Below, piece by piece: positions 1 through 61,597 of a DNA stretch of 61,597 nt (positions are counted from its first letter, which is position 1; each line of letters begins with the position of its first letter). This stretch comes from an uncultured Candidatus Saccharibacteria bacterium (GTDB taxonomy: Bacteria; Patescibacteriota; Minisyncoccia; Phycocordibacterales; PALSA-1337), in NCBI GenBank assembly GCA_964450345.1, contig CAYVEL010000002.1, forward strand, positions 1 to 61,597, in the 5' to 3' direction. A model generated the notes under the pieces. That model saw nothing but the letters and a program-made list of their open reading frames with translations, ran no database searches and was not told the DNA's origin. Position numbers and translations under genes: made by a program.

Positions 1-65
1 GATTCACAAAGTAGCCGAAATGTTACAGTGGTAAGGCCGGCACTTAGAGTTTCTTCTAAATTTAG

Positions 66-100
66 ACGCCCACTGCGAAAGCTTGGGCGTTTTAATTTTT
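66..100 (+). terminator. candidate intrinsic terminator hairpin
   Basis: Inverted repeat ACGCCCA (66-72) / TGGGCGT (84-90) followed by TTTAATTTTT. It would end a + strand unit entering from the left edge. Confidence 0.4.
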
Positions 101-109
101 GAAAAAATT

Positions 110-143
110 AAAATCGCTTACAAATTAATTCGTAAGCGATTTT
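110..143. terminator. bidirectional terminator-like hairpin
   Basis: Perfect 12-bp inverted repeat AAAATCGCTTAC (110-121) / GTAAGCGATTTT (132-143) with an A-run 5' and a T-run 3'. It lies just 3' of the minus-strand ORF 165-476. Confidence 0.5.
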
Positions 144-164
144 AATTAGATCATCATCCAAACT

Positions 165-476
165 CTAAGGAGTAGGGACAGCTGACTGAATATCTGTATT
201 TTCAACATTTTGATTTTCGTCTTGTGGTGGAACATTTCTATTACCGTTTAATCCCTGTCCTGATTGACCATCGGCTCTAAAATCCCTACCCTGATAATCT
301 CCTCCTCTACCCTGTCCTTTCATGCGTACTGTAAAATCTCCATCTCTATCTCCGATATAAGGACGTGAAAATCCGAAACCACCGAAAGCTATAGATACTA
401 ATAAAATAACGAATAAAGCGATTGTTGAATAAAACAAAGCAATACTATATTTCTGGGAAAATTCTTTTATTTTCAT
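165..476 (-). CDS. hypothetical small membrane-anchored protein
   Basis: 103-aa ORF with one N-terminal hydrophobic helix (IALFYSTIALFVILLVSIAFGG) and a Gly/Arg/Asp/Gln-rich tail. No family recognised. Confidence 0.4.
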   Translation of the reverse strand: MKIKEFSQKYSIALFYSTIALFVILLVSIAFGGFGFSRPYIGDRDGDFTVRMKGQGRGGDYQGRDFRADGQSGQGLNGNRNVPPQDENQNVENTDIQSAVPTP

Positions 477-605
477 ATTTTTAATTTTAATTTAATAATT
501 ATCTTCAAACTTAATACAACTGATATCTGAAATATCTTTCATATTATTGACATACTGTATAAATAATGTCATTATCATAAAAAACAAACCACGGAGGAGG
601 TTTAT

Positions 606-1154
606 ATGTCCCTTACCAAAAAAGAAGAAATTATATTAATTTTAGCAAAATCGCCAGTCCCTCTTAAGGGTCGGTTCGGACCACGCCAAATTCAAGATTG
701 GTTTTGCTCTCTATATTTAGGCGTATTACTCTCTAAAGAAAATCCCAATTCCAAAATTCTAATAACCAGCAAGTTTGAAACCCCAGATGGTGGCAAGGAG
801 ATAAATGCCTATGAAGAAACCTTGAAAAAAGATTTCGGAATTACTAATGCAATCCTGCTTCAGGAAGGTTCAGAAACTGTCGGGCAATTGGTTGCGGGTT
901 TAGAATACGCCACAAAAAATGATGCTAGCCTGATGATAGTATCTACCCTGTTACACGCCCCAAGAGTTGTGTATCTTTGTTGGAAAGATAAAATAAAAGC
1001 TGATATAAGTATTTCTTTCTTTGGTCTACCTAGGCCAAAAGAAGCTACCACGGATATCATCCTAACTTTTATCTTCCCTATTATTGATTTACTTGGGAAA
1101 AGAGCTTGGTTTTTAGAGAAACTATCCAACCGGAGAAATTCGGGTAAGCTTTAA
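606..1154 (+). CDS. DUF218 (YdcF/SanA/ElyC-like) domain protein
   Basis: 182 aa. GITNAILLQEGSETVGQ and LMIVSTLLHAPRV resemble the DUF218 pattern (GVP..I..E..S.nT.eN and ilVTs.yHm.Ra). AGGAGG lies upstream of the ATG and a terminator follows. Confidence 0.55.
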   Translation: MSLTKKEEIILILAKSPVPLKGRFGPRQIQDWFCSLYLGVLLSKENPNSKILITSKFETPDGGKEINAYEETLKKDFGITNAILLQEGSETVGQLVAGLEYATKNDASLMIVSTLLHAPRVVYLCWKDKIKADISISFFGLPRPKEATTDIILTFIFPIIDLLGKRAWFLEKLSNRRNSGKL

Positions 1155-1161
1155 TTAATTC

Positions 1162-1194
1162 AGGGGCCGCAGTTTTCTGCGGCCCCTTTTATTT
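1162..1194 (+). terminator. intrinsic terminator
   Basis: AGGGGCCGCAG-TTTT-CTGCGGCCCCT stem-loop followed by a TTTTATTT tract, 8 nt after the stop at 1154. Confidence 0.7.
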
Positions 1195-1247
1195 ATTAAA
1201 ATTAAAGAGTCCTTGTAAAAAACCACTTTCGTAATAGAATAATCAAC

Positions 1248-2333
1248 ATGAACACATTTCCCACTTCGTGGAAAATACATACTGATGTTCCTACAATCTG
1301 GGAGACCCTAATAAAAGCATGTGAGGATGCTAAGTATTCTATTGATATAGAACAATATATTTTTATAGATGACATCATAGGAAATAGATTTTTAGAAGTA
1401 CTATCTCGTAAAGCTAGCGAAGGAGTGAAAGTCCGCCTACTCTGTGACACGGCCGGTAGTTTCCCATTCTATGGTTCTACTATGATATTCGGTCTAGAAA
1501 AAGCAGGAGTCGAGGTAGTATTTTTTAATACATTCGTACCTGTAATATTCCGAAGTCATTTCACATGGTGGTTTTTTAGAGATCATAGAAAATTAGCAAT
1601 AATCGATGGATTAGTTGCCTTTACAGGATCATTTAGTATTTGGGATGTAACTAAAAATTGGCGTGATACCGCAATAGAAATAAAAGGAGAAGTGGTCGAA
1701 GAGATGCAAGAATCTTTTAATGCAATGTGGAATCGTGCCTTTCGTAAACCCGTACCAGAATTTCCTAAAAATTTAAGCATTGGTGAAGAAGGTTTTAATT
1801 TCGTATCCAATACTCCTCGCCCACATCAGAGAGAGCTCTATTATAGAATAGTAGAAGCAATAAGAGGTGCTAAGTCTCATATTTACATAACTGTTCCGTA
1901 TTTTACTCCAGACAGAAGAATTGTTCGTATTTTAAAATTAGCAAAAAAGAGAGGCGTCGATGTTAGAATAATTCTTCCAGAAAAATGTGATAGCACACTA
2001 CTTCAAATAGCAGCAATGAGTCATTTCGATGATTTATTAAAAGCGGGTATTAAAATATATATCTACAAACCAAGTTTTATCCATTCAAAATCAATTATCG
2101 TAGACAGTCATTGGGCAACTGTTGGAAGCTTAAACCTAGACAATATTAGTCTTGTTTATAATTTCGAAGCTAATTTAATATCAACCGACAAAAAGTTCGT
2201 AAATGACATTTCTGAAATATTTATAAAAGATCTAGAAAAATCGGAGGAGATTAAATTATCGTCATGGAAAGAGCGTGATTTTGATAACAAAGTACTAGAG
2301 TGGTTAATAAAATTCATAAGAAAGTTTCTGTAA
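1248..2333 (+). CDS. phospholipase D / cardiolipin synthase-like protein (two HKD motifs)
   Basis: 361 aa with two HxKxxxxD motifs: HRKLAIIDG, and HSKSIIVDSHWATVGSLNLD (the second includes the GSxN part). No N-terminal TM helices. Confidence 0.8.
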   Translation: MNTFPTSWKIHTDVPTIWETLIKACEDAKYSIDIEQYIFIDDIIGNRFLEVLSRKASEGVKVRLLCDTAGSFPFYGSTMIFGLEKAGVEVVFFNTFVPVIFRSHFTWWFFRDHRKLAIIDGLVAFTGSFSIWDVTKNWRDTAIEIKGEVVEEMQESFNAMWNRAFRKPVPEFPKNLSIGEEGFNFVSNTPRPHQRELYYRIVEAIRGAKSHIYITVPYFTPDRRIVRILKLAKKRGVDVRIILPEKCDSTLLQIAAMSHFDDLLKAGIKIYIYKPSFIHSKSIIVDSHWATVGSLNLDNISLVYNFEANLISTDKKFVNDISEIFIKDLEKSEEIKLSSWKERDFDNKVLEWLIKFIRKFL

Positions 2334-2366
2334 AAATAGTTTAAAAAAATTAAAGGAAAAATAAAA

Positions 2367-2393
2367 GCGCCCGACTCTCAGAGAGTCGGGCGC
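2367..2393 (-). terminator. GC-rich hairpin terminator of ORF 2421-3080
   Basis: GCGCCCGACTCTC / GAGAGTCGGGCGC inverted repeat. On the minus strand it is followed by a T-rich run (complement of 2352-2366). Confidence 0.55.
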
Positions 2394-2420
2394 AATAATC
2401 CTATTTAAAGAACAACTAGT

Positions 2421-3080
2421 TTACCCAAAACGAAAAACAATGTTTTTACCATCATCAACCCCACCACGCAAACAACCGTTCCGGTGATTTAATTGCTGAT
2501 GTTTACCATTCTTCCCGCCTTGTAATGAATGTCTTGCTGACGCAGTTTTCATGTCGCAGACAGTTCGAAAATTTCGCAAAGAGCCCCTGACACTAACATT
2601 CTCCAAAAGAGCCCCTAAATCAAAAAGGCACGCCTGAAGCTCGATTTGCCCGGTCTTCTTAAAGTAAGAGACAAACTCTAGCGAGAAGACATTCTCAAAT
2701 CGATTGAAAAAGAGCTTACCGAAAGCAATACGAATTTCTTCATCACTAATCAGATGCTCGTGCTCAACCGGTTCCTTAATCAAGTTGCCAAAATTTTCGA
2801 TCACGAACGCTTCGGACAAATTAAGATGCCCAGCAGTAGTAATGTAGTTAACCTTTAAGCTTTTCTTCATCCGATGGAAAGCAATATGCAACCGACTGGG
2901 GTTGTCAAAAAAGAATCTCATCGTTTGTTCGGAAATGTTTGCGGGAAGGTTCAGAGTAAACACAGTTCTGAACCATTGGAACAATTTATCGTCATTTGGA
3001 CAGGATGTTTTTGGTCTTTTGAACACACCCCTGCCCCGAACAGAACGACCACCGCCTGCCGAATTTTTAATAGATAACAT
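2421..3080 (-). CDS. hypothetical protein, GC-rich orphan (basic Arg/Gly-rich N-terminus)
   Basis: 219-aa ORF. GAGGG lies 5 nt upstream of the ATG. Line 2581-2640 has 30/60 GC, against AT-rich flanks. N-terminus is GGGRSVRGRGVFKRPK. No family recognised. Confidence 0.5.
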   Translation of the reverse strand: MLSIKNSAGGGRSVRGRGVFKRPKTSCPNDDKLFQWFRTVFTLNLPANISEQTMRFFFDNPSRLHIAFHRMKKSLKVNYITTAGHLNLSEAFVIENFGNLIKEPVEHEHLISDEEIRIAFGKLFFNRFENVFSLEFVSYFKKTGQIELQACLFDLGALLENVSVRGSLRNFRTVCDMKTASARHSLQGGKNGKHQQLNHRNGCLRGGVDDGKNIVFRFG

Positions 3081-3264
3081 TTTTGCCCTCTACTTTCGTT
3101 TTTTGTTTTAAGTTTCTGTTTTTGTTTTAATCCACCTACACCAAGTAAAATACCGGTAAAAATAGTTAAAACACCGTTGATTACAATACTACTATAATAA
3201 TATTAGTCAATGGCCATAATACCTATAAATGAGTCGTCGCCGTAAAAACTTCACCAGTAAGGTT

Positions 3265-3325
3265 ATTCTGGTTTAACTCTTGAAATAAAACAATCTGTGT
3301 GCTATGATAACAGCCTAACCAGAAT
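3265..3325 (+). promoter_or_regulatory. candidate structured 5' leader of infC-rpmI-rplT
   Basis: 9-bp inverted repeat ATTCTGGTT (3265-3273) / AACCAGAAT (3317-3325) enclosing 43 nt, 30 nt upstream of the infC start. The position matches L20-type autoregulatory leaders known in other phyla. Confidence 0.25.
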
Positions 3326-3355
3326 CTAATTTAAAGGTAGATTTAGTTTAAAAAA

Positions 3356-3871
3356 TTGAGTAAAGACAACAAAATTAGAATAAATCATCAGATTCGTGCA
3401 TCCGAACTAAGGGTTATTGGGCCCGAAGGTGAGAATTTCGGGGTTATTTCCCTCTCCGAAGCTTTAAGAAGAGCAGGTGAAGCCTCTCTAGATCTTATAG
3501 AAATCTCCCCTACAGCTAATCCCCCGGTTGCAAAAATCATGGATTATGGTAAATTCCAGTACACTGAGAACAAGAAAGAAAAGGCCTCAAAAGCCAAGAG
3601 TAAGACTACAGAAATAAAGAGTATTCAGGTAAAGATTGGTACAGGTGACCACGATTTAGAACTTAAAGCCAAGAAAGCCAGCGAATGGCTCTCTGAAGGA
3701 CATAGAGTTAAAGTTGACCTTTTCGTAAGTGGAAGATCCAAAGGCATGGGCATGGAATTCCTCAAAGAAAGATTGGATAGAATTTTTAAGTTAATCAGCG
3801 TTAATTACAAAATAGCTGATGCACCTAAAAAAGGTCCAAAGGGTCTAACATCAATAATAGAGAAAGCATAA
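3356..3871 (+). CDS. infC: translation initiation factor IF-3
   Basis: 171 aa: INHQIRASELRVIGPEGENFGV...VAKIMDYGKFQY. infC-rpmI-rplT synteny. The start codon is TTG (3356-3358), and an in-frame TAG at 3344-3346 forbids a longer ORF. Confidence 0.9.
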   Translation: MSKDNKIRINHQIRASELRVIGPEGENFGVISLSEALRRAGEASLDLIEISPTANPPVAKIMDYGKFQYTENKKEKASKAKSKTTEIKSIQVKIGTGDHDLELKAKKASEWLSEGHRVKVDLFVSGRSKGMGMEFLKERLDRIFKLISVNYKIADAPKKGPKGLTSIIEKA

Positions 3872-4059
3872 TGAAAACAAATAAATCATTCACAAAGAGA
3901 TTAAAGTTCACAAAGAATGGCAAGGTTATCGCAAGAAAACCTGGTCAGAACCACTTTAATAACAGAGATAGCGCAAAGGCTGGTATCAATAAGAAAAGAT
4001 CAGCTCCGTTCACTATTTCAGCAAAGACAGCTAGCAGATTTTACGTAAACGCTAGATAA
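3871..4059 (+). CDS. rpmI: 50S ribosomal protein L35
   Basis: 62 aa, basic (KRLKFTKNGKVIARKPGQNH). Its ATG overlaps the infC stop (TAATG). Canonical position. Confidence 0.9.
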   Translation: MKTNKSFTKRLKFTKNGKVIARKPGQNHFNNRDSAKAGINKKRSAPFTISAKTASRFYVNAR

Positions 4060-4086
4060 ATTTTAAATAAATTAATATAGAATAAC

Positions 4087-4431
4087 ATGGCAAGAGTAAA
4101 GAAAGGATTAAATGCTTTAAAGACAAGAAGAAATATACTTAGACAGGCTAAGGGTTTCAGATTTGGAAGAAGCAACAAAGAAAGAATGGCACATGATGCA
4201 TTAATGCATGCCGGTGCTTATGCTTTCGCTCACAGAAGAGATAAGAAGGGTGATATGAGAAGATTATGGAACGTTAAGATCAATGCTGGTCTTCGTCCAT
4301 TAGGAAAGACTTACAGTAAATTCATCGGTGCTCTAAAGAAACAGAACATCGAAATCGACAGAAAGATTATGGCAGACCTAGCAGAAAACAATCCAGAATC
4401 ATTCACACGTTTCGTCTCACAAGTTAAATAA
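4087..4431 (+). CDS. rplT: 50S ribosomal protein L20
   Basis: 114 aa: MARVKKGLNALKTRRNILRQAKGFRFGRSN. Canonical position after rpmI. Confidence 0.95.
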   Translation: MARVKKGLNALKTRRNILRQAKGFRFGRSNKERMAHDALMHAGAYAFAHRRDKKGDMRRLWNVKINAGLRPLGKTYSKFIGALKKQNIEIDRKIMADLAENNPESFTRFVSQVK

Positions 4432-4462
4432 ATTAAACAGGAGTAGAATAGGATAGAATAAT

Positions 4463-4510
4463 AAAACCGCCTTTTTAGAGACTTACAATCGTCTCAAAAA
4501 AGGCGGTTTT
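4463..4510 (+). repeat. two-tier hairpin, family copy 1 (invariant apical 19-mer at 4477-4495)
   Basis: Basal stem AAAACCGCCTTTTT / AAAAAGGCGGTTTT around AGAGACTTACAATCGTCTC. It lies between the convergent rplT and the beta-CASP gene and is terminator-like in both directions. Confidence 0.8.
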
Positions 4511-4511
4511 A

Positions 4512-5879
4512 TTATTCTAGATTATATTCTACTCCCCATTCTGGGTACTTCGCCTTACCACTTCCTAAACTATCATTTATTCTTTGAGTTAAGAATAGAG
4601 ATGCCTTAGGCTCACCCATCACCACGAAAGCACATTTTAAAGCAGACGAGCTCTTCTCTACGAAATCCAAAAGATGATCAGAGTCTTTATGAGCTGAATA
4701 GCCAGGAATATTCTCTATCTTAGCTCTAATAGGAACTTCACGTCCGCTAATAGTTATTTTTTTATGTCCCTCCAAAATATTTCTACCAGTAGAGCCAAGT
4801 GACTGATAACCTACGAAAAGAATAGTATTCTTAGGATCCGGCAGAAGTTCCATCTCGTGACGAATAATTCTTCCTCCTACAGACATACCTGAACCTGCGA
4901 TAATAATCTTTGGTGAAGGTTTATTCTCTATACCCTTAGACTCTAAAGTATCGTCTGTATATTGAAGTCTAGGGAAAGCGAATATATCATCTCCACCCTT
5001 AATCTTAATCTGAGTAGCATCATTAAAATCTTCGATGTAATTTCTATAGACTTCAGTAATTTTAATAGCTAAAGGTGAATCTACGAAAACTGGAATAGGT
5101 CTGATATCCCCCCTCTCTACGAAATCATTTATTTCAGAAAGTAATACCTGCGTTCTCTCTAGAGAAAAAGACGGGATAAGTAGAGTTCCCCCACGATTTA
5201 TATTATCCTTAATAACTTCGAGTAATTTCTGACTTCTAAGTTCTTTAGGCTCATGATTACGATCACCATAAACACTTTCCATTACAATATAATTAGTACC
5301 GTCAATGTATTCTGTATCCTTTAGTAGAGTAGATGGTGAATTACCTAAGTCACCGGTAAATGTAATAGTCTTATCACCTACAGTAAACATCATCATAGAA
5401 GAACCTAGGATATGTCCTGAATCTTTTAGATACAGAGAAAAGTCTCCGAAATCAGTTTTAGTATGATAGTGAATAGTATTCCACATTGAGAAAGCCTTAT
5501 TAATGTCATTCTCATCATATAGAATAGGCCTGCCCGTATTCTCTGCTTCCCTTTTTAAGAGTCCTACAGCATCATTTAATATATGAAAAGCTAATTCTTT
5601 TGTTTCAGGATTAGAATAAATCTTTCCATTAAAACCATCTCTAACTAATTTAGGTATTTTACCAACATGATCTAAATGAGCATGAGTAACGAATAAATAA
5701 TCCATTTCACTTGGATTGTATGGAAAAGGACTCCAGTTTAGTTTTTCTGAATCTTTATCACCCTGTAATAGACCGCAATCTACAAGCGCCTTTATTTCCC
5801 CACCGCTACTCTTAGGAATTTTAAGAAGGAAGTTCGCACCCGTAACCTTACCGACACCACCGTAAAAAGTGACTTTCAT
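4512..5879 (-). CDS. MBL-fold beta-CASP ribonuclease (RNase J/CPSF-like)
   Basis: 455 aa. HxHxDH motif THAHLDHVG. N-terminus is KVTFYGGVGKVTGANFLL...VDCGLLQG. Length and C-terminal SAHKD motif are typical of beta-CASP RNA-metabolising hydrolases. Confidence 0.75.
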   Translation of the reverse strand: MKVTFYGGVGKVTGANFLLKIPKSSGGEIKALVDCGLLQGDKDSEKLNWSPFPYNPSEMDYLFVTHAHLDHVGKIPKLVRDGFNGKIYSNPETKELAFHILNDAVGLLKREAENTGRPILYDENDINKAFSMWNTIHYHTKTDFGDFSLYLKDSGHILGSSMMMFTVGDKTITFTGDLGNSPSTLLKDTEYIDGTNYIVMESVYGDRNHEPKELRSQKLLEVIKDNINRGGTLLIPSFSLERTQVLLSEINDFVERGDIRPIPVFVDSPLAIKITEVYRNYIEDFNDATQIKIKGGDDIFAFPRLQYTDDTLESKGIENKPSPKIIIAGSGMSVGGRIIRHEMELLPDPKNTILFVGYQSLGSTGRNILEGHKKITISGREVPIRAKIENIPGYSAHKDSDHLLDFVEKSSSALKCAFVVMGEPKASLFLTQRINDSLGSGKAKYPEWGVEYNLE

Positions 5880-5912
5880 TTTATACTAAAAATTACCTAA
5901 CAAATTAGTAAA

Positions 5913-6365
5913 TTACTTAACTAAATCTTTATGTTTAAAACCAGGAGCTTTAAACAGAACAAGAGCAATACCAGCAACAATCGAACCTATTAAATCCATA
6001 CAAATATCATGAACCGTGTCTATCGTATATGAAGAAAAACCAGAATAAGATATATCGAAAGCAAATTCAAAATATTCCCAAAGTAAACCAACAATCATAG
6101 TAAGAAAAATCATCAATCCAAGCATTACAGCTGGAGGTAATTTATGACCCTTCTTCTGGAATCCCATATAAAACCACCAAGTAGTATAACCAACAACAAA
6201 ACCAGCTAAAAAGTGAAGCAATGTATCTGTATATCTATAATAAAAATACCATTGATTTTGAATTGCCATAAAGTGCATTACAGCAATAAAACAAAGAACT
6301 AAGAAACCTGGGAAAAAGCTTTTTAAACTCATGTATGAATTATACCAAAATAAAAGATAAGACAA
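5913..6365 (-). CDS. VanZ-like integral membrane protein
   Basis: 150 aa with 4 predicted TM helices. DTLLHFLAGFVVGY and DICMDLIGSIVAG resemble VanZ-family motifs. An alternative start is M12 (6332). Confidence 0.45.
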   Translation of the reverse strand: MSYLLFWYNSYMSLKSFFPGFLVLCFIAVMHFMAIQNQWYFYYRYTDTLLHFLAGFVVGYTTWWFYMGFQKKGHKLPPAVMLGLMIFLTMIVGLLWEYFEFAFDISYSGFSSYTIDTVHDICMDLIGSIVAGIALVLFKAPGFKHKDLVK

Positions 6366-6391
6366 AACTAAAACACTCTAACAATGAACAA

Positions 6392-6566
6392 AAAAGAGAA
6401 AACCGCTCACAAGTGAGCGGTTTTCTATACGGATAGCAATATACAAGACCTAGTAATACTAGGTGGGTTATCTCAAGATCAAGTCCACGGACCGATCTAA
6501 TTCGAACGATTAAACGTTCTTCGACATCCCGTTTTAAAATTTATAGGGTTTGTATATTACTACCCT
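6392..6566 (-). ncRNA. candidate structured RNA (cis-leader of the VanZ-like gene, or an independent sRNA) ending in an intrinsic terminator
   Basis: A 16-bp closing helix 6431-6446 / 6550-6565 has two positions that are G-U on the minus strand but A-C on the plus strand. Internal hairpins lie at 6450-6464 and about 6479-6501. A terminator CCGCTCA-loop-TGAGCGG plus T-run (6399-6424) reads on the minus strand. No ORF is present. Confidence 0.45.
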
Positions 6567-6572
6567 ATTAAA

Positions 6573-6602
6573 ATTATACTCCTGAACTAACTTTATCGTC
6601 TA
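6573..6602 (-). promoter_or_regulatory. weak candidate promoter for the 6392-6566 RNA (TAGACG-18-TATAAT)
   Basis: On the minus strand, TATAAT is the complement of 6573-6578 and the -35-like TAGACG is the complement of 6597-6602. The predicted TSS falls just before the closing helix. Confidence 0.3.
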
Positions 6603-6699
6603 GATTTACATTATATGTAATGTCTTCTGAAATATATTATATTAATCAAACACATAAAAATGATAATGTAAAAATGTTATAATCTATTAAATACAAAAA

Positions 6700-8436
6700 A
6701 TGAATATCAAAAAAATACTTAAAAGTAGAGAGGTCCTATATGCAATATTTTTCTTATGCATATTTACCCTATCTTTCTTAACTATTGTCTCTAACTTTAA
6801 AGACGCTATAGTCGATCGCAATTTCCATAACTACGATGAAATTAACAATGGCACCGTAACGTCTAACCTTACAAGACAGATATTCCCTCCGATGATAAGA
6901 ATAAATCCTCTAGCAGAGAAACAGGGTTCTTGGCAGGAAGGACCATATTGGCAACACATTCCACCACTTTACATGTATGCACCTCTTCCCTTTATAAGCT
7001 TACTAAATGATGGAGTTCCTAATCCCGCAGTAATAAGAATAGCCTATATAACAATACTATTTTTAAGCTTTGTTCTATTTATACTATCAATATTCTATAT
7101 AGAAAGAAGCCTTCTCTCTATTTTTACAGCGACTGTTTCAGCCATAATACTAATATCGACTGAGTTCACTCAGCAATTAATGCTGGGATATCTTTTTAAT
7201 AACTCTGACATAGTCCTATTCGCCAGTATAATGCTCAGTTTCTTATCTATAAATCTATATCTAAAAGAAACTAAAGAAAAAAGATTAAATTATTCTACAA
7301 AAAAAATAATATTACTCTCACTATTAGTTACACTACCGATCGTAGTTAAAACAGTTTTAGGTGCTATCCCCCTCGCGATATTCCTAATATTAATCCTTAA
7401 TGACCATAGAACTTTTAAGAATCGTAAATTTATTTATGCGATCATAACTTCATTTATATTACTAGTTAGTGCTTACTTGCCACTATACATAAGCTCACCA
7501 GATACCTTTATAAATGAGATACTTACACCACTAAACCATGTTACTGGATATAATGAGCGCCCTGCAAAGCCGTGGTATTCATATTTAACAAATATAATCC
7601 CTGACAAATATTTAGGAAGTCTAACAATACCTTTTTATGCAGGCTTTATACTATGTTCATTCTTTATTTATAGAATAAATATTCCAAGAAAAACCAAGAA
7701 TTTATTAATAATATCTAATATCTGGTTCATCTGGAATCTAATAGCGATATCAGCAACCACAATTAAAATTCCTAATTTCATTTTCCAATCTTTTATACTC
7801 TCAGTATTCTTTGTGATATATAGCATTCTCTGTATTGTAAAAATCTACTTTGATTATTCTAAAGAACAAAATACTTCATTAATTCACAAAATAAACGATC
7901 TATTTAACAGCTTTATAAATTCCTCAGCATTTAGAACAGCTGTCATCGGAGTTTTTGTTATAACAATACTATTTTTCACCACTACAAGTAGAAATATACT
8001 AGCAAGCATTAATGATCCTATCGTAATAGATTCTATGAGTAGTCGTTACAGACAGTTCGCTGAATCATTGAGAGACAAGGGTATATCGTCTAAAGATTTA
8101 GTACTATTGTACGCAACAGATGTTGATTGTAATCACTTAAAACTCGGCATAATATTCAATACAGGAGCAGAATCAGAAAGTTTTAGTAAACTAAAGTATA
8201 TTCCGAATTTATCTAATGAATATCTAAAATCCAAATATAAAAATGTTTATTTGGTTATTAAAAACGAGAAAAATAAAAAAGAATTGAATATCCCCCACTC
8301 TTCCGAAGAAATGGGTATATTTGAATTACTAAAAATTGATAATAAAAATATATCAGAGACTTTCGTCTCTGATATAAATAGTTATATTAATAAATTAGAT
8401 TACACTATAGAACCCTGCAGTTTAATACAGATTTAA
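6700..8436 (+). CDS. polytopic GT-C-type glycosyltransferase-like membrane protein (ArnT/PMT-like)
   Basis: 578 aa with at least 10 hydrophobic helices. The first loop has a YDE motif and WQHIPPLYMY (an HPPL-like signature of GT39/GT83 enzymes). A soluble C-terminal domain follows. Confidence 0.5.
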   Translation: MNIKKILKSREVLYAIFFLCIFTLSFLTIVSNFKDAIVDRNFHNYDEINNGTVTSNLTRQIFPPMIRINPLAEKQGSWQEGPYWQHIPPLYMYAPLPFISLLNDGVPNPAVIRIAYITILFLSFVLFILSIFYIERSLLSIFTATVSAIILISTEFTQQLMLGYLFNNSDIVLFASIMLSFLSINLYLKETKEKRLNYSTKKIILLSLLVTLPIVVKTVLGAIPLAIFLILILNDHRTFKNRKFIYAIITSFILLVSAYLPLYISSPDTFINEILTPLNHVTGYNERPAKPWYSYLTNIIPDKYLGSLTIPFYAGFILCSFFIYRINIPRKTKNLLIISNIWFIWNLIAISATTIKIPNFIFQSFILSVFFVIYSILCIVKIYFDYSKEQNTSLIHKINDLFNSFINSSAFRTAVIGVFVITILFFTTTSRNILASINDPIVIDSMSSRYRQFAESLRDKGISSKDLVLLYATDVDCNHLKLGIIFNTGAESESFSKLKYIPNLSNEYLKSKYKNVYLVIKNEKNKKELNIPHSSEEMGIFELLKIDNKNISETFVSDINSYINKLDYTIEPCSLIQI

Positions 8437-8446
8437 AATTTCCAAA

Positions 8447-9076
8447 TTAAGAACTTGATGATCCAGATGAACCGCCGTTAACAGCTCCTGGTGATGTTGT
8501 GGTATTTATAAGTGAATTTGCTGACTGACCCACCCATGTAGTTACGCTACCAGATTTTTGCTTATACCAAACCCAAGAATTAGCTTCGGGACAAGGATTA
8601 GTAGCAACTGTACATTGATAGACCACTGGTTCTGTTAATTTTGTAAAACTAGACATACCCGGAACAGTATAGGATGCAGCCTCTGCTTTATCTGTGGATA
8701 TAATTTTAGCTAAAGGAGATGAGGAATTGGCTTCTATTAATGCAAGATTTTTATTAATTTCATCATTCAAAACAAAGTAATTGGAAATTACGGTAACATT
8801 ATCTAATGGACTAATACATGTTGTAGCACCTATACAATAAAGAGAACCTGCCACACCCAATGGATTTGGATAACCACGATTGGAATCGTAATACATCTGC
8901 AAACCAATTTTAATCTGTCTTACTTCAGATAAAATCTTAGAGTTTTGCGCTTTAGTTTTAGCAGATTGAACCCCCACCATAACCACGCTAGATAGTAGGC
9001 CTATAATAGATATAACCACTAGTAGCTCTACTAGAGTGAAACCTGATTTTTTATCTTTTTTGAAAGTTTTTCTCAT
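8447..9076 (-). CDS. type IV pilin-like protein
   Basis: 209 aa. Prepilin signal KKDKKSG|FTLVELLVVISIIGLL (G-1, F+1, E+5). C-terminus is a Ser/Gly tail GGSSGSSSS. Confidence 0.8.
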   Translation of the reverse strand: MRKTFKKDKKSGFTLVELLVVISIIGLLSSVVMVGVQSAKTKAQNSKILSEVRQIKIGLQMYYDSNRGYPNPLGVAGSLYCIGATTCISPLDNVTVISNYFVLNDEINKNLALIEANSSSPLAKIISTDKAEAASYTVPGMSSFTKLTEPVVYQCTVATNPCPEANSWVWYKQKSGSVTTWVGQSANSLINTTTSPGAVNGGSSGSSSS

Positions 9077-9077
9077 A

Positions 9078-9389
9078 TTATTCTTGTTCTTCTATTACCG
9101 ACTGATTATTAGCCTCATTGATCAATATTTGTTCCTGTAATGCTGGAGGAATAGAATACTTAACAGTCTCAGGATTACCCACTCCCATAACATAATACGA
9201 TACGAGAAATATTGATATTAATATTCCAACTACCGCTATTGATATTAAGAAATAATAGGATTGTCTCTCGTCTTTTGCTATACCAGACTTAACTAGAAAT
9301 TTAGCCATTCCTGGTACCACTGCCTCACCTATTATTCTTCTAGATGTTAGGAAGTTAGTGTCTTCCTCAAATTCTATTTGGTTACTCAT
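9078..9389 (-). CDS. hypothetical single-pass membrane protein
   Basis: 103 aa with a central TM helix (YYFLISIAVVGILISIFLVSYYV). It ends 1 nt before the pilin start, so it is probably co-transcribed. Confidence 0.4.
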   Translation of the reverse strand: MSNQIEFEEDTNFLTSRRIIGEAVVPGMAKFLVKSGIAKDERQSYYFLISIAVVGILISIFLVSYYVMGVGNPETVKYSIPPALQEQILINEANNQSVIEEQE

Positions 9390-9427
9390 TTGAGTTTAAT
9401 TATAACTTTTGTTTATTAAATTAACAA

Positions 9428-10036
9428 TTATTCCAAAATACCGTCCAGGTTAACATCGTAAAGAATCTCTTCAGAGATGTGTCTGTACTTAATTATTTCA
9501 TCCTTTTTAAACCAAATTGGTATTTCTTTTTCTGCTTCTGATGTATTTCCTGAGGCATGTACTATATTTCTAGTACTACGACTATCTATGTCTGACATCT
9601 GATATGAATCCAAAACAAAATCACCTCTGATAGTACCAACATCAGAAGTTAATGGTTCTGTACCACCTGTAATTTTCCTAACAATAGATACTGAATGCGC
9701 ACCTTCCCAAACCATGGCCACCACTGGACCACTAGTAAGATATGCTTTTAGTCTTTTTAAAACATTCCTTCCAATAACCATCGGATCATCTGATACAGGC
9801 TTTAAACCTTTATCTAAATAATTCTTAATAGATTTCTCACCTACCTTCTTCATCCACTCTGGATCAATTGTGTAATGCTGTTCTACTAGTTCATCTGTAG
9901 GAATTAAAAATTTAATAGCGATAAGTTTTAAACCAACACGCTCATATCTCTTGATTACTTCCCCTATCAGACTTCTCTGTACTCCATCTGGTTTTATAAC
10001 TACTAGCGTCTGTTCTTCTTTGGGGTGTTTAATCAT
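9428..10036 (-). CDS. ndk: nucleoside diphosphate kinase (long form)
   Basis: TLVVIKPDGVQRSLIGEVIKRYERVGLKLIA ... NIVHASG (catalytic His context). The start is taken at the ATG at 10036 (M16 of the track ORF) to avoid overlap with the upstream ORF. Confidence 0.8.
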   Translation of the reverse strand: MIKHPKEEQTLVVIKPDGVQRSLIGEVIKRYERVGLKLIAIKFLIPTDELVEQHYTIDPEWMKKVGEKSIKNYLDKGLKPVSDDPMVIGRNVLKRLKAYLTSGPVVAMVWEGAHSVSIVRKITGGTEPLTSDVGTIRGDFVLDSYQMSDIDSRSTRNIVHASGNTSEAEKEIPIWFKKDEIIKYRHISEEILYDVNLDGILE

Positions 10037-10058
10037 TTGTTTTTTATTTTTTAATTTT

Positions 10059-10343
10059 TTATTGTAGAGCTTTTCTAACATTCACAATCTTTTCTTCATC
10101 ATCCACCACATTCTCCATACCTATAATTTTCTCAATATCTTTATTAATAGCTTTTATTCTATCTAAATATCCTTTATTAACTGTATTTAATAGTTCCATG
10201 TATGCAGAAGCTAGTCCTACTAGTGCGGCACCTTTATCAGAGTCAGTTAGATTTTCAGCTAAGATTTCTTTTATAAGCTTTCCCGCTTCTTCGTAATTAC
10301 CATTACTTAACTCTGTCTCTATTTTTTTAATATCTACAGCCAT
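10059..10343 (-). CDS. hypothetical helical protein
   Basis: 94-aa ORF, tightly packed (1-nt gap) after the ORF 10345-11568. No family recognised. Confidence 0.4.
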   Translation of the reverse strand: MAVDIKKIETELSNGNYEEAGKLIKEILAENLTDSDKGAALVGLASAYMELLNTVNKGYLDRIKAINKDIEKIIGMENVVDDEEKIVNVRKALQ

Positions 10344-10344
10344 T

Positions 10345-11568
10345 TTATTTATTTATTTTTCTAATTAATGAACTGATTAATATTTTCTCAGATATATCCT
10401 CTTCTGTGTTACCAAAACTAGCTATCGCCTGTTCTAGTATATTTGTAATCTTTGACTTAACCTCATCCTTAGAAAAAGAACCGAGCTGTTCACCCTTAAG
10501 CAAATCACTAAAACACTTCTCAAGCTTTGAAAATTGACCATCTTCATTTAATTTAATTCCCATGATGGCTTTATTCATAGCTTCAACAACGGCATTATCA
10601 ACACTTGTATTAATACTCTTCTCAAATTCCTCAACACTAGCATCATCAGTAAATAGTTCACCCCACTTACCAGAATTATTCACTTCTTTAAATTTATTTA
10701 GTTTTTCTGAGGCTTCTACAGTTCTACGTACAAGGTTACCAGCATTATTACCTGGAGCATTAGAATCAATAAGTGTATTAATAGAAGCTCTAATCTTAGT
10801 TACAAGTACAGTATTCATACCCATTTCCTCTATTATTTTTCCAGTTAAACCAACCCTAATACCATCTAAAGCAGCCTTAGATTCAGCTATTAATCTCTCT
10901 TGTTCTTCAATTTTTCCAGGTATTTTCTTAAAGTTCTCTATCTGTTCATTTATTAAATCTAATTGCTTCTTAATATCTTCAGGTTTGAAATCACGACCAT
11001 GAAGCTTTATCATCTCCCACTTTGCATCTTCAATATCTTTCTTTTCTTTGGTTTTTCCTGAAAAGAAAGTACCTATAAATCCCGGAGTTTCCATAGAAGC
11101 GAGAGCGTACTTCTCTCTTCTTGCTTCCATGTAAGCAATTTTTTCATTCGCTTTCTCACCTGAAGCTTTCAGTTTAGCGAATTCTGCTTCAGCTTTAGCA
11201 ATCTGTTCTGGTAATTCTTTAAAAGTCTTTATTTGTTCCGCCAACTCTAAAACTCTTTCTGGAGATTCCATTGATAAATCAGTAACATATTTCTCTATAT
11301 TACTAAGATCTTTGTCGCTAAGTTTAAAACCAAAATCTTTAGAGACTTCCTCCTTTATTATGGTTCTAATTCCTTCTACTACCCTTTTATTCTCTTTAAA
11401 TACTTTAAATTTTAATTCAAGTTCAGAATCTTCCATTTCAACAGGATCTGTATCACCCTTAAAATTAGTTAGAAACTTTAAAAAACCTCTATCATCTAAA
11501 GCTTTCGATCTATCAAAAGCATCTGTTTTACCACCTTCGACTTTTTGATCTTTAATTTCTTCAGCCAT
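10345..11568 (-). CDS. hypothetical coiled-coil protein
   Basis: 407 aa, Glu/Lys-rich with heptad-like stretches. It occupies the slot after map where infA-rpmJ-rpsM usually follow. Confidence 0.5.
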   Translation of the reverse strand: MAEEIKDQKVEGGKTDAFDRSKALDDRGFLKFLTNFKGDTDPVEMEDSELELKFKVFKENKRVVEGIRTIIKEEVSKDFGFKLSDKDLSNIEKYVTDLSMESPERVLELAEQIKTFKELPEQIAKAEAEFAKLKASGEKANEKIAYMEARREKYALASMETPGFIGTFFSGKTKEKKDIEDAKWEMIKLHGRDFKPEDIKKQLDLINEQIENFKKIPGKIEEQERLIAESKAALDGIRVGLTGKIIEEMGMNTVLVTKIRASINTLIDSNAPGNNAGNLVRRTVEASEKLNKFKEVNNSGKWGELFTDDASVEEFEKSINTSVDNAVVEAMNKAIMGIKLNEDGQFSKLEKCFSDLLKGEQLGSFSKDEVKSKITNILEQAIASFGNTEEDISEKILISSLIRKINK

Positions 11569-11607
11569 TTTTATTTATATTAATTTATGAAAAATAAATT
11601 ATTTTTC

Positions 11608-12378
11608 TTATAATTTAGTTAGGATTTCTGCGTCTCCTTTAGTAATAAGTATAGTATGCTCAAAGTGTGCTGACAAACTACCGTCTGAAGTTCTATAAGC
11701 ATATCCGTCCCCATCTAAATATATCTCCTTACCACCAAGATTAAACATAGGTTCTACTGCAATAGTCATACCTGGTTTTAAAGCTACACCAAGGCCTGGG
11801 TCGCCATAATTAGGAACAAATGGATCCTCATGAACCTTGCGACCCACACCGTGTCCAGATAATTCTTCTACAATACCTAGACGATTTGCGAGTCCTATTT
11901 TCTCTATAGCACAACCGATATCTCCAGTCTTCTTACCTCCTTTAGCAGCTTTAATACCGACATATAATGCTTCTTCGGTAACTGCGAGTAATTTCTTAAC
12001 CTCCTTACTAACCTCTCCAACAGGAACTGTGTATGCCATATCAGTAATCATTCCTTTATGTTCTAGACAAAAATCTAATCCGACAATATCACCTTCTTTT
12101 AAAGTAATTTCATGTTCATTCGGAATTCCATGGACCACAACATCATTAACAGACATACATAGTGCTGCTGGATATGGCCTTCTAGCTCCTCTAGGTTTAT
12201 AGTTTAAAAGTGGAGCTTTATCACCTCTTTCCTCTATCAGTTCTCTGAGTCTCTTCTCTAAGAAAAAAGATGTAACACCAGGCTTAACCTCAGACTTAAG
12301 AAGCTCCATAACCTCTGCGTGCCTTCTGCCACATTCACGCATTATCTCTATTTCTTCTTTTGTCTTTATTATAATCAT
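11608..12378 (-). CDS. map: methionine aminopeptidase type I
   Basis: 256 aa. VVHGIP, DFCLEHKGMITDM, GHGVGRKVHEDP and TIAVEPM metal-ligand motifs. secY-adk-map synteny. Confidence 0.95.
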   Translation of the reverse strand: MIIIKTKEEIEIMRECGRRHAEVMELLKSEVKPGVTSFFLEKRLRELIEERGDKAPLLNYKPRGARRPYPAALCMSVNDVVVHGIPNEHEITLKEGDIVGLDFCLEHKGMITDMAYTVPVGEVSKEVKKLLAVTEEALYVGIKAAKGGKKTGDIGCAIEKIGLANRLGIVEELSGHGVGRKVHEDPFVPNYGDPGLGVALKPGMTIAVEPMFNLGGKEIYLDGDGYAYRTSDGSLSAHFEHTILITKGDAEILTKL

Positions 12379-12380
12379 TT

Positions 12381-12974
12381 TTATATCTTTAGTTTTTCTA
12401 TGATTTCCTTATGGATTTCATTGGTATTTCTCTCACCATTAATCTCTATAAAGGTATAATCACTATTATTTCTATAGAAGTCAATAGTCTTCATTACTTC
12501 CTCACCGAACCAAGATAACCTACGCTTAATGTCAGCTGTATTATCATCCATTCTTCCTCTCTCAAGCAATCTAGAAGTAGCCCATGTATCACTAACATTT
12601 AAGAAAATAACCACAGGTCTTTTCATTCCAAAAAATGGGAACATTGAATCTAATACCTTTGCTTCATGAGATAATCTCGGAGAACCATCTATTAACATAT
12701 GATCTTTACCGTTATAGTTCTCAGCGATTAGATTAGTCCACATTAAAATAGACAGAAATTCTGGTTCTAATCCTCCCACATCATAAACCTGCTTTGATAA
12801 CTTCTTAGTATAAGAATCACCATTAATAAATCTGCGAAATTCTGCCCCACTCTGAACATAAAATACCCCCATATCTGGAGTCTTTGTTTTTAAATATTGC
12901 GTTAATAGCTCTGACTGAGTACCCTTACCACAGCCTGATTTACCTATTAATATAAAAGATAATCTTTCATTCAT
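12381..12974 (-). CDS. adk: adenylate kinase
   Basis: P-loop FILIGKSGCGKGTQ, LIDGSPRL, RGRMDDN. The start is set at the ATG at 12974 (M37 of the track ORF) because the longer ORF runs through hairpin copy 2. Confidence 0.85.
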   Translation of the reverse strand: MNERLSFILIGKSGCGKGTQSELLTQYLKTKTPDMGVFYVQSGAEFRRFINGDSYTKKLSKQVYDVGGLEPEFLSILMWTNLIAENYNGKDHMLIDGSPRLSHEAKVLDSMFPFFGMKRPVVIFLNVSDTWATSRLLERGRMDDNTADIKRRLSWFGEEVMKTIDFYRNNSDYTFIEINGERNTNEIHKEIIEKLKI

Positions 12975-12997
12975 GGGTGAATTATAACAAAAAACAG

Positions 12998-13058
12998 AAA
13001 ACATTGCCCCGTTTTTTCGAGACGATTGTAAGTCTCTGAAAAAACGGGGCAATGTTTT
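12998..13058 (-). repeat. two-tier hairpin, family copy 2 (core inverted; 19-mer complement at 13019-13037)
   Basis: 20-bp basal stem AAAACATTGCCCCGTTTTTT / AAAAAACGGGGCAATGTTTT around GAGACGATTGTAAGTCTCT, which is the reverse complement of the family core. Confidence 0.8.
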
Positions 13059-13092
13059 CTTATTTTGTAAATTCATTAGCAAAAAGGGAAAA

Positions 13093-13148
13093 TTAAAACC
13101 CCTCTTTTCGAGAGACTTACAATCGTCTCAAGAAAAGAGGGGTTTTAA
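13093..13148 (+). repeat. two-tier hairpin, family copy 3 (19-mer at 13111-13129)
   Basis: 16-bp basal stem TTAAAACCCCTCTTTT / AAAAGAGGGGTTTTAA around CGAGAGACTTACAATCGTCTCAAG. It lies 34 nt from copy 2, in the secY-adk spacer. Confidence 0.8.
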
Positions 13149-13157
13149 TTTTTCTGT

Positions 13158-14435
13158 TTAATATTCTCTCATTGAAACCTGAGCATCAATCTTTTTAACA
13201 AGATCAAGTACTACAGATACCACGATGAGTAATGATGTTCCACCAATAGCGAATGTACTATCTCCTGTATATCCTTTGAAGATAAGAGGAAGAATAGCTA
13301 CAGCACCTAGGAATAGAGCACCTACTAGAGTAATTCTAGTTACTATTTTTTCGAAGAATACCATGGTCTGTTCGCCAGGACGAATACCTGAAACGAAAGC
13401 ACCATTTTTCTGAAGATTCTCAGACATGTTCTTTGGATCGAAAGTAATAGCTGTATAGAAGTAAGTAAATAGTACTACTAGTACGAAATATATTACTCCA
13501 TATACCCACTGATTACTGAACCATGACATACCTGTTGAAGCTATGTCAGCAACTGATGCATTAGAACTTCTTGAAAGGAAAGATAAAATCATTTGTGGGA
13601 ACAATAGAATTGAGAGCGCAAAAATAATTGGTATTACTCCCGCCTGATTTAGTCTTAGAGGAATGTATGTTTGTACACCTCCGATAACTCTTTCTCCCCT
13701 AACCTGTCTTGAGTAAGTCACAGGAACAGATCTCTCTGCTTCTGTTACAAGAACCACGAAGAATGTGATAAGAACCGCACCGACAATCATCATAACCAAA
13801 GGAATAATGACTGAAGGATCGTCTACCGCCTTCTGTATTTCTTGAATCATCTTTGTAGGAAGATTGGCTACTATACCAGCGAAGATTATAAGTGAAGTAC
13901 CGTTTCCAATACCGAACTCAGTAATCAATTCACCGATCCACATAAGTAGAATAGAACCTCCTGTAATGATTAGGACATTAGTAATTAAAGACAATCCGTC
14001 CAAACTACCAATAACCTGCTGTGACTGAAGAAGCTTGATAAAGCCGAAAGACTGAATCATAGCTAGTGGGACGGTAAGCATTCTAGAATACTGAGAAAGC
14101 TTAGCTCTACCTGCCTCACCATCTTCCTGATAGGAAACTTTTAATGAAGGTATTATCATCATTAAAACCTGAATGATAATCGATGCTGTAATATATGGAC
14201 CAACACCGAGCATCACAATGGATAGGTTAGCCAAACCACCACCTGAGAGAATATTGAAGAGACCTAGGAATTGATTTCCTTCAAAAAGTCTATCTAGAGC
14301 GAACGAATCCACTCCTGGAATAGGAATTGCTGCTAGCAATCTGAAGACTGCGAGACCAATTACTACAAACAGAACTCTTTTCATAATAGCCTTATCTTTC
14401 AAAGCCATTAGAAGTCTGCTGAAAATATTACTCAT
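13158..14435 (-). CDS. secY: preprotein translocase subunit SecY
   Basis: 425 aa with 10 TM helices. Motifs: IPIPGVD, LGVGPYITASII and GGTSLLIVV. Position after rplO. Confidence 0.95.
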   Translation of the reverse strand: MSNIFSRLLMALKDKAIMKRVLFVVIGLAVFRLLAAIPIPGVDSFALDRLFEGNQFLGLFNILSGGGLANLSIVMLGVGPYITASIIIQVLMMIIPSLKVSYQEDGEAGRAKLSQYSRMLTVPLAMIQSFGFIKLLQSQQVIGSLDGLSLITNVLIITGGSILLMWIGELITEFGIGNGTSLIIFAGIVANLPTKMIQEIQKAVDDPSVIIPLVMMIVGAVLITFFVVLVTEAERSVPVTYSRQVRGERVIGGVQTYIPLRLNQAGVIPIIFALSILLFPQMILSFLSRSSNASVADIASTGMSWFSNQWVYGVIYFVLVVLFTYFYTAITFDPKNMSENLQKNGAFVSGIRPGEQTMVFFEKIVTRITLVGALFLGAVAILPLIFKGYTGDSTFAIGGTSLLIVVSVVLDLVKKIDAQVSMREY

Positions 14436-14443
14436 ATTATTTG

Positions 14444-14884
14444 CTACTTAGTAGCGATTACCTTACCACCTGCTTTTTCGATCTTTGTTTTAGCCTCGGC
14501 TGAAAGCTTACAATTCTCGATGTTTAGAGCTTTAGTGATATCACCTGAGCCTAGTATCTTAACGATTGGAGTCTTTCCTGAAGTAGTAGTGATAAAGCCC
14601 TTCTCTAGAAGAACCTTAGGACTTACTGTTTCGCCTTTATTGAAAGCGATTTCAAGAGTAGCTACGTTAATTACAACGTTGTCAGGAATGAATGACTTAA
14701 AGGCATAACCACGAAGCTTTGGAAGCTTCTTAATAATGTCTCTAACCTCTGGTCTCTTCTTGTGTCCGGCACGAGCATTCTGACCCTTTGTACCACGGCC
14801 TGAAGTCTTTCCGCGCTTTCCACCACGACCTACGAGCATTACTGGCTTGTTCTTTGTTCTTCTTTTTAATTGATGAAGCTGCAT
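14444..14884 (-). CDS. rplO: 50S ribosomal protein L15
   Basis: 146 aa: VGRGGKRGKTSGRGTKGQNARAG. It starts 4 nt after the rpsE stop. Confidence 0.9.
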   Translation of the reverse strand: MQLHQLKRRTKNKPVMLVGRGGKRGKTSGRGTKGQNARAGHKKRPEVRDIIKKLPKLRGYAFKSFIPDNVVINVATLEIAFNKGETVSPKVLLEKGFITTTSGKTPIVKILGSGDITKALNIENCKLSAEAKTKIEKAGGKVIATK

Positions 14885-14888
14885 GTTT

Positions 14889-15605
14889 TTACTTTTTAGC
14901 TTCCTTTACTTCAACTTTTGCCTCCTTTGGCTCTTTATTCGCAACGACCTTAGCGACTTTGATAAAGTTTTGTGTTGGAAGTTTCTTTAGAACCAAGATA
15001 GCAGCGCGAGCGATGTTAATCTTGTTCTTACTACCTGATAGAATCTTTGCATTGATATCTTTCAATCCTGCAAGTTCAAGTACATTTCTTACTGCTGAAC
15101 CAGCAATAAGACCTCTACCCTTTGCAGGCTGCATTGTAACTGTAGCGCTACAATACTTTGCTGTTACTTCGTGAGGAATAGACATCTGAGCTGTGTGAGC
15201 AACCTTGATCATATGTTTCTTAGCATCTCTTGTAGCCTTATCAATAGCCATTGAGGTATCGATAGACTTACCTAGACCAAAACCTACTCTACCCTTTCTG
15301 TCTCCTGCTACTACAGCAACTGAGAAAGCTAGTCTTCTACCTCCTGAGGTAACTCTCGTAACTCTTCTCATTAAGATTACCTTAGAATCAAATTCTGGCT
15401 TTACTCTTTCCTTACCATCTCTACCTGGTCTTCTTGATCCACCTTTTCTAGGACCACCCTGACTTCCTCCCTTTCCATCCTTTGAGAATGGTCTTGGTGA
15501 AAATCCTGGCTTGAAGCCTGGCTTTGAAGCAGTAGAAGTAGCTGCACCAGTGTTAGCTGGCTGTGCCTGAACTGCGTCTTTCTTTACTTCTGCGTTATTA
15601 GTCAT
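14889..15605 (-). CDS. rpsE: 30S ribosomal protein S5 with an N-terminal low-complexity extension of about 70 aa
   Basis: The core RRVTRVTSGGRRLAFSVAVVAGDRKGRVGFGLGKS is preceded by a Pro/Gly/Lys/Ser-rich segment. Confidence 0.9.
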   Translation of the reverse strand: MTNNAEVKKDAVQAQPANTGAATSTASKPGFKPGFSPRPFSKDGKGGSQGGPRKGGSRRPGRDGKERVKPEFDSKVILMRRVTRVTSGGRRLAFSVAVVAGDRKGRVGFGLGKSIDTSMAIDKATRDAKKHMIKVAHTAQMSIPHEVTAKYCSATVTMQPAKGRGLIAGSAVRNVLELAGLKDINAKILSGSKNKINIARAAILVLKKLPTQNFIKVAKVVANKEPKEAKVEVKEAKK

Positions 15606-15610
15606 ATTTT

Positions 15611-15958
15611 TTAGAACTTTAGACCAGCTTCGCGAGCAGAATCTGCAAGAAGTTTTACCTTTCCTGCGTATAGATATCCACTTCTGTCGAATACGACTTT
15701 AGAAATGCCTAGATCTTTTGCAATCTTAGCAATTCCTGCACCGACCTCCTTAGCCTGATCTGTCTTCTTCTTAGCCTTTAGGCCTACTGAAGAGAAACTA
15801 GCTAAAGTATTTCTTGCATCGTCGTCTACTAACTGGGCGTAAATAAATTTATTTGATTTGAATATAGTTAAACGTGGTGTTTCCTTTGTTCCGGAAATCT
15901 TAGCACGCACTCTATTCTTTCTTCTTTCGAAGTTTGTGATGTTTACTAGTCTTGACAT
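15611..15958 (-). CDS. rplR: 50S ribosomal protein L18
   Basis: RRKNRVRAKISGTKETPRLTIFKSNKFIYAQLVDD. spc-operon position. Confidence 0.9.
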   Translation of the reverse strand: MSRLVNITNFERRKNRVRAKISGTKETPRLTIFKSNKFIYAQLVDDDARNTLASFSSVGLKAKKKTDQAKEVGAGIAKIAKDLGISKVVFDRSGYLYAGKVKLLADSAREAGLKF

Positions 15959-15967
15959 AGATTTTTA

Positions 15968-16501
15968 TTATGCGGCTTTCTTACCCTGCTTTCTTCTAAT
16001 ATTCTCACCTTCATATCTGATACCCTTACCCTTATATGGTTCAGGCTTCTTGATAGCTTTGATCTTGTTAGCAAATGAGCCAACTAAATCCTTATCAATA
16101 CCAGAAATAGTGATGGTGGCTTTCTCAGCAACGACTTTAAGTCCTGCTGGAATTTCGACCTTTACTGTATGTGATAGACCTACAGACAAAGTGATGTCCT
16201 TAGGCTTCACGTCAAATTTGTAACCAATACCTTCAATAACCAACTTCTTCTCGAAAGGCTTGTGAACACCTTCTAGCATATTTCTTAAATGTGCTGCGTA
16301 TGTTCCCCATAGAGCCAGAGCTTCAAGAGTCTCTTCAACTGGAGTAAGAATTACTTCCTTTCCCTCCACCTTAATACTTACTGATGGTTTGAAAGATTTC
16401 TTTAATTCTCCTAGTGGACCCTTAACAACTAAAAAGCCGTCCTTAACAGAGACTTCGGTTTTTTCAGGTATTTGGATTGGTTTCTTTGCGATTCTTGACA
16501 T
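15968..16501 (-). CDS. rplF: 50S ribosomal protein L6
   Basis: MSRIAKKPIQIP...KGKGIRYEGE. spc-operon position. Confidence 0.95.
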   Translation of the reverse strand: MSRIAKKPIQIPEKTEVSVKDGFLVVKGPLGELKKSFKPSVSIKVEGKEVILTPVEETLEALALWGTYAAHLRNMLEGVHKPFEKKLVIEGIGYKFDVKPKDITLSVGLSHTVKVEIPAGLKVVAEKATITISGIDKDLVGSFANKIKAIKKPEPYKGKGIRYEGENIRRKQGKKAA

Positions 16502-16513
16502 ATGTTTTAGAAA

Positions 16514-16909
16514 TTACCAAATCTTGAATAATACCTCACCTCCGACATTCTGCTTTCTAGCATCTCCGTCGGTTAACACACCCTTTGGAGTAGATAAGAT
16601 AACGTTTCCAAAACCGTTTTTGAATACGTTAATATCCTTTGACTTCTGATAAAGTCTTCTTGAAAGGTGTGAAATTCTTTTAACTCCTCTAATACGAGGC
16701 TGACCGTCTACATAAAGGATCTCTATTACTAGAGTCTTTTCTGCAGGTGTATTTCCCTTAACTTCTACTGACTTAATGTAGCCAGATTTTAGAAGTACGT
16801 CTGCGATTGAATTACAAACTTTTGAGTAGGGGAAAGAAATAGCTGGAAGATTTGCATCACTAGCATTCTTAATCTTCACAATTAAATCTGCGATATGATC
16901 TCTTACCAT
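16514..16909 (-). CDS. rpsH: 30S ribosomal protein S8
   Basis: DHIADLIVKIKNA...ILSTPKGVLTD. It overlaps the rpsN stop by 7 nt. Confidence 0.95.
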   Translation of the reverse strand: MVRDHIADLIVKIKNASDANLPAISFPYSKVCNSIADVLLKSGYIKSVEVKGNTPAEKTLVIEILYVDGQPRIRGVKRISHLSRRLYQKSKDINVFKNGFGNVILSTPKGVLTDGDARKQNVGGEVLFKIW

Positions 16910-17088
16910 GATGATTTTTTAATGCCTGGAATTACTCCCTGGTTTGCGAACTCACGGAAGCATATTCTGCAAATATCAAAGTCACGCATATATCCATGCT
17001 TACGACCACAGCGGAAGCAACGTCTTACGACGCGCGATGCGAACTTTGGCTTTTTCTTTGCCCTAGCAATTACTGATGTTTTTGCCAT
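16903..17088 (-). CDS. rpsN: 30S ribosomal protein S14 type Z (zinc-binding)
   Basis: 61 aa with a CxxC...CxxC pattern (RCFRCGRKHGYMRDFDICRICFRE). Confidence 0.9.
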   Translation of the reverse strand: MAKTSVIARAKKKPKFASRVVRRCFRCGRKHGYMRDFDICRICFREFANQGVIPGIKKSSW

Positions 17089-17232
17089 ATGAGCTAGATT
17101 TTAATAATTACGCACTTAATAACAAAAAGAGAATTGGTTAGCTATGGTACACGGATTCTACGGCGTTAAGCCATATTTTCCGCATTTCCTAAGCTTCCAA
17201 TTACTGTTTTGCGCTCTCTTTTTGACCTAACA

Positions 17233-17261
17233 AATATAACAGAATACCTTTAAATAATCAA
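17233..17261 (-). promoter_or_regulatory. candidate sigma70-type promoter for rpsN and downstream genes (TTGATT-17-TATATT)
   Basis: On the minus strand, the -35 TTGATT is the complement of 17256-17261 and the -10 TATATT is the complement of 17233-17238, with a 17-nt spacer. It leaves a leader of about 140 nt before the rpsN ATG. Confidence 0.4.
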
Positions 17262-17281
17262 GGTTTATATAGTTTTAGAAG

Positions 17282-17320
17282 TAAAAATTAAAGCCCCTCG
17301 TCTATCCAGACGAGGGGGCT
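17282..17320 (-). terminator. GC-rich intrinsic terminator of ORF 17341-17778
   Basis: GCCCCTCGTCT-ATCC-AGACGAGGGGGC stem-loop, followed by a T-run on the minus strand (complement of GTAAAAATTAA). Confidence 0.6.
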
Positions 17321-17340
17321 GAAAAACCAAACTAAAACTG

Positions 17341-17778
17341 TTAGCGTCTGTAATCGCGGGGACCAGGATTACCACGAGGCGAACCACCATGATCATTAAA
17401 CCTTACCGGCGGACGTCCATCTACATGCCTGACACCATGTTCACGCCAGTGAGAATTATGGCTACGCCAATAATGGAAACGTTCTACCCTCGCCCGATCA
17501 CAAGGAAGCCAGACACCCGCCGAGAAATAGACATAGGTTCCACCGGAAAATCCGATGCAATCATTATCTACCCAGTAATAAAAATCTGGTGGACCATAAG
17601 TTACCACCTGAACTGTTACTGGTGCTGGCGGAGGAAGAATGACCGGAGGAGGCGGTGGTGGTAATGGCTCGCTGTATACCACGGGATGATATGGTTCATA
17701 ATATCCATGAACAACACATCCAGAAGTAAACATAGACAACGAAGCCAAAGACAGAATACTGAAATGCACAATTTTCAT
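17341..17778 (-). CDS. putative lipoprotein, GC-rich orphan (Pro-rich linker, His/Arg/Trp-rich C-terminal region)
   Basis: Signal peptide plus lipobox MKIVHFSILSLASLSMFTSG|C (start at M13 of the track ORF). PPPPPPVILPPPAP linker. Line 17401-17460 has 32/60 GC. Confidence 0.5.
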   Translation of the reverse strand: MKIVHFSILSLASLSMFTSGCVVHGYYEPYHPVVYSEPLPPPPPPVILPPPAPVTVQVVTYGPPDFYYWVDNDCIGFSGGTYVYFSAGVWLPCDRARVERFHYWRSHNSHWREHGVRHVDGRPPVRFNDHGGSPRGNPGPRDYRR

Positions 17779-17947
17779 ATAAAGAACTTGAAGTAACCCC
17801 TGAATTGAGATCACTTCGATTTATATTATGCCATATTTTTATAATAAAATCAATTCTTCATACAGCTATAAATAATCCACTTTTTTAAAAAAGACATAAG
17901 AAAACGGAGTTATAATAATTAATGGGTAAATTAACTATAGGAGTTAT

Positions 17948-18160
17948 ATGACAAAAGATCCTGTGGAGTTAGAAATTCTGAGACTAAATATTCTCAAAGC
18001 CCGCGAGGCCATTACAGGCTTCAATCGCTGGGTTGCGGGAGTTAATCTTGGCCATGATCCCACAAACACGGAATGTCTGAGATGGTATGTGGATCATGGC
18101 GGTCCTCAGAACTTTGCACAAAGATATTCTCCCGCAGACCAACAGGTGCTGGTTGCGTAG
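17948..18160 (+). CDS. hypothetical 70-aa protein, GC-rich orphan
   Basis: AGGAG lies 5 nt upstream of the ATG. A GC-rich terminator sits 12 nt after the TAG stop. No family recognised. Confidence 0.45.
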   Translation: MTKDPVELEILRLNILKAREAITGFNRWVAGVNLGHDPTNTECLRWYVDHGGPQNFAQRYSPADQQVLVA

Positions 18161-18172
18161 AGATTGATTACT

Positions 18173-18200
18173 AGCCCGCGCGTCACCGCGCGGGCTTTTA
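18173..18200 (+). terminator. intrinsic terminator of ORF 17948-18160
   Basis: AGCCCGCGCG-TCAC-CGCGCGGGCT followed by TTTTATGTTT. Confidence 0.65.
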
Positions 18201-18271
18201 TGTTTCCTGATATATTCCCCACCACAATCACTAATACAATATTAAAAAGAAACAACCGCGTTTTACCGCGG

Positions 18272-18496
18272 TCATTCTGATTGAATATTCGCCCGCCAAA
18301 TTAAATTTCCAGGACTTTGACCAACTATAAAAACAAAATAGTCATGCCTTTTAGCAGGCTCTCCTGAATCCAAATGCAGTAAACCGCACTGGGTACAGGC
18401 GTAAGCCACTTTAAAAACACCATCCTTTACAAATAATTCGGGTTTAGATTTATTTAGTGTTTTACCACAAACACAGCAAGTGTTGTTGTTTAACAT
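18272..18496 (-). CDS. hypothetical zinc-ribbon protein, GC-richer orphan
   Basis: 74 aa with CCVCG...CTQCG (two CxxC pairs). TGA stop. A small hairpin ACCGCG/CGCGGT (18255-18272) overlaps the stop. Confidence 0.4.
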   Translation of the reverse strand: MLNNNTCCVCGKTLNKSKPELFVKDGVFKVAYACTQCGLLHLDSGEPAKRHDYFVFIVGQSPGNLIWRANIQSE

Positions 18497-18618
18497 ATTC
18501 TAATAGAACTATGTTGCCTAATTAATACTAATATAAATATAGATAAAACTGAAACAAAAAAGTGATTAATAAATCCAAAGGAACACTCCCCAGAAATTTA
18601 TATTAAAAAATTTTATCT

Positions 18619-19533
18619 CTACCACCTTCCACTCGCACCACCACCTCCAGAAAGCCCTCCGCCAAAACCCCCACCGAAACCTCCTCTACTTCCACCATGA
18701 CCAGAGCCACCAAACCACATTCCGCCACCTGGACCATTCTTAAATGGACCGTGTTTAGATAGGAAATAATCTACTATTAATCCGATCAGGACCAAGATAA
18801 CTACAGAAACTAATCCGAATATTGCACTACCGATAATAATCCAGAGAATCACGCCTACTATAGCCCCGATAATTCCACCATGCCACCACGCTTTTGATTT
18901 TGCTAGGAATCTAAATAAACTAGAAACTATTATAAAAAATATAATGAAAATAAATTCACCAAAAGAAGAACCGAGTGTATTTTTTATAGAACCAACAACA
19001 TTATTTCCAGAATTAATTACTGGATAATATTCATAAGCACCAGAAGAAGCATTCTTAATATCTTCCACAGCGGCACTGATACCGTCATAGTAATTACCCG
19101 CCTTAAAAGCAGGAACTATTTTACTCTGAATTATCTGATTCGCTATACCATCTGTAATATATGGCTCTAGACCATATCCCACTTCTATTCTCACCTCCCT
19201 ATCGTCTTTAGCGATTAAGAGAAGTACACCATTGTCTTTCTTATTCTTACCGATTCCCCACTCTGCAAAAAGTTTAACTGCAAAATTCTCTATATAATCA
19301 CCCTTCATACTAGGAATGATTACTACTGCTATTTCATTAGTAGTACTAGCTTCAAAAAGTCTAAGAGAATTTTCTAGAAAATTTTTCTGATCGCTTGTTA
19401 GAGTACCAGTATAATCATTTACGAAACCAGTAGGAGTTCCTGGATTATAGTAAGCATTAGCAAAATTCGTAGTCGAAAATAAGCCGACTACGAATAATGT
19501 AAATGCTATTAATACTGAGGAAATCTTACGCAT
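18619..19533 (-). CDS. TPM-domain (YgcG-like) membrane protein
   Basis: Signal peptide, then a TPM pattern VNDYTGTLTSDQ...EIAVVIIPS...GVLLLIAKDDREVRIEVGYGLE, then TM helices and a Gly-rich tail. Confidence 0.8.
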   Translation of the reverse strand: MRKISSVLIAFTLFVVGLFSTTNFANAYYNPGTPTGFVNDYTGTLTSDQKNFLENSLRLFEASTTNEIAVVIIPSMKGDYIENFAVKLFAEWGIGKNKKDNGVLLLIAKDDREVRIEVGYGLEPYITDGIANQIIQSKIVPAFKAGNYYDGISAAVEDIKNASSGAYEYYPVINSGNNVVGSIKNTLGSSFGEFIFIIFFIIVSSLFRFLAKSKAWWHGGIIGAIVGVILWIIIGSAIFGLVSVVILVLIGLIVDYFLSKHGPFKNGPGGGMWFGGSGHGGSRGGFGGGFGGGLSGGGGASGRW

Positions 19534-19550
19534 TTAATAACCTAAAAAAA

Positions 19551-20114
19551 TTAAAACTTAACAGCTGGAGCCTTTTCTGAACCCTTATCAGCTTCGAAAT
19601 ATGCTCTATTTTCAAAACCAAATACTGAAGCTAGGACTGATGTTGGGAATCTCTTAATAGCAATACTGTATTCCTTTACTGCTTCATTATATCTTCCACG
19701 CTCTACGCTAACTCTGTTTTCTGTACCAGCAATCTCAGTCATTAATGTCTGAACATTGTCAGCTGATTTTAAAGTAGGATAATTCTCCATGATAGCAATA
19801 AGTCTACCTAGTGAAGTCTCTACAGCACCTGCGGCTTTAGCCTTCTCGTCTGGAGTAGTAGCACCCGCATATCCCTTTCTAGCTTCTGCAATAGCTGTGA
19901 AGATAGCTGTCTCCTGTTTCATTGTTCCCTGAACAGAAGCTACTAGATTAGGAATAAGGTCGAAACGTCTCTGATACTGTGATTCTACCTGTGCCCACTG
20001 AGTATTAACACTCTCATTAATAGTAACTAGTCTGTTATAACCGCTCCAAATGTATCCTATAACCAATAGGACCGCGACGGCTATAACCACTAAAATAATT
20101 GTTGATTTTTTCAT
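19551..20114 (-). CDS. lemA: LemA family protein
   Basis: 187 aa with an N-terminal TM helix. YNRLV...WAQVESQYQRRFDLIPNLV...YPTLKS...RYNEAV are typical LemA motifs. It is paired with the TPM gene. Confidence 0.85.
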   Translation of the reverse strand: MKKSTIILVVIAVAVLLVIGYIWSGYNRLVTINESVNTQWAQVESQYQRRFDLIPNLVASVQGTMKQETAIFTAIAEARKGYAGATTPDEKAKAAGAVETSLGRLIAIMENYPTLKSADNVQTLMTEIAGTENRVSVERGRYNEAVKEYSIAIKRFPTSVLASVFGFENRAYFEADKGSEKAPAVKF

Positions 20115-20160
20115 ATATTTAATTAAATTTACTCACATACCTATTATAGCAATATAATAA

Positions 20161-20200
20161 ATTAATAAAAATAAAAAGGCGCCGAATAAATTCGGCGCCT
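20161..20200 (-). terminator. GC-rich intrinsic terminator of ORF 20218-20757
   Basis: AGGCGCCGAA-TAAA-TTCGGCGCCT (20177-20200), followed on the minus strand by TTTTATTTTTATT. Confidence 0.6.
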
Positions 20201-20217
20201 TAACGAAACACGAGCAA

Positions 20218-20757
20218 TCAAAGATATGCGTGTTTTCCAAACTGGTGGCCCAGCTGGCGAACGACGGACTTCTCGACCAAAACTGCACACGGACTAGGCA
20301 GCAAATCTTCAAACCATTTCGCCGTAAAATCATGCTGAATCAGATAATGAACTTCTTCTTCAAGCATGAGAAATGGCGAATTAACGTCACAGGTAATACG
20401 GAAAGCATCATTGATGTCCCCCACATTATGGAGATTAAAGACCTCGTCGAAATGGATAAGCACCTTCCCGGAATATGCAGGTCCATGTCCTTCTCCATAC
20501 AGACAGATGACGGTCCCAGGCCAAGCCTTAACCCTCTTCAGTCCACCATCAGGAAAACTGTTAGTTTGCAAATAGACCACTCGAGTATTTTCCTTAAGCC
20601 AGCTACTTGACCTGTGATTCGGATGAGGTATGTCTGACAGGTTATGAACCGCGACTTCTTCTCCCTCTCCGGCAACTGCAGTTAAACGATCCCCTCCGTG
20701 ATTCGGTATTCTTTTTCCACTCATAATAAACAATGTTCGGTTTAGCAGAATTCCCAT
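20218..20757 (-). CDS. hypothetical protein, GC-rich orphan
   Basis: 179-aa ORF (an alternative start is M12 at 20724). Line 20461-20520 has 33/60 GC. TGA stop. No family recognised. Confidence 0.45.
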   Translation of the reverse strand: MGILLNRTLFIMSGKRIPNHGGDRLTAVAGEGEEVAVHNLSDIPHPNHRSSSWLKENTRVVYLQTNSFPDGGLKRVKAWPGTVICLYGEGHGPAYSGKVLIHFDEVFNLHNVGDINDAFRITCDVNSPFLMLEEEVHYLIQHDFTAKWFEDLLPSPCAVLVEKSVVRQLGHQFGKHAYL

Positions 20758-20837
20758 TTCTGCCGTATTTTCATACTATTTATACAACTTTTAAGCAATA
20801 AAGTCAATAAGAAAAAGTATTAGGGCACACTATTACA

Positions 20838-20865
20838 ATGAAAAGCGCCGGTGGTTCCGGCGCTT
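20838..20865 (-). terminator. GC-rich hairpin after ORF 20879-21316
   Basis: AAGCGCCGG-TGGTT-CCGGCGCTT, followed on the minus strand by TTTTCATT. Confidence 0.45.
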
Positions 20866-20878
20866 GAAAAAACTAAAA

Positions 20879-21316
20879 TCAACAATGAAATTCTTCGGCT
20901 TGATAGTCAAAATTCCGAAGAGCTTCCGCTATCCCCCTGATGACAGACTCAGGATATACACCCTCATACCACTTCATCGCTTTTTCTAAATCCCGAAGGA
21001 TCAATGCTTCTTCGTAATGCAAAAGAAGCGGACAATTAATCTTAACACTGCGCTCGTGTGCATCGTCAGCATTGTCTGCTAATGAATTAAATGGCTGATC
21101 GCCCCAGATTATCGTCTCAGTCACATTATCTATTCCACAATGCGAAGATGCTGTGCTTGAGATTTTACCGGAACGAACGAATGGAAGATTGCCCTTAAAA
21201 TAAATAAGGACCACCTTATCACCGAAAGAGATCCATCCTGCTTTACGCTCCGCTGGAAGGATAACTTCGGCGGCAGTATCCGCCCCGCTTTTCTTAACCG
21301 GCGCTATAGTTTTCAT
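20879..21316 (-). CDS. hypothetical protein, GC-rich orphan
   Basis: 145-aa ORF with a TGA stop. There is no SD. A -10-like TGTAAT ends 6 nt before the ATG, with TTGTAA 18 nt upstream of it, so the mRNA may be leaderless. Confidence 0.45.
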   Translation of the reverse strand: MKTIAPVKKSGADTAAEVILPAERKAGWISFGDKVVLIYFKGNLPFVRSGKISSTASSHCGIDNVTETIIWGDQPFNSLADNADDAHERSVKINCPLLLHYEEALILRDLEKAMKWYEGVYPESVIRGIAEALRNFDYQAEEFHC

Positions 21317-21579
21317 ATTTAAATTACATCAGAGGTTTATGTTGATTTACAAGGTTCTTTTAGACACGGCTACACTCATAACCATGACGAACACTTCTAA
21401 TACCGAGCCCTCGGACCATAACCCTAATTTTTCACTCTAGTTCACTTCCCTGACTTTAATAGTAGCTGTGTACTCGAGAATATGCAAACTTCTAAAGAAA
21501 AACAAAAATAAAGAAATTCTAAAGTTAAATCAACAAGCGCATATTGAATATCTCCCCCACGCGCGATAATCTAATAAAC

Positions 21580-22284
21580 ATGAAAATACTAGTCGTAGAA
21601 GATGATAGATTCCTAGCAGATTCTATTTCTCTAAATCTCACTCGAGATGGTTTTATTGTCGATAAAAGTTATTCGGGGAAAGATGGGTCATATCTGGCGA
21701 GGACGAGTCATTATGATCTTGTAATACTAGATTACTATTTAGGAGACACTTTAGGATTAGATGTCACCAGAGAAATTAGAGCGAAAGATAAAGCGACTAA
21801 AATACTAGTTTTATCTGGAGAAATAGACTCGACTATAAAAGCTAAAATACTAGATGCTGGGGCTGATGACTACATAAATAAGCCTTTCTCTTATATAGAG
21901 TTAGTGGCTAGAATAAATGCTTTAAACAGAAGGAGTAACCATATGGAAGATGATTTTTACAATATACATGATTTATTTATAGACACGAAAAGAAACATTG
22001 TTAAAAGAGGTGGGAAAAATGTAGTTTTAACAAATAAAGAATTTAACCTACTGGAACTACTCGTTAAAGCCAATGGGATAATAGTAAACAGATCGGAGAT
22101 AATGGAGACTGTATGGAAAAAAGAAGCTGATCCTTTTTCGAATACAATAGAATCCCATATAGTAAATTTGAGGAGAAAAATAAATCTAGACAACAAAAAA
22201 AGAAATCTAATAATATCCTGTCATGGAAAAGGGTACCGAATAGATATTAATCAATATGGAAACAATACAACACAAAACAGTTAA
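21580..22284 (+). CDS. OmpR-family response regulator
   Basis: Receiver MKILVVEDD...DLVILD...LSG..D...KPF, plus a winged-helix output (LTNKEFNLLELL...GKGYRI). The start is set at the ATG at 21580 rather than the TTG at 21544. Confidence 0.85.
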   Translation: MKILVVEDDRFLADSISLNLTRDGFIVDKSYSGKDGSYLARTSHYDLVILDYYLGDTLGLDVTREIRAKDKATKILVLSGEIDSTIKAKILDAGADDYINKPFSYIELVARINALNRRSNHMEDDFYNIHDLFIDTKRNIVKRGGKNVVLTNKEFNLLELLVKANGIIVNRSEIMETVWKKEADPFSNTIESHIVNLRRKINLDNKKRNLIISCHGKGYRIDINQYGNNTTQNS

Positions 22285-23488
22285 ATCTTTCTCAAAATTA
22301 CACATATTAATATCTATAACGCTTATATTTAGTTATATATACTCAATATATTTTTATAATTCAATTTATAGACCAATTACTCTATTATTTTTAATATTTT
22401 CAATTACAGCACACATTTATATAATTTTTAACAAAACAAATAAATACAATACCCTAATATTTATTTCCACTTTTGTCTCCATATTTTTTTATAGCATATT
22501 AACTTGGGGATCTTTATCTTCTGTAGTATTTATTTTTTGTTCAATAATGTTAATAGAATTTTCTACAATATTAAACTATAAAAGATACAACTTAATATCA
22601 ACAATAATAATATGTTCGATATTAATAGATATGATACTAAAAGAATACATATCTACTGATGTGTTAGTTAGAATTCTTTTTATAATATTAATTCATGCTA
22701 TATGTTTAATATATAAAAAAGAATTCGAAAAGAATATAAATAAAGTAAAAGAAACTACTGAAAAATTAGAATATTTAGATAGCGCAAATGAAAATATAAT
22801 TTCAAAAACCATTAACAAAACTTCAGATCAAATCAAAATAAATACTCTATACAGATCAACGATACATGATTTGATATCTATTGTGATGAGATTTGAAATG
22901 AATGATGAAACAAGAGAGAAAGAGGAAAATAAACTTAAATATCTAAGAGAACTTATTAAAAACACAATGAGAAACAATGAAACTTCGGATACAAAAACAA
23001 TTGATATTAAAAATGATATATCATCTTTAATAAGTGTTTTTGAGAATATATGTACAAGAGAAAATATTAAAATTACATATTCAACAACACTTAATAAATT
23101 GATCTTGGGAGAAAACAAATACTACCTACTCCAATCAATTTATAATATTGTTAATAATTCTATTGAAAATTTAAAATATTCTTATAAAAAACTTAAAATA
23201 ATTGAAATAAACGCTTTCCAATCTAAAGACAGTCTTAAAATAATAATTAAAGACAATGGTACTGGTATTAACAAAAATATAGAAAATGATATCTTTAGAC
23301 CACTCTTTTCAACAAAAGATTCCTCTACAAATTTAGGCATAGGACTATCAATTGTTAAAGATTATATTGAAAACAAACTAAATGGAACAATACTTATAGA
23401 AAGCACTGAAGATGGAACTATTTTCAGTTTTAATATACCATGTACACATGACCCTAATCTCCCTCCTCCCCCTAAAAAAGTCAGTTAA
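22256..23488 (+). CDS. sensor histidine kinase
   Basis: About 5 N-terminal TM helices. H-box RSTIHDLISIV. HATPase N/G boxes NNSIENL, KDNGTGI, NLGIGLSIVK. About 17% GC in some lines. It overlaps the regulator gene by 29 nt. Confidence 0.75.
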   Translation: METIQHKTVKSFSKLHILISITLIFSYIYSIYFYNSIYRPITLLFLIFSITAHIYIIFNKTNKYNTLIFISTFVSIFFYSILTWGSLSSVVFIFCSIMLIEFSTILNYKRYNLISTIIICSILIDMILKEYISTDVLVRILFIILIHAICLIYKKEFEKNINKVKETTEKLEYLDSANENIISKTINKTSDQIKINTLYRSTIHDLISIVMRFEMNDETREKEENKLKYLRELIKNTMRNNETSDTKTIDIKNDISSLISVFENICTRENIKITYSTTLNKLILGENKYYLLQSIYNIVNNSIENLKYSYKKLKIIEINAFQSKDSLKIIIKDNGTGINKNIENDIFRPLFSTKDSSTNLGIGLSIVKDYIENKLNGTILIESTEDGTIFSFNIPCTHDPNLPPPPKKVS

Positions 23489-25340
23489 CACCGAAGTCCT
23501 AACGTATTTTACAGGATTGGAGCTTTCGCCTGGCGATATAGTGGAAGCACCGCTTCGTTCGCGTACTATTCAGGCTATTGTCATAGATGTACAGAATGTG
23601 GAGGATGCGAAGTCTGAGATTAAGAATTCGAGCTTTACACTGAGGAAAGTAGAGAAAGTGGTGTCTAGGGGGGAAATACTTAAGAAGCCTATTCTAAGGA
23701 GCGCCGAGCGCCTCTCTGACCTATATGCTGTCGGCTTAAGCCAGACGCTCGGCGCTCTATTAAACCCTACCAGCATTCCCCTATTAGATAAGGCCCATTC
23801 AGTAACTCTAAGCACTCCTAAAGGAAATTTCGAAAAGAAAGCCATTCAAGGTGATGACGATGAGAGAATCGGAAGCTATAAGAGCTTAATCAGACAAAGC
23901 TTCGCTAGAAAAGAATCCGTCTTCTTCATCATTCCCACCCTACTAGACGCAGAATTCCTAAGAGAAAAATTAGAGAAAGGAATCGAAGAATACACTGTAA
24001 TACTTCATAGCGGAATTACTTCAAAAAAAGCTATTGATGAAGCCGAAAAGAAATTACTCGATACCGGCCACCCAATGCTATTTATTGCTACCCCCACCTT
24101 CCTACCACTTCTAAGAAAAGACGTGTCGAATATCATAGTCGAGAGAGCAAATTCTAGGAACTATAAAACAATGGCGAGACCATATCTCGACTATCGTAAG
24201 CTAGCAGAAATATTCGCCGAAGAAGCAGGACTACCCATAACATATGGTGACATTACCCTTCCTCTAGAAATATTAAGCAGAGTATATGACGGAGAAATTC
24301 AGCGCGGTGAACCAATGCGTTCTAGAGTTTTCTCTAACTCAAGCGCCAAGGTCATAAACATGACGGAGAGAAAGGCAGAGGTACTCGGTCCAGAAGTATT
24401 GGAATTAATTAAAAATACTAAAGAAAATAGCGAACACATAATCCTATTCACCGGAAGAAAAGGCCTATTCCCTCAGACCATCTGCGGCGATTGTGGTACA
24501 CCTGTAAAATGTTCGAAATGTACTAAACCCCTAGTTCTCTACCAAACACCTAATAGAAAAGAATCTTTCTTCTATATGTGTAATCACTGTGGTAATAGAG
24601 AAACCTCTGAGACCAGATGTGTGAAGTGTAATTCATGGAAATTAATCACTCTCGGAATCGGTGCTGATCTAGTAGAGAGAGAAGTTACCGCTAAATTCCC
24701 AGATATGAAAATCTGGAGACTGGATGCCGACAATACTCCGAAAGAGAAAGACGCAAAAAAAGTCATACATGACTTCATGAAATCTCCTGGCTCCCTACTG
24801 ATTGCCACAGAAATGGCCTTAAGATTCCTTAAGGAAAAAGTAGAGAATACTGCTGTAATATCTTTCGATTCTATTATCGCCCTCCCAGAATTCCGTAGCA
24901 CCGAACGTCTCTTCTATATCCTCTCTACTATTAGAACTAGGACCAATAGAGAAATGTTAGTCCAAACTAGAAATCCAGAATTCGATGCTTTCAAACATTT
25001 TCCAATGGGAAATATTCTAGAGTTTTCAAGAGAAGAATTAAGTATTAGACAAAGCACTGAATATCCCCCCTACACTACGATTATTAAAGTCACCGTAAAA
25101 GGAACCAGAGAAAGCGTAATCGAAGAAATGTCTAAAATCCGTGAGCTAGTTCATGAACTAGATTTCGATGTCTTCCCCTCTTTCACATATTCACCAAAAG
25201 GCGAATTCATTCTACACGCCGTCGCACGCGTATCTTCTAAAGATTGGCCTCATAATTCACCAATGAATACCGTTCTCGCAAAACTAAAAGCTCTCCCACC
25301 TTGGGTAGAGGTGCGCATTGATCCAGATTCGCTTCTATAA
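23448..25340 (+). CDS. priA: PriA-like primosomal protein N' with degenerate helicase motifs
   Basis: Colinear with PriA: N-terminal GDIVEAPLRSRTIQAIVIDV, HSGITS, and a Cys-rich Zn region (CGDCG..CSKC..CNHCG..CVKC). Walker A is replaced by GDDDERIG and DEEH by ERAN. The start is uncertain (23412 or 23448). Confidence 0.7.
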   Translation: MTLISLLPLKKSVNTEVLTYFTGLELSPGDIVEAPLRSRTIQAIVIDVQNVEDAKSEIKNSSFTLRKVEKVVSRGEILKKPILRSAERLSDLYAVGLSQTLGALLNPTSIPLLDKAHSVTLSTPKGNFEKKAIQGDDDERIGSYKSLIRQSFARKESVFFIIPTLLDAEFLREKLEKGIEEYTVILHSGITSKKAIDEAEKKLLDTGHPMLFIATPTFLPLLRKDVSNIIVERANSRNYKTMARPYLDYRKLAEIFAEEAGLPITYGDITLPLEILSRVYDGEIQRGEPMRSRVFSNSSAKVINMTERKAEVLGPEVLELIKNTKENSEHIILFTGRKGLFPQTICGDCGTPVKCSKCTKPLVLYQTPNRKESFFYMCNHCGNRETSETRCVKCNSWKLITLGIGADLVEREVTAKFPDMKIWRLDADNTPKEKDAKKVIHDFMKSPGSLLIATEMALRFLKEKVENTAVISFDSIIALPEFRSTERLFYILSTIRTRTNREMLVQTRNPEFDAFKHFPMGNILEFSREELSIRQSTEYPPYTTIIKVTVKGTRESVIEEMSKIRELVHELDFDVFPSFTYSPKGEFILHAVARVSSKDWPHNSPMNTVLAKLKALPPWVEVRIDPDSLL

Positions 25341-25343
25341 CAA

Positions 25344-25370
25344 AAACAGACCGCCCCTCGGTCTGTTTTA
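25344..25370. terminator. bidirectional terminator hairpin
   Basis: AAACAGACCG-CCCCT-CGGTCTGTTT between the convergent priA and the 1199-aa gene. Confidence 0.55.
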
Positions 25371-25400
25371 ATTACTTTAAAATACCACTCACCCAAAAAC

Positions 25401-28400
25401 CTAAGGTTCCGGAGGTGTTGGAGGATTCGGATCGTGATTAGGATCAGTTGGCGTCTCTCCCCCCGAACCAGGATTAGTATTTACTGGATTAGTTGTTGTA
25501 GGTACAGATGGATAACTATGACCACCCGAACTGTCTGTGGTAGCACATACTTCTGTGCTTGTAGATACAGATCCATATAAGCTACTTGTAAGAACTACCG
25601 CACAGTATCTAGTGTTAGATGTTAATCCAGTCTGATGATACAACTGTGACATCGTTCCTCTAGTATATGATGCCTGTTCGAAAGTAGAAGACGCTCCTGT
25701 GATTAGATATTTGTATTCTGGATATGTCTGTACTAGAGAGTAACTGTTAACACCTAGATCTGAATTAGACCAGATATATACTAATTCTTTTGAAGAACGA
25801 GGATTAACAATTAATTCAGCTTTTTGGACTGAAGGAGGAACTGCCTTAATACATACAGTAGTACTTGTAGCTAATGCAGTAGTAGAGCTAGCCTTAGTAT
25901 ATGCACAGTATTCATCTGTGTAATTAAATGAAGTAAGGTCATATGAACGAGTAGAAGAACTTGTTATTAGTGTTCTAGATATTGGTTTTGTTTGAATTAG
26001 AGTAAATACTGGATTATCTGTGATTGTGCTATTCCATGAGAACTTTACTGAATCTGGAGTACTTGTAGCTGTAGTGATTACCATGGCTTTGTCACAATAT
26101 TCACCATTTAGTACATATCCTGCAGCACAGATATACTGTGATACTGTTCCTTTGATTACACTTTCTGGTACTAGAGTAGTTAAAGCTGGAATGGTACAGA
26201 TGGTTCCTGAGAGAGTACCGGATGAACAAGAGTATGAGACGGTTGAGGCTGTGGTGGTGGCTGGAACAGTAGTGGTCTTTGCAGGAAATAGACATACGTT
26301 ACCAGATATACTACTTCCTGTTGGACAGCTTGCACTCACAGCTACTGCGGCGTAACCGGCTTTACCAGGCACTCTACACCATGTTCCACTTAATGTTGCT
26401 CCATATCCACAACCATATACGATTGTAGGATTAACAGTATATGAAGGTGTAGTAGTTGAGTAGCCCGCGATATAACAGGTGTGATCTAATTTTAGTACTC
26501 CTGTAGTACAGGAATAAGCGGGAGTGGCATTTACAGTAGAAGTAGCAGTAACTATTTCAACATGCGCAGGTCTAACACAAGTATTGTCTGACTGTAGTGT
26601 GTAGTTAGTAGGACAAGAGTAAGAGAAAGGAGTAGCAGGAACTCTATAGCCATATGCACCGTGTCCTGTAACAGTAATCTTAATTGATGTATTAGCCCAT
26701 GGACTGTTTAAGGCACCAACGCTTAATACATATTCCCCATCTGGTACTTCTATCGGTACTGTGAATTCTAGATTCTTACCGTCTGCACTACTTAGATTAT
26801 CAATTGTATATTCTGTTGTACTTGTTTGTGTTTGTGCCTCTGCTGTAGATACGAGTGATATGAAGAAGTTGAATATTCTTACTATTAGATCCCATATCCA
26901 ATCGAAGAATGAAGCTACGCTAGCTAGTAGAGAACCATTATTGTTTGTAGTAGTGTTTAGACTTGTTTTTACTACTGGGACTAGTTTTACTGTGTTATCT
27001 GTCGGAGTAAAACCTGAACCTTTTATGTTAAACCTCAATACATCCGGTGAATTATTTACCGAGCCAGGAAGTGGAACAAAAGGATTTACTTCACTGATAG
27101 CTGGAGCAGGAGCTCTTGGTGGAATACCGTCTTTATTAGTGTCGAGCAACAAACATTCTGCCCAATGAGTCTTCGCATGTTCCTTATCAGTAGGCTCACC
27201 TAAAATTCCAGAAATTACATAACCACAAGAAATCACATTCAATCGCCAATCAAGAGTTCCAACAGAATTATTCATAAGACTTGTTGGACTTGCTCGATAA
27301 AAAGGATAACCTAAAGCAGTACCACCCATAGAACAACCTGAGGTTGTAGTAGCCTTATTTGAACCATACCAAAGATTGTTATATTTAAATGAAGCCGCTG
27401 GATCTGCTGTACAATTACGAAAAGGAATAACTTCTTCTTCCCCCTCATCTATTCCATAAACATTCTCATAAAGTTGGGTCCACACCTCCATCCACCTAGG
27501 AAGATCTAAAACGTACTCATCGTCTAAATGACCTATATAATGCGAAGATTCATGCGCAAAAACATACATTAAATTAGAACCTGTATTTTCAATTTTTGGT
27601 AAATTGATTAATGTAATATTTTTTGAAGCACGCAAAAATTGTCCATCATATGGAAGTCTGCTATCTTCAATAAAAACTACATACTCAAACGAATCATCTC
27701 CACAACTCGAAGAACTTCTTACGTATTCACCTATCCCGTTTGGATTATCAAAGAAATTATATTTATTCATCGATCCAAAATTCTGTGGCATATGATATAT
27801 ATCAATGTAAAACGAAAATTTATCAGAATACTTTTTATATGGATCTATACTCACAAACTTATTAATAGAATCATTTACTTTTTCAGAGAAAAACGACGAC
27901 TTTCTTGAGAGAGTGCTTGTTTGAAGAAAAACTATTTTCTTAGGTCCATTACCTGACAATTTAATACAATTACTAACAGACGCTATATTAGAAACATCAG
28001 AATATGTACCATCAGCAAATCTGGCTTTAACTTTATAATACTCGTGAGTTCCTTTTATCGGTATTGTACTATTATCATCTAAGTATGAAGTAATGGAACC
28101 GCTAGTTGTTGATCCTATTGCGACAAATTTACTTGGTATTGTAGATGTACCAAAAGCAAACCCAATGTCATATCCGACTGCCTGTGGCACAAAATCCCAA
28201 GACAGATCAACCTTACCCGGCTCATTAATTCTCATTTTAGCAGTAAGACCGGTCGGAGCAGATCTAACTGTATATCTAACTACATTACTGTAATTAGAGA
28301 GACCAGTCGGTAAAACAGCTGCTACACGGTATTCATATGTCTTTCCAGAAGCCAAACTAGAATCAGTATATGTTGTGGTATTTATTGGAAGAGATGCTAG

Positions 28401-29000
28401 CTGTGTAAAGCTTCCTCCCTCTACCCTGCGTTCGATTGTATATTCGTTTTCTGTAGTAAAATTGTCGTTCCATGAAAGACTGATTGTTTTAGAACTAGAA
28501 GTTGTTGCTAAAACAAGTTTAATATCATCAACAACTCTAATCATCGACGAATTAAACTTTCCCGAAACAGTTGGACAATTTTGTCTAAAAGTTCCTGGAC
28601 CTTTTATAACTTCTGGATAACCACCTGAACCCAATCTACGATCTAATGGATTTTCACAACCAAGCTGAACGGTACTAGTAGATGTAAGAGTTATGTATTG
28701 AATACAACCACCAGAAGACTGATATGGTTTATTTAATCCATCCAAAGAAACACACTGAGGACATGTTTTAGCTAATTCGGTTATATACGAATCCCAAGAA
28801 TCATAAAGAGGATATTGATCCATACCAGAAGTATTAGACATGGAACAATACTCTCCGTATCCCCCAGACCAACTAGATGCTGAAGTATATCCTATTACAG
28901 AAGCATTAACCTTATCTGTAAAACCGACGAAGATTACTACAAAAAACACAAAAACTATTATTTTGTGTATGAAGTATCCTGTTTTTATTTTATTTTTCAC
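25401..29000 (-). CDS. large secreted multidomain protein (FN3 repeats, M64-like zinc peptidase module, Cys-loop repeats, Pro-rich tail)
   Basis: 1199 aa. Signal-like N-terminus. FN3-like segments (LSWNDN...YEYRVAAV). HESSHYIGHLDDEY (27513-27554) resembles the HExxH...DEY motif of IgA-peptidase M64. Six C-x10-13-C repeats and a C-terminal PNPPTPPEP follow. Confidence 0.7.
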   Translation of the reverse strand: MKNKIKTGYFIHKIIVFVFFVVIFVGFTDKVNASVIGYTSASSWSGGYGEYCSMSNTSGMDQYPLYDSWDSYITELAKTCPQCVSLDGLNKPYQSSGGCIQYITLTSTSTVQLGCENPLDRRLGSGGYPEVIKGPGTFRQNCPTVSGKFNSSMIRVVDDIKLVLATTSSSKTISLSWNDNFTTENEYTIERRVEGGSFTQLASLPINTTTYTDSSLASGKTYEYRVAAVLPTGLSNYSNVVRYTVRSAPTGLTAKMRINEPGKVDLSWDFVPQAVGYDIGFAFGTSTIPSKFVAIGSTTSGSITSYLDDNSTIPIKGTHEYYKVKARFADGTYSDVSNIASVSNCIKLSGNGPKKIVFLQTSTLSRKSSFFSEKVNDSINKFVSIDPYKKYSDKFSFYIDIYHMPQNFGSMNKYNFFDNPNGIGEYVRSSSSCGDDSFEYVVFIEDSRLPYDGQFLRASKNITLINLPKIENTGSNLMYVFAHESSHYIGHLDDEYVLDLPRWMEVWTQLYENVYGIDEGEEEVIPFRNCTADPAASFKYNNLWYGSNKATTTSGCSMGGTALGYPFYRASPTSLMNNSVGTLDWRLNVISCGYVISGILGEPTDKEHAKTHWAECLLLDTNKDGIPPRAPAPAISEVNPFVPLPGSVNNSPDVLRFNIKGSGFTPTDNTVKLVPVVKTSLNTTTNNNGSLLASVASFFDWIWDLIVRIFNFFISLVSTAEAQTQTSTTEYTIDNLSSADGKNLEFTVPIEVPDGEYVLSVGALNSPWANTSIKITVTGHGAYGYRVPATPFSYSCPTNYTLQSDNTCVRPAHVEIVTATSTVNATPAYSCTTGVLKLDHTCYIAGYSTTTPSYTVNPTIVYGCGYGATLSGTWCRVPGKAGYAAVAVSASCPTGSSISGNVCLFPAKTTTVPATTTASTVSYSCSSGTLSGTICTIPALTTLVPESVIKGTVSQYICAAGYVLNGEYCDKAMVITTATSTPDSVKFSWNSTITDNPVFTLIQTKPISRTLITSSSTRSYDLTSFNYTDEYCAYTKASSTTALATSTTVCIKAVPPSVQKAELIVNPRSSKELVYIWSNSDLGVNSYSLVQTYPEYKYLITGASSTFEQASYTRGTMSQLYHQTGLTSNTRYCAVVLTSSLYGSVSTSTEVCATTDSSGGHSYPSVPTTTNPVNTNPGSGGETPTDPNHDPNPPTPPEP

Positions 29001-29110
29001 AATAAAAATATTATTTAATTAGCATAATTATATAATAAAACCCTGATAATAGAATATTAGTTGTACACATTACAAATTGATCAAAAATCTTAATAGTAAA
29101 AATATTTAAA

Positions 29111-29142
29111 AAATTAAAAACCACCCTCGTCGCCGAGGGTGG
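29111..29142 (-). terminator. GC-rich intrinsic terminator of the 29167-30530 two-gene unit
   Basis: CCACCCTCG-TCGC-CGAGGGTGG (29121-29142), followed on the minus strand by TTTTTAATTTTTT. Confidence 0.6.
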
Positions 29143-29166
29143 CTTGAAAGAACTGCTCAAAACTAA

Positions 29167-29538
29167 TTAATTCAATTCCGCATTACCACCAAACAGCACG
29201 AAGTCTGGAACAGAATTCCACAACCCGACAATCTGACCGCTTTCACGGAGCTCGCGGATATAGTCTTCTTCCTGCCGAGCCACGAACTCCACTTCAGACT
29301 CGATACCAGTTTTCTTGGAAACAAGCGTGGCTACGAACTTCGTGCCAAACACACATCCCACACTGGCGGTCTCGAATTTAGTGGTGATGACAAGGCCTGC
29401 ATCCTGAGTTTCCGACACCATCCGACGGCGTTTATGACCAAACATTTCCTGTGCCATGGTATAGAGTAGGTCCCGACCATAATTAGTTAGGCCAGGACCA
29501 CGATTGATTAGACAGTATATATCTTTCATTTTCTGCAT
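29167..29538 (-). CDS. hypothetical 123-aa protein, GC-rich orphan (downstream partner)
   Basis: SD GAAAGGATAA precedes the ATG. It lies 38 nt after the upstream ORF. No family recognised. Confidence 0.5.
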   Translation of the reverse strand: MQKMKDIYCLINRGPGLTNYGRDLLYTMAQEMFGHKRRRMVSETQDAGLVITTKFETASVGCVFGTKFVATLVSKKTGIESEVEFVARQEEDYIRELRESGQIVGLWNSVPDFVLFGGNAELN

Positions 29539-29576
29539 TTATCCTTTCTGGTTATTTTTCCTAGTTTTACAGACTT

Positions 29577-30530
29577 CTACGAAACACCGTTTTTAGCATG
29601 ACCCGCATTGTATTCCTCAACCACCTTTTCGATTATCCCCCGAACTTCGGGAGGAGTCAGCCTGCTACCAGTAGCACGAGGGCTACCACCGATAGTATCG
29701 CTACCTCCCCAATGATGATTAGGGTTTCTTTCAATCTCATCGAGTTTTTTCAAAACTTCTGGAAGTGGAAAAGGAATAAATATCGAACGCCGACCGACAG
29801 AATATGTAAATTTCCCGTCGGTCCGAGCCGTAACAGAAACAAAGGCATCAACACCATCGGAATACATTCCGAGACGAGCATTAAGCCCAATTTCTCGAAC
29901 CATAGACCAGCCGGTGTTGGTATTCATCACTTCATAATCCGTATCAAGAGGAATTTCTTCCCCACGACCAGCAACAGCCTGACTAATCCGTAAACAGCCA
30001 TCGCCGATAATCATTCGGAATTCACGCTCGTCACGCCGTTCAAGAGCACCATTTGTGCGTGCTATCTTGTAAGCTTGAAACAGCCAATTATTCTCGTGAA
30101 GCGCCGGCATATTCGCCGGATATCCATAAGAACCAGCCGTGGTATCGAGCATGTCTTCCACATTGATAATCCGATTAAGAATCGGGTTAATGATACTCTC
30201 AGTATGATGTGCATTAAGGAAAAGCCACACAGTTAAGGTGACGTCCTCATCACAATCATTCACAAAGAGATGCACTTCCTCCAAGCCGTGATTAAACGCT
30301 TTGAGAAGACCGCTCTTAATCAGAATACTCGCCTGTGCTGCGGTGCAACGTGTAGTGAGACGATCGCATCCTTCGTGATGGTTGATACATAGAATTCTCT
30401 TATCACCATCCCAACGAGGAGCACCAGACACATAGCCGTCTATGGCTATTGAGCCTTCTGGCGCGACTTTCAGAAACTCCTCCCAAGTAAGCGGAGGAGT
30501 ATTCGGTTCCACATGTAGGGTTATTTTCAT
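29577..30530 (-). CDS. hypothetical 317-aa protein, GC-rich orphan; weak DHH/DHHA1 (NrnA-like) motif order
   Basis: The start is set at M30 of the track ORF (SD GAAAGGATAT). Lines 29641-29700 and 30001-30060 have 35/60 and 31/60 GC. The motif order is INHHEGCD, FVNDCDED, LNAHH, DMLDTTAG, WGGSDTIGGSP, which is colinear with DHH motifs I-IV plus GGGH but with substituted ligands. Confidence 0.5.
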   Translation of the reverse strand: MKITLHVEPNTPPLTWEEFLKVAPEGSIAIDGYVSGAPRWDGDKRILCINHHEGCDRLTTRCTAAQASILIKSGLLKAFNHGLEEVHLFVNDCDEDVTLTVWLFLNAHHTESIINPILNRIINVEDMLDTTAGSYGYPANMPALHENNWLFQAYKIARTNGALERRDEREFRMIIGDGCLRISQAVAGRGEEIPLDTDYEVMNTNTGWSMVREIGLNARLGMYSDGVDAFVSVTARTDGKFTYSVGRRSIFIPFPLPEVLKKLDEIERNPNHHWGGSDTIGGSPRATGSRLTPPEVRGIIEKVVEEYNAGHAKNGVS

Positions 30531-30754
30531 ATATCCTTTCAGTAACAATCGCAGGCCTACCTGCAATTTTTTGGTTTCGAAGTTTTTTGGTTTTTTGCGA
30601 AATTTCAAAAATCTCATCTCAAGTTTTCACTCTTTTAAGTCTAGATGTAGGACTTGCCCCTATGGGCGAACTGCGAAATACAATACCACAAAACAGACCC
30701 AATGTAAATACTAAAAATAATCCAAAAAATTAGGGTTTCTGCTATTATTACCTC

Positions 30755-31759
30755 ATGAAAATAGAGCCAAAAATAGAAGCTGAAATGAACTTTTATCCAA
30801 CAAAGCCACAAACGAATACAAACTCAAAAACCGCTGGTGCTACTAGTACCAAATTCGCTTTCTTTGGCAGTTCTGAATTCAGTATAATCACACTAAACAA
30901 TCTAGAAAAAAACGGCTTCACCCCTACTCTAGTAGTAACTACCCCAGATAAACCAAAGGGTCGTAAACTAATCATCACCCCCACCCCTGTTAAGATTTGG
31001 GCTGAATCTAGAAAAATAAAAGTCATCACACCCACTAAGCTAGACCAGACTGCAGTTTCTGAATTAAAGACTTTAACTTCTGAATTAGGAATTGAGTTCT
31101 TTATCGTCGCTTCATACGGTAAAATCATTCCGAGCTCAGTACTCGAAATCCCTAAACATAAATGTCTAAACGTTCATCCATCACTACTTCCTAAATACCG
31201 CGGCGCCTCTCCTCTTCAAAGCATGATTCTGGCTGATGAGAAAAATATTGGCGTATCTATTATGGTCATGGATGCTGAGATGGATCATGGTCCATTACTT
31301 TCCAGAACTGAATATACACCAGAAAAATGGCCACTTAAATTAATGGAATTAAAAAACGCACTTGGCACAATCGGTGCAAATGAACTATCTAGCTTAATCC
31401 CAAAATGGATTTCAGGAACAGTAAAACCATTAGAACAAAATCACTCCGAAGCCACCTTCACAAAAAAGATAACTAAAGACGATGGTTTAATAAATCTAGA
31501 AGACGATCAATATAAGAACTTCCTAAAATTCTGCGCTTTCAGTGAATGGCCAAAAGCTTATTTCTTTATAAATAATCCGAATCCTTCTACAGACACAACA
31601 GAAAATAAAATCCGCATCATTATTCGTGATGCAGACTTTAAAAATGATAAGTTAATTATTAAGAGAGTAATTCCAGAAGGTAAAAAAGAATTAGATTTTA
31701 AAGACTTCCTTTCTCACCTATCTGAATCTGAAAAAACTAATTATTCTCGCTTCCTTTAG
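30755..31759 (+). CDS. fmt: methionyl-tRNA formyltransferase
   Basis: FFGSSEFSI...VVTTPDKPKGRK...NVHPSLLPKYRGASPLQ. It has an N-terminal extension of about 35 aa, so the true start may be internal. Confidence 0.85.
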   Translation: MKIEPKIEAEMNFYPTKPQTNTNSKTAGATSTKFAFFGSSEFSIITLNNLEKNGFTPTLVVTTPDKPKGRKLIITPTPVKIWAESRKIKVITPTKLDQTAVSELKTLTSELGIEFFIVASYGKIIPSSVLEIPKHKCLNVHPSLLPKYRGASPLQSMILADEKNIGVSIMVMDAEMDHGPLLSRTEYTPEKWPLKLMELKNALGTIGANELSSLIPKWISGTVKPLEQNHSEATFTKKITKDDGLINLEDDQYKNFLKFCAFSEWPKAYFFINNPNPSTDTTENKIRIIIRDADFKNDKLIIKRVIPEGKKELDFKDFLSHLSESEKTNYSRFL

Positions 31760-31982
31760 GAACTAAATCCTCCAACCCACCAGAAGCATTTACCCTTAAA
31801 GTAGATGATGCATTTATAATATTTCTTACTTTCTTCTTAGAAGATCCATATGATACCGAACTAAAAATAGTATTCTCCGACATCTCATCCACCTTATAAT
31901 TAAAGAAAAGTAATAATGGCATAACGAATGAGAACAATAGTATCGAATATGCTATGCTCGTACTCACTTTTCTATTAATCAT
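31737..31982 (-). CDS. hypothetical small membrane protein
   Basis: 81-aa ORF with one TM helix (IAYSILLFSFVMPLLLFF). It lies downstream of hpf on the same strand and overlaps the fmt 3' end by 23 nt. Confidence 0.3.
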   Translation of the reverse strand: MINRKVSTSIAYSILLFSFVMPLLLFFNYKVDEMSENTIFSSVSYGSSKKKVRNIINASSTLRVNASGGLEDLVPKGSENN

Positions 31983-32025
31983 ATATTAAGGTTCTTTTGA
32001 TATTAGGGTTAATAATTCGAGATGA

Positions 32026-32391
32026 TTACTTATTAGGCCAGAAACCCTTAGTCATCGCTTTAAGCTTAGCACCGCTTCTCTTTAAGAATGTCTGTCTTTT
32101 CTCCTTAGAGGAAGTGATTTTATTAGTTAGACCGTCTTTTATATCATCTATAGCTGCATATAAATCCTCCTTTTCTGATGTTACGTAATATTCCTGTCCA
32201 TCAATATTAATCTTAACTTCTGCTCTAAAATATTCTCCGTTTTTATGATGTCTAGTAGTCTTTCCTAGTTCAACACGGCAAATAGTATCAGGTGAACTAA
32301 CGAATTTTTCTATATGACTAAGTCTATTCTCTGTATAACTTCTTATTGCATCTGTTAGAGCAATATTCGTACCCTTTATCGCTATATTCAT
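32026..32391 (-). CDS. hpf: ribosome hibernation promoting factor / S30AE family
   Basis: MNIAIKGTNIALTDAIRSYTENRL...FRAEVKINIDGQEYYVTSEKEDLYAAIDD. The ATG at 32391 is preferred over the TTG at 32409. Confidence 0.8.
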   Translation of the reverse strand: MNIAIKGTNIALTDAIRSYTENRLSHIEKFVSSPDTICRVELGKTTRHHKNGEYFRAEVKINIDGQEYYVTSEKEDLYAAIDDIKDGLTNKITSSKEKRQTFLKRSGAKLKAMTKGFWPNK

Positions 32392-32457
32392 ATTTTTATT
32401 TATTAACAACTACTAATAAACATATTATATCAAAAAAATCGAAACGAGCATAAAAAA

Positions 32458-33042
32458 TTAATACTTTCTTATAACCCCCTTCACCACCGCACCTATACGC
32501 ATATCATTTTCTGGATATATAGGCTTATATTTTTTATTAGCTGGTTCTAGAAAAACTTTCTTACCAGGCTTCTGTCTTAAAAATTTCATAGTCCATCCAC
32601 CATCTACTTCTGCAATAACTATGTCTCCATCTTTAGGCTGAACCTTAGTATCCACAATTACTAAGTCACCCTCCTTAATACCTTCCTCTATCATAGAATC
32701 CCCCTTCACTTCGAGAGCATAAGAACGAGAAGAGTCACCTACTAAATATTCATCAAAATTAATAGTATCGAGCGCAATCTCACTAGCCTCTGTAGGTATA
32801 CCTGCTTCTACTAATCCTAGAACTGGTATCTCGCCAACAGAACCAAATAGACCATTTGATCCTGGAATAATCTTTCCATCTTTATCTTTAGATATAACAC
32901 CTTCATCAATTAATTTAGAGACGAGCTTAAACACAGCGTTCTTAGATTTAAATCCAAGTAGTGCCATAATCTCACTGTAACTCGGCATTCTCTTTCGAGA
33001 CTTATAAAAGTTAAATATTTTTTCTCTATACTGATCGTACAT
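32458..33042 (-). CDS. lexA: LexA repressor (S24 peptidase)
   Basis: N-terminal wHTH (SYSEIMALLGFKSKNAVFKLVSKL). Cleavage-site-like VEAG|IP. Catalytic GDSM and the Lys in TMKFL. Confidence 0.85.
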   Translation of the reverse strand: MYDQYREKIFNFYKSRKRMPSYSEIMALLGFKSKNAVFKLVSKLIDEGVISKDKDGKIIPGSNGLFGSVGEIPVLGLVEAGIPTEASEIALDTINFDEYLVGDSSRSYALEVKGDSMIEEGIKEGDLVIVDTKVQPKDGDIVIAEVDGGWTMKFLRQKPGKKVFLEPANKKYKPIYPENDMRIGAVVKGVIRKY

Positions 33043-33061
33043 GTGTTAATAATATATTATA

Positions 33062-33316
33062 TTAGAACATAAACATAGAAGCGAACTGTCCTACTCTTCC
33101 CAACCAATTACTCTTAACTGACCCTCTTCTAATGGCTGTTCCTGAATACTGAATATCAGTTACACACTTCTGTAGAGATATAAGCTGTCTTAGTAGAAAC
33201 TTATGTCTCTCTGCTTCAGTCTTATATGAGAAGCCTTTAATGATCTTCAGATCAATCACTGTATTAAGCTTCTTTAACTCTCTCTGCATTTCCTTAATTA
33301 AAATTTTTTTGCTCAT
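33062..33316 (-). CDS. hypothetical 84-aa protein, first gene of the LexA-box-controlled unit
   Basis: This ORF lies directly downstream of the promoter/SOS box and 19 nt upstream of lexA. It is basic and helical with a hydrophobic C-terminus (GQFASMFMF). Confidence 0.5.
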   Translation of the reverse strand: MSKKILIKEMQRELKKLNTVIDLKIIKGFSYKTEAERHKFLLRQLISLQKCVTDIQYSGTAIRRGSVKSNWLGRVGQFASMFMF

Positions 33317-33344
33317 AGTTTTTTGTGGTTATTACTATGTATGT

Positions 33345-33373
33345 ATTATAGGTGAACGAGCGTTCACCTGCAA
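33345..33373 (-). promoter_or_regulatory. promoter TTGCAG-17-TATAAT of the small-ORF/lexA unit
   Basis: On the minus strand, the -35 is the complement of 33368-33373 and the -10 TATAAT is the complement of 33345-33350. The 17-nt spacer is the SOS box itself. Confidence 0.55.
33350..33369 (-). promoter_or_regulatory. LexA operator (Cheo-box type GAAC-N4-GTTC)
   Basis: Perfect palindrome AGGTGAAC-GAGC-GTTCACCT. The core GAACGAGCGTTC fits the Gram-positive SOS-box pattern GAAC-RNRY-GTTC. It lies between the -35 and -10 of the lexA unit. Confidence 0.65.
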
Positions 33374-33425
33374 GTAGTACTATGTGGATAAGCCTGTAAT
33401 ATCTAAAACAAACCTTAATTAAGGA

Positions 33426-33941
33426 CTATATTTCCTCATTTAAAGCATCCATCTCAATAACATCTTCCGCCTTATCTATAAATAATCCTCCCTCTAAGTG
33501 ATCTACTTCATGCTGGAAAATCTGTGCTAAAAGTCCTGAAGCACCCATACTAACTGACTCCCCTTTTTCATCATGAGCCACTACAGTAGCACGAGTAGCA
33601 CGTCTTACTTTTCCATAAAGAGGTCTTACAGAAAGACATCCCTCTTCCATCATTTTTCTATCGCGAGAAATTTTCTTAATAACAGGATTAATAAAAACTA
33701 AATCCTGCTTCGGAGCATCTGGTTTACCTTCAAATATTTTTTTAGACACAATAAAAATTCTCCAAGACTCTCCTATCTGAGGAGCAGCAAGTCCTACGCC
33801 ATCAGCCTGAGAAGCTAATGCTTTTTTCATTCTAGAGATTATATCTTTGAATTTCTTATCTTGAATCTCATGTACAGGAACAGCTTTCGCGATAGCGCGA
33901 AGAACTGGATTATCTTTTTGTACTATTTCGATATTACTCAT
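33426..33941 (-). CDS. def: peptide deformylase
   Basis: GVGLAAPQIG, EGCLS and QHEVDHLEG motifs. 171 aa. Confidence 0.9.
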   Translation of the reverse strand: MSNIEIVQKDNPVLRAIAKAVPVHEIQDKKFKDIISRMKKALASQADGVGLAAPQIGESWRIFIVSKKIFEGKPDAPKQDLVFINPVIKKISRDRKMMEEGCLSVRPLYGKVRRATRATVVAHDEKGESVSMGASGLLAQIFQHEVDHLEGGLFIDKAEDVIEMDALNEEI

Positions 33942-33967
33942 ATTATTAAAACCTTCTCCTAATATAA

Positions 33968-33993
33968 GTACACGACCTCGAGGGTCGTGTACT
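33968..33993 (-). terminator. perfect palindromic hairpin between rplE and def (terminator, attenuator or processing site)
   Basis: GTACACGACCC-TCGA-GGGTCGTGTAC (11-bp stem). The T tract on the minus strand is weak (TTATATT). Confidence 0.35.
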
Positions 33994-34001
33994 TTAAGTT
34001 A

Positions 34002-34562
34002 TTATTTTCTCTTACCCTTCTTCTCTTCTTCCTTCTTAAATGGAAATCCTAGTGCTTCCATGAAGGCTTCAGTTGTTTTCTTATCCTTTGATGTAGTTAC
34101 TATAGTAACGCTCATTCCGAACACATCCTTTAGATCTTCATCTGCTGTTTCTGGGAAGATTGTGTGTTCCTTAATACCTAGAGTGTAGTTACCCATAGCA
34201 TCAATAGAGTTTCTTGAGATACCACGGAAGTCCTTTGTTCTTGGTAGAGCGATATGAATAAGCTTTTCTACGAAGCTAAGCATTCTCTCTCCTCTTAGAG
34301 TAATCTGATATCCGATAGGTTCACCCTGTCTTAGTTTAAATGAAGCGATAGACATCTTAGCTGATCTAACTACTGGCTTCTGACCAGTAATCTTAGCTAG
34401 ACGATCTGACATAAGTTCCACCTTTCTCTTATCCTTAATAGAACCGAATCCTGAGCTAACTACTACTTTAGTTAACTTTGGAGATTCTAGTTTATTAGTA
34501 AAACCGAATTTCTTTGATAGAACATCTGCTGCTTCTACTTGCTTTTGTTTGATTGTTTTCAT
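34002..34562 (-). CDS. rplE: 50S ribosomal protein L5
   Basis: 186 aa: PKLTKVVVSSGFG...ITGQKPVVRSAKMSIASFKLRQG. It follows rplX. Confidence 0.95.
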   Translation of the reverse strand: MKTIKQKQVEAADVLSKKFGFTNKLESPKLTKVVVSSGFGSIKDKRKVELMSDRLAKITGQKPVVRSAKMSIASFKLRQGEPIGYQITLRGERMLSFVEKLIHIALPRTKDFRGISRNSIDAMGNYTLGIKEHTIFPETADEDLKDVFGMSVTIVTTSKDKKTTEAFMEALGFPFKKEEEKKGKRK

Positions 34563-34631
34563 GGTATTTTTGTGGAGTGGTATCGTCTTAAAGACTTCTA
34601 CCGTCCCATCACAAATTAACTGTTATTAAAA

Positions 34632-34850
34632 TTACTTCTTTGCTACTACGTTTGAAACGTTAATTGGCATTGGCTTGTCAATAATCTGACCCTTCTGTTC
34701 CTTCTTCTTAGCCTTTACTTCTACCTTAACGATATTTAAACCTTCTACTATGATTTTTCCTGTTGCAGGAAAAGCCTTAAGGATTTTTCCTGATTTTCCT
34801 TTATCCTTACCTTTTAGTATGGTTACTGTTTGTCCGCTTTTTACGTGCAT
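34632..34850 (-). CDS. rplX: 50S ribosomal protein L24 (short, 72 aa)
   Basis: KOW motif MHVKSGQTVTILKGKDKGKSGKI. It lies between rplN and rplE. Confidence 0.85.
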   Translation of the reverse strand: MHVKSGQTVTILKGKDKGKSGKILKAFPATGKIIVEGLNIVKVEVKAKKKEQKGQIIDKPMPINVSNVVAKK

Positions 34851-34860
34851 ATATTTTTTA

Positions 34861-35232
34861 TTAAACTATTTCAGGTGCTTTAGAAGCGATAGTCTGGAAA
34901 CCTTTTTCCTGAATTTCTCTTGGAATTGGGCCGAAGATACGTCCTGCTACTGGTTCCTTTCTTCCCTTATCTAGAATAACTACTGAGTTTTCATCGAATC
35001 TGATATAAGAACCATCCTTTCTTCTGAAAGCCTTTGTCTGTCTAACTACTACAGCAGATAGAACATCCTTCTTCTTAATAGCCTTTCTTGGTTCTGCCTT
35101 CTGTACTGAAAGTACAACAAGCTCGCCAATTTCAGCGTATCTCTTCTTTGAACTACCTAGAACTTTAAAGATTCTTCCAATCTTTGCTCCGGAGTTATCA
35201 GTTATTTTAACTATTGATCTTGCTTGTATCAT
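34861..35232 (-). CDS. rplN: 50S ribosomal protein L14
   Basis: MIQARSIVKITDNSGAK...DENSVVIL. Confidence 0.95.
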   Translation of the reverse strand: MIQARSIVKITDNSGAKIGRIFKVLGSSKKRYAEIGELVVLSVQKAEPRKAIKKKDVLSAVVVRQTKAFRRKDGSYIRFDENSVVILDKGRKEPVAGRIFGPIPREIQEKGFQTIASKAPEIV

Positions 35233-35237
35233 ATAAT

Positions 35238-35486
35238 TTAAGCTATCTTAAAATGCTTATGCTTAGAAATAGGAGCACATTCTACGATAGTGACTTTCTC
35301 ACCAATCTTCTTTGTGTTTCCGACATCATGAGCCTTATAGTTCTTAGAAACGTTGAAGTATTTCTTATATTTAGGATGCTGGATATAGTGGTTTACTTCA
35401 ACAACACATGTATCCTTCATCTTATCTGATACTACAACTCCCTTAAGAGTCTGCTTATTTGATTTTATAGCTTGTTTAGCAGTCAT
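35238..35486 (-). CDS. rpsQ: 30S ribosomal protein S17
   Basis: LKGVVVSDKMKDTCVVEV...HPKYKK. It starts 4 nt after the rplP stop. Confidence 0.9.
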   Translation of the reverse strand: MTAKQAIKSNKQTLKGVVVSDKMKDTCVVEVNHYIQHPKYKKYFNVSKNYKAHDVGNTKKIGEKVTIVECAPISKHKHFKIA

Positions 35487-35490
35487 ATTA

Positions 35491-35916
35491 TTAAATTCTA
35501 TTTACTATCTTAGTCTTAACCGACATCTTCTTACCAGCCTTAATTAGAGCTGAGATCGCAATAGCTGGTTCTACACCATCTACTTCGAACATAACTCTTC
35601 CTGGCTTGATTTCAGCAACATATCCCTGTACATCTCCTTTACCCTTACCCATTTTAACTTCGGCAGGCTTCTGTGTGAAAGGTCTGTCTGGGAAAATTCT
35701 GGTCCACATCTTTCCAGTCTTAGAAACATATCTAGAAATAACTTTTCTAGCTGATTCTATTTCGTTAGAAGTGATTCTACCGTAAGTGATAGCCTTAAGA
35801 CCGTGAGTACCGAAGTCTACTTTAGTACCTCTGGTTTCCACCATGGTCTCCTGCTTCTTGGCATTTCTTCTTGTGGTATGCCACTTTCTGTATTTAACTT
35901 TCTTTGGTGTTAACAT
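35491..35916 (-). CDS. rplP: 50S ribosomal protein L16
   Basis: MLTPKKVKYRKWH...FGTHGLKA...MGKGKGDV. Confidence 0.95.
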   Translation of the reverse strand: MLTPKKVKYRKWHTTRRNAKKQETMVETRGTKVDFGTHGLKAITYGRITSNEIESARKVISRYVSKTGKMWTRIFPDRPFTQKPAEVKMGKGKGDVQGYVAEIKPGRVMFEVDGVEPAIAISALIKAGKKMSVKTKIVNRI

Positions 35917-35922
35917 GTTAGT

Positions 35923-36612
35923 TTAATTAGCTTTGTTAGTTGCCTTTACGTTCTCCTTTGCGAAGATTTCTCCCTTGTATATCCAAACCTTAATACCTAG
36001 GTCTCCGTATGGCATTCTTGCACGCTCTGTAGCGTAATCAATATCAGCTCTTAGAGTCTGAAGAGGAATTCTTCCCTTCTTCAAGTCTTCTGAACGAGCA
36101 ATATCTGTACCTCCAAGTCTTCCAGCAATTCTGATCTTAACACCCTGTACTTCTCTGTTTGCCATAACCTTCTCAATAGTCTGCTTCATAACTCTTCTGA
36201 ATGTCATTCTCTTCTCTAGACCTTCTGCTACTAGCATAGCTACGATCTTTGAGTTACTCTCAGGATTCTTTATTTCTTCAATATCTATCTTTAGTTCCTG
36301 ACCCTTGATAGCTAACTTTTTCTTATTTAAAAATGAAGCGATATCTGTTCTAAGCTTTGTGATACCATCACCGTTTCTACCAATAATAAGACCTGGACGA
36401 CCTGTCTTAATGATAAGTCTTAGAGCTTTAGCACTTCTCTCGATATCTAGACCTGCTACAAGGAAAGTTCTTAGCTTTTCTTCTAGCATTTCTCTTAATT
36501 CAATATCTGCCTTGAAATAATCACGGTACTGCTTATTAATACCGAACCAGCGACTCTTCCAATCGCGGATTATTCCTAGTCTATGTGAATATGGGTGTAC
36601 TGAGTGTGACAT
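35923..36612 (-). CDS. rpsC: 30S ribosomal protein S3
   Basis: HPYSHRLGIIRDWKSRWF with KH-domain and S3-C motifs. Confidence 0.95.
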   Translation of the reverse strand: MSHSVHPYSHRLGIIRDWKSRWFGINKQYRDYFKADIELREMLEEKLRTFLVAGLDIERSAKALRLIIKTGRPGLIIGRNGDGITKLRTDIASFLNKKKLAIKGQELKIDIEEIKNPESNSKIVAMLVAEGLEKRMTFRRVMKQTIEKVMANREVQGVKIRIAGRLGGTDIARSEDLKKGRIPLQTLRADIDYATERARMPYGDLGIKVWIYKGEIFAKENVKATNKAN

Positions 36613-36613
36613 A

Positions 36614-37024
36614 TTATTTTACTGATTTCTTAGTTACTTTAGTCTTAGCTTCAGCCTTAACTGCTGTCTTTACAGTCTTTTCTGTCTTTGCTGGAATAGC
36701 CTTTGGTGCTAGAACGACTAGAACATTACTACATCTCTTATTAATTCTTGCTCCTGATCCACGTGCTCTTGGCATCATTCTCTTAAGAGTAACACCTGAG
36801 TCTACTCTGAATTCCTTAATGAAAAGTGTATCTACTGGAATATTCTGAGACTTAGCATTAGAGATAGCTGATCTAACTAGCTTTGAAAGAGGTAGTCCTG
36901 CTTTCTTTGCAACGTTATCAAGAGTAACCACAGCTTCTTCTGCCTTCTTACCAGAAACTAGACTAGCTACTAGTCTAACTTTTCTTGGTGACTGTCTGTG
37001 GTTGTTAAGATATGCGGTAATCAT
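36614..37024 (-). CDS. rplV: 50S ribosomal protein L22 (Lys/Ala-rich C-terminal tail)
   Basis: HRQSPRKVRLVASLVSGKKAEEAV...RARGSGARINKRCSNV. Confidence 0.9.
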   Translation of the reverse strand: MITAYLNNHRQSPRKVRLVASLVSGKKAEEAVVTLDNVAKKAGLPLSKLVRSAISNAKSQNIPVDTLFIKEFRVDSGVTLKRMMPRARGSGARINKRCSNVLVVLAPKAIPAKTEKTVKTAVKAEAKTKVTKKSVK

Positions 37025-37029
37025 AAAAT

Positions 37030-37371
37030 TTACTTTTTATCTGTTGTTGTGGCCTTAGCGGACTTAGCAGCTGCGATCTCAGCTTCCTTAGCCTTAATTT
37101 CTATTTCCTTCTGCATCTTACCTCCGTGTCTGATGAATTTTCTGGTCTGACTGAATTCTCCTAGACGATGACCTACCATGTCTTCTGAGACTAGAACCTC
37201 AATGTGAGATCTTCCGTTATGAACGCCGAAGATGAATCCCACCATTTCCGGTGAAATTACGCTTCTTCTGTACCAGGTTTTAATAACGCCGGTTTCTGTC
37301 GGCTTCTTACCTGCTATTTTGGCCAAGAGTTTTGGTTCAACAAATGGTCCTTTCTTTAGTGATCGTGTCAT
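37030..37371 (-). CDS. rpsS: 30S ribosomal protein S19 (C-terminal extension)
   Basis: [11 protein letters not shown]...[24 protein letters not shown]. Confidence 0.95.
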
Positions 37372-37418
37372 CTTTTAGTTGGGTATAAATAAACAAGCTC
37401 GTTACGAGCCAGGAATAC

Positions 37419-37447
37419 ATATTAAACAAAATGCCTCAAAATGTCAA
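37419..37447 (-). promoter_or_regulatory. near-consensus promoter TTGACA-17-TAATAT upstream of rpsS
   Basis: On the minus strand, TTGACA is the complement of 37442-37447 and TAATAT is the complement of 37419-37424, with a spacer of exactly 17 nt. It lies about 50 nt upstream of the rpsS ATG. Confidence 0.6.
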
Positions 37448-37537
37448 CATTAAACGGGCGTTTATGTATTTATGTATAACCGAGGCTTTTAATGTGTCGA
37501 AAAACATTAGGACTTATAGCTAAAGCGTGGCCTAATA

Positions 37538-39349
37538 TTATTCGAAGCCTTCCTTCTGTTTCTCAAAAGAACTAGCGTACAGACCGTTTTTAAGCATTAA
37601 TTCATCGTGTGTACCCATTTCAGCCACAGTATGACCAGATAACAAAATAATCTTATCTGCCTTTCTTATGGTAGAAAAGTTATGAGAGATTAATATCATA
37701 CTTTGGTTATTAGATAGATTTTCTAAGTTTTCGAAAATTCTACCAGCGGATATTGCGTCTACCGAAGCAGTGGGTTCGTCTAGAATTAATATCTTTGATC
37801 TTCTGTATACAGTTTTAGCAATAGCTAATTTTTGTCTCTCCCCTTTCGATAATTCCTGACCGTCGAACTCTACTCCGATCTGCTCATCATATTTATTTTT
37901 CCATGTATCAATAAAATCTGAAGACGTGCTAATTTCTGAAGCTCTTATTACTGCATTCATATCTAAAGGTATTTCAGAATCACCACAAGCTATGGCTTCC
38001 TTTGCCAGAAACTTATATGTAACGAAATCTTGGAACAATACAGCTAAATTCCTCCACCATTTATCGAGTGATATCTCTCTTATATTCACACCGTTAATAA
38101 GTACCTCGCCCTCTGTAACATCATGAATTCTTAAAATAAGCCTAATTAGCGTGGTTTTACCAGCACCATTCAGGCCCACTAAACCTATTTTCTCACCAGG
38201 ATTAATCTTAAAAGATACATCCTTAAGCACAAATTCTTCTGAGCTAGGATACTTAAACGAAACATTCTTAAACTCAATACTAGGCACATTAGTGTAATCT
38301 ATACTTACAGGATTATCAGATATTTTTATTATCGGCTTTGTTTCAAATACTCTCATCATATCTGTAACGTAAAGATTCCTTTCTAGAGTTCTGGCGAATG
38401 ATCCAAACATATTAGTAATGGAGCTACTCAATCCAGTAAATGTGGCTATTAGGAAAATCATTGTTCCAACATTCGTGCTTCCACCCACTACACCAGACAC
38501 GATAATCCATAATCCCCAAACTATTCCGATTGCAGAAAAAGATTCAGTAGCAATTCTGAGATACATCTTTTTCTTTTCAGTTTTTATTTGTTTTATATTG
38601 AAAGCATCTAGAATATCTTTAATTTTAGCTATAAATATTTTTGTATTAGAAAAAAGTTTATTTTCAATAATTCCCACCTTATCATCAAAGAATGAATCCA
38701 AGTGACTCTTCATTCTGCTGTTTCCACTATTATCCATCCATAGACCCCACATAACTGTTCCAAACTTAATTTCCATTAAGAATTGAGGTATGTAGAAAGC
38801 TATTATTATCAGGTATATTTTCCAATCTATGGCTATAGTCATAGCTGAACCGACTATAATATAAGCCACATTTCTTATTTCATTATATGAATCCTCAATG
38901 AAATTTATCATCGGCCAATATTCACTATTAAAAGCTCTTTTTAATAGATTCTGAAATGTAGAATTTTCATGATGAGCGATGTCTATGTCTGTCTTCTTAC
39001 GAAGAAGCATTATGTTTAAATACGTACTAAATTCATAGAACACTACTCTATCTAAATAGTTAAATATAGAATTCAGAATATTTGGAGATATGTTTACAAA
39101 GGCATAAATACTTAGAAACATAATAACTGTTCCGTACTCAGTATTACCGGAAGTTATAACAGATATTAATTCATCCACCAAAGAACCTAATGCTTTTGAT
39201 GAGAATAGAGGTAAAAGACCCAGAGTTATACTAATAAATACTAGAAAAGATCTTCTCCATGGATCCGAGACAAAGGAATGATAATAAAGAAATTTAATAT
39301 TCTTAAATAGATTCTTTAGATTACTGATTGTGAGTGTTTTTTCTGACAT
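37538..39349 (-). CDS. ABC transporter, fused permease/ATPase (exporter type)
   Basis: Six-TM N-terminal domain. Walker A GLNGAGKTT, signature LSKGERQ, Walker B ILILDEPT. The start is set at the ATG at 39349 (M14 of the track ORF). Confidence 0.85.
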   Translation of the reverse strand: MSEKTLTISNLKNLFKNIKFLYYHSFVSDPWRRSFLVFISITLGLLPLFSSKALGSLVDELISVITSGNTEYGTVIMFLSIYAFVNISPNILNSIFNYLDRVVFYEFSTYLNIMLLRKKTDIDIAHHENSTFQNLLKRAFNSEYWPMINFIEDSYNEIRNVAYIIVGSAMTIAIDWKIYLIIIAFYIPQFLMEIKFGTVMWGLWMDNSGNSRMKSHLDSFFDDKVGIIENKLFSNTKIFIAKIKDILDAFNIKQIKTEKKKMYLRIATESFSAIGIVWGLWIIVSGVVGGSTNVGTMIFLIATFTGLSSSITNMFGSFARTLERNLYVTDMMRVFETKPIIKISDNPVSIDYTNVPSIEFKNVSFKYPSSEEFVLKDVSFKINPGEKIGLVGLNGAGKTTLIRLILRIHDVTEGEVLINGVNIREISLDKWWRNLAVLFQDFVTYKFLAKEAIACGDSEIPLDMNAVIRASEISTSSDFIDTWKNKYDEQIGVEFDGQELSKGERQKLAIAKTVYRRSKILILDEPTASVDAISAGRIFENLENLSNNQSMILISHNFSTIRKADKIILLSGHTVAEMGTHDELMLKNGLYASSFEKQKEGFE

Positions 39350-39385
39350 ATAATTAAATATAAGGGTAGCATACCTTACAGAAAA

Positions 39386-39414
39386 CAAAAAAGAGCCTTT
39401 CGGGCTCTTTTTTG
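39386..39414 (-). terminator. intrinsic terminator after rplB
   Basis: AAAAAAGAGCC-loop-GGCTCTTTTTT with a T-run on the minus strand, 16 nt after the rplB stop. Confidence 0.65.
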
Positions 39415-39429
39415 TTTGAATAATTAGAT

Positions 39430-40281
39430 TTATTCTGACTTCTTTGATTTTCCAACCTTTCTTCTTGAAACAACGAATTGTCCAGAATACTTATTTGGTC
39501 TTCTTGTCTTCTGACCCTTTCCTGTAGGCTTACCGTAGACGTTGATTTCTCTTCTTCTACCTCTACCCTGTCTTCCTTCACCACCTCCTTTTGGATGGTC
39601 TACTGGGTTCATTGCGCTACCACGTACTGTAGGTCTGATACCAAGCCATCTTGATCTACCGGCCTTACCGATATTCACAAGTCTTGACTCGTCATTAGAT
39701 ACTGTACCGATAGTTGCCCAACAATTTTCGCTGACTTTTCTAACTTCTGTTGAAGGAAGCTTGATGTGAGCGTAACCGCCATCTAGAGCGATCAACTGAG
39801 CAAATGAACCAGCACTTCTGATCATCTTAGCACCCTCGTTTGGCTTGATTTCCAAGTTATAAACGAATGTACCAACTGGAATGTTCTTTAGTGGAAGTCT
39901 GCTAGCAGGAGTGATTTCAGTCTTTTCTGCAACCATAAACTTATCACCAACTTTAATTCCCTTTGGAAGAATTACGTATCTCTTCTCACCGTCTGCATAT
40001 ACTGCTAGACCAATGAAAGCTGTTCTGTTTGGATCGTATTCTACTGTAGAAATAGTAGCAGGAATGTTTTTCTTATTGTAAGTGAAATCAATTTCTCTAT
40101 ACAATCTCTTAACTCCTCCTCCCTTATGTCTTACTGTAATACGACCAGCGTTGTTTCTTCCTACGTCTCTCTTAAAACCCTTTGTAAGAGCCTTATGTGG
40201 CTCTGAGGCTGTAAGATACTCGGCATAGTTAATACCGGTCATATGACGTCTTGATTTTGTTGTAGGACGATATGTCTTCAT
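39430..40281 (-). CDS. rplB: 50S ribosomal protein L2
   Basis: GRNNAGRITVRHKGGG...VRGSAMNPVDHPKGGGEG. Confidence 0.95.
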   Translation of the reverse strand: MKTYRPTTKSRRHMTGINYAEYLTASEPHKALTKGFKRDVGRNNAGRITVRHKGGGVKRLYREIDFTYNKKNIPATISTVEYDPNRTAFIGLAVYADGEKRYVILPKGIKVGDKFMVAEKTEITPASRLPLKNIPVGTFVYNLEIKPNEGAKMIRSAGSFAQLIALDGGYAHIKLPSTEVRKVSENCWATIGTVSNDESRLVNIGKAGRSRWLGIRPTVRGSAMNPVDHPKGGGEGRQGRGRRREINVYGKPTGKGQKTRRPNKYSGQFVVSRRKVGKSKKSE

Positions 40282-40305
40282 TTTAGTATTCTTAAATTAA
40301 TCGAA

Positions 40306-40731
40306 TTAAATAAACTCGATCTTGTCGCCCTTCTTTAGGAAAACGACAGCCTTCTTAACACCACTCTTAGTACCGAACTTTCCACGTACAAAGACAGTTT
40401 TAGCAGGTAGGTTGATAATGTTTATTTTTACAGGCTCGACTTTATATTTATCCTTAATAGCCTTGTAAATTTTACCCTTTGTAGCACCCTTAGATACTAC
40501 GAAAGTGTATACACCCTTGTCAGATAGAATGGCTGCTTTCTCAGCTACTCTTGGGGCGATAATGACACCTTTAACAAGTTCCTTAGAATCCTTAACTTCT
40601 TCAGCTTTTTTGTCAGTCTTTTTAACTGCAACAGCTTTAGTAGCCTTAGTCTTCTTTTCTGGCTTGTTCTCGGCCTTAACTACGGCCTTAGCGTCCTTCT
40701 TTTCTTCTGTATTTTTCTTGAATAATGCCAT
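40306..40731 (-). CDS. rplW: 50S ribosomal protein L23 (Lys/Ala-rich N-terminal extension of about 50 aa)
   Basis: The core is IIAPRVAEKAAILSDKGVYTFVV...KVNIIN. It lies between rplD and rplB. Confidence 0.85.
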   Translation of the reverse strand: MALFKKNTEEKKDAKAVVKAENKPEKKTKATKAVAVKKTDKKAEEVKDSKELVKGVIIAPRVAEKAAILSDKGVYTFVVSKGATKGKIYKAIKDKYKVEPVKINIINLPAKTVFVRGKFGTKSGVKKAVVFLKKGDKIEFI

Positions 40732-40742
40732 TGTATTAATTA

Positions 40743-41408
40743 TTACTTACTTAACTTTCCACTTATAAGTGACAAAGTTTCTTTAGGATTCTCAATAATG
40801 ATGAATCTATGCTTTAGAGCTGAAACAGGATTAATGTTTCTAAATTCATCAGTTTCAATAGTTCCGATATTTCCGAAGCTCTTTGATGCAACTTCGTTCT
40901 TACCGTTCAGACCGATCCAAGCAAGGTTACCACTTCTTCTTGAAAGTCTCTCGTAACCTTTAATTCCTGAAAGGGCTGTAACTACTGCTTTAGCTTCTTT
41001 AGTTTTAGGAGCTGCGAATGAAAGAGATTCTACGAATAGAATTTCTCCATCCTTAAACTTCTTAGAAAGAATAGTGAACAAAGCCTTAGCTTTCATTTTC
41101 TTACTAACTTTTCTTACGAAGTTCTTATCATTTCTAGGACCGTGAGCCACACCTCCACCTACCCAGATAGGAGATCTTCTAGAACCGTGTCTAGCTCTAC
41201 CAGTTCCCTTCTGCTGCCATGGCTTCTTACCAGTACCTGATACTTCGCCACGAGTCTTAGTGTGAGCAATATTTTCACGAGCAGTAGACATCATAGATGT
41301 CACTACCTGGTGAACCAAGTCTGCATTCCAATCAAGACCAAAAACATCCTTAGGAAGTTCGATCTTTCCTGATTCTGCACCTTTTTGAGTATATAGTTTT
41401 GCTTCCAT
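40743..41408 (-). CDS. rplD: 50S ribosomal protein L4
   Basis: GTGKKPWQQKGTGRARHGSRRSPIWVGGGVAHGP. Confidence 0.95.
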   Translation of the reverse strand: MEAKLYTQKGAESGKIELPKDVFGLDWNADLVHQVVTSMMSTARENIAHTKTRGEVSGTGKKPWQQKGTGRARHGSRRSPIWVGGGVAHGPRNDKNFVRKVSKKMKAKALFTILSKKFKDGEILFVESLSFAAPKTKEAKAVVTALSGIKGYERLSRRSGNLAWIGLNGKNEVASKSFGNIGTIETDEFRNINPVSALKHRFIIIENPKETLSLISGKLSK

Positions 41409-41417
41409 GTTAGTTTA

Positions 41418-42026
41418 TTATCCTCTTATCTCAAGAAGGGTACCGCGACGACCTGGTACTGCTCCTTTAACTAATAAATAGTTGTTTGTAGGATCAACAT
41501 TCATTACTTTCAAACCCTGAACAGTAACTCTTGTTCCTCCCATTCTACCGGCCATTCGCATTGCCTTTGGAACTCTCGTTCTAAGACCGCTACCGATAGA
41601 ACCTGGCTCTCTTTCAGAGTGTTTCTGACCGTGAGTTCTAGGACCACCGCCGAAGCCGTGTCTCTTAACTACACCTTGGAAACCCTTACCCTTTGTGATA
41701 CCTGATATATTTACATATTCTCCAGGCTGGAAAACAGATAAATCTATTTTATCTCCTCTCTTAAGAGTAGTTTCTGAATCGAGAAGGAACTCCCTAAGGT
41801 GCGCGAATGCACCAAGGTCCTTAAGGTGTCCTTTCTCTGGTTTTGACAATTTATTCTCGCGCTTCACTCCTGAACCCAATTGCACCGCTACATAGCCTTC
41901 TTTCTCTTTAGATTTGACCTGTGTAACGGTGTTTGGAGCTACCTCAATGATCGTGACAGGGGTTACAACACCCTCGGCATCGAACATCTGTGCCATTTCT
42001 TTCTTAACACCGATTATGAATTTCAT
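41418..42026 (-). CDS. rplC: 50S ribosomal protein L3
   Basis: GITKGKGFQGVVKRHGFGGGPRTHGQ. Confidence 0.95.
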   Translation of the reverse strand: MKFIIGVKKEMAQMFDAEGVVTPVTIIEVAPNTVTQVKSKEKEGYVAVQLGSGVKRENKLSKPEKGHLKDLGAFAHLREFLLDSETTLKRGDKIDLSVFQPGEYVNISGITKGKGFQGVVKRHGFGGGPRTHGQKHSEREPGSIGSGLRTRVPKAMRMAGRMGGTRVTVQGLKVMNVDPTNNYLLVKGAVPGRRGTLLEIRG

Positions 42027-42030
42027 AGGA

Positions 42031-42393
42031 TTAGACCATCTTCACGTCAACGCTGACTCCTGATGGCATGCTTAAATTCGTAAGAGCCTCTATGATTTTC
42101 TGGTTTGGATTTAAGATATCGATAATTCTCTTATGAGTTCTCATCTCAAACTGTTCACGAGCGTTCTTGTGTACGAATGTTGATCTATTAACTGTGTACT
42201 TTTTAATTTCTGTTGGAAGAGGAATTGGTCCGTGGAACTGGACATCATACCTTACGGCTGTGTCCATGATCTGCTTCACGGATGCATCTAAGATTTTACT
42301 CTCATATGCCTTAACTCTAATTCTTAACTTAGAGATACCTTCTTCCTTTGAAAGCTTTACTTTTGCTGTCGTTTTCTTTGCATTAGCAGTCAT
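42031..42393 (-). CDS. rpsJ: 30S ribosomal protein S10 (short N-terminal extension)
   Basis: LRIRVKAYESKILD...GPIPLPT...FEMRTHKRIIDI. Confidence 0.9.
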   Translation of the reverse strand: MTANAKKTTAKVKLSKEEGISKLRIRVKAYESKILDASVKQIMDTAVRYDVQFHGPIPLPTEIKKYTVNRSTFVHKNAREQFEMRTHKRIIDILNPNQKIIEALTNLSMPSGVSVDVKMV

Positions 42394-42410
42394 TGGCGTA
42401 TTTGTAATTA

Positions 42411-43592
42411 TTAAGCGTTTATCTTAGTTACAACACCAGCTCCTACAGTCTTGCCTCCTTCACGGATAGCGAATCTCATCTTTTCTTCTAGAGCTACTGG
42501 AGCTACTAGCTTTACTTTGAATGTAACTGTATCACCTGGCATAACCATCTCTACACCTGCTGCTAGAGTTACTTCTCCAGTAACGTCTGTAGTTCTGATG
42601 TAGAACTGTGGCTTGTAACCATTGAAGAATGGGGTGTGTCTTCCTCCTTCTTCCTTCTTTAGAATGTAAACCTCGGCCTCGAAGTCTGTATGAGGCTTAA
42701 CAGAGCCAGTCTTTGCTAGAACCTGACCTCTGCTTACGTCTTCTTTTCTTGTACCTCTTAGAAGTAGACCTGCGTTATCACCGGCCTGACCTTCCTTAAG
42801 CTGCTTGTTAAACATTTCGATACCTGTAATAGCGGTCTTTGTTGTGTCTGTAAAACCAACGATTTCTACTTCGTCACCTAGTTTTATAACACCTCTTTCG
42901 ATACGACCTGTTACTACTGTTCCTCTACCTTCAATTGAGAAGATGTCCTCAATAGGCATTAGGAATGGCTTGTCTGTCTCACGAACTGGAGTAGGAATGT
43001 AAGTATCTAGAGCTGTCATAAGGTCCTTAATAGACTTTACCCACTCTGGCTTACCATCCATAGCACCTGTAGCTGAACCACGAATAACTGGAGCGTTAGC
43101 ACCGTCATACTGGTACTTTGTTAGAAGCTCTCTTGCTTCCTCTTCTACTAGGTCTACTAGTTCCTTATCTACTAGATCACACTTGTTTAGGAAAACTACG
43201 ATTCTTGGCACACCTACCTGACGTGCTAGAAGAACGTGTTCTCTTGACTGTGGCATAAGACCATCAGCTGCTGAAACTACAAGAATAGCACCGTCCATTT
43301 GAGCGGCACCTGTAATCATGTTCTTAATGTAATCTGCGTGTCCTGGAGCGTCGATGTGAGCATAGTGTCTTGCTTCAGACTCATACTCAACGTGCGCTAG
43401 AGAAATTGTAACAATCTTACTATCATCACGAACTGTACCACCCTTTGCGATATCAGCGTATGATTTAAGATTTGCTAGTCCATCCTTAGACTGTACTGCT
43501 AGGATAGATGTGGTAAGAGTTGTCTTACCATGGTCAACGTGGCCAATTGTACCAACGTTAACATGTGGCTTTGTTCTTATAAATTCTGCCAT
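42411..43592 (-). CDS. tuf: elongation factor Tu
   Basis: 393 aa: [23 protein letters not shown]. Confidence 0.97.
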
Positions 43593-43685
43593 ATTGGTTA
43601 ATGTTATTACTAATAATAATTGGCGTTTAATGATTATGTTTTCGAGGCCATAAAGAAAAAACGACGCTGTTTTTGCGTAACGCTC

Positions 43686-43713
43686 ATAATATCAAAGATA
43701 CGCGTATTGTCAA
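43686..43713 (-). promoter_or_regulatory. promoter TTGACA-16-TATTAT upstream of tuf
   Basis: On the minus strand, TTGACA is the complement of 43708-43713 and TATTAT is the complement of 43686-43691. It directly follows the terminator of the upstream inserted gene. Confidence 0.55.
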
Positions 43714-43740
43714 TAAAAAAGCCCTCTGTGGGGCTTCTTT
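43714..43740 (-). terminator. intrinsic terminator of ORF 43782-44732
   Basis: AAGCCC-loop-GGGCTT, followed on the minus strand by TTTTTTA. Confidence 0.6.
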
Positions 43741-43781
43741 ATTTATTAATATAGCTGTTTTATAGTAAAAACCTATAAAAC

Positions 43782-44732
43782 CTAGTCATCCTCTACCTCA
43801 TTTTCGACCTCCCCAGTCTCATCCTCACCATTATCCTCCACCTTGTCTATAGTAGATGAATTCTGTTCATCCCCATTTTTAATAAAGAAAGGTGCGCTTG
43901 TATTTACTTTTAATATATCAAAGCCTCCTTTTACATATTTAACACCAGCAACTTCTATAGTGAAACCCTTCATTCCAGCACTTAGAGCATCACTCATGAA
44001 TTTTTTAATTTCTGGAGTAATATTAATTACAGTTTCTACCTTGTAACTATTATCCCCAAGATTCTCCCCTTTTCCATAAGCTATCTGAGCAATACTTTCC
44101 ATAAACCATTCCTTAGAACCTCCAGCTCTAAGAGAAATCACATATCCTTCAACATTAGATAAATTAGATTTAAAAACTAACTCGATCTTTTCACCTAATT
44201 TATATTTCTTATCCTTTTCCGGCTTAATGATATTTAGAAATGCATTAATATTCGCATTGCTATTCGGTCCCCAGGAAGAAACAGTCGAAGACCCTATATT
44301 CTCAGGTAAATCAACTTGAGGTGTGTCACCATACGGATGACAGATCATTCCATTAATTTTTCCTCTAGTCATTGGACCAAAAAATCCAGTCATAGGAAGA
44401 CCGTTTTTACCTTGATATTTAACCACAGCAGCGGCGACATCTTCGTTAAAAGATTCACTTTGTGTGTTTAAAAGACCGATCTTATTTAGATAATAAGACA
44501 TTCTAGAAACATCTTGCCCCTTATCTCCAATTCTTAAATCTCTTTCAAATTTTATACAATCTGAAGTTTTGACCGGCTCCTTAACCAATACTTGAAGCTT
44601 AGCAGTCTGTTCATCTGAAAGACCTAATATTTTTGATATTTGCAATAACTCATTAGAAGTTAGAGCTTGAACACTGACTGCACTAAACAGAAAAGAAAAA
44701 GCCAAACCTAGAACTAATAATTTTTTCTTCAT
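43782..44732 (-). CDS. secreted protein with peptidoglycan-binding (PG_binding_1-like) domain and acidic tail
   Basis: Signal peptide MKKKLLVLGLAFSFLFSAVSVQA. GDKGQDVSRMSYYLNKIGLL...AAVVKYQGKNGLPMTGFFGPMT. C-terminal tail EDNGEDETGEVENEVEDD. Confidence 0.7.
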   Translation of the reverse strand: MKKKLLVLGLAFSFLFSAVSVQALTSNELLQISKILGLSDEQTAKLQVLVKEPVKTSDCIKFERDLRIGDKGQDVSRMSYYLNKIGLLNTQSESFNEDVAAAVVKYQGKNGLPMTGFFGPMTRGKINGMICHPYGDTPQVDLPENIGSSTVSSWGPNSNANINAFLNIIKPEKDKKYKLGEKIELVFKSNLSNVEGYVISLRAGGSKEWFMESIAQIAYGKGENLGDNSYKVETVINITPEIKKFMSDALSAGMKGFTIEVAGVKYVKGGFDILKVNTSAPFFIKNGDEQNSSTIDKVEDNGEDETGEVENEVEDD

Positions 44733-44846
44733 ATTTTATAAACAAAACATTTAAAGACCGTATTCGGTCTTCTATTAATAAGAGGTGGTTATGGAATAAT
44801 TATACCCTCGATGAAATATATAACAAGTCTTAGTTATTCACATAAC

Positions 44847-44881
44847 AAAACGCATATCTCAATGTAAAAGATATGCGTTTT
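44847..44881 (-). terminator. hairpin terminator after fusA
   Basis: AAAACGCATATCT / AGATATGCGTTTT 13-bp inverted repeat, 24 nt after the fusA stop. A second small hairpin AAGACCG-TATT-CGGTCTT lies at 44754-44771. Confidence 0.5.
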
Positions 44882-44904
44882 GTGTTTTAAACTATTTTTA
44901 ACGA

Positions 44905-47052
44905 TTACTTACCTCTTGCCTCTACGATTTCCTTCTCAACATTTGGTGGAACAACTGCGTAATGATCGAATTCCATGTTTGCATTACCACGACCTTCTGT
45001 TAGAGAACGAAGCTGTGTGGTATAACCGAACATTTCTGAAAGTGGAACTGTAGCTCTTACCACCTTTAGACCATTTCCTCTGTCGTCCATACCTAGAATC
45101 TGACCTCTCTTTGATGAAAGACTTCCGTTAATATCTCCCATGAACTTCTCAGGGAATGTAACTTCAATCTTCATAATAGGCTCTAGAATAACAGGCTTTG
45201 CTCTTCTACATGCTTCCTGGAAAGCCTGAGAAGCTGCGATCTTATAAGCGATTTCTGATGAGTCCACATCGTGGTATGAACCGAATGTAAGTTCACAAGA
45301 GATGTCCACCATCTTAAATCCTGCTAGAAGACCTCTGTCCATAGCTTCCTTAACTCCCTTCTCTACTGCTGGAATAAATTCCTGAGGAATTACTCCACCC
45401 TTAATAGAATCAATGAACTCAAAGTGATCATATCTGCTAACGTTCTTAGGAATCTTTGCTTCTGGATCAAGTTTCTCCATAGGCTTAAGAGTAAGTTTAA
45501 CGTGACCGTACTGACCCTTACCTCCTGACTGCTTAATGTATTTATGTTCTGCTTCAGCTGTACCAAGAATAGTTTCTCTGTATGCTACTTGTGGCTTACC
45601 AACATTAGCCTCAACGCTGAATTCTCTTTTCATTCTATCTACCATGATATCAAGGTGTAACTCACCCATACCTGAGATAATAGTTTCATTTGTCTCTGCG
45701 TTTGAAGAAACCTTAAATGTTGGATCCTCATCGGTAAGCTTCTTAAGAGCCATACCCATTTTCTCCTGGTCTGCCTTTGTCTTAGGTTCAATTCTTAGAG
45801 ATACCACTGGTTCAACGAACTTAATAGGATCTAGAATAATAGGATTTGCTTCATCACATAGAGTGTGTGAAGTCTTAGCACCCTTTAGACCTACAGCAGC
45901 TGCGATTTCTCCAGCATAAACTCTCTTAACCTCTTCTCTCTTATCTGCCTGAAGTCTAACGATACGTCCTAGTCTCTCTTTTTCACCTGTTGTTACGTTA
46001 TAGATATAAGTACCAGCATCAATGAAACCTGAGTAAACACGGAAGAATGTAAGCTGACCTACGAATGGATCGTTCTGAAGCTTGAAAGCAAGAGCAGAAA
46101 AAGGTTCTGTATCAGAAGCATGTCTCTCTATATGATCTCCTGTATGTGGATCAATACCATGAACTGCAGGAATATCTAGAGGAGATGGAAGATAGTCTAC
46201 CACTGCATCTAGAACTAACTGTACTCCCTTGTTCTTAAGAGCAGAACCTGTGAATACTGGGAAAATCTTACAAGCAATAACAGCCTTTCTTAAAGCAGCC
46301 TTTAGTTCATCTACTGAAAATTCCTTACCGTCTAGATAACCCTGCATTAGTACATCGTCAGTTTCAGAAATCTTTTCTACTAGAATAGCTCTGTATTTCT
46401 TTGCTTCTTCTACGTATTCTGCTGGAATTTCTAATTCAATAACGTTAATACCCTTTTCACCTTCGAAGTTATAAGCCTTCATTTTTAGAAGATCTATAAC
46501 ACCGCTGTGATTTTCTTCTGTACCAATAGGAATCTGCATTCTTACTGCATTCTTATTTAGTCTGTCTAGAATTGATTGGAATGAGTTTTCGAAAGAAGCA
46601 CCCATTCTGTCTAGTTTGTTGATGAAACAGATACGAGGAACATTTCCTTCATCGGCATATCTCCAGTTTGTTTCTGACTGAGGTTCTACTCCGGCTACTC
46701 CATCGAATACCACTACTGCTCCGTCTAGCACTCTTAGTGATCTCTTTACTTCAGCTGTGAAGTCAATGTGACCAGGTGTATCAATAACATTGAAACGAAC
46801 CTTCTTTGAAGTGTCCTTTCCCATGTATGTAGGATTCCAGAAACAAGTAATAGCAGCTGCGGTAATTGTGATACCACGCTCTCTTTCCTGTTCCATCCAG
46901 TCAGTAACAGTAGCACCATCGTGCACCTCACCGATCTTATGAATCATACCTGTATAATAAAGAATTCTTTCGGAAGTTGTAGTTTTACCCGCATCAATGT
47001 GCGCAATAACTCCGAAGTTTCTTACTCTCTCCAATGGATAGTCTCTTTGCAT
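44905..47052 (-). CDS. fusA: elongation factor G
   Basis: 715 aa: AHIDAGKTTTSERIL, DTPGHIDF, NKLD. Confidence 0.97.
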   Translation of the reverse strand: MQRDYPLERVRNFGVIAHIDAGKTTTSERILYYTGMIHKIGEVHDGATVTDWMEQERERGITITAAAITCFWNPTYMGKDTSKKVRFNVIDTPGHIDFTAEVKRSLRVLDGAVVVFDGVAGVEPQSETNWRYADEGNVPRICFINKLDRMGASFENSFQSILDRLNKNAVRMQIPIGTEENHSGVIDLLKMKAYNFEGEKGINVIELEIPAEYVEEAKKYRAILVEKISETDDVLMQGYLDGKEFSVDELKAALRKAVIACKIFPVFTGSALKNKGVQLVLDAVVDYLPSPLDIPAVHGIDPHTGDHIERHASDTEPFSALAFKLQNDPFVGQLTFFRVYSGFIDAGTYIYNVTTGEKERLGRIVRLQADKREEVKRVYAGEIAAAVGLKGAKTSHTLCDEANPIILDPIKFVEPVVSLRIEPKTKADQEKMGMALKKLTDEDPTFKVSSNAETNETIISGMGELHLDIMVDRMKREFSVEANVGKPQVAYRETILGTAEAEHKYIKQSGGKGQYGHVKLTLKPMEKLDPEAKIPKNVSRYDHFEFIDSIKGGVIPQEFIPAVEKGVKEAMDRGLLAGFKMVDISCELTFGSYHDVDSSEIAYKIAASQAFQEACRRAKPVILEPIMKIEVTFPEKFMGDINGSLSSKRGQILGMDDRGNGLKVVRATVPLSEMFGYTTQLRSLTEGRGNANMEFDHYAVVPPNVEKEIVEARGK

Positions 47053-47162
47053 ATAATATTAAAATTGCTTGTTAGCGAATGTGTTAAAGATATTACTATA
47101 GTTACGCCAAAAAGTCTATATTTTTATATACTCATTTAACGAATTTTGTTCTAATAGAAAAA

Positions 47163-47220
47163 TTAAAAGACCTCCTTTTCGAGAGACTTACAATCGTCTC
47201 AAGAAAAGGAGGTCTTTTAA
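47163..47220 (+). repeat. two-tier hairpin, family copy 4 (19-mer at 47182-47200)
   Basis: 17-bp basal stem TTAAAAGACCTCCTTTT / AAAAGGAGGTCTTTTAA around CGAGAGACTTACAATCGTCTCAAG, in the rpsG-fusA spacer. Confidence 0.8.
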
Positions 47221-47227
47221 TTTTAGT

Positions 47228-47698
47228 TTACCAAGCGAAATGAGCAAATGCCTTGTTAGCTTCTGCCATTTTATGAGTGTTTTCTCTCTTCTTTACTGCT
47301 TCACCTTCATTCTTAGATGCAGCGATAATTTCATCTGAAAGTTTGATATGCATTGGCTTGCCTTTCTTGCTTCTAGCAGCTTCAATGATCCATTTCATAC
47401 CCATAGCGAGTCTTCTTTCTGGGCGTACTTCTCTAGGAACTTGATAGTTTGCACCACCAACTCTTCTAGATCTTACTTCCATAACTGGAGCTGCATTTTT
47501 AAGTGCTGCTTCAATAACTTCTATTGGATCTTCAACCTTAGCTTTGGTCTTAATCTCTTCTAGAGCTGCGTAAACTACTTTTCTGGCGGTATTTTTCTTA
47601 CCTGATTCCATTACGTAGTTAATTAGCTTACCAATCTTCTCGTTCTTATAAACGAGGTCTGGTTTAACTATATTTCTATTTCTTACTGGTCTTCTCAT
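47228..47698 (-). CDS. rpsG: 30S ribosomal protein S7
   Basis: KLINYVMESGKKNTARKVVY...EVRSRRVGGANYQVP. Confidence 0.95.
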   Translation of the reverse strand: MRRPVRNRNIVKPDLVYKNEKIGKLINYVMESGKKNTARKVVYAALEEIKTKAKVEDPIEVIEAALKNAAPVMEVRSRRVGGANYQVPREVRPERRLAMGMKWIIEAARSKKGKPMHIKLSDEIIAASKNEGEAVKKRENTHKMAEANKAFAHFAW

Positions 47699-47729
47699 TT
47701 TATTTAAAGTTTATCTTTATGATTTCAGA

Positions 47730-48149
47730 TTATTTCTTAGCAGCCTTTGGCTTCTTTGCTCCGTACTGGCTTCTTCCCTTCATTCTGCCTTCTACTCCTG
47801 ATGCATCGAATTTTCCACGTACTACTGTATATCTTAGTCCTACATCCTTTACACGACCACCTCTTAACTGAACTACTGAGTGTTCCTGTAGGTTGTGTCC
47901 AATACCTGGAATATAAGCTGTAACTTCCATACCATTACTTAGTCTTACTCTGGCAATCTTTCTGATAGCTGAGTTAGGCTTCTTAGGAGTCTTTGTAGTT
48001 ACCTTTGTACATACACCTCTCTTAAATGGTGCATTATAAAAAGTAGGTCTGTTGCTGATAGCATTGAAACCCTTAGTTAAAGCTACAGACTTAGATCTTC
48101 TTTTAGTCTGTACTCTGTTTCTTTTGATTAACTGATTAAGTGTAGGCAC
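47730..48149 (-). CDS. rpsL: 30S ribosomal protein S12
   Basis: PTLNQLIK...[18 protein letters not shown]. The start codon is GTG (complement of 48147-48149). Confidence 0.95.
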
Positions 48150-48201
48150 GGTTAAATTGTTTTAATATAATTAAAAATTGCTTTAGTTAAAGCGTCAGAA
48201 G

Positions 48202-48230
48202 AATATAGCAACTCAAGCTTAAAATGTCAA
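48202..48230 (-). promoter_or_regulatory. near-consensus promoter TTGACA-17-TATATT upstream of rpsL
   Basis: On the minus strand, TTGACA is the complement of 48225-48230 and TATATT is the complement of 48202-48207, with a 17-nt spacer. Confidence 0.6.
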
Positions 48231-48271
48231 TCTCTTATACCACTTATTAGTAATATTTTTAAACTGCCAGA

Positions 48272-48913
48272 CTATAATCCAATATCAAAACCCATAATTA
48301 TTTTAAACAATCTAGAAATTATAGGATTTAGAAAGGCTACTCCAAATATGATAAATAAAAATAGTATTGGTAATGAATACTTTTCATAATAGGGTCTTAT
48401 TTTATAGAAAAACTTAGGAAAAAGGTTAAATAAGACCTTAGAACCATCTAAAGGAGCCACTGGAATAAGGTTAAAAACGCACAATAGTAGATTAATTACA
48501 ACTATAGCAACTAGGAATTTAATTGTAGCTAGTGATAAAGATGCATACATTATTCTAAAGACAATGCCTGTAATGATAGCTAGAAGTAGATTCGTAGCCG
48601 GACCAGCTAAAGCTATAGTGAGCTCTCCCCATCTAAGATTCTTTAGATTATTTGGATTATATTGAACAGGCTTTGCCCAACCAAAAGCACCAAAACCTGT
48701 AAGAGATGTAACCAAAGGAACTATCAATGACCCCACAAAGTCTAGATGCTTCACTGGATTAATAGTTAGCCTACCTTGAAGTTCTGGTGTATCATCACCC
48801 CATGCCACCGCTGTATAACCATGAGCGAGCTCATGAATTACAAGTGACATTATTGTAATAATAATAAAAATAATTGTATCCATACTTGCAATATTGCTAA
48901 TGTATGATAACAT
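48272..48913 (-). CDS. site-2 protease family (M50) membrane metalloprotease
   Basis: HELAHG zinc motif in a TM helix, a later NLIPVAPLDGS motif, and multiple TM helices. The start is set at 48913 (or 48883) so that it does not overlap the divergent rpmB. Confidence 0.75.
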   Translation of the reverse strand: MLSYISNIASMDTIIFIIITIMSLVIHELAHGYTAVAWGDDTPELQGRLTINPVKHLDFVGSLIVPLVTSLTGFGAFGWAKPVQYNPNNLKNLRWGELTIALAGPATNLLLAIITGIVFRIMYASLSLATIKFLVAIVVINLLLCVFNLIPVAPLDGSKVLFNLFPKFFYKIRPYYEKYSLPILFLFIIFGVAFLNPIISRLFKIIMGFDIGL

Positions 48914-48933
48914 ATTGCAACTAATAAACACAT

Positions 48934-49179
48934 ATGGCAAAAGTCTGCGCAGTAACAAAAAAGAGTTCAATAAATGGCGGGGGTTATTCAAACAGAACCC
49001 GTGCTACTCAATTTAACCCTACAGGAAAGGTTAGAAGATATGCTAATCTTCAGCCAAAGAAAATCTACGTTCCTGAACTAAAGAAAACTTTCATTCTTAG
49101 TCTTTCAGCACGTGCTATTAAGACTATTAATAAGAACGGAGCATTTCAGACACTAAAGAAAGCAGGAGTAATTAAGTAA
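48934..49179 (+). CDS. rpmB: 50S ribosomal protein L28
   Basis: MAKVCAVTKKSSINGGGYSNRTRATQF...N. 81 aa. Confidence 0.85.
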   Translation: MAKVCAVTKKSSINGGGYSNRTRATQFNPTGKVRRYANLQPKKIYVPELKKTFILSLSARAIKTINKNGAFQTLKKAGVIK

Positions 49180-49192
49180 TCTAAATTTAAAT

Positions 49193-49229
49193 ACAACAAA
49201 AAACCGGCCAGATGCCGGTTTTTTGTTGT
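49193..49229. terminator. bidirectional terminator
   Basis: ACAACAAAAAACCGGC-loop-GCCGGTTTTTTGTTGT between the convergent rpmB and the MBL-domain gene. Confidence 0.65.
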
Positions 49230-49234
49230 ATTTA

Positions 49235-50089
49235 CTATATATTTATAACAATATCCCCTCTCTCGGCAGTATTTAATATTTTTACATTATTATCTTTCAA
49301 AACATCTAATGTTTCTTTATTTGGATGACCATATCTATTATTTTTCCCAGCAGAAATAATAGCCATACCCCCACCGAACTCTTTAATCCATTTTTTATCA
49401 GAAGAAGTTTTAGAACCGTGATGCCCTACGACTATATATTCTGTTTTTACATAATCCAAAATCTTTGACAAATACCTCTCAATCTTTTTGGGAGAGTCTC
49501 CCATGAAAGTAATAATATTTTTTCTAAAATCAGAAACTGAGTCTTTACTTAATCTAAGTATTAATGAGGAATCATTTACTTTATACCCATTCATTTGTCT
49601 ATCAGGGAAAAGAATATCTAAAGAAAAATCATCAAATCTAAGACTTTTACCTAAATAGCCATGAACTATTCCGGTACCGGTACGACGAAAACACGAGATC
49701 ATATCATTAAAAGATTCTTTATTATCACTTTTTGGCGGAATAACTAATAGGCCAACATCATATCTCCCACATAGATCAATAAAGCCAAAGTAATGATCCT
49801 TATCTGCATTAGTAACCACAAGTGCACTTATGTCTCTCTTCCAGAATGGTAGATATTTACCAATTTTCCTAATCAGAGAGTTATCTGGTCCACCGTCTAT
49901 AATCACAATGTCTTTTGGTGATAGGTCTAAAAGATTGGAACTGCCCTGCCCAATGTCTAATACGACAGCCTTCGGAATGAAATTAAAATACCTACTATAT
50001 ATAGAATACGAAACAGATACCATAGATATAATAAGGACTATATATACTAAGTAACCATAACGATTAGCCATGATATTTAATTTATCCAT
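49235..50089 (-). CDS. ComEC C-terminal-type metallo-beta-lactamase domain protein (stand-alone)
   Basis: N-terminal TM helix, then VVLDIGQGSSNLL...IIDGGPD, NADKDHYFG, VGHHGS and NRYGHP. This is the pattern of the ComEC/Rec2 MBL nuclease module. Confidence 0.7.
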   Translation of the reverse strand: MDKLNIMANRYGYLVYIVLIISMVSVSYSIYSRYFNFIPKAVVLDIGQGSSNLLDLSPKDIVIIDGGPDNSLIRKIGKYLPFWKRDISALVVTNADKDHYFGFIDLCGRYDVGLLVIPPKSDNKESFNDMISCFRRTGTGIVHGYLGKSLRFDDFSLDILFPDRQMNGYKVNDSSLILRLSKDSVSDFRKNIITFMGDSPKKIERYLSKILDYVKTEYIVVGHHGSKTSSDKKWIKEFGGGMAIISAGKNNRYGHPNKETLDVLKDNNVKILNTAERGDIVINI

Positions 50090-50148
50090 TAGCCGAGTGT
50101 ACTATATAGATATATAATTCTAATAAAGAAATATAAAATAAAAATCAA

Positions 50149-50730
50149 ATGACTCAATTCATAGAAAAGAAATTTAATATCCCTGAACTTAAAGGAATAT
50201 CTAAGAAAAACATAGACGAACATCTAGGTCTTTATTCTGGATATGTTAAAAACACTAATAATGTTTTAAATAAGATTAACGAACTTTCTGCAGACACAGA
50301 AAAAAATCTATACCTTATAGGAGAACTTGGAAGAAGGTTTTCTTTCGAATATAACGGTATCAAAAACCATGAATTATATTTTTCACAGTTAGAGGGAGGT
50401 TCCGTCGCTTTGGAAAAAGAATCTGAATTGTCTAAAAAAATATCAGAACAATTCGGAAGTTTTGAAAATTGGATTTCAAAATTTAAAACTTTAGCAATGA
50501 CTCGTGGAATTGGATGGGCAATGTTATATCACGATAAAGAAACTGACACCTTAATTAACTCTTGGGTAGATGAACAGCATTTAGGTCAGCTTCAGGGACT
50601 CTCTCCTATTTTTGCATTAGACATGTGGGAACATTCTTATGTAGCGGATTACAATCCAAGTGGAAAGAAAAAATATATCGAAGATTATTTAGAGAATGTA
50701 AACTGGAAAATAGTTTCTGAAAGATTTTAA
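50149..50730 (+). CDS. Fe/Mn superoxide dismutase family protein
   Basis: NHELYF and DMWEHSYV (D-x-W-E-H) metal-ligand motifs, and an N-terminal IDEH ligand context. 193 aa. Confidence 0.75.
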   Translation: MTQFIEKKFNIPELKGISKKNIDEHLGLYSGYVKNTNNVLNKINELSADTEKNLYLIGELGRRFSFEYNGIKNHELYFSQLEGGSVALEKESELSKKISEQFGSFENWISKFKTLAMTRGIGWAMLYHDKETDTLINSWVDEQHLGQLQGLSPIFALDMWEHSYVADYNPSGKKKYIEDYLENVNWKIVSERF

Positions 50731-50736
50731 ACCGTC

Positions 50737-52161
50737 TCAAAACTTTAAAGAATTAAAAGGAATAAAATTAGCATACTCCACTACACTAATAATGTAGTGG
50801 AGTATTGCGTGTGTTGGAACAGAAAAAATGTAAGAAATTAATTCTGAAATAAATCCTACAATCCCAACTAAAAAAGCTGCGAGCATCGCATAAGGAATAA
50901 ACGGTAAAACTAATAAATTAGTTACTGGAGATATTAAAGAAATATTTCTCATATTAATAGCAATATATGGCACAGTTAAAATTTGAGCGGAAAGTGTGCT
51001 CGATAAAGTTTCTCTCATGGCGAATTTTTCAGTTATAAAAAATAATTTATTTTTCATCCAATCTCCGAAGGTCGCGAGACTTACTGTAGCTAAAAAAGAT
51101 AACTGAAAAGATGTATCGTAATTTATAGAAAACGGATTAAACAAAACCATTAAAAAAGCTGAGACAAAAAGTGCACGCCACATATCGTAGTCTCTTCGAG
51201 TGAGTTCACCGACACACATAATTAATGTCATGATAAAAGATCTCATCACTGTAGCTGACCAACCAACAGTAGTACAAAAAATCAAAAGAAATAAAACTGA
51301 ATAAATAAATTTTGTTCTTCTAGAAAATCTATTGAGTAAAAGTGCGACCATTGCTGCAATGATGGTTATGTTAAATCCAGAAAGAACAATTATATGTGAG
51401 AGACCGGCATCTCTAAAATCAGATTCTAATTTATCTCCGAGACCACTTTGGTCTCCGAGTAGTACTCCCCCAGCGAGAGAAGACTCGGGTTCACTAATTA
51501 CATTTTTTATATTACTTAAAAATTTATTACGCAGTCTGTATAAAAATTTCTTTAAAGACTGTCCTTTATCTACTACTAAAATTTTCTGTGAAGTCAGTAT
51601 ATGAGAAACATTTTTGTTTCTAAGATAGTCAGGATAATTAAAAGATGTTTCGGAATTCTCCAGCTTAAATTTCTCCGGTTTTTTTATGAAACCCCTGATA
51701 TTAATATGATCTCCATGTTCCACATTAGTTAAGTTACTATCATTAACTAAAACATAGTGTTTAATACTTGTGGAACTTGTTAGCGATGTTTCATCACTTA
51801 AAAACAGAAAAGTATTTTTACCGTTTTTATAAGAAATATCACTGACCACTACTCCTCGTAAATTTACATTTTGCTTATTAACAGTCGAGATATTTTTATC
51901 AAAATGAAAATGAAAAAATGTAGTTAACAGCATCCCGAATAACAAAAATATTAAGGGAAGCAAAAACTTCGTATAACGGTGAAAACGAAAAATAGTTCCC
52001 CAACCCACCAAAGAGAGGAGGGGTATGATAATCATTATTAACGAGAGATAAGTATTAAAACCTAGAAACTTTAGCCAATCATACTCATGAATCATGTTAC
52101 TCATATAGCAAGCAACAAGAAAACAAGAGATGTTTATCTCAATCTTATACCTCTCGTACAT
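50737..52161 (-). CDS. comEC: ComEC/Rec2 competence-domain membrane protein (lacks the MBL domain)
   Basis: Polytopic. LLGDQSGLGDKLESDFRDAGLSHIIVLSGFNITII matches the Competence-domain signature. An N-terminal OB-like soluble segment is present. Confidence 0.8.
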   Translation of the reverse strand: MYERYKIEINISCFLVACYMSNMIHEYDWLKFLGFNTYLSLIMIIIPLLSLVGWGTIFRFHRYTKFLLPLIFLLFGMLLTTFFHFHFDKNISTVNKQNVNLRGVVVSDISYKNGKNTFLFLSDETSLTSSTSIKHYVLVNDSNLTNVEHGDHINIRGFIKKPEKFKLENSETSFNYPDYLRNKNVSHILTSQKILVVDKGQSLKKFLYRLRNKFLSNIKNVISEPESSLAGGVLLGDQSGLGDKLESDFRDAGLSHIIVLSGFNITIIAAMVALLLNRFSRRTKFIYSVLFLLIFCTTVGWSATVMRSFIMTLIMCVGELTRRDYDMWRALFVSAFLMVLFNPFSINYDTSFQLSFLATVSLATFGDWMKNKLFFITEKFAMRETLSSTLSAQILTVPYIAINMRNISLISPVTNLLVLPFIPYAMLAAFLVGIVGFISELISYIFSVPTHAILHYIISVVEYANFIPFNSLKF

Positions 52162-52229
52162 CTATAAATTCTACAGATGAGAGATAAAGTTTTAATAAAG
52201 AAATTCTAAAGAAAAGATAAAGATTTCCT

Positions 52230-52997
52230 TTAGTTTATCCACTGTTTAACCACAGCCTCCTCTTCCATTAGATCTTTTACTTTTTTAAATTTTGCACCCT
52301 TAACACCCTTTACTCGAGCTTCACATTCAGCCCATGTTTCGTGTTTCATCAAAATCTGATTAACATAACTTATGTAATAACCACTTTTAGGCTTCTTACT
52401 TACAGTTACAATGTTATTCATATCGGAAAGTCCTTTAGATTCGGTATTTTTAAATTGTCCTTTTGTCTTAGAAGAAGATCTTCTTTCACCTAGGTTTACT
52501 GCTTTTTCGTATTCACTTTCATCACCGTCAAAAAGCTTCACATCTTCCTTCGTAGCAAAACCATTCGCAATAATGTCACATCTCTCATTAACATGAACAC
52601 CTGAATGACCAGCAACTTTAGACCAAGAAACTTTCATCTTAGAAGTATAAAAATGTAACTTCTCCCATAGATCTCTGTTAGCTACTTCATCTTCCATTTT
52701 ATTAACCCATCCATTCTTCATCCAGCCAAAAATCCATTTTGTAATTCCATTTATCAAGTACGCGGAATCAGAACAAATCTCTATCTTTATATCCTCGTCT
52801 TTATTAAAAATATTTTCGTATACAAATTTTAAAGCCTCGATGGAACTATTAATTTCCATTTTATTATTAGTACTTTCATCACCTCCGTATCCACCAAGTT
52901 CTTTAACTTTATTATCAAAATAAATTACAGCAGCCCATCCTCCAGGACCAGGATTACCTATCGAAGAACCGTCTGTATAAATTTTTATTGCTTTCAT
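52230..52997 (-). CDS. rnhA: ribonuclease HI with a C-terminal hybrid-binding-domain-like module
   Basis: N-terminal RNase H core (IYTDGSSIGNPGPGGWAAVI, NNKMEINS, CSDSAY, HSGVHVNERCD). The C-terminal YYISYVNQILMKHETWAECEARVKGVKGAKFKKV resembles the HBD (Cauli_VI) motif FYAV..G...GIY..W.EC...V.G..GA.YKKF. Confidence 0.8.
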   Translation of the reverse strand: MKAIKIYTDGSSIGNPGPGGWAAVIYFDNKVKELGGYGGDESTNNKMEINSSIEALKFVYENIFNKDEDIKIEICSDSAYLINGITKWIFGWMKNGWVNKMEDEVANRDLWEKLHFYTSKMKVSWSKVAGHSGVHVNERCDIIANGFATKEDVKLFDGDESEYEKAVNLGERRSSSKTKGQFKNTESKGLSDMNNIVTVSKKPKSGYYISYVNQILMKHETWAECEARVKGVKGAKFKKVKDLMEEEAVVKQWIN

Positions 52998-53004
52998 ATT
53001 TTAA

Positions 53005-54720
53005 TTATAATATTTCTAAAATTCTAAGTCTTAATTCTGAAGCACCTCTGAAATTATTTTTCTCTAAACTAAATATCACATTCACTTTATCACCCTTCTT
53101 TTCTTTAATCTCTGAATCGGGACTTTTAGCGAAAAACTGAATTCCTTTTATTCTATTATTACCATCAGAAAAAACAAATTCCAAATGTTCTTTACTCTTA
53201 CCGAAAATTTTAACTGCTTCCACCATAACTGATCTTAGCAAAAATACAGGCTTTGGATTATCCATTCCGAATGGTGATAGTCTACTTATTTCTGAAAAAA
53301 GTTTTTCATTAATTTCACTTATATATAATTCTGCATCAATCTCTGAAACTTCTTCGAGTTCCTCCCTCCCTACTTTAGAGATCGCCTTCGTTAATTCTTT
53401 TTCAAAATCTAAAATTTTATCTTCCTTCAAACTAAAACCCCCAGACCCTTTATGTCCTCCAAATGCTGAAAGAATTCCGGATGGAATAGCTTCAAAAATT
53501 TTTAAAATATTAAAACCTTCTGGAGCACGACATGAACCTTTCACCACATCACCTGCCTTTCCCCAAAGAAAAACAGGAATATTATATTCATCAATTAAAT
53601 TGTTTGCGACGGGTCCAAGCAAAGAAGGTCTCCACTCTGGGCTTCCTGTTACGATCACATTTCCAATATCACCATTAGTCTTTTTTATTTCTAAAATTTT
53701 TCTGACATGTTTTGAAATCCCAGCAGTAGTTCCTTTTCTTTCTGTATTTATTTTTTCAAGTGTGCGCGCAAGTTCATCTCCAGTTTTTTCATCTTTCGCA
53801 ATTAATAATTGGTAAGCGTGATCTGCCTCTCCCATACGAGAAGCTGCGTTGATTCTAGGAGTAATAGAAAAAGTTACATCTTCTTCTGTTAAATAATTTG
53901 AATTAATTCCTAAAATCCAAAGTAACTTTTTTAGACCATGACGTTTTGTTTTTCTCAAAACTTTCAAACCGAAATATGCGAGCGCTCTATTCTCATCTAC
54001 TAATGGCACCATGTCAGATAAAGTAGCAAGCCCCACCATATCAAGTAACCATTTCTCTTTTCCCACACCCATACCAAAATCCTTTTTCTTGAGAATTCCC
54101 TGAATTAATTTAAATGCTACACCCGCTCCACATAATCCCTTAAAAGGATACCCGGCATCAGGTAATTGAGGATTTAAAATAGCGAAGGCTTTAGGTAGCT
54201 TTCCATCCTGTGGTAAATGATGGTCTGTAATAATAACATCTACTCCAAGCTCATTTGCCCTATCCACCGCTTCATAATCCACCACCCCACAATCTATCGT
54301 AATTAAGAGTTTCACCCCCTTATCAGCCAATTCTTCAACTAGGTGGGCATGTAAACCAAAACCATCATCCGCTCTATGTGGTATATGAAAAATGGAATTA
54401 TTCTTATCATGACCGATATTATCTAGAAATTCATTCATTATTACAGCGCCCGGAATACCATCGGCGTCATAATCGCTGTAAATACCGATTTTTTCACCTT
54501 TTTCTATAGCAGAGATAACCCTATCTACTGATTTTTCCATATCTTTTAGTAAGAATGGGTCATGTATGTGCTTTTCATAGCTAGGATTAAGAAAATTTAG
54601 AATCTCATCTTCTGTCTTTAGTCCTCTGTGAAATAGCAAATTAGCCAAAACTGGATGAAAACTGCCAAAATTCGCTCTTTCTTTATCCGTTAAAGTTTTT
54701 TTAACCTTGAAGTCTCTCAT
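53005..54720 (-). CDS. recJ: single-stranded-DNA-specific exonuclease RecJ
   Basis: DHH motifs YSDYDADGI, ITIDCG, IITDHH and GLATLSDMVPL. DHHA1 motif FGGHKGSGG. The start is set at the ATG at 54720. Confidence 0.9.
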   Translation of the reverse strand: MRDFKVKKTLTDKERANFGSFHPVLANLLFHRGLKTEDEILNFLNPSYEKHIHDPFLLKDMEKSVDRVISAIEKGEKIGIYSDYDADGIPGAVIMNEFLDNIGHDKNNSIFHIPHRADDGFGLHAHLVEELADKGVKLLITIDCGVVDYEAVDRANELGVDVIITDHHLPQDGKLPKAFAILNPQLPDAGYPFKGLCGAGVAFKLIQGILKKKDFGMGVGKEKWLLDMVGLATLSDMVPLVDENRALAYFGLKVLRKTKRHGLKKLLWILGINSNYLTEEDVTFSITPRINAASRMGEADHAYQLLIAKDEKTGDELARTLEKINTERKGTTAGISKHVRKILEIKKTNGDIGNVIVTGSPEWRPSLLGPVANNLIDEYNIPVFLWGKAGDVVKGSCRAPEGFNILKIFEAIPSGILSAFGGHKGSGGFSLKEDKILDFEKELTKAISKVGREELEEVSEIDAELYISEINEKLFSEISRLSPFGMDNPKPVFLLRSVMVEAVKIFGKSKEHLEFVFSDGNNRIKGIQFFAKSPDSEIKEKKGDKVNVIFSLEKNNFRGASELRLRILEIL

Positions 54721-54769
54721 GGAAAAAAGTATAACACGATATATAATAAAGACTCTAAACAATAATTAA

Positions 54770-55135
54770 ATGAATAACTGTATTTTTTGTAAAATAGCTA
54801 AAAAAGAGATCCCCGCAAATATAATTGCAGAAGATGATGATTTTATAGCTTTTCTAGATATTAATCCCCTATCAACAGGACATACCTTAATAATTCCAAA
54901 GGAGCACTATAGATGGGTCTGGGATGTAGAAAATGCAGATGAATATTTCGAAATGACTAAAAAAGTTGCTCTTGGTCTTAAAAAGGCTTTTAATGTCGAA
55001 GCTATACACTCAAAAATAGTTGGTGAAGAAGTTCATCATGCCCATATCTGGGTATATCCTGATCCTAAAGCACACATAGGAGTAGATAAAAAAGATTTTG
55101 AGAATGTAAGTAAAATTCTAAGACAGAATTTATAA
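54770..55135 (+). CDS. HIT-family (histidine triad) protein
   Basis: CIFCKI...GHTLIIPKEH...HHAHIWV (HxHxHxx). Confidence 0.85.
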   Translation: MNNCIFCKIAKKEIPANIIAEDDDFIAFLDINPLSTGHTLIIPKEHYRWVWDVENADEYFEMTKKVALGLKKAFNVEAIHSKIVGEEVHHAHIWVYPDPKAHIGVDKKDFENVSKILRQNL

Positions 55136-55140
55136 CAAAT

Positions 55141-55196
55141 AAAAAGCGCCATTTTTCTAAAGACAATAATTTGTCTTTAGAAAAATGGCGCTTTTT
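55141..55196. terminator. two-tier bidirectional terminator hairpin (variant architecture related to the repeat family)
   Basis: Basal stem AAAAAGCGCCATTTTT / AAAAATGGCGCTTTTT. Apical stem CTAAAGACA-ATAATT-TGTCTTTAG. It lies between the convergent HIT and pgk genes. Confidence 0.6.
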
Positions 55197-55200
55197 ATGT

Positions 55201-56331
55201 TTAAGAAATAATCGAATCGTTCAAAGCATCAATTCCAGGAAGTGTAGCATTACCAAGATAATCAATCATCGCGCCTCCACCAGTAGAAACGAAAGTTAAT
55301 CTATCTTCTACATGCAATCTAGCTAAGGCGGCAACGGTATCTCCACCTCCTACTATAGTACTAGCGCCACGATCTGTAGCTTCAGCTAATACCACAGCGA
55401 GTCTTAATGTGGCCTTATCAAAGCCTTTTTCATATTCTCCAAGAGGTCCATTCCAAACTATGAATTTAGCTTTCTTAATCTTCTCTTCCAATTCATGCAT
55501 TGTACCAGTTCCTGAATCATAAATAATCTCATCTTTCTTAAGACTATTAGCAGGACAATTTCTAACTGACTGACCATTAAAAGCCACAACATCAGAAGGG
55601 AGCATGATTTTAGGTTCACCAAGTAAATTTACAACCTCACTTCTATCATCTGAAAGTTTAGACTTACCTACCTCCCAACCATTCTCTTTATAAAAATCAT
55701 TACTAAGTGCACCTCCCACAAAAATATCTTCAGCAGAATTTAAAAATCTCTTAATTAAAGGAACTTTAGTCTCAAACTTCGCACCACCTAAAATAAATAA
55801 GAATGGGTGACTAGGACTAAAAGCCGAACTTAAATTACTAACTTCATCCAAAAATAGAAAACCTGCATAAGAAGGAAGAAACTTAGTAATAGCAGAGATA
55901 GAAGCATGGGCTCTATGTGAGACAGAAAAAGCCTCATTTATATAGTAATCCGCACTTCTAGCTAGTTCTTTAGCGAATTCTTCATCGTTTTTCTTTTCAC
56001 CTTCATAATTTCTTAAATTCTCCATCAATACGAAGTTACCGTCTTCAATCACTCTTACTTTTTGAGTAGCCTCTTCTAGATCTTTTGCGAAAGTGACCTG
56101 AATAATATTCTGTAAATAGTGATAAACCGGCATCAAAGTCTTCTCCTCGCTTTCTATATGAGCAATAATTAAAGTCTTTGCTCCAGCTTTAGATAAAAAT
56201 TCCAAAGTCTTTTTTGATCTCTCTATTCTATGAGCATCACGAACCGTTCCACCAACTATCGGAACATTTAAATCCAGGCGAAGAAGAACTCTTTTGCCTT
56301 TTAAATTTTTTATATCCGATATCTTTTTCAT
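55201..56331 (-). CDS. pgk: phosphoglycerate kinase
   Basis: GKRVLLRLDLNVPI...FILGGAKFETK...STGGGA. Confidence 0.95.
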   Translation of the reverse strand: MKKISDIKNLKGKRVLLRLDLNVPIVGGTVRDAHRIERSKKTLEFLSKAGAKTLIIAHIESEEKTLMPVYHYLQNIIQVTFAKDLEEATQKVRVIEDGNFVLMENLRNYEGEKKNDEEFAKELARSADYYINEAFSVSHRAHASISAITKFLPSYAGFLFLDEVSNLSSAFSPSHPFLFILGGAKFETKVPLIKRFLNSAEDIFVGGALSNDFYKENGWEVGKSKLSDDRSEVVNLLGEPKIMLPSDVVAFNGQSVRNCPANSLKKDEIIYDSGTGTMHELEEKIKKAKFIVWNGPLGEYEKGFDKATLRLAVVLAEATDRGASTIVGGGDTVAALARLHVEDRLTFVSTGGGAMIDYLGNATLPGIDALNDSIIS

Positions 56332-57083
56332 TTTATTAAATTTATTTGATTAATTATGTCAGCGAAACTAATTTTATTTAAACTATCTCTACCTACCAAA
56401 ACTCCATCAACCTCCCCCAATTCTACAATATCTCTAGCATTTCTAACATTTACAGAACCTCCATAAATAACACGTACACTCATAGCTATTTCATGGTCGT
56501 AAGTCTCGGCTAATATTTTTTTAAGAAATAATATAGATTCATGAACATCTTTAGGCTCCAAAGCGGTCTTAGCTCCTATCGCCCAAACCGGTTCATAAGC
56601 AAAAATAATCTTAGAAATATCAGTTTTAGCAATACCGGTAAGAGAATTAACGAGCTGATTCTTTAAATCTGTGAAAAACACACCATGTTCATCTCTAGTC
56701 TTTTCACCGATACATAATATTGGTGTTATTTTTTCATCTAGTAGATTTTTAATCTTTTTAGAAATATCTAAATCACTTTCGCCTAGAGATCTTCTCTCAG
56801 AATGACCGACTATGACAAACTTAACTCCTAAATCGGTAAGCATATTAGCTGTGACTTCTCCTGTATGAGACCCTTCAACAAAACTAGAAACATTCTGAGC
56901 TCCTATGTTTATACCTTTTGCTAATTTAGTTAAATTGGAGATAAAAATAGATGGAGGGCAGATAGTAACCTCTGTTTTACTAGATTTTTCTGCCATTTTT
57001 CTAGCGGCAACAAAAATATCCTTGGCTTCAGATTGAGTATTAGGACCCATCTTCCAATTACCTATAATAATTCTTTTTTTCAT
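56328..57083 (-). CDS. tpiA: triosephosphate isomerase
   Basis: IIIGNWKM, VGHSERR, YEPVWAIG, GGSV. 4-nt overlap with pgk. Confidence 0.95.
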   Translation of the reverse strand: MKKRIIIGNWKMGPNTQSEAKDIFVAARKMAEKSSKTEVTICPPSIFISNLTKLAKGINIGAQNVSSFVEGSHTGEVTANMLTDLGVKFVIVGHSERRSLGESDLDISKKIKNLLDEKITPILCIGEKTRDEHGVFFTDLKNQLVNSLTGIAKTDISKIIFAYEPVWAIGAKTALEPKDVHESILFLKKILAETYDHEIAMSVRVIYGGSVNVRNARDIVELGEVDGVLVGRDSLNKISFADIINQINLIK

Positions 57084-57086
57084 ATT

Positions 57087-58547
57087 TTATTTAATTTCCT
57101 CCCAAGAAATAATTTGATACTGATCACCTGACAAAGGAAAACTTGGAGGTGGCGAATACAATAGATTCGTATCATATATTATATTCCTTGTATCGTATCC
57201 TGTCCCGTCCGTATAAGCAAAACCATATCTTAGATTAGAAGCTATTATTCCGTAGAGAGTAAGTGTATCTCTAGTTTGGAACAGAGAACAATGTGCTTTG
57301 CTATAATAATACCTTCCAACAAAGCCGTTTTGAGCTACCAAAGCCGCATCTATCTCTAGAAAGTCATCACTATTTATACCTACAAGTACATTATTTTGAG
57401 CGATTAAAGCAATAGAATCTGTACCATCTTTTCTTGTATACAGTAAGTCATTTGTAACTATTATATTTTTTCTATCACTTGAGTTATCAGGAAACTTTCC
57501 AGCAGAAATAGTTAATCTAGCTCCATCAATAGTACCATCAACCCAAACATGATCTTCAAAAAATATTAAACCGTTAGTTGGAATCTGATAGTTTGCAATA
57601 AAAGTTTGTTTATCTATACCCCATGAACCCCAGCCAGCTTGGTCTGCATCATTAAGACAAGCTCCATTAACCTTATATAGAGAAGTTACTTTATAAAGAT
57701 CGAATGTATCATTAGTTTTTAAAACCATATGATATCCATATACTCCAGATGAAGTAAAATATCTTCCACCAGACTGAGCTAATGTTTTGATAGATATAAT
57801 ATCTGTTGTTAATCCAGAAAAGTCATATGCTGGTACAGGAAAAGATCTACCAGCCATAAAGACATCAGTTCTATTTTGTACTGTACTTGGTGGAGCTTCT
57901 GCTGATCTATATGTATCAACAACTGTGTGCGTCGTTGAGGAAACGTGTGTATGAACTCCGAACTCAACACCTCCTGTATGATCGGCGTCATCATAAGAAG
58001 CTACTGTACTCGTAATAATGTTATGTGCCAAACCATCAAATCTTATACCACCATTAGCATGAATTGGTCCAAACACCTCCGTTCCTTCTCCATATCTATT
58101 TGACTCATTAGTAACAGCGGCATACTTAGCAAGAGACGGAATAGCTAAACGTGCTCTTATCTTTCTTTCAATTTTATTATTAGAGTAAACTTTTCCAGTA
58201 GAAGTAACAGTTACTAAGGTTGAACCGTTTGGAGGCGGAGTAATTGATAAACTATATTCTCCAATAGCATTACCATCTTTATCATAAAAGACGTGTACAT
58301 ATGGTCCATTCCCTGCAGTACCATCTTTATAGTCTTGCTGAAAATGAGCTAAATGCCAACGATAATATTCAATTCCAGCCTCCGCTACTTGAAATGCTTG
58401 TTCTTGTTGTTCCAGTGTTTTTAAAGATTTATTCAAACCACCATACCACCCCACCAAGCCAGTTATGATCATAATAGCGATTGAACCAAATATTAGAGAA
58501 ACTAATATCGTATTACCTTTATTATTTTTTATTGAAAAATATTTCAT
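57087..58547 (-). CDS. PilX-N-like type IV pilus minor component (large)
   Basis: N-terminal TM ILVSLIFGSIAIMIITGLV followed by AFQVAEAGIEYYRWHL (PilX_N-like AEAG motif). 486 aa. The stop lies 3 nt before the tpiA start. Confidence 0.6.
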   Translation of the reverse strand: MKYFSIKNNKGNTILVSLIFGSIAIMIITGLVGWYGGLNKSLKTLEQQEQAFQVAEAGIEYYRWHLAHFQQDYKDGTAGNGPYVHVFYDKDGNAIGEYSLSITPPPNGSTLVTVTSTGKVYSNNKIERKIRARLAIPSLAKYAAVTNESNRYGEGTEVFGPIHANGGIRFDGLAHNIITSTVASYDDADHTGGVEFGVHTHVSSTTHTVVDTYRSAEAPPSTVQNRTDVFMAGRSFPVPAYDFSGLTTDIISIKTLAQSGGRYFTSSGVYGYHMVLKTNDTFDLYKVTSLYKVNGACLNDADQAGWGSWGIDKQTFIANYQIPTNGLIFFEDHVWVDGTIDGARLTISAGKFPDNSSDRKNIIVTNDLLYTRKDGTDSIALIAQNNVLVGINSDDFLEIDAALVAQNGFVGRYYYSKAHCSLFQTRDTLTLYGIIASNLRYGFAYTDGTGYDTRNIIYDTNLLYSPPPSFPLSGDQYQIISWEEIK

Positions 58548-59144
58548 TTATAAATTATCCTTAAGGTTTCTTATCTCGGCTTGAACGGTAACAGTCTGTT
58601 TTGTTGGTGATCTATTAACATTCATATCTATAATTATATTCACTTTAACAAGTCTAACATTCGAAACAGATACCGGCTGTGTTAACGGAGAGGATGTTCC
58701 TGTATAACTAGAATCAAAATATTCAAATACTGGTTGACTATTAGTATTTCTAACACCGTGAACTAATTCATTTACTTTTTCTGTTCCAGTATATTTAAGC
58801 GGACTACCCGTAGGAGTAATAATTCCTCTTTTTATAGTAGAACTACTATAAAAATATCTTACTCTTTCTGTATTTCCATCACCGTTAATATCAGAATAAA
58901 AAACAAGCGTGGATGTTCCAGCGGTATCTATTGGATAAGAACCTTCCACGGACTGTCTAGCAGCTCTTATTTCTGTAGCCATAGGTCTTATAACTCTCTT
59001 CGCTTCTTCCTGAGTATTAAAACTATCCTGAATAATTCCATTAAAGAAGAAAGTATCCCTACCCAGGGTAAATACGGCAATAGAAATCACAGAGAATATT
59101 CCGATTACTACCAACAATTCAACTAATGTAAATCCTCTTTTCAT
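58548..59144 (-). CDS. prepilin-type N-terminal cleavage/methylation domain protein (minor pseudopilin)
   Basis: MKRG|FTLVELLVVIGIFSVISIAV. 198 aa. It abuts the next gene with no gap. Confidence 0.8.
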   Translation of the reverse strand: MKRGFTLVELLVVIGIFSVISIAVFTLGRDTFFFNGIIQDSFNTQEEAKRVIRPMATEIRAARQSVEGSYPIDTAGTSTLVFYSDINGDGNTERVRYFYSSSTIKRGIITPTGSPLKYTGTEKVNELVHGVRNTNSQPVFEYFDSSYTGTSSPLTQPVSVSNVRLVKVNIIIDMNVNRSPTKQTVTVQAEIRNLKDNL

Positions 59145-59155
59145 ATTTAATAAAA

Positions 59156-60952
59156 TTATTCCGACAACATATTAACTTCAAAAGCCTTCCAATTACTATC
59201 TAAATTAACAGAATTAGTGTATGTCTGATAACCACTTTTCTCAACGGTAATATTCCAGACACCAGAACTTAATCCCCCATAAGACACCTGACCAGCCGGT
59301 AAACAATCAGAAGTAAAAGTAACTGTTACATCACTCAAAATAGACGATATGGTTGAAGAAGCTGTGCTTAGAATAGTCTTATATCTAAAATATCTCTCAT
59401 TATCTATAGCAGAAGGTAGTTGATAATTAGCAGAATTGAAGTATGTTCCAGATGTTCCGTCTGGTCCTATAAAATTCCAAGTCGTGGTAGCAGGATCAGA
59501 GGAAACAGCTATCTGAAATTTAACACTTGAAGTTCCGGTTGCTGGATCATTTGATGAAGGCTGCCATAATATTTCACCATAATTACTGTCATTAGCACCA
59601 GTATCAAAAGTAGATGAAACTAACTCTCCGTTACCAACATAATTATTTAATACTTTTTGAAGTGATAACTGACCAGAGACGGAATTATCTAGATTACCAT
59701 CTGAATCAAAATATTTTGTCTGATCAGTATATAAATTCTGACCACCTCCACCATTCCATTCTGTTTGAGAAAGAAAACCCTTTTCTGTGTTTTTTACATG
59801 TGTTGTACCTCCATTTTCGATAGTTACCTTGGCATCTGTTATTGGAAGTCCTGTTGCACCATCTCTAACAGTTACAAGTAATCTATTAGGATTATGAGAA
59901 CCTAGAATCATGGAAACATTCTGTGATGTTCCTGGAGAAATATTTAATGGCAAAATTGGATTTAAACCAATTAAATCATACGTGCTTCCAGATAATTTAA
60001 TAGCATAATTATCCCATTCAACGTCATCTACTGTTATAAAACCAGAGCTATTTGTAGATAAATTTCTACTAGTCTTAAGCACTGTAGGATTAGTACCTAA
60101 TGTCTTAGACCCTTCTATATTAAAACCAATATTTGGGACAACATTACAAACACCGTCCACTGTTTTAAATTTAACAGTACTTAACTTATCAATAGAAAAA
60201 CTAATATTAGTAGCATTCTGAGCAGCTACAGTCGAATGTGGTTTTGTAGGATTTGGATTTGAAGTATCGGTTGTATATGTCCTATCTGTAGAATAATCAT
60301 CTTTACTGACAGTAATCTGATAAGCAGCTGCTCCTGGTGGAACATCTACTATTTGAAGAACTCCTGAATTATTTGTTTCATCATCTATTGTAATTGTAGA
60401 AGTAGCTACATTATTAACCACATGAACAGATGCTTGTGGTACAGGCTGACCATTCGCATCAAAAACCCTTATAAACAAAGCTCCGTTATTAGTAGAGTTC
60501 TCAAGATTTTTAGGAGCCATTCTGGCTGTATAAATAATAGGTAGAAAATTTTTACATTTTTCACAGTTAATCTCTACTTCTACTAATTTATTATCCGCCG
60601 GAGAAAGATCGTTTGTCGTACTACCGAATTCACCATCAGCTGGATCATCTATGTTTCTAACGCTTGTATTAACAGTAAAATCTACCCCTCCTCTATTTAT
60701 GATTTCTGTATGAGGAATTATTCCATTAGGAATACCTCCTTGAACACCGATGCTTGAATAGGGAAAATTTTTAATAACCTCAAATCTTTCAACCGCTAAA
60801 TCAGTAGCCATACCCTTAATCTTAAGAGTATTAGTAGCCTCTAGAATCTTTGCATAAGCACCATAAACTGAAATTGCAATAACACTAAAAACAGCAGCAC
60901 CTACTAGTGTTTCAACTAAAGTTAATCCTTGTTTATTAGTATTAAAAAACAT
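59156..60952 (-). CDS. large pseudopilin-like protein with carboxypeptidase-regulatory-like beta-sandwich repeats
   Basis: NKQG|LTLVETLVGAAVFSVIAISV prepilin-like N-terminus. Segments such as IRVFDANGQPVPQASVHVVN and VTVRDGATGLPITDAKVTI. 598 aa. Confidence 0.65.
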   Translation of the reverse strand: MFFNTNKQGLTLVETLVGAAVFSVIAISVYGAYAKILEATNTLKIKGMATDLAVERFEVIKNFPYSSIGVQGGIPNGIIPHTEIINRGGVDFTVNTSVRNIDDPADGEFGSTTNDLSPADNKLVEVEINCEKCKNFLPIIYTARMAPKNLENSTNNGALFIRVFDANGQPVPQASVHVVNNVATSTITIDDETNNSGVLQIVDVPPGAAAYQITVSKDDYSTDRTYTTDTSNPNPTKPHSTVAAQNATNISFSIDKLSTVKFKTVDGVCNVVPNIGFNIEGSKTLGTNPTVLKTSRNLSTNSSGFITVDDVEWDNYAIKLSGSTYDLIGLNPILPLNISPGTSQNVSMILGSHNPNRLLVTVRDGATGLPITDAKVTIENGGTTHVKNTEKGFLSQTEWNGGGGQNLYTDQTKYFDSDGNLDNSVSGQLSLQKVLNNYVGNGELVSSTFDTGANDSNYGEILWQPSSNDPATGTSSVKFQIAVSSDPATTTWNFIGPDGTSGTYFNSANYQLPSAIDNERYFRYKTILSTASSTISSILSDVTVTFTSDCLPAGQVSYGGLSSGVWNITVEKSGYQTYTNSVNLDSNWKAFEVNMLSE

Positions 60953-60992
60953 TTAAAAATCTTAAAAAACTAAACACCCTAACAAAACCAAA

Positions 60993-61597
60993 CTAAATCT
61001 TATCTGCCAAAGAATACATCGGCATAATCATCGATATTGCAAAAAATCCTACAGCTATACCTATGATAACCATAAGAAAAGGTTCTATAACTGAAGACAT
61101 ATCTTTAGTTTTTTGTTCTACTTCATCTTCATAATACTGAGCTACTCCTTTAAGCATATCTGCCACCTTTCCTGTCTCTTCACCCACGCTCATCATTTCT
61201 CCCACGAAAACTGGATAAAATTTCTCATTATCTAAAAACACTTTAGACATAGGTTCTCCTTTCTGAACCATCTCCTGGCCCTTTGCAACAATTTCTTTAT
61301 AGTAAGAATTCTGTAAAACTTCTTCAGTAATTTTTAATGAACCCACAACATCTACTCCAGCAGATAATAGAGAAGCTAGAGTTCTGCCAGTTCTTGCGGC
61401 ATTAACTTCTTTAACCATACCTCCTATCATTGGTATTTTAAGGACTGTTAGATCCCACAATCTTTTACCTTTCTTTGTCTTCATTCCAGAATAAATACCG
61501 CTAATTAAAATCACTATAACAACAATAAACAGAATATAATGGTGACGCATAAAATCAGAAGTCGCCATAATCATCTTCGTACTAGCAGGAAGAGAAA
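60993..61597 (-). CDS. pilC: type IV pilus assembly platform protein PilC/GspF (C-terminal part; gene continues beyond the window)
   Basis: T2SSF-domain pattern (GRTLASLLSAGVDVVGSL...EPFLMVIIGIAVGFFAISMIMPMYSL). The reading frame stays open upstream of M1 to the window edge. Confidence 0.8.
   Translation of the reverse strand, partial: SLPASTKMIMATSDFMRHHYILFIVVIVILISGIYSGMKTKKGKRLWDLTVLKIPMIGGMVKEVNAARTGRTLASLLSAGVDVVGSLKITEEVLQNSYYKEIVAKGQEMVQKGEPMSKVFLDNEKFYPVFVGEMMSVGEETGKVADMLKGVAQYYEDEVEQKTKDMSSVIEPFLMVIIGIAVGFFAISMIMPMYSLADKI

Follow-up and report, generated by a model that had tools for sequence, protein, structure and literature searches.

Why should four hairpins scattered along a single stretch of bacterial chromosome end in exactly the same loop when the stems beneath them differ? 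The question arises from a chromosome segment of 61,597 nt (hereafter the window; 36% GC) from aquatic and wastewater metagenomes, in which an earlier note, made from the letters alone, had picked out four palindromes that share one 19-mer. Going by the names of the relatives of its SecY, L20 and S7 proteins, the host is a member of the Paceibacterota (Patescibacteria/CPR). CPR bacteria have small, streamlined genomes whose regulatory DNA has hardly been studied. A phage origin for the window was considered and rejected, given that megablast returned no match in a phage collection and that the window is bacterial chromosome.

An invariant apex on covarying stems

The 19-mer AGAGACTTACAATCGTCTC is, as the earlier note had claimed, present in exactly four copies in the window, compared with 0.01 expected by chance, and a scan of the window allowing up to three mismatches recovered none beyond these four. 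Each core forms the apex of a near-perfect hairpin of about 64-69 nt, with 26-28 Watson-Crick pairs and folding energies between -37 and -45 kcal/mol for the spans 4454-4519, 12994-13062, 13089-13152 and 47159-47224 (copies #1 to #4; Table 1 gives slightly wider limits for #3 and #4). Slightly longer spans, taken on either strand, fold at -38 to -46 kcal/mol, with z-scores of -9.5 to -13.8 relative to shuffled sequences. Across the four copies, none of the 109 pairs is G·U, an argument that holds solely for these core-defined copies, as it would be circular for plain hairpins, which were found by a Watson-Crick scan.

Read from 5' to 3', each unit comprises an A-tract, a variable GC clamp, a T-run, the apex, an A-run, the second clamp arm and a T-tract. 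The T-run (4-6 nt) leads via 0-3 bridging bases and an unpaired A to the apical stem-loop, which consists of GAGAC, the loop TTACAATC and GTCTC just as originally described, after which the same parts follow in mirror image. The further claim that each apex is carried on a completely different, self-complementary basal stem stands in part: the clamps do differ and all are perfectly complementary to their partner arms, yet copies #3 and #4 have in common an outer flank (AAAATTAAAA/TTTTAATTTT) and an identical 32-nt inner part, such that the clamp is the sole difference between them (two substitutions and one indel per arm, every one mirrored). When the four copies are aligned, 14 of the 27 consensus pairs show a two-sided change in at least one copy. 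Outer-flank sequence (AAAAYTAAAA, ACAAAACTAAAA) is common to copies #3 and #4, to a further copy, C, and to an allele of copy #3 on contig L015. No direct repeats that could represent target-site duplications surround any of the four copies, and GTAG/CTAC, which was looked for at the hairpin foot, is absent in all four.

The description of every copy as intergenic also needs amendment. All copies sit where genes or tRNAs end, on the 3' side, but in copy #1 the outermost AU pairs extend into the final codons of the beta-CASP gene, the stop codon of which occupies 4512-4514. The distance from stop codon to hairpin foot ranges from 2 to 22 nt. Copies #3 and #2 form an inverted pair inside the 183 nt that separate secY from adk (12975-13157), and the core of copy #3 is antisense to the secY transcript.

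In all four copies the clamp stem is followed by a TTTT (A/T-rich) tail on both strands, which is the layout of an intrinsic terminator, and the suitability of the flanking runs for termination in either direction, proposed from the outset, is borne out by the A-tract and T-tract at every copy. Promoter-like sites are found for adk and fusA (Table 1), the latter also being present in the relatives L034 and L036/L037. Because adk and fusA possess such sites of their own, the secY and rpsG transcripts seem genuinely to end at the hairpins, and the position of the extended -10, together with the lack of a Shine-Dalgarno sequence, suggests that the adk mRNA is probably leaderless in this CPR bacterium. 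Judged from this arrangement of sequence, the hairpins most likely halt transcription in both directions at the ends of ribosomal-protein and tRNA genes. A TACAAT within the loop was also considered as a possible promoter; copy #2 alone directs it towards a gene and alone has a -35, a weak one, and the resemblance was judged incidental.

Two additional hairpins in the window recall the family. The two-tier hairpin between the HIT and pgk genes, which has a different apex, is probably a diverged relative, and the short hairpin downstream of a pilin gene is possibly a remote one, with a covariance-model score of just 16.6 bits (model R1, described below). The window also contains plain terminators, three of which are perfect palindromes with arms of 15-21 nt that extend into AT-rich flanks, far exceeding the length needed for termination; the one at 106-147 shares a AATTAAAA flank with copies #3 and #4. 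Separately, the str/S10 ribosomal cluster is broken by non-ribosomal genes (37538-39388 and 43782-44732, both on the minus strand), each bounded by plain terminators. Between fusA and tuf lies a gene for a PG-binding-domain protein, and rplB is followed by one for an ABC ATPase.

Table 1 Hairpins and promoter-like sites of the window, further copies of the family, and the corresponding junctions in relatives (percentages are protein identities)
Feature	Coordinates	Orientation	Structure	Context
Copy #1	4454-4519 (19-mer 4477-4495)	core +	66 nt, 28 pairs, -38.7 kcal/mol; clamp CCGCC/GGCGG	between convergent rplT (4087-4431, +) and beta-CASP/RNase J-like gene (4512-5879, -)
Copy #2	12994-13062 (19-mer 13019-13037)	core -	69 nt, 28 pairs, -44.6 kcal/mol; clamp CATTGCCCCG/CGGGGCAATG, bulged A	just upstream of adk
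Copy #3	13086-13155 (19-mer 13111-13129)	core +	clamp CCCCTC/GAGGGG	starts 2 nt past secY stop codon
Copy #4	47157-47226 (19-mer 47182-47200)	core +	clamp GACCTCC/GGAGGTC	between rpsG (47228-47698, -) and fusA (44905-47052, -)
Related two-tier hairpin	55134-55203		A5-GCGCCA-T5CTAA-AGAC-AATAATTT-GTCT-TTAGA5-TGGCGC-T5	between convergent HIT and pgk genes
Short hairpin	8349-8376	-	TATATCAGAGAC-GAAA-GTCTCTGATATA; same apical stem, tetraloop, no GC clamp	downstream of pilin gene
Plain terminator	106-147		perfect palindrome	
Plain terminator	44845-44883		perfect palindrome	
Plain terminator	49188-49234		perfect palindrome	
Promoter-like site, adk	12972-12989	-	perfect extended -10 TGTTATAAT, 6 nt, then ATG; no Shine-Dalgarno sequence	
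Promoter-like site, fusA	47090-47118	-	TAGACT-17-TAATAT	downstream of copy #4
Copy C			clamp GGCTG/CAGCC; loop TTATAATC (one change)	1 base past a tRNA gene (...GGTTCGAGTCC...CACCA)
Copy A				adjoins 3' end of a second tRNA gene on the opposite strand
Copies B and D			clamps resemble clamp of #1	
secY-adk, L009 (SecY 76%)			no hairpin	adk begins 22 nt past secY
secY-adk, L012 and L013/L014 (SecY 69-70%)				unrelated genes inserted
rplT/beta-CASP, L032/L033 (L20 84%)			plain bidirectional terminator, 4-nt loop	
rpsG-fusA, L036/L037 (S7 83%)			plain terminator AAAAAGACCTT-AAAAT-AAGGTCTTTTTT	
rpsG-fusA, L034/L035 (S7 93%)	L034:835-941		different two-tier hairpin, -61.6 kcal/mol	

Family size and the orthologous junctions of relatives

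Contig flanks and sequencing depth point to at least 8 loci in the source genome, a number that supports the earlier view of a true family as opposed to independent terminators. In the four runs holding this genome (X1-X4), the summed depth of contigs over the core is approximately 12-14 times the flanking depth, and at least 4 additional loci are defined by distinct flanks on depth-matched contigs (copies A to D, Table 1). Copies are located past rplT, secY, rpsG and two tRNA genes, all of which are 3' ends of transcription units. Consequently, taking the window copies together with the contexts of copies C and A, every locus of known context sits behind a translation gene or a tRNA.

Beyond this genome, searches for the core returned little. 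An exact 18-mer search of 185,579 species genomes yielded six singletons, compared with about 17 expected by chance, the same search of JGI metagenomes yielded two, and a degenerate core gave eleven singletons in IMG/VR; in no case was the match carried on a basal hairpin. Rfam 15 returned no matches at its gathering thresholds, and below them, at permissive E-values, just generic long-hairpin noise. The suggestion that the 19-mer be sought in related genomes thus ends in its absence from representative genomes and from relatives at the orthologous junctions, and on these searches the hairpin family is small and private to one CPR lineage.

At the junctions corresponding to those of copies #1 to #4, relatives carry no hairpin, unrelated genes, or hairpins of other kinds (Table 1). 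Presence and absence are directly visible here, and, with relatives as distant as these (70-84% protein identity), either loss or gain may account for the difference. The plain rpsG-fusA terminator of L036/L037 has a stem that resembles the clamp of copy #4. The hairpin at the same junction in L034 has 27-nt perfect arms by palindrome scan, 31 pairs in its fold and a branched apex of 53 nt, and its shoulders (TTTTAGACA/TGTCTAAAA) resemble those of the window elements. As a side observation, the secY-adk junction behaves as an insertion hotspot of the clade, as it spans 22 nt in L009, holds two hairpins in the window, and accommodates a SurA-like gene in L012 (2571-3442) and an ORF6N-domain gene with other hairpins in L013/L014 (L013:4954-5793).

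A covariance model (R1) built from the four window copies scores these at 77-92 bits and their reverse strands at 47-57 bits. The related hairpin at 55134-55203 receives 57 bits, the L034 hairpin 44, and plain terminators no more than 23. From these scores, the two-tier design is limited to the close clade of the window and the 19-mer to its own lineage.

Diverged alleles retain the apex

Two diverged alleles bear on whether the identical apices merely reflect recent copying; runs X9-X12 yielded no further ones, and no alleles of the 55139 hairpin came to light. Contig L015, from another sample (SRR10083311), is 99.56% identical to the window over 13111-17628, and its coding DNA differs at only 12 of 4467 nt (0.27%). 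By contrast, 8 substitutions and 2 indels are crowded into the approximately 50 nt that begin at the secY stop codon and extend into copy #3. The loop of this allele is intact (GATTGTAA, 8/8), and the apical stem GAGAC/GTCTC is replaced by GAAAC/GTTTC, both sides being altered (G-C to A-T). Additionally, an inserted C and an A-to-G change together create a new C-G pair, and the clamp has one change. Strain differences are likewise tightly clustered elsewhere, with eight third-codon-position changes in 70 nt of pgk (L030 versus window 55567-55636) and five changes in 10 nt of rplF (L015 versus window 16127-16136). Such clustering indicates short recombination imports or multibase template-switch events, and for this reason the L015 allele is probably a tract imported from a more diverged lineage.

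The second allele comes from a low-depth relative in run X5 that carries copy #1. The 31 nt leading up to the hairpin carry 10 substitutions and four indels relative to the window, and the left arm of the clamp carries two changes. Two more differences, unplaced and close to the contig ends, may be the mirrored counterparts in the right arm. None of the 12 placed differences falls within 4470 to ~4497, bearing in mind that differences less than ~12 nt from the contig end (4510) were not placed, so that the 34-nt centre (which extends to ~4503) is covered to ~4497. The stretch that separates hairpin #1 from the end of rplT (4432-4462) is itself hypervariable among strains, with 4 substitutions in the X4 strain, and the adjoining coding DNA and the apex of hairpin #1 are unchanged between those strains.

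Retention of the apex in diverged alleles therefore points to constraint, and not merely to recent copying, and on these alignments the apex predates the lineages concerned and has been kept nearly constant. The earlier note's picture of stems that covary around a conserved core extends to the other copies and to the diverged alleles.

Origin and function of the family

Three explanations had been offered at the outset: recognition of the loop by a factor, a role in RNA processing or stability, and a REP/MITE-like palindrome. The evidence leans towards the last of these, in combination with a terminator function. Our preferred reading, which we consider about as apt to prove right as wrong, is that the hairpins are lineage-private REP/MITE-like palindromic units that act as strong bidirectional intrinsic terminators behind highly expressed genes. 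Such units would form a family of few copies, with at least 8 loci per genome, made up of near-perfect DNA palindromes of 60-75 nt that serve as putative bidirectional Rho-independent terminators (3'-end hairpins) of highly expressed translation and tRNA genes. The outer A-tract and T-tract would provide the U-tract for either direction, and the GC clamp would do the terminating work, with pairing as its sole requirement, leaving it free to covary. The inner T-run:A-run tier would carry the 19-nt apical stem-loop. The unit presumably spread by duplication, in the manner of REP/MITE-like non-autonomous DNA. Mobility would be read from its distribution, and is weakened by the low copy number, the absence of target duplications and the lack of any transposase, RAYT or integrase among the ~50 window ORFs.

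Under this hypothesis, the arms may be held perfectly Watson-Crick by template switching of replication within the palindrome, combined with selection for hairpin stability, such that the clamp would drift through mirrored changes as the apex stays under constraint on both sequence and structure, perhaps because it nucleates folding or binds a factor. Single template-switching events are documented to create perfect stems and to maintain or repair them, introducing multibase compensatory changes (PMC8794818). The absence of G·U pairs and the mirrored multibase changes fit palindromy at the DNA level, to which selection for folding on both strands could contribute. Three further points weigh against the preferred reading. 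Mirrored neutral drift alone fails to account for differences between copies #3 and #4 that are confined to the clamp, an exactly conserved, asymmetric 8-nt loop exceeds the needs of a folding nucleus, and the likeness of the copy #4 basal stem to the plain L036/L037 terminator would better fit a module inserted into a resident terminator.

This last point leads to the strongest alternative, which we regard as unlikely: only the inner part of ~30 nt (T-run, apex, A-run) is mobile, and it entered the loops of resident bidirectional terminators in either orientation, the stems of which supply the differing yet perfectly paired bases. Plain terminators (A-run, GC stem, 3-5-nt loop, GC stem, T-run) are indeed the norm in this genome and its relatives, and core orientation is mixed. 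At rpsG-fusA, the L036/L037 stem is close to that of copy #4 (AAAAGACCTCC...GGAGGTCTTTT), with a 5-nt loop in place of the 32-nt module, and the 53-nt apex of the L034 hairpin can be read as a different insert between similar shoulders. However, the outer flank beyond the clamp, common to copies #3, #4, C and the L015 allele, is not predicted by an inner-only unit. Moreover, the closer relative L034 lacks the clamp of copy #4, which is found in the more distant L036, and the L036 match may consequently be due to chance (~5 informative nt, p ~0.01 after three comparisons). For copies #1, #2 and #3, no site was seen that had the identical stem but was empty, and the module comes with neither a target duplication nor a candidate enzyme.

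A more speculative proposal, which we would not expect to hold, is that the 19-nt apex is the recognition hairpin of a putative trans-acting enzyme (HUH/Y1-type or another hairpin-specific DNA enzyme) or hairpin-binding protein, which places or maintains the module in the terminator loops of highly transcribed genes. If so, the apex would co-evolve with its enzyme, and the sister-lineage shift from GAGAC/GTCTC to GAAAC/GTTTC would be a concerted change across all copies. This would amount to a new class of miniature element targeting terminator loops, in genomes thought to be nearly free of repeats. Searches of the ~50 window ORFs against Pfam revealed no transposase, integrase, RAYT, IS200/IS605 or other HUH enzyme, and the co-occurring RAYT or IS200/IS605-type transposase anticipated by the earlier note is thus not encoded in the window.

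A conserved loop on covarying stems is also the classic signature of a structured RNA, and the apical stem-loop might be the site of a trans-acting RNA-binding protein or RNase (involved in processing, stability or antitermination) mounted on the terminators of translation operons. The two-sided changes, the compensatory apical-stem change of the L015 allele with its loop intact, and the restriction of known contexts to translation genes and tRNAs are all in keeping with such a function, and perfect stems of 22-28 bp would suit RNase III as substrates. We nonetheless consider this explanation doubtful. The loop is asymmetric, and it is transcribed as UUACAAUC in the rplT transcript, copy #2 and copy C, yet as GAUUGUAA in copies #3, #4 and A; given this mixed orientation of the apex relative to transcription, a single RNA-binding factor reading the loop cannot serve all copies, which weakens the idea of factor recognition at the RNA level. 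Furthermore, the lack of G·U pairs fits symmetry in DNA, no Rfam match exists, and the motif is missing from relatives that have the same operons. Should the apex turn out to be recognised by a protein, this would indicate a new, hairpin-specific factor of CPR bacteria.

A very improbable reading places the constraint on double-stranded DNA. GAGAC-N8-GTCTC could resemble the operator of a dimeric DNA-binding protein (a nucleoid, segregation or replication factor), or the core of a tyrosine-recombinase site with an 8-bp asymmetric spacer, its position in terminator apices being fortuitous. The copies are few, exactly conserved and indifferent to the direction of transcription, their inverted arms and asymmetric spacer recall lox/FRT-type cores, and AGAC-N8-GTCT occurs 7 times in the window against 0.9 expected. 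This excess, however, is due to the hairpin family itself. No recombinase or candidate binding protein is found among the window ORFs, the invariable placement on long palindromes is left unexplained, and recombination between the direct repeats #1, #3 and #4 would be lethal because they flank essential ribosomal operons. The possibility that GAGAC and GTCTC mark a Type IIS restriction-site signal was rejected, as these words occur 35 and 50 times compared with ~35 per word (a hand estimate from base composition), and so are neither avoided nor enriched. Finally, an assembly or adapter artefact, or a chance resemblance among independent terminators, has a negligible probability: source-run contigs do break inside the core, as is expected where a true repeat exceeds the word size of the assembly, but independent assemblies in at least 4 runs and on separate Logan contigs contain the same sequences (L028 is 100% identical across copy #1) and exclude an artefact, and the number of copies expected by chance is that given above.

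How, then, would REP/MITE-like terminator units of the kind we favour compare with known systems? REP sequences and REPINs, mobilised by RAYT transposases (Bertels & Rainey 2011), are short, lineage-private extragenic palindromes predicted to form hairpins in ssDNA or mRNA (PMC3116915). REPs conserve their stem and a 5' GTAG-type tetranucleotide, and are present in tens to hundreds of copies per genome alongside a single-copy RAYT (PMC3116915). Like the units described here, REPs lie between genes and in both orientations, often at 3' ends, and at times form inverted doublets, as #2/#3 do in the window. In contrast to REPs, about 8 or more copies were detected, with one such doublet, no GTAG signature and no RAYT among the ~50 window ORFs, and the pattern of conservation is inverted: the loop is invariant and the stem (clamp) variable. 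As bidirectional Rho-independent terminators, they have the usual GC-rich stem, upstream A-tract and downstream T-tract, and lie between convergent genes or after operons, a design also seen in the plain hairpins of the window. Ordinary terminators, however, have unrelated loops of 3-8 nt and stems of 5-15 bp, whereas these possess an extra AU tier, a shared 19-nt apex and stems of 26-28 bp.

Hairpin MITEs, such as the Correia/NEMIS elements of Neisseria, enterobacterial ERIC and pneumococcal RUP/BOX, are non-autonomous intergenic palindromes that fold in mRNA and can supply terminators or RNase III/E processing sites acting on neighbouring genes. They are at least 100-150 nt long, end in inverted repeats, are flanked by target-site duplications and have a parent IS that can be recognised. 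The family resembles them in comprising palindromic intergenic repeats, but each unit is a single palindrome with no target-site duplication, no IS is encoded in the window, and nothing similar was found in IMG/VR. In the DUS of Neisseria and USS of Haemophilus, a short genome-specific sequence recurs in terminator hairpins, forming the arms of the stem at a density of ~1/kb and in more than 1000 copies. The likeness here lies in a short sequence inside terminator hairpins, and the window encodes a ComEC competence channel (50737-52161); on the other hand, the shared part is loop and apex, with 4 copies in 61.6 kb and ~8 or more genome-wide. Template-switch (quasipalindrome) mutagenesis (Monttinen & Loytynoja 2022, PMC8794818) accounts for perfect arms, one-step mirrored multibase changes, the clustered differences between near-identical strains and a possible inversion of the loop, but it is a mutational process and not an element family, and leaves the identical apex across loci unexplained.

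The family is therefore best described as an unusual variant of the repeated-palindrome theme, and not as a new kind of system. Its interest lies in a mode of repeat evolution in which the loop is constant and the stem covaries freely, in a natural case for separating DNA-level template switching from RNA-level selection on hairpins, and in hairpins that interrupt two ribosomal operons, str and spc, which are tightly conserved otherwise. It would also offer an experimentally tractable case of a CPR genome building and copying strong terminators.

Two further features of the window deserve mention. A classical Gram-positive-type LexA box, GTGAACGCTCGTTCAC (GAAC-N4-GTTC, 33352-33367, minus strand), overlaps a TATAAT before an operon comprising an 84-aa gene plus a lexA-like (S24 peptidase) gene; as this box is not AGAC-N8-GTCT, the idea that the apex is a LexA operator was discarded. 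Four large ORFs, all on the minus strand (25401-29000, 57087-58547, 10345-11568 and 29577-30617; 1199, 486, 407 and 346 aa, respectively), have no Pfam match at E<=0.001 and are typical CPR unknowns, the 407-aa gene being syntenic with a 406-aa gene in L032.
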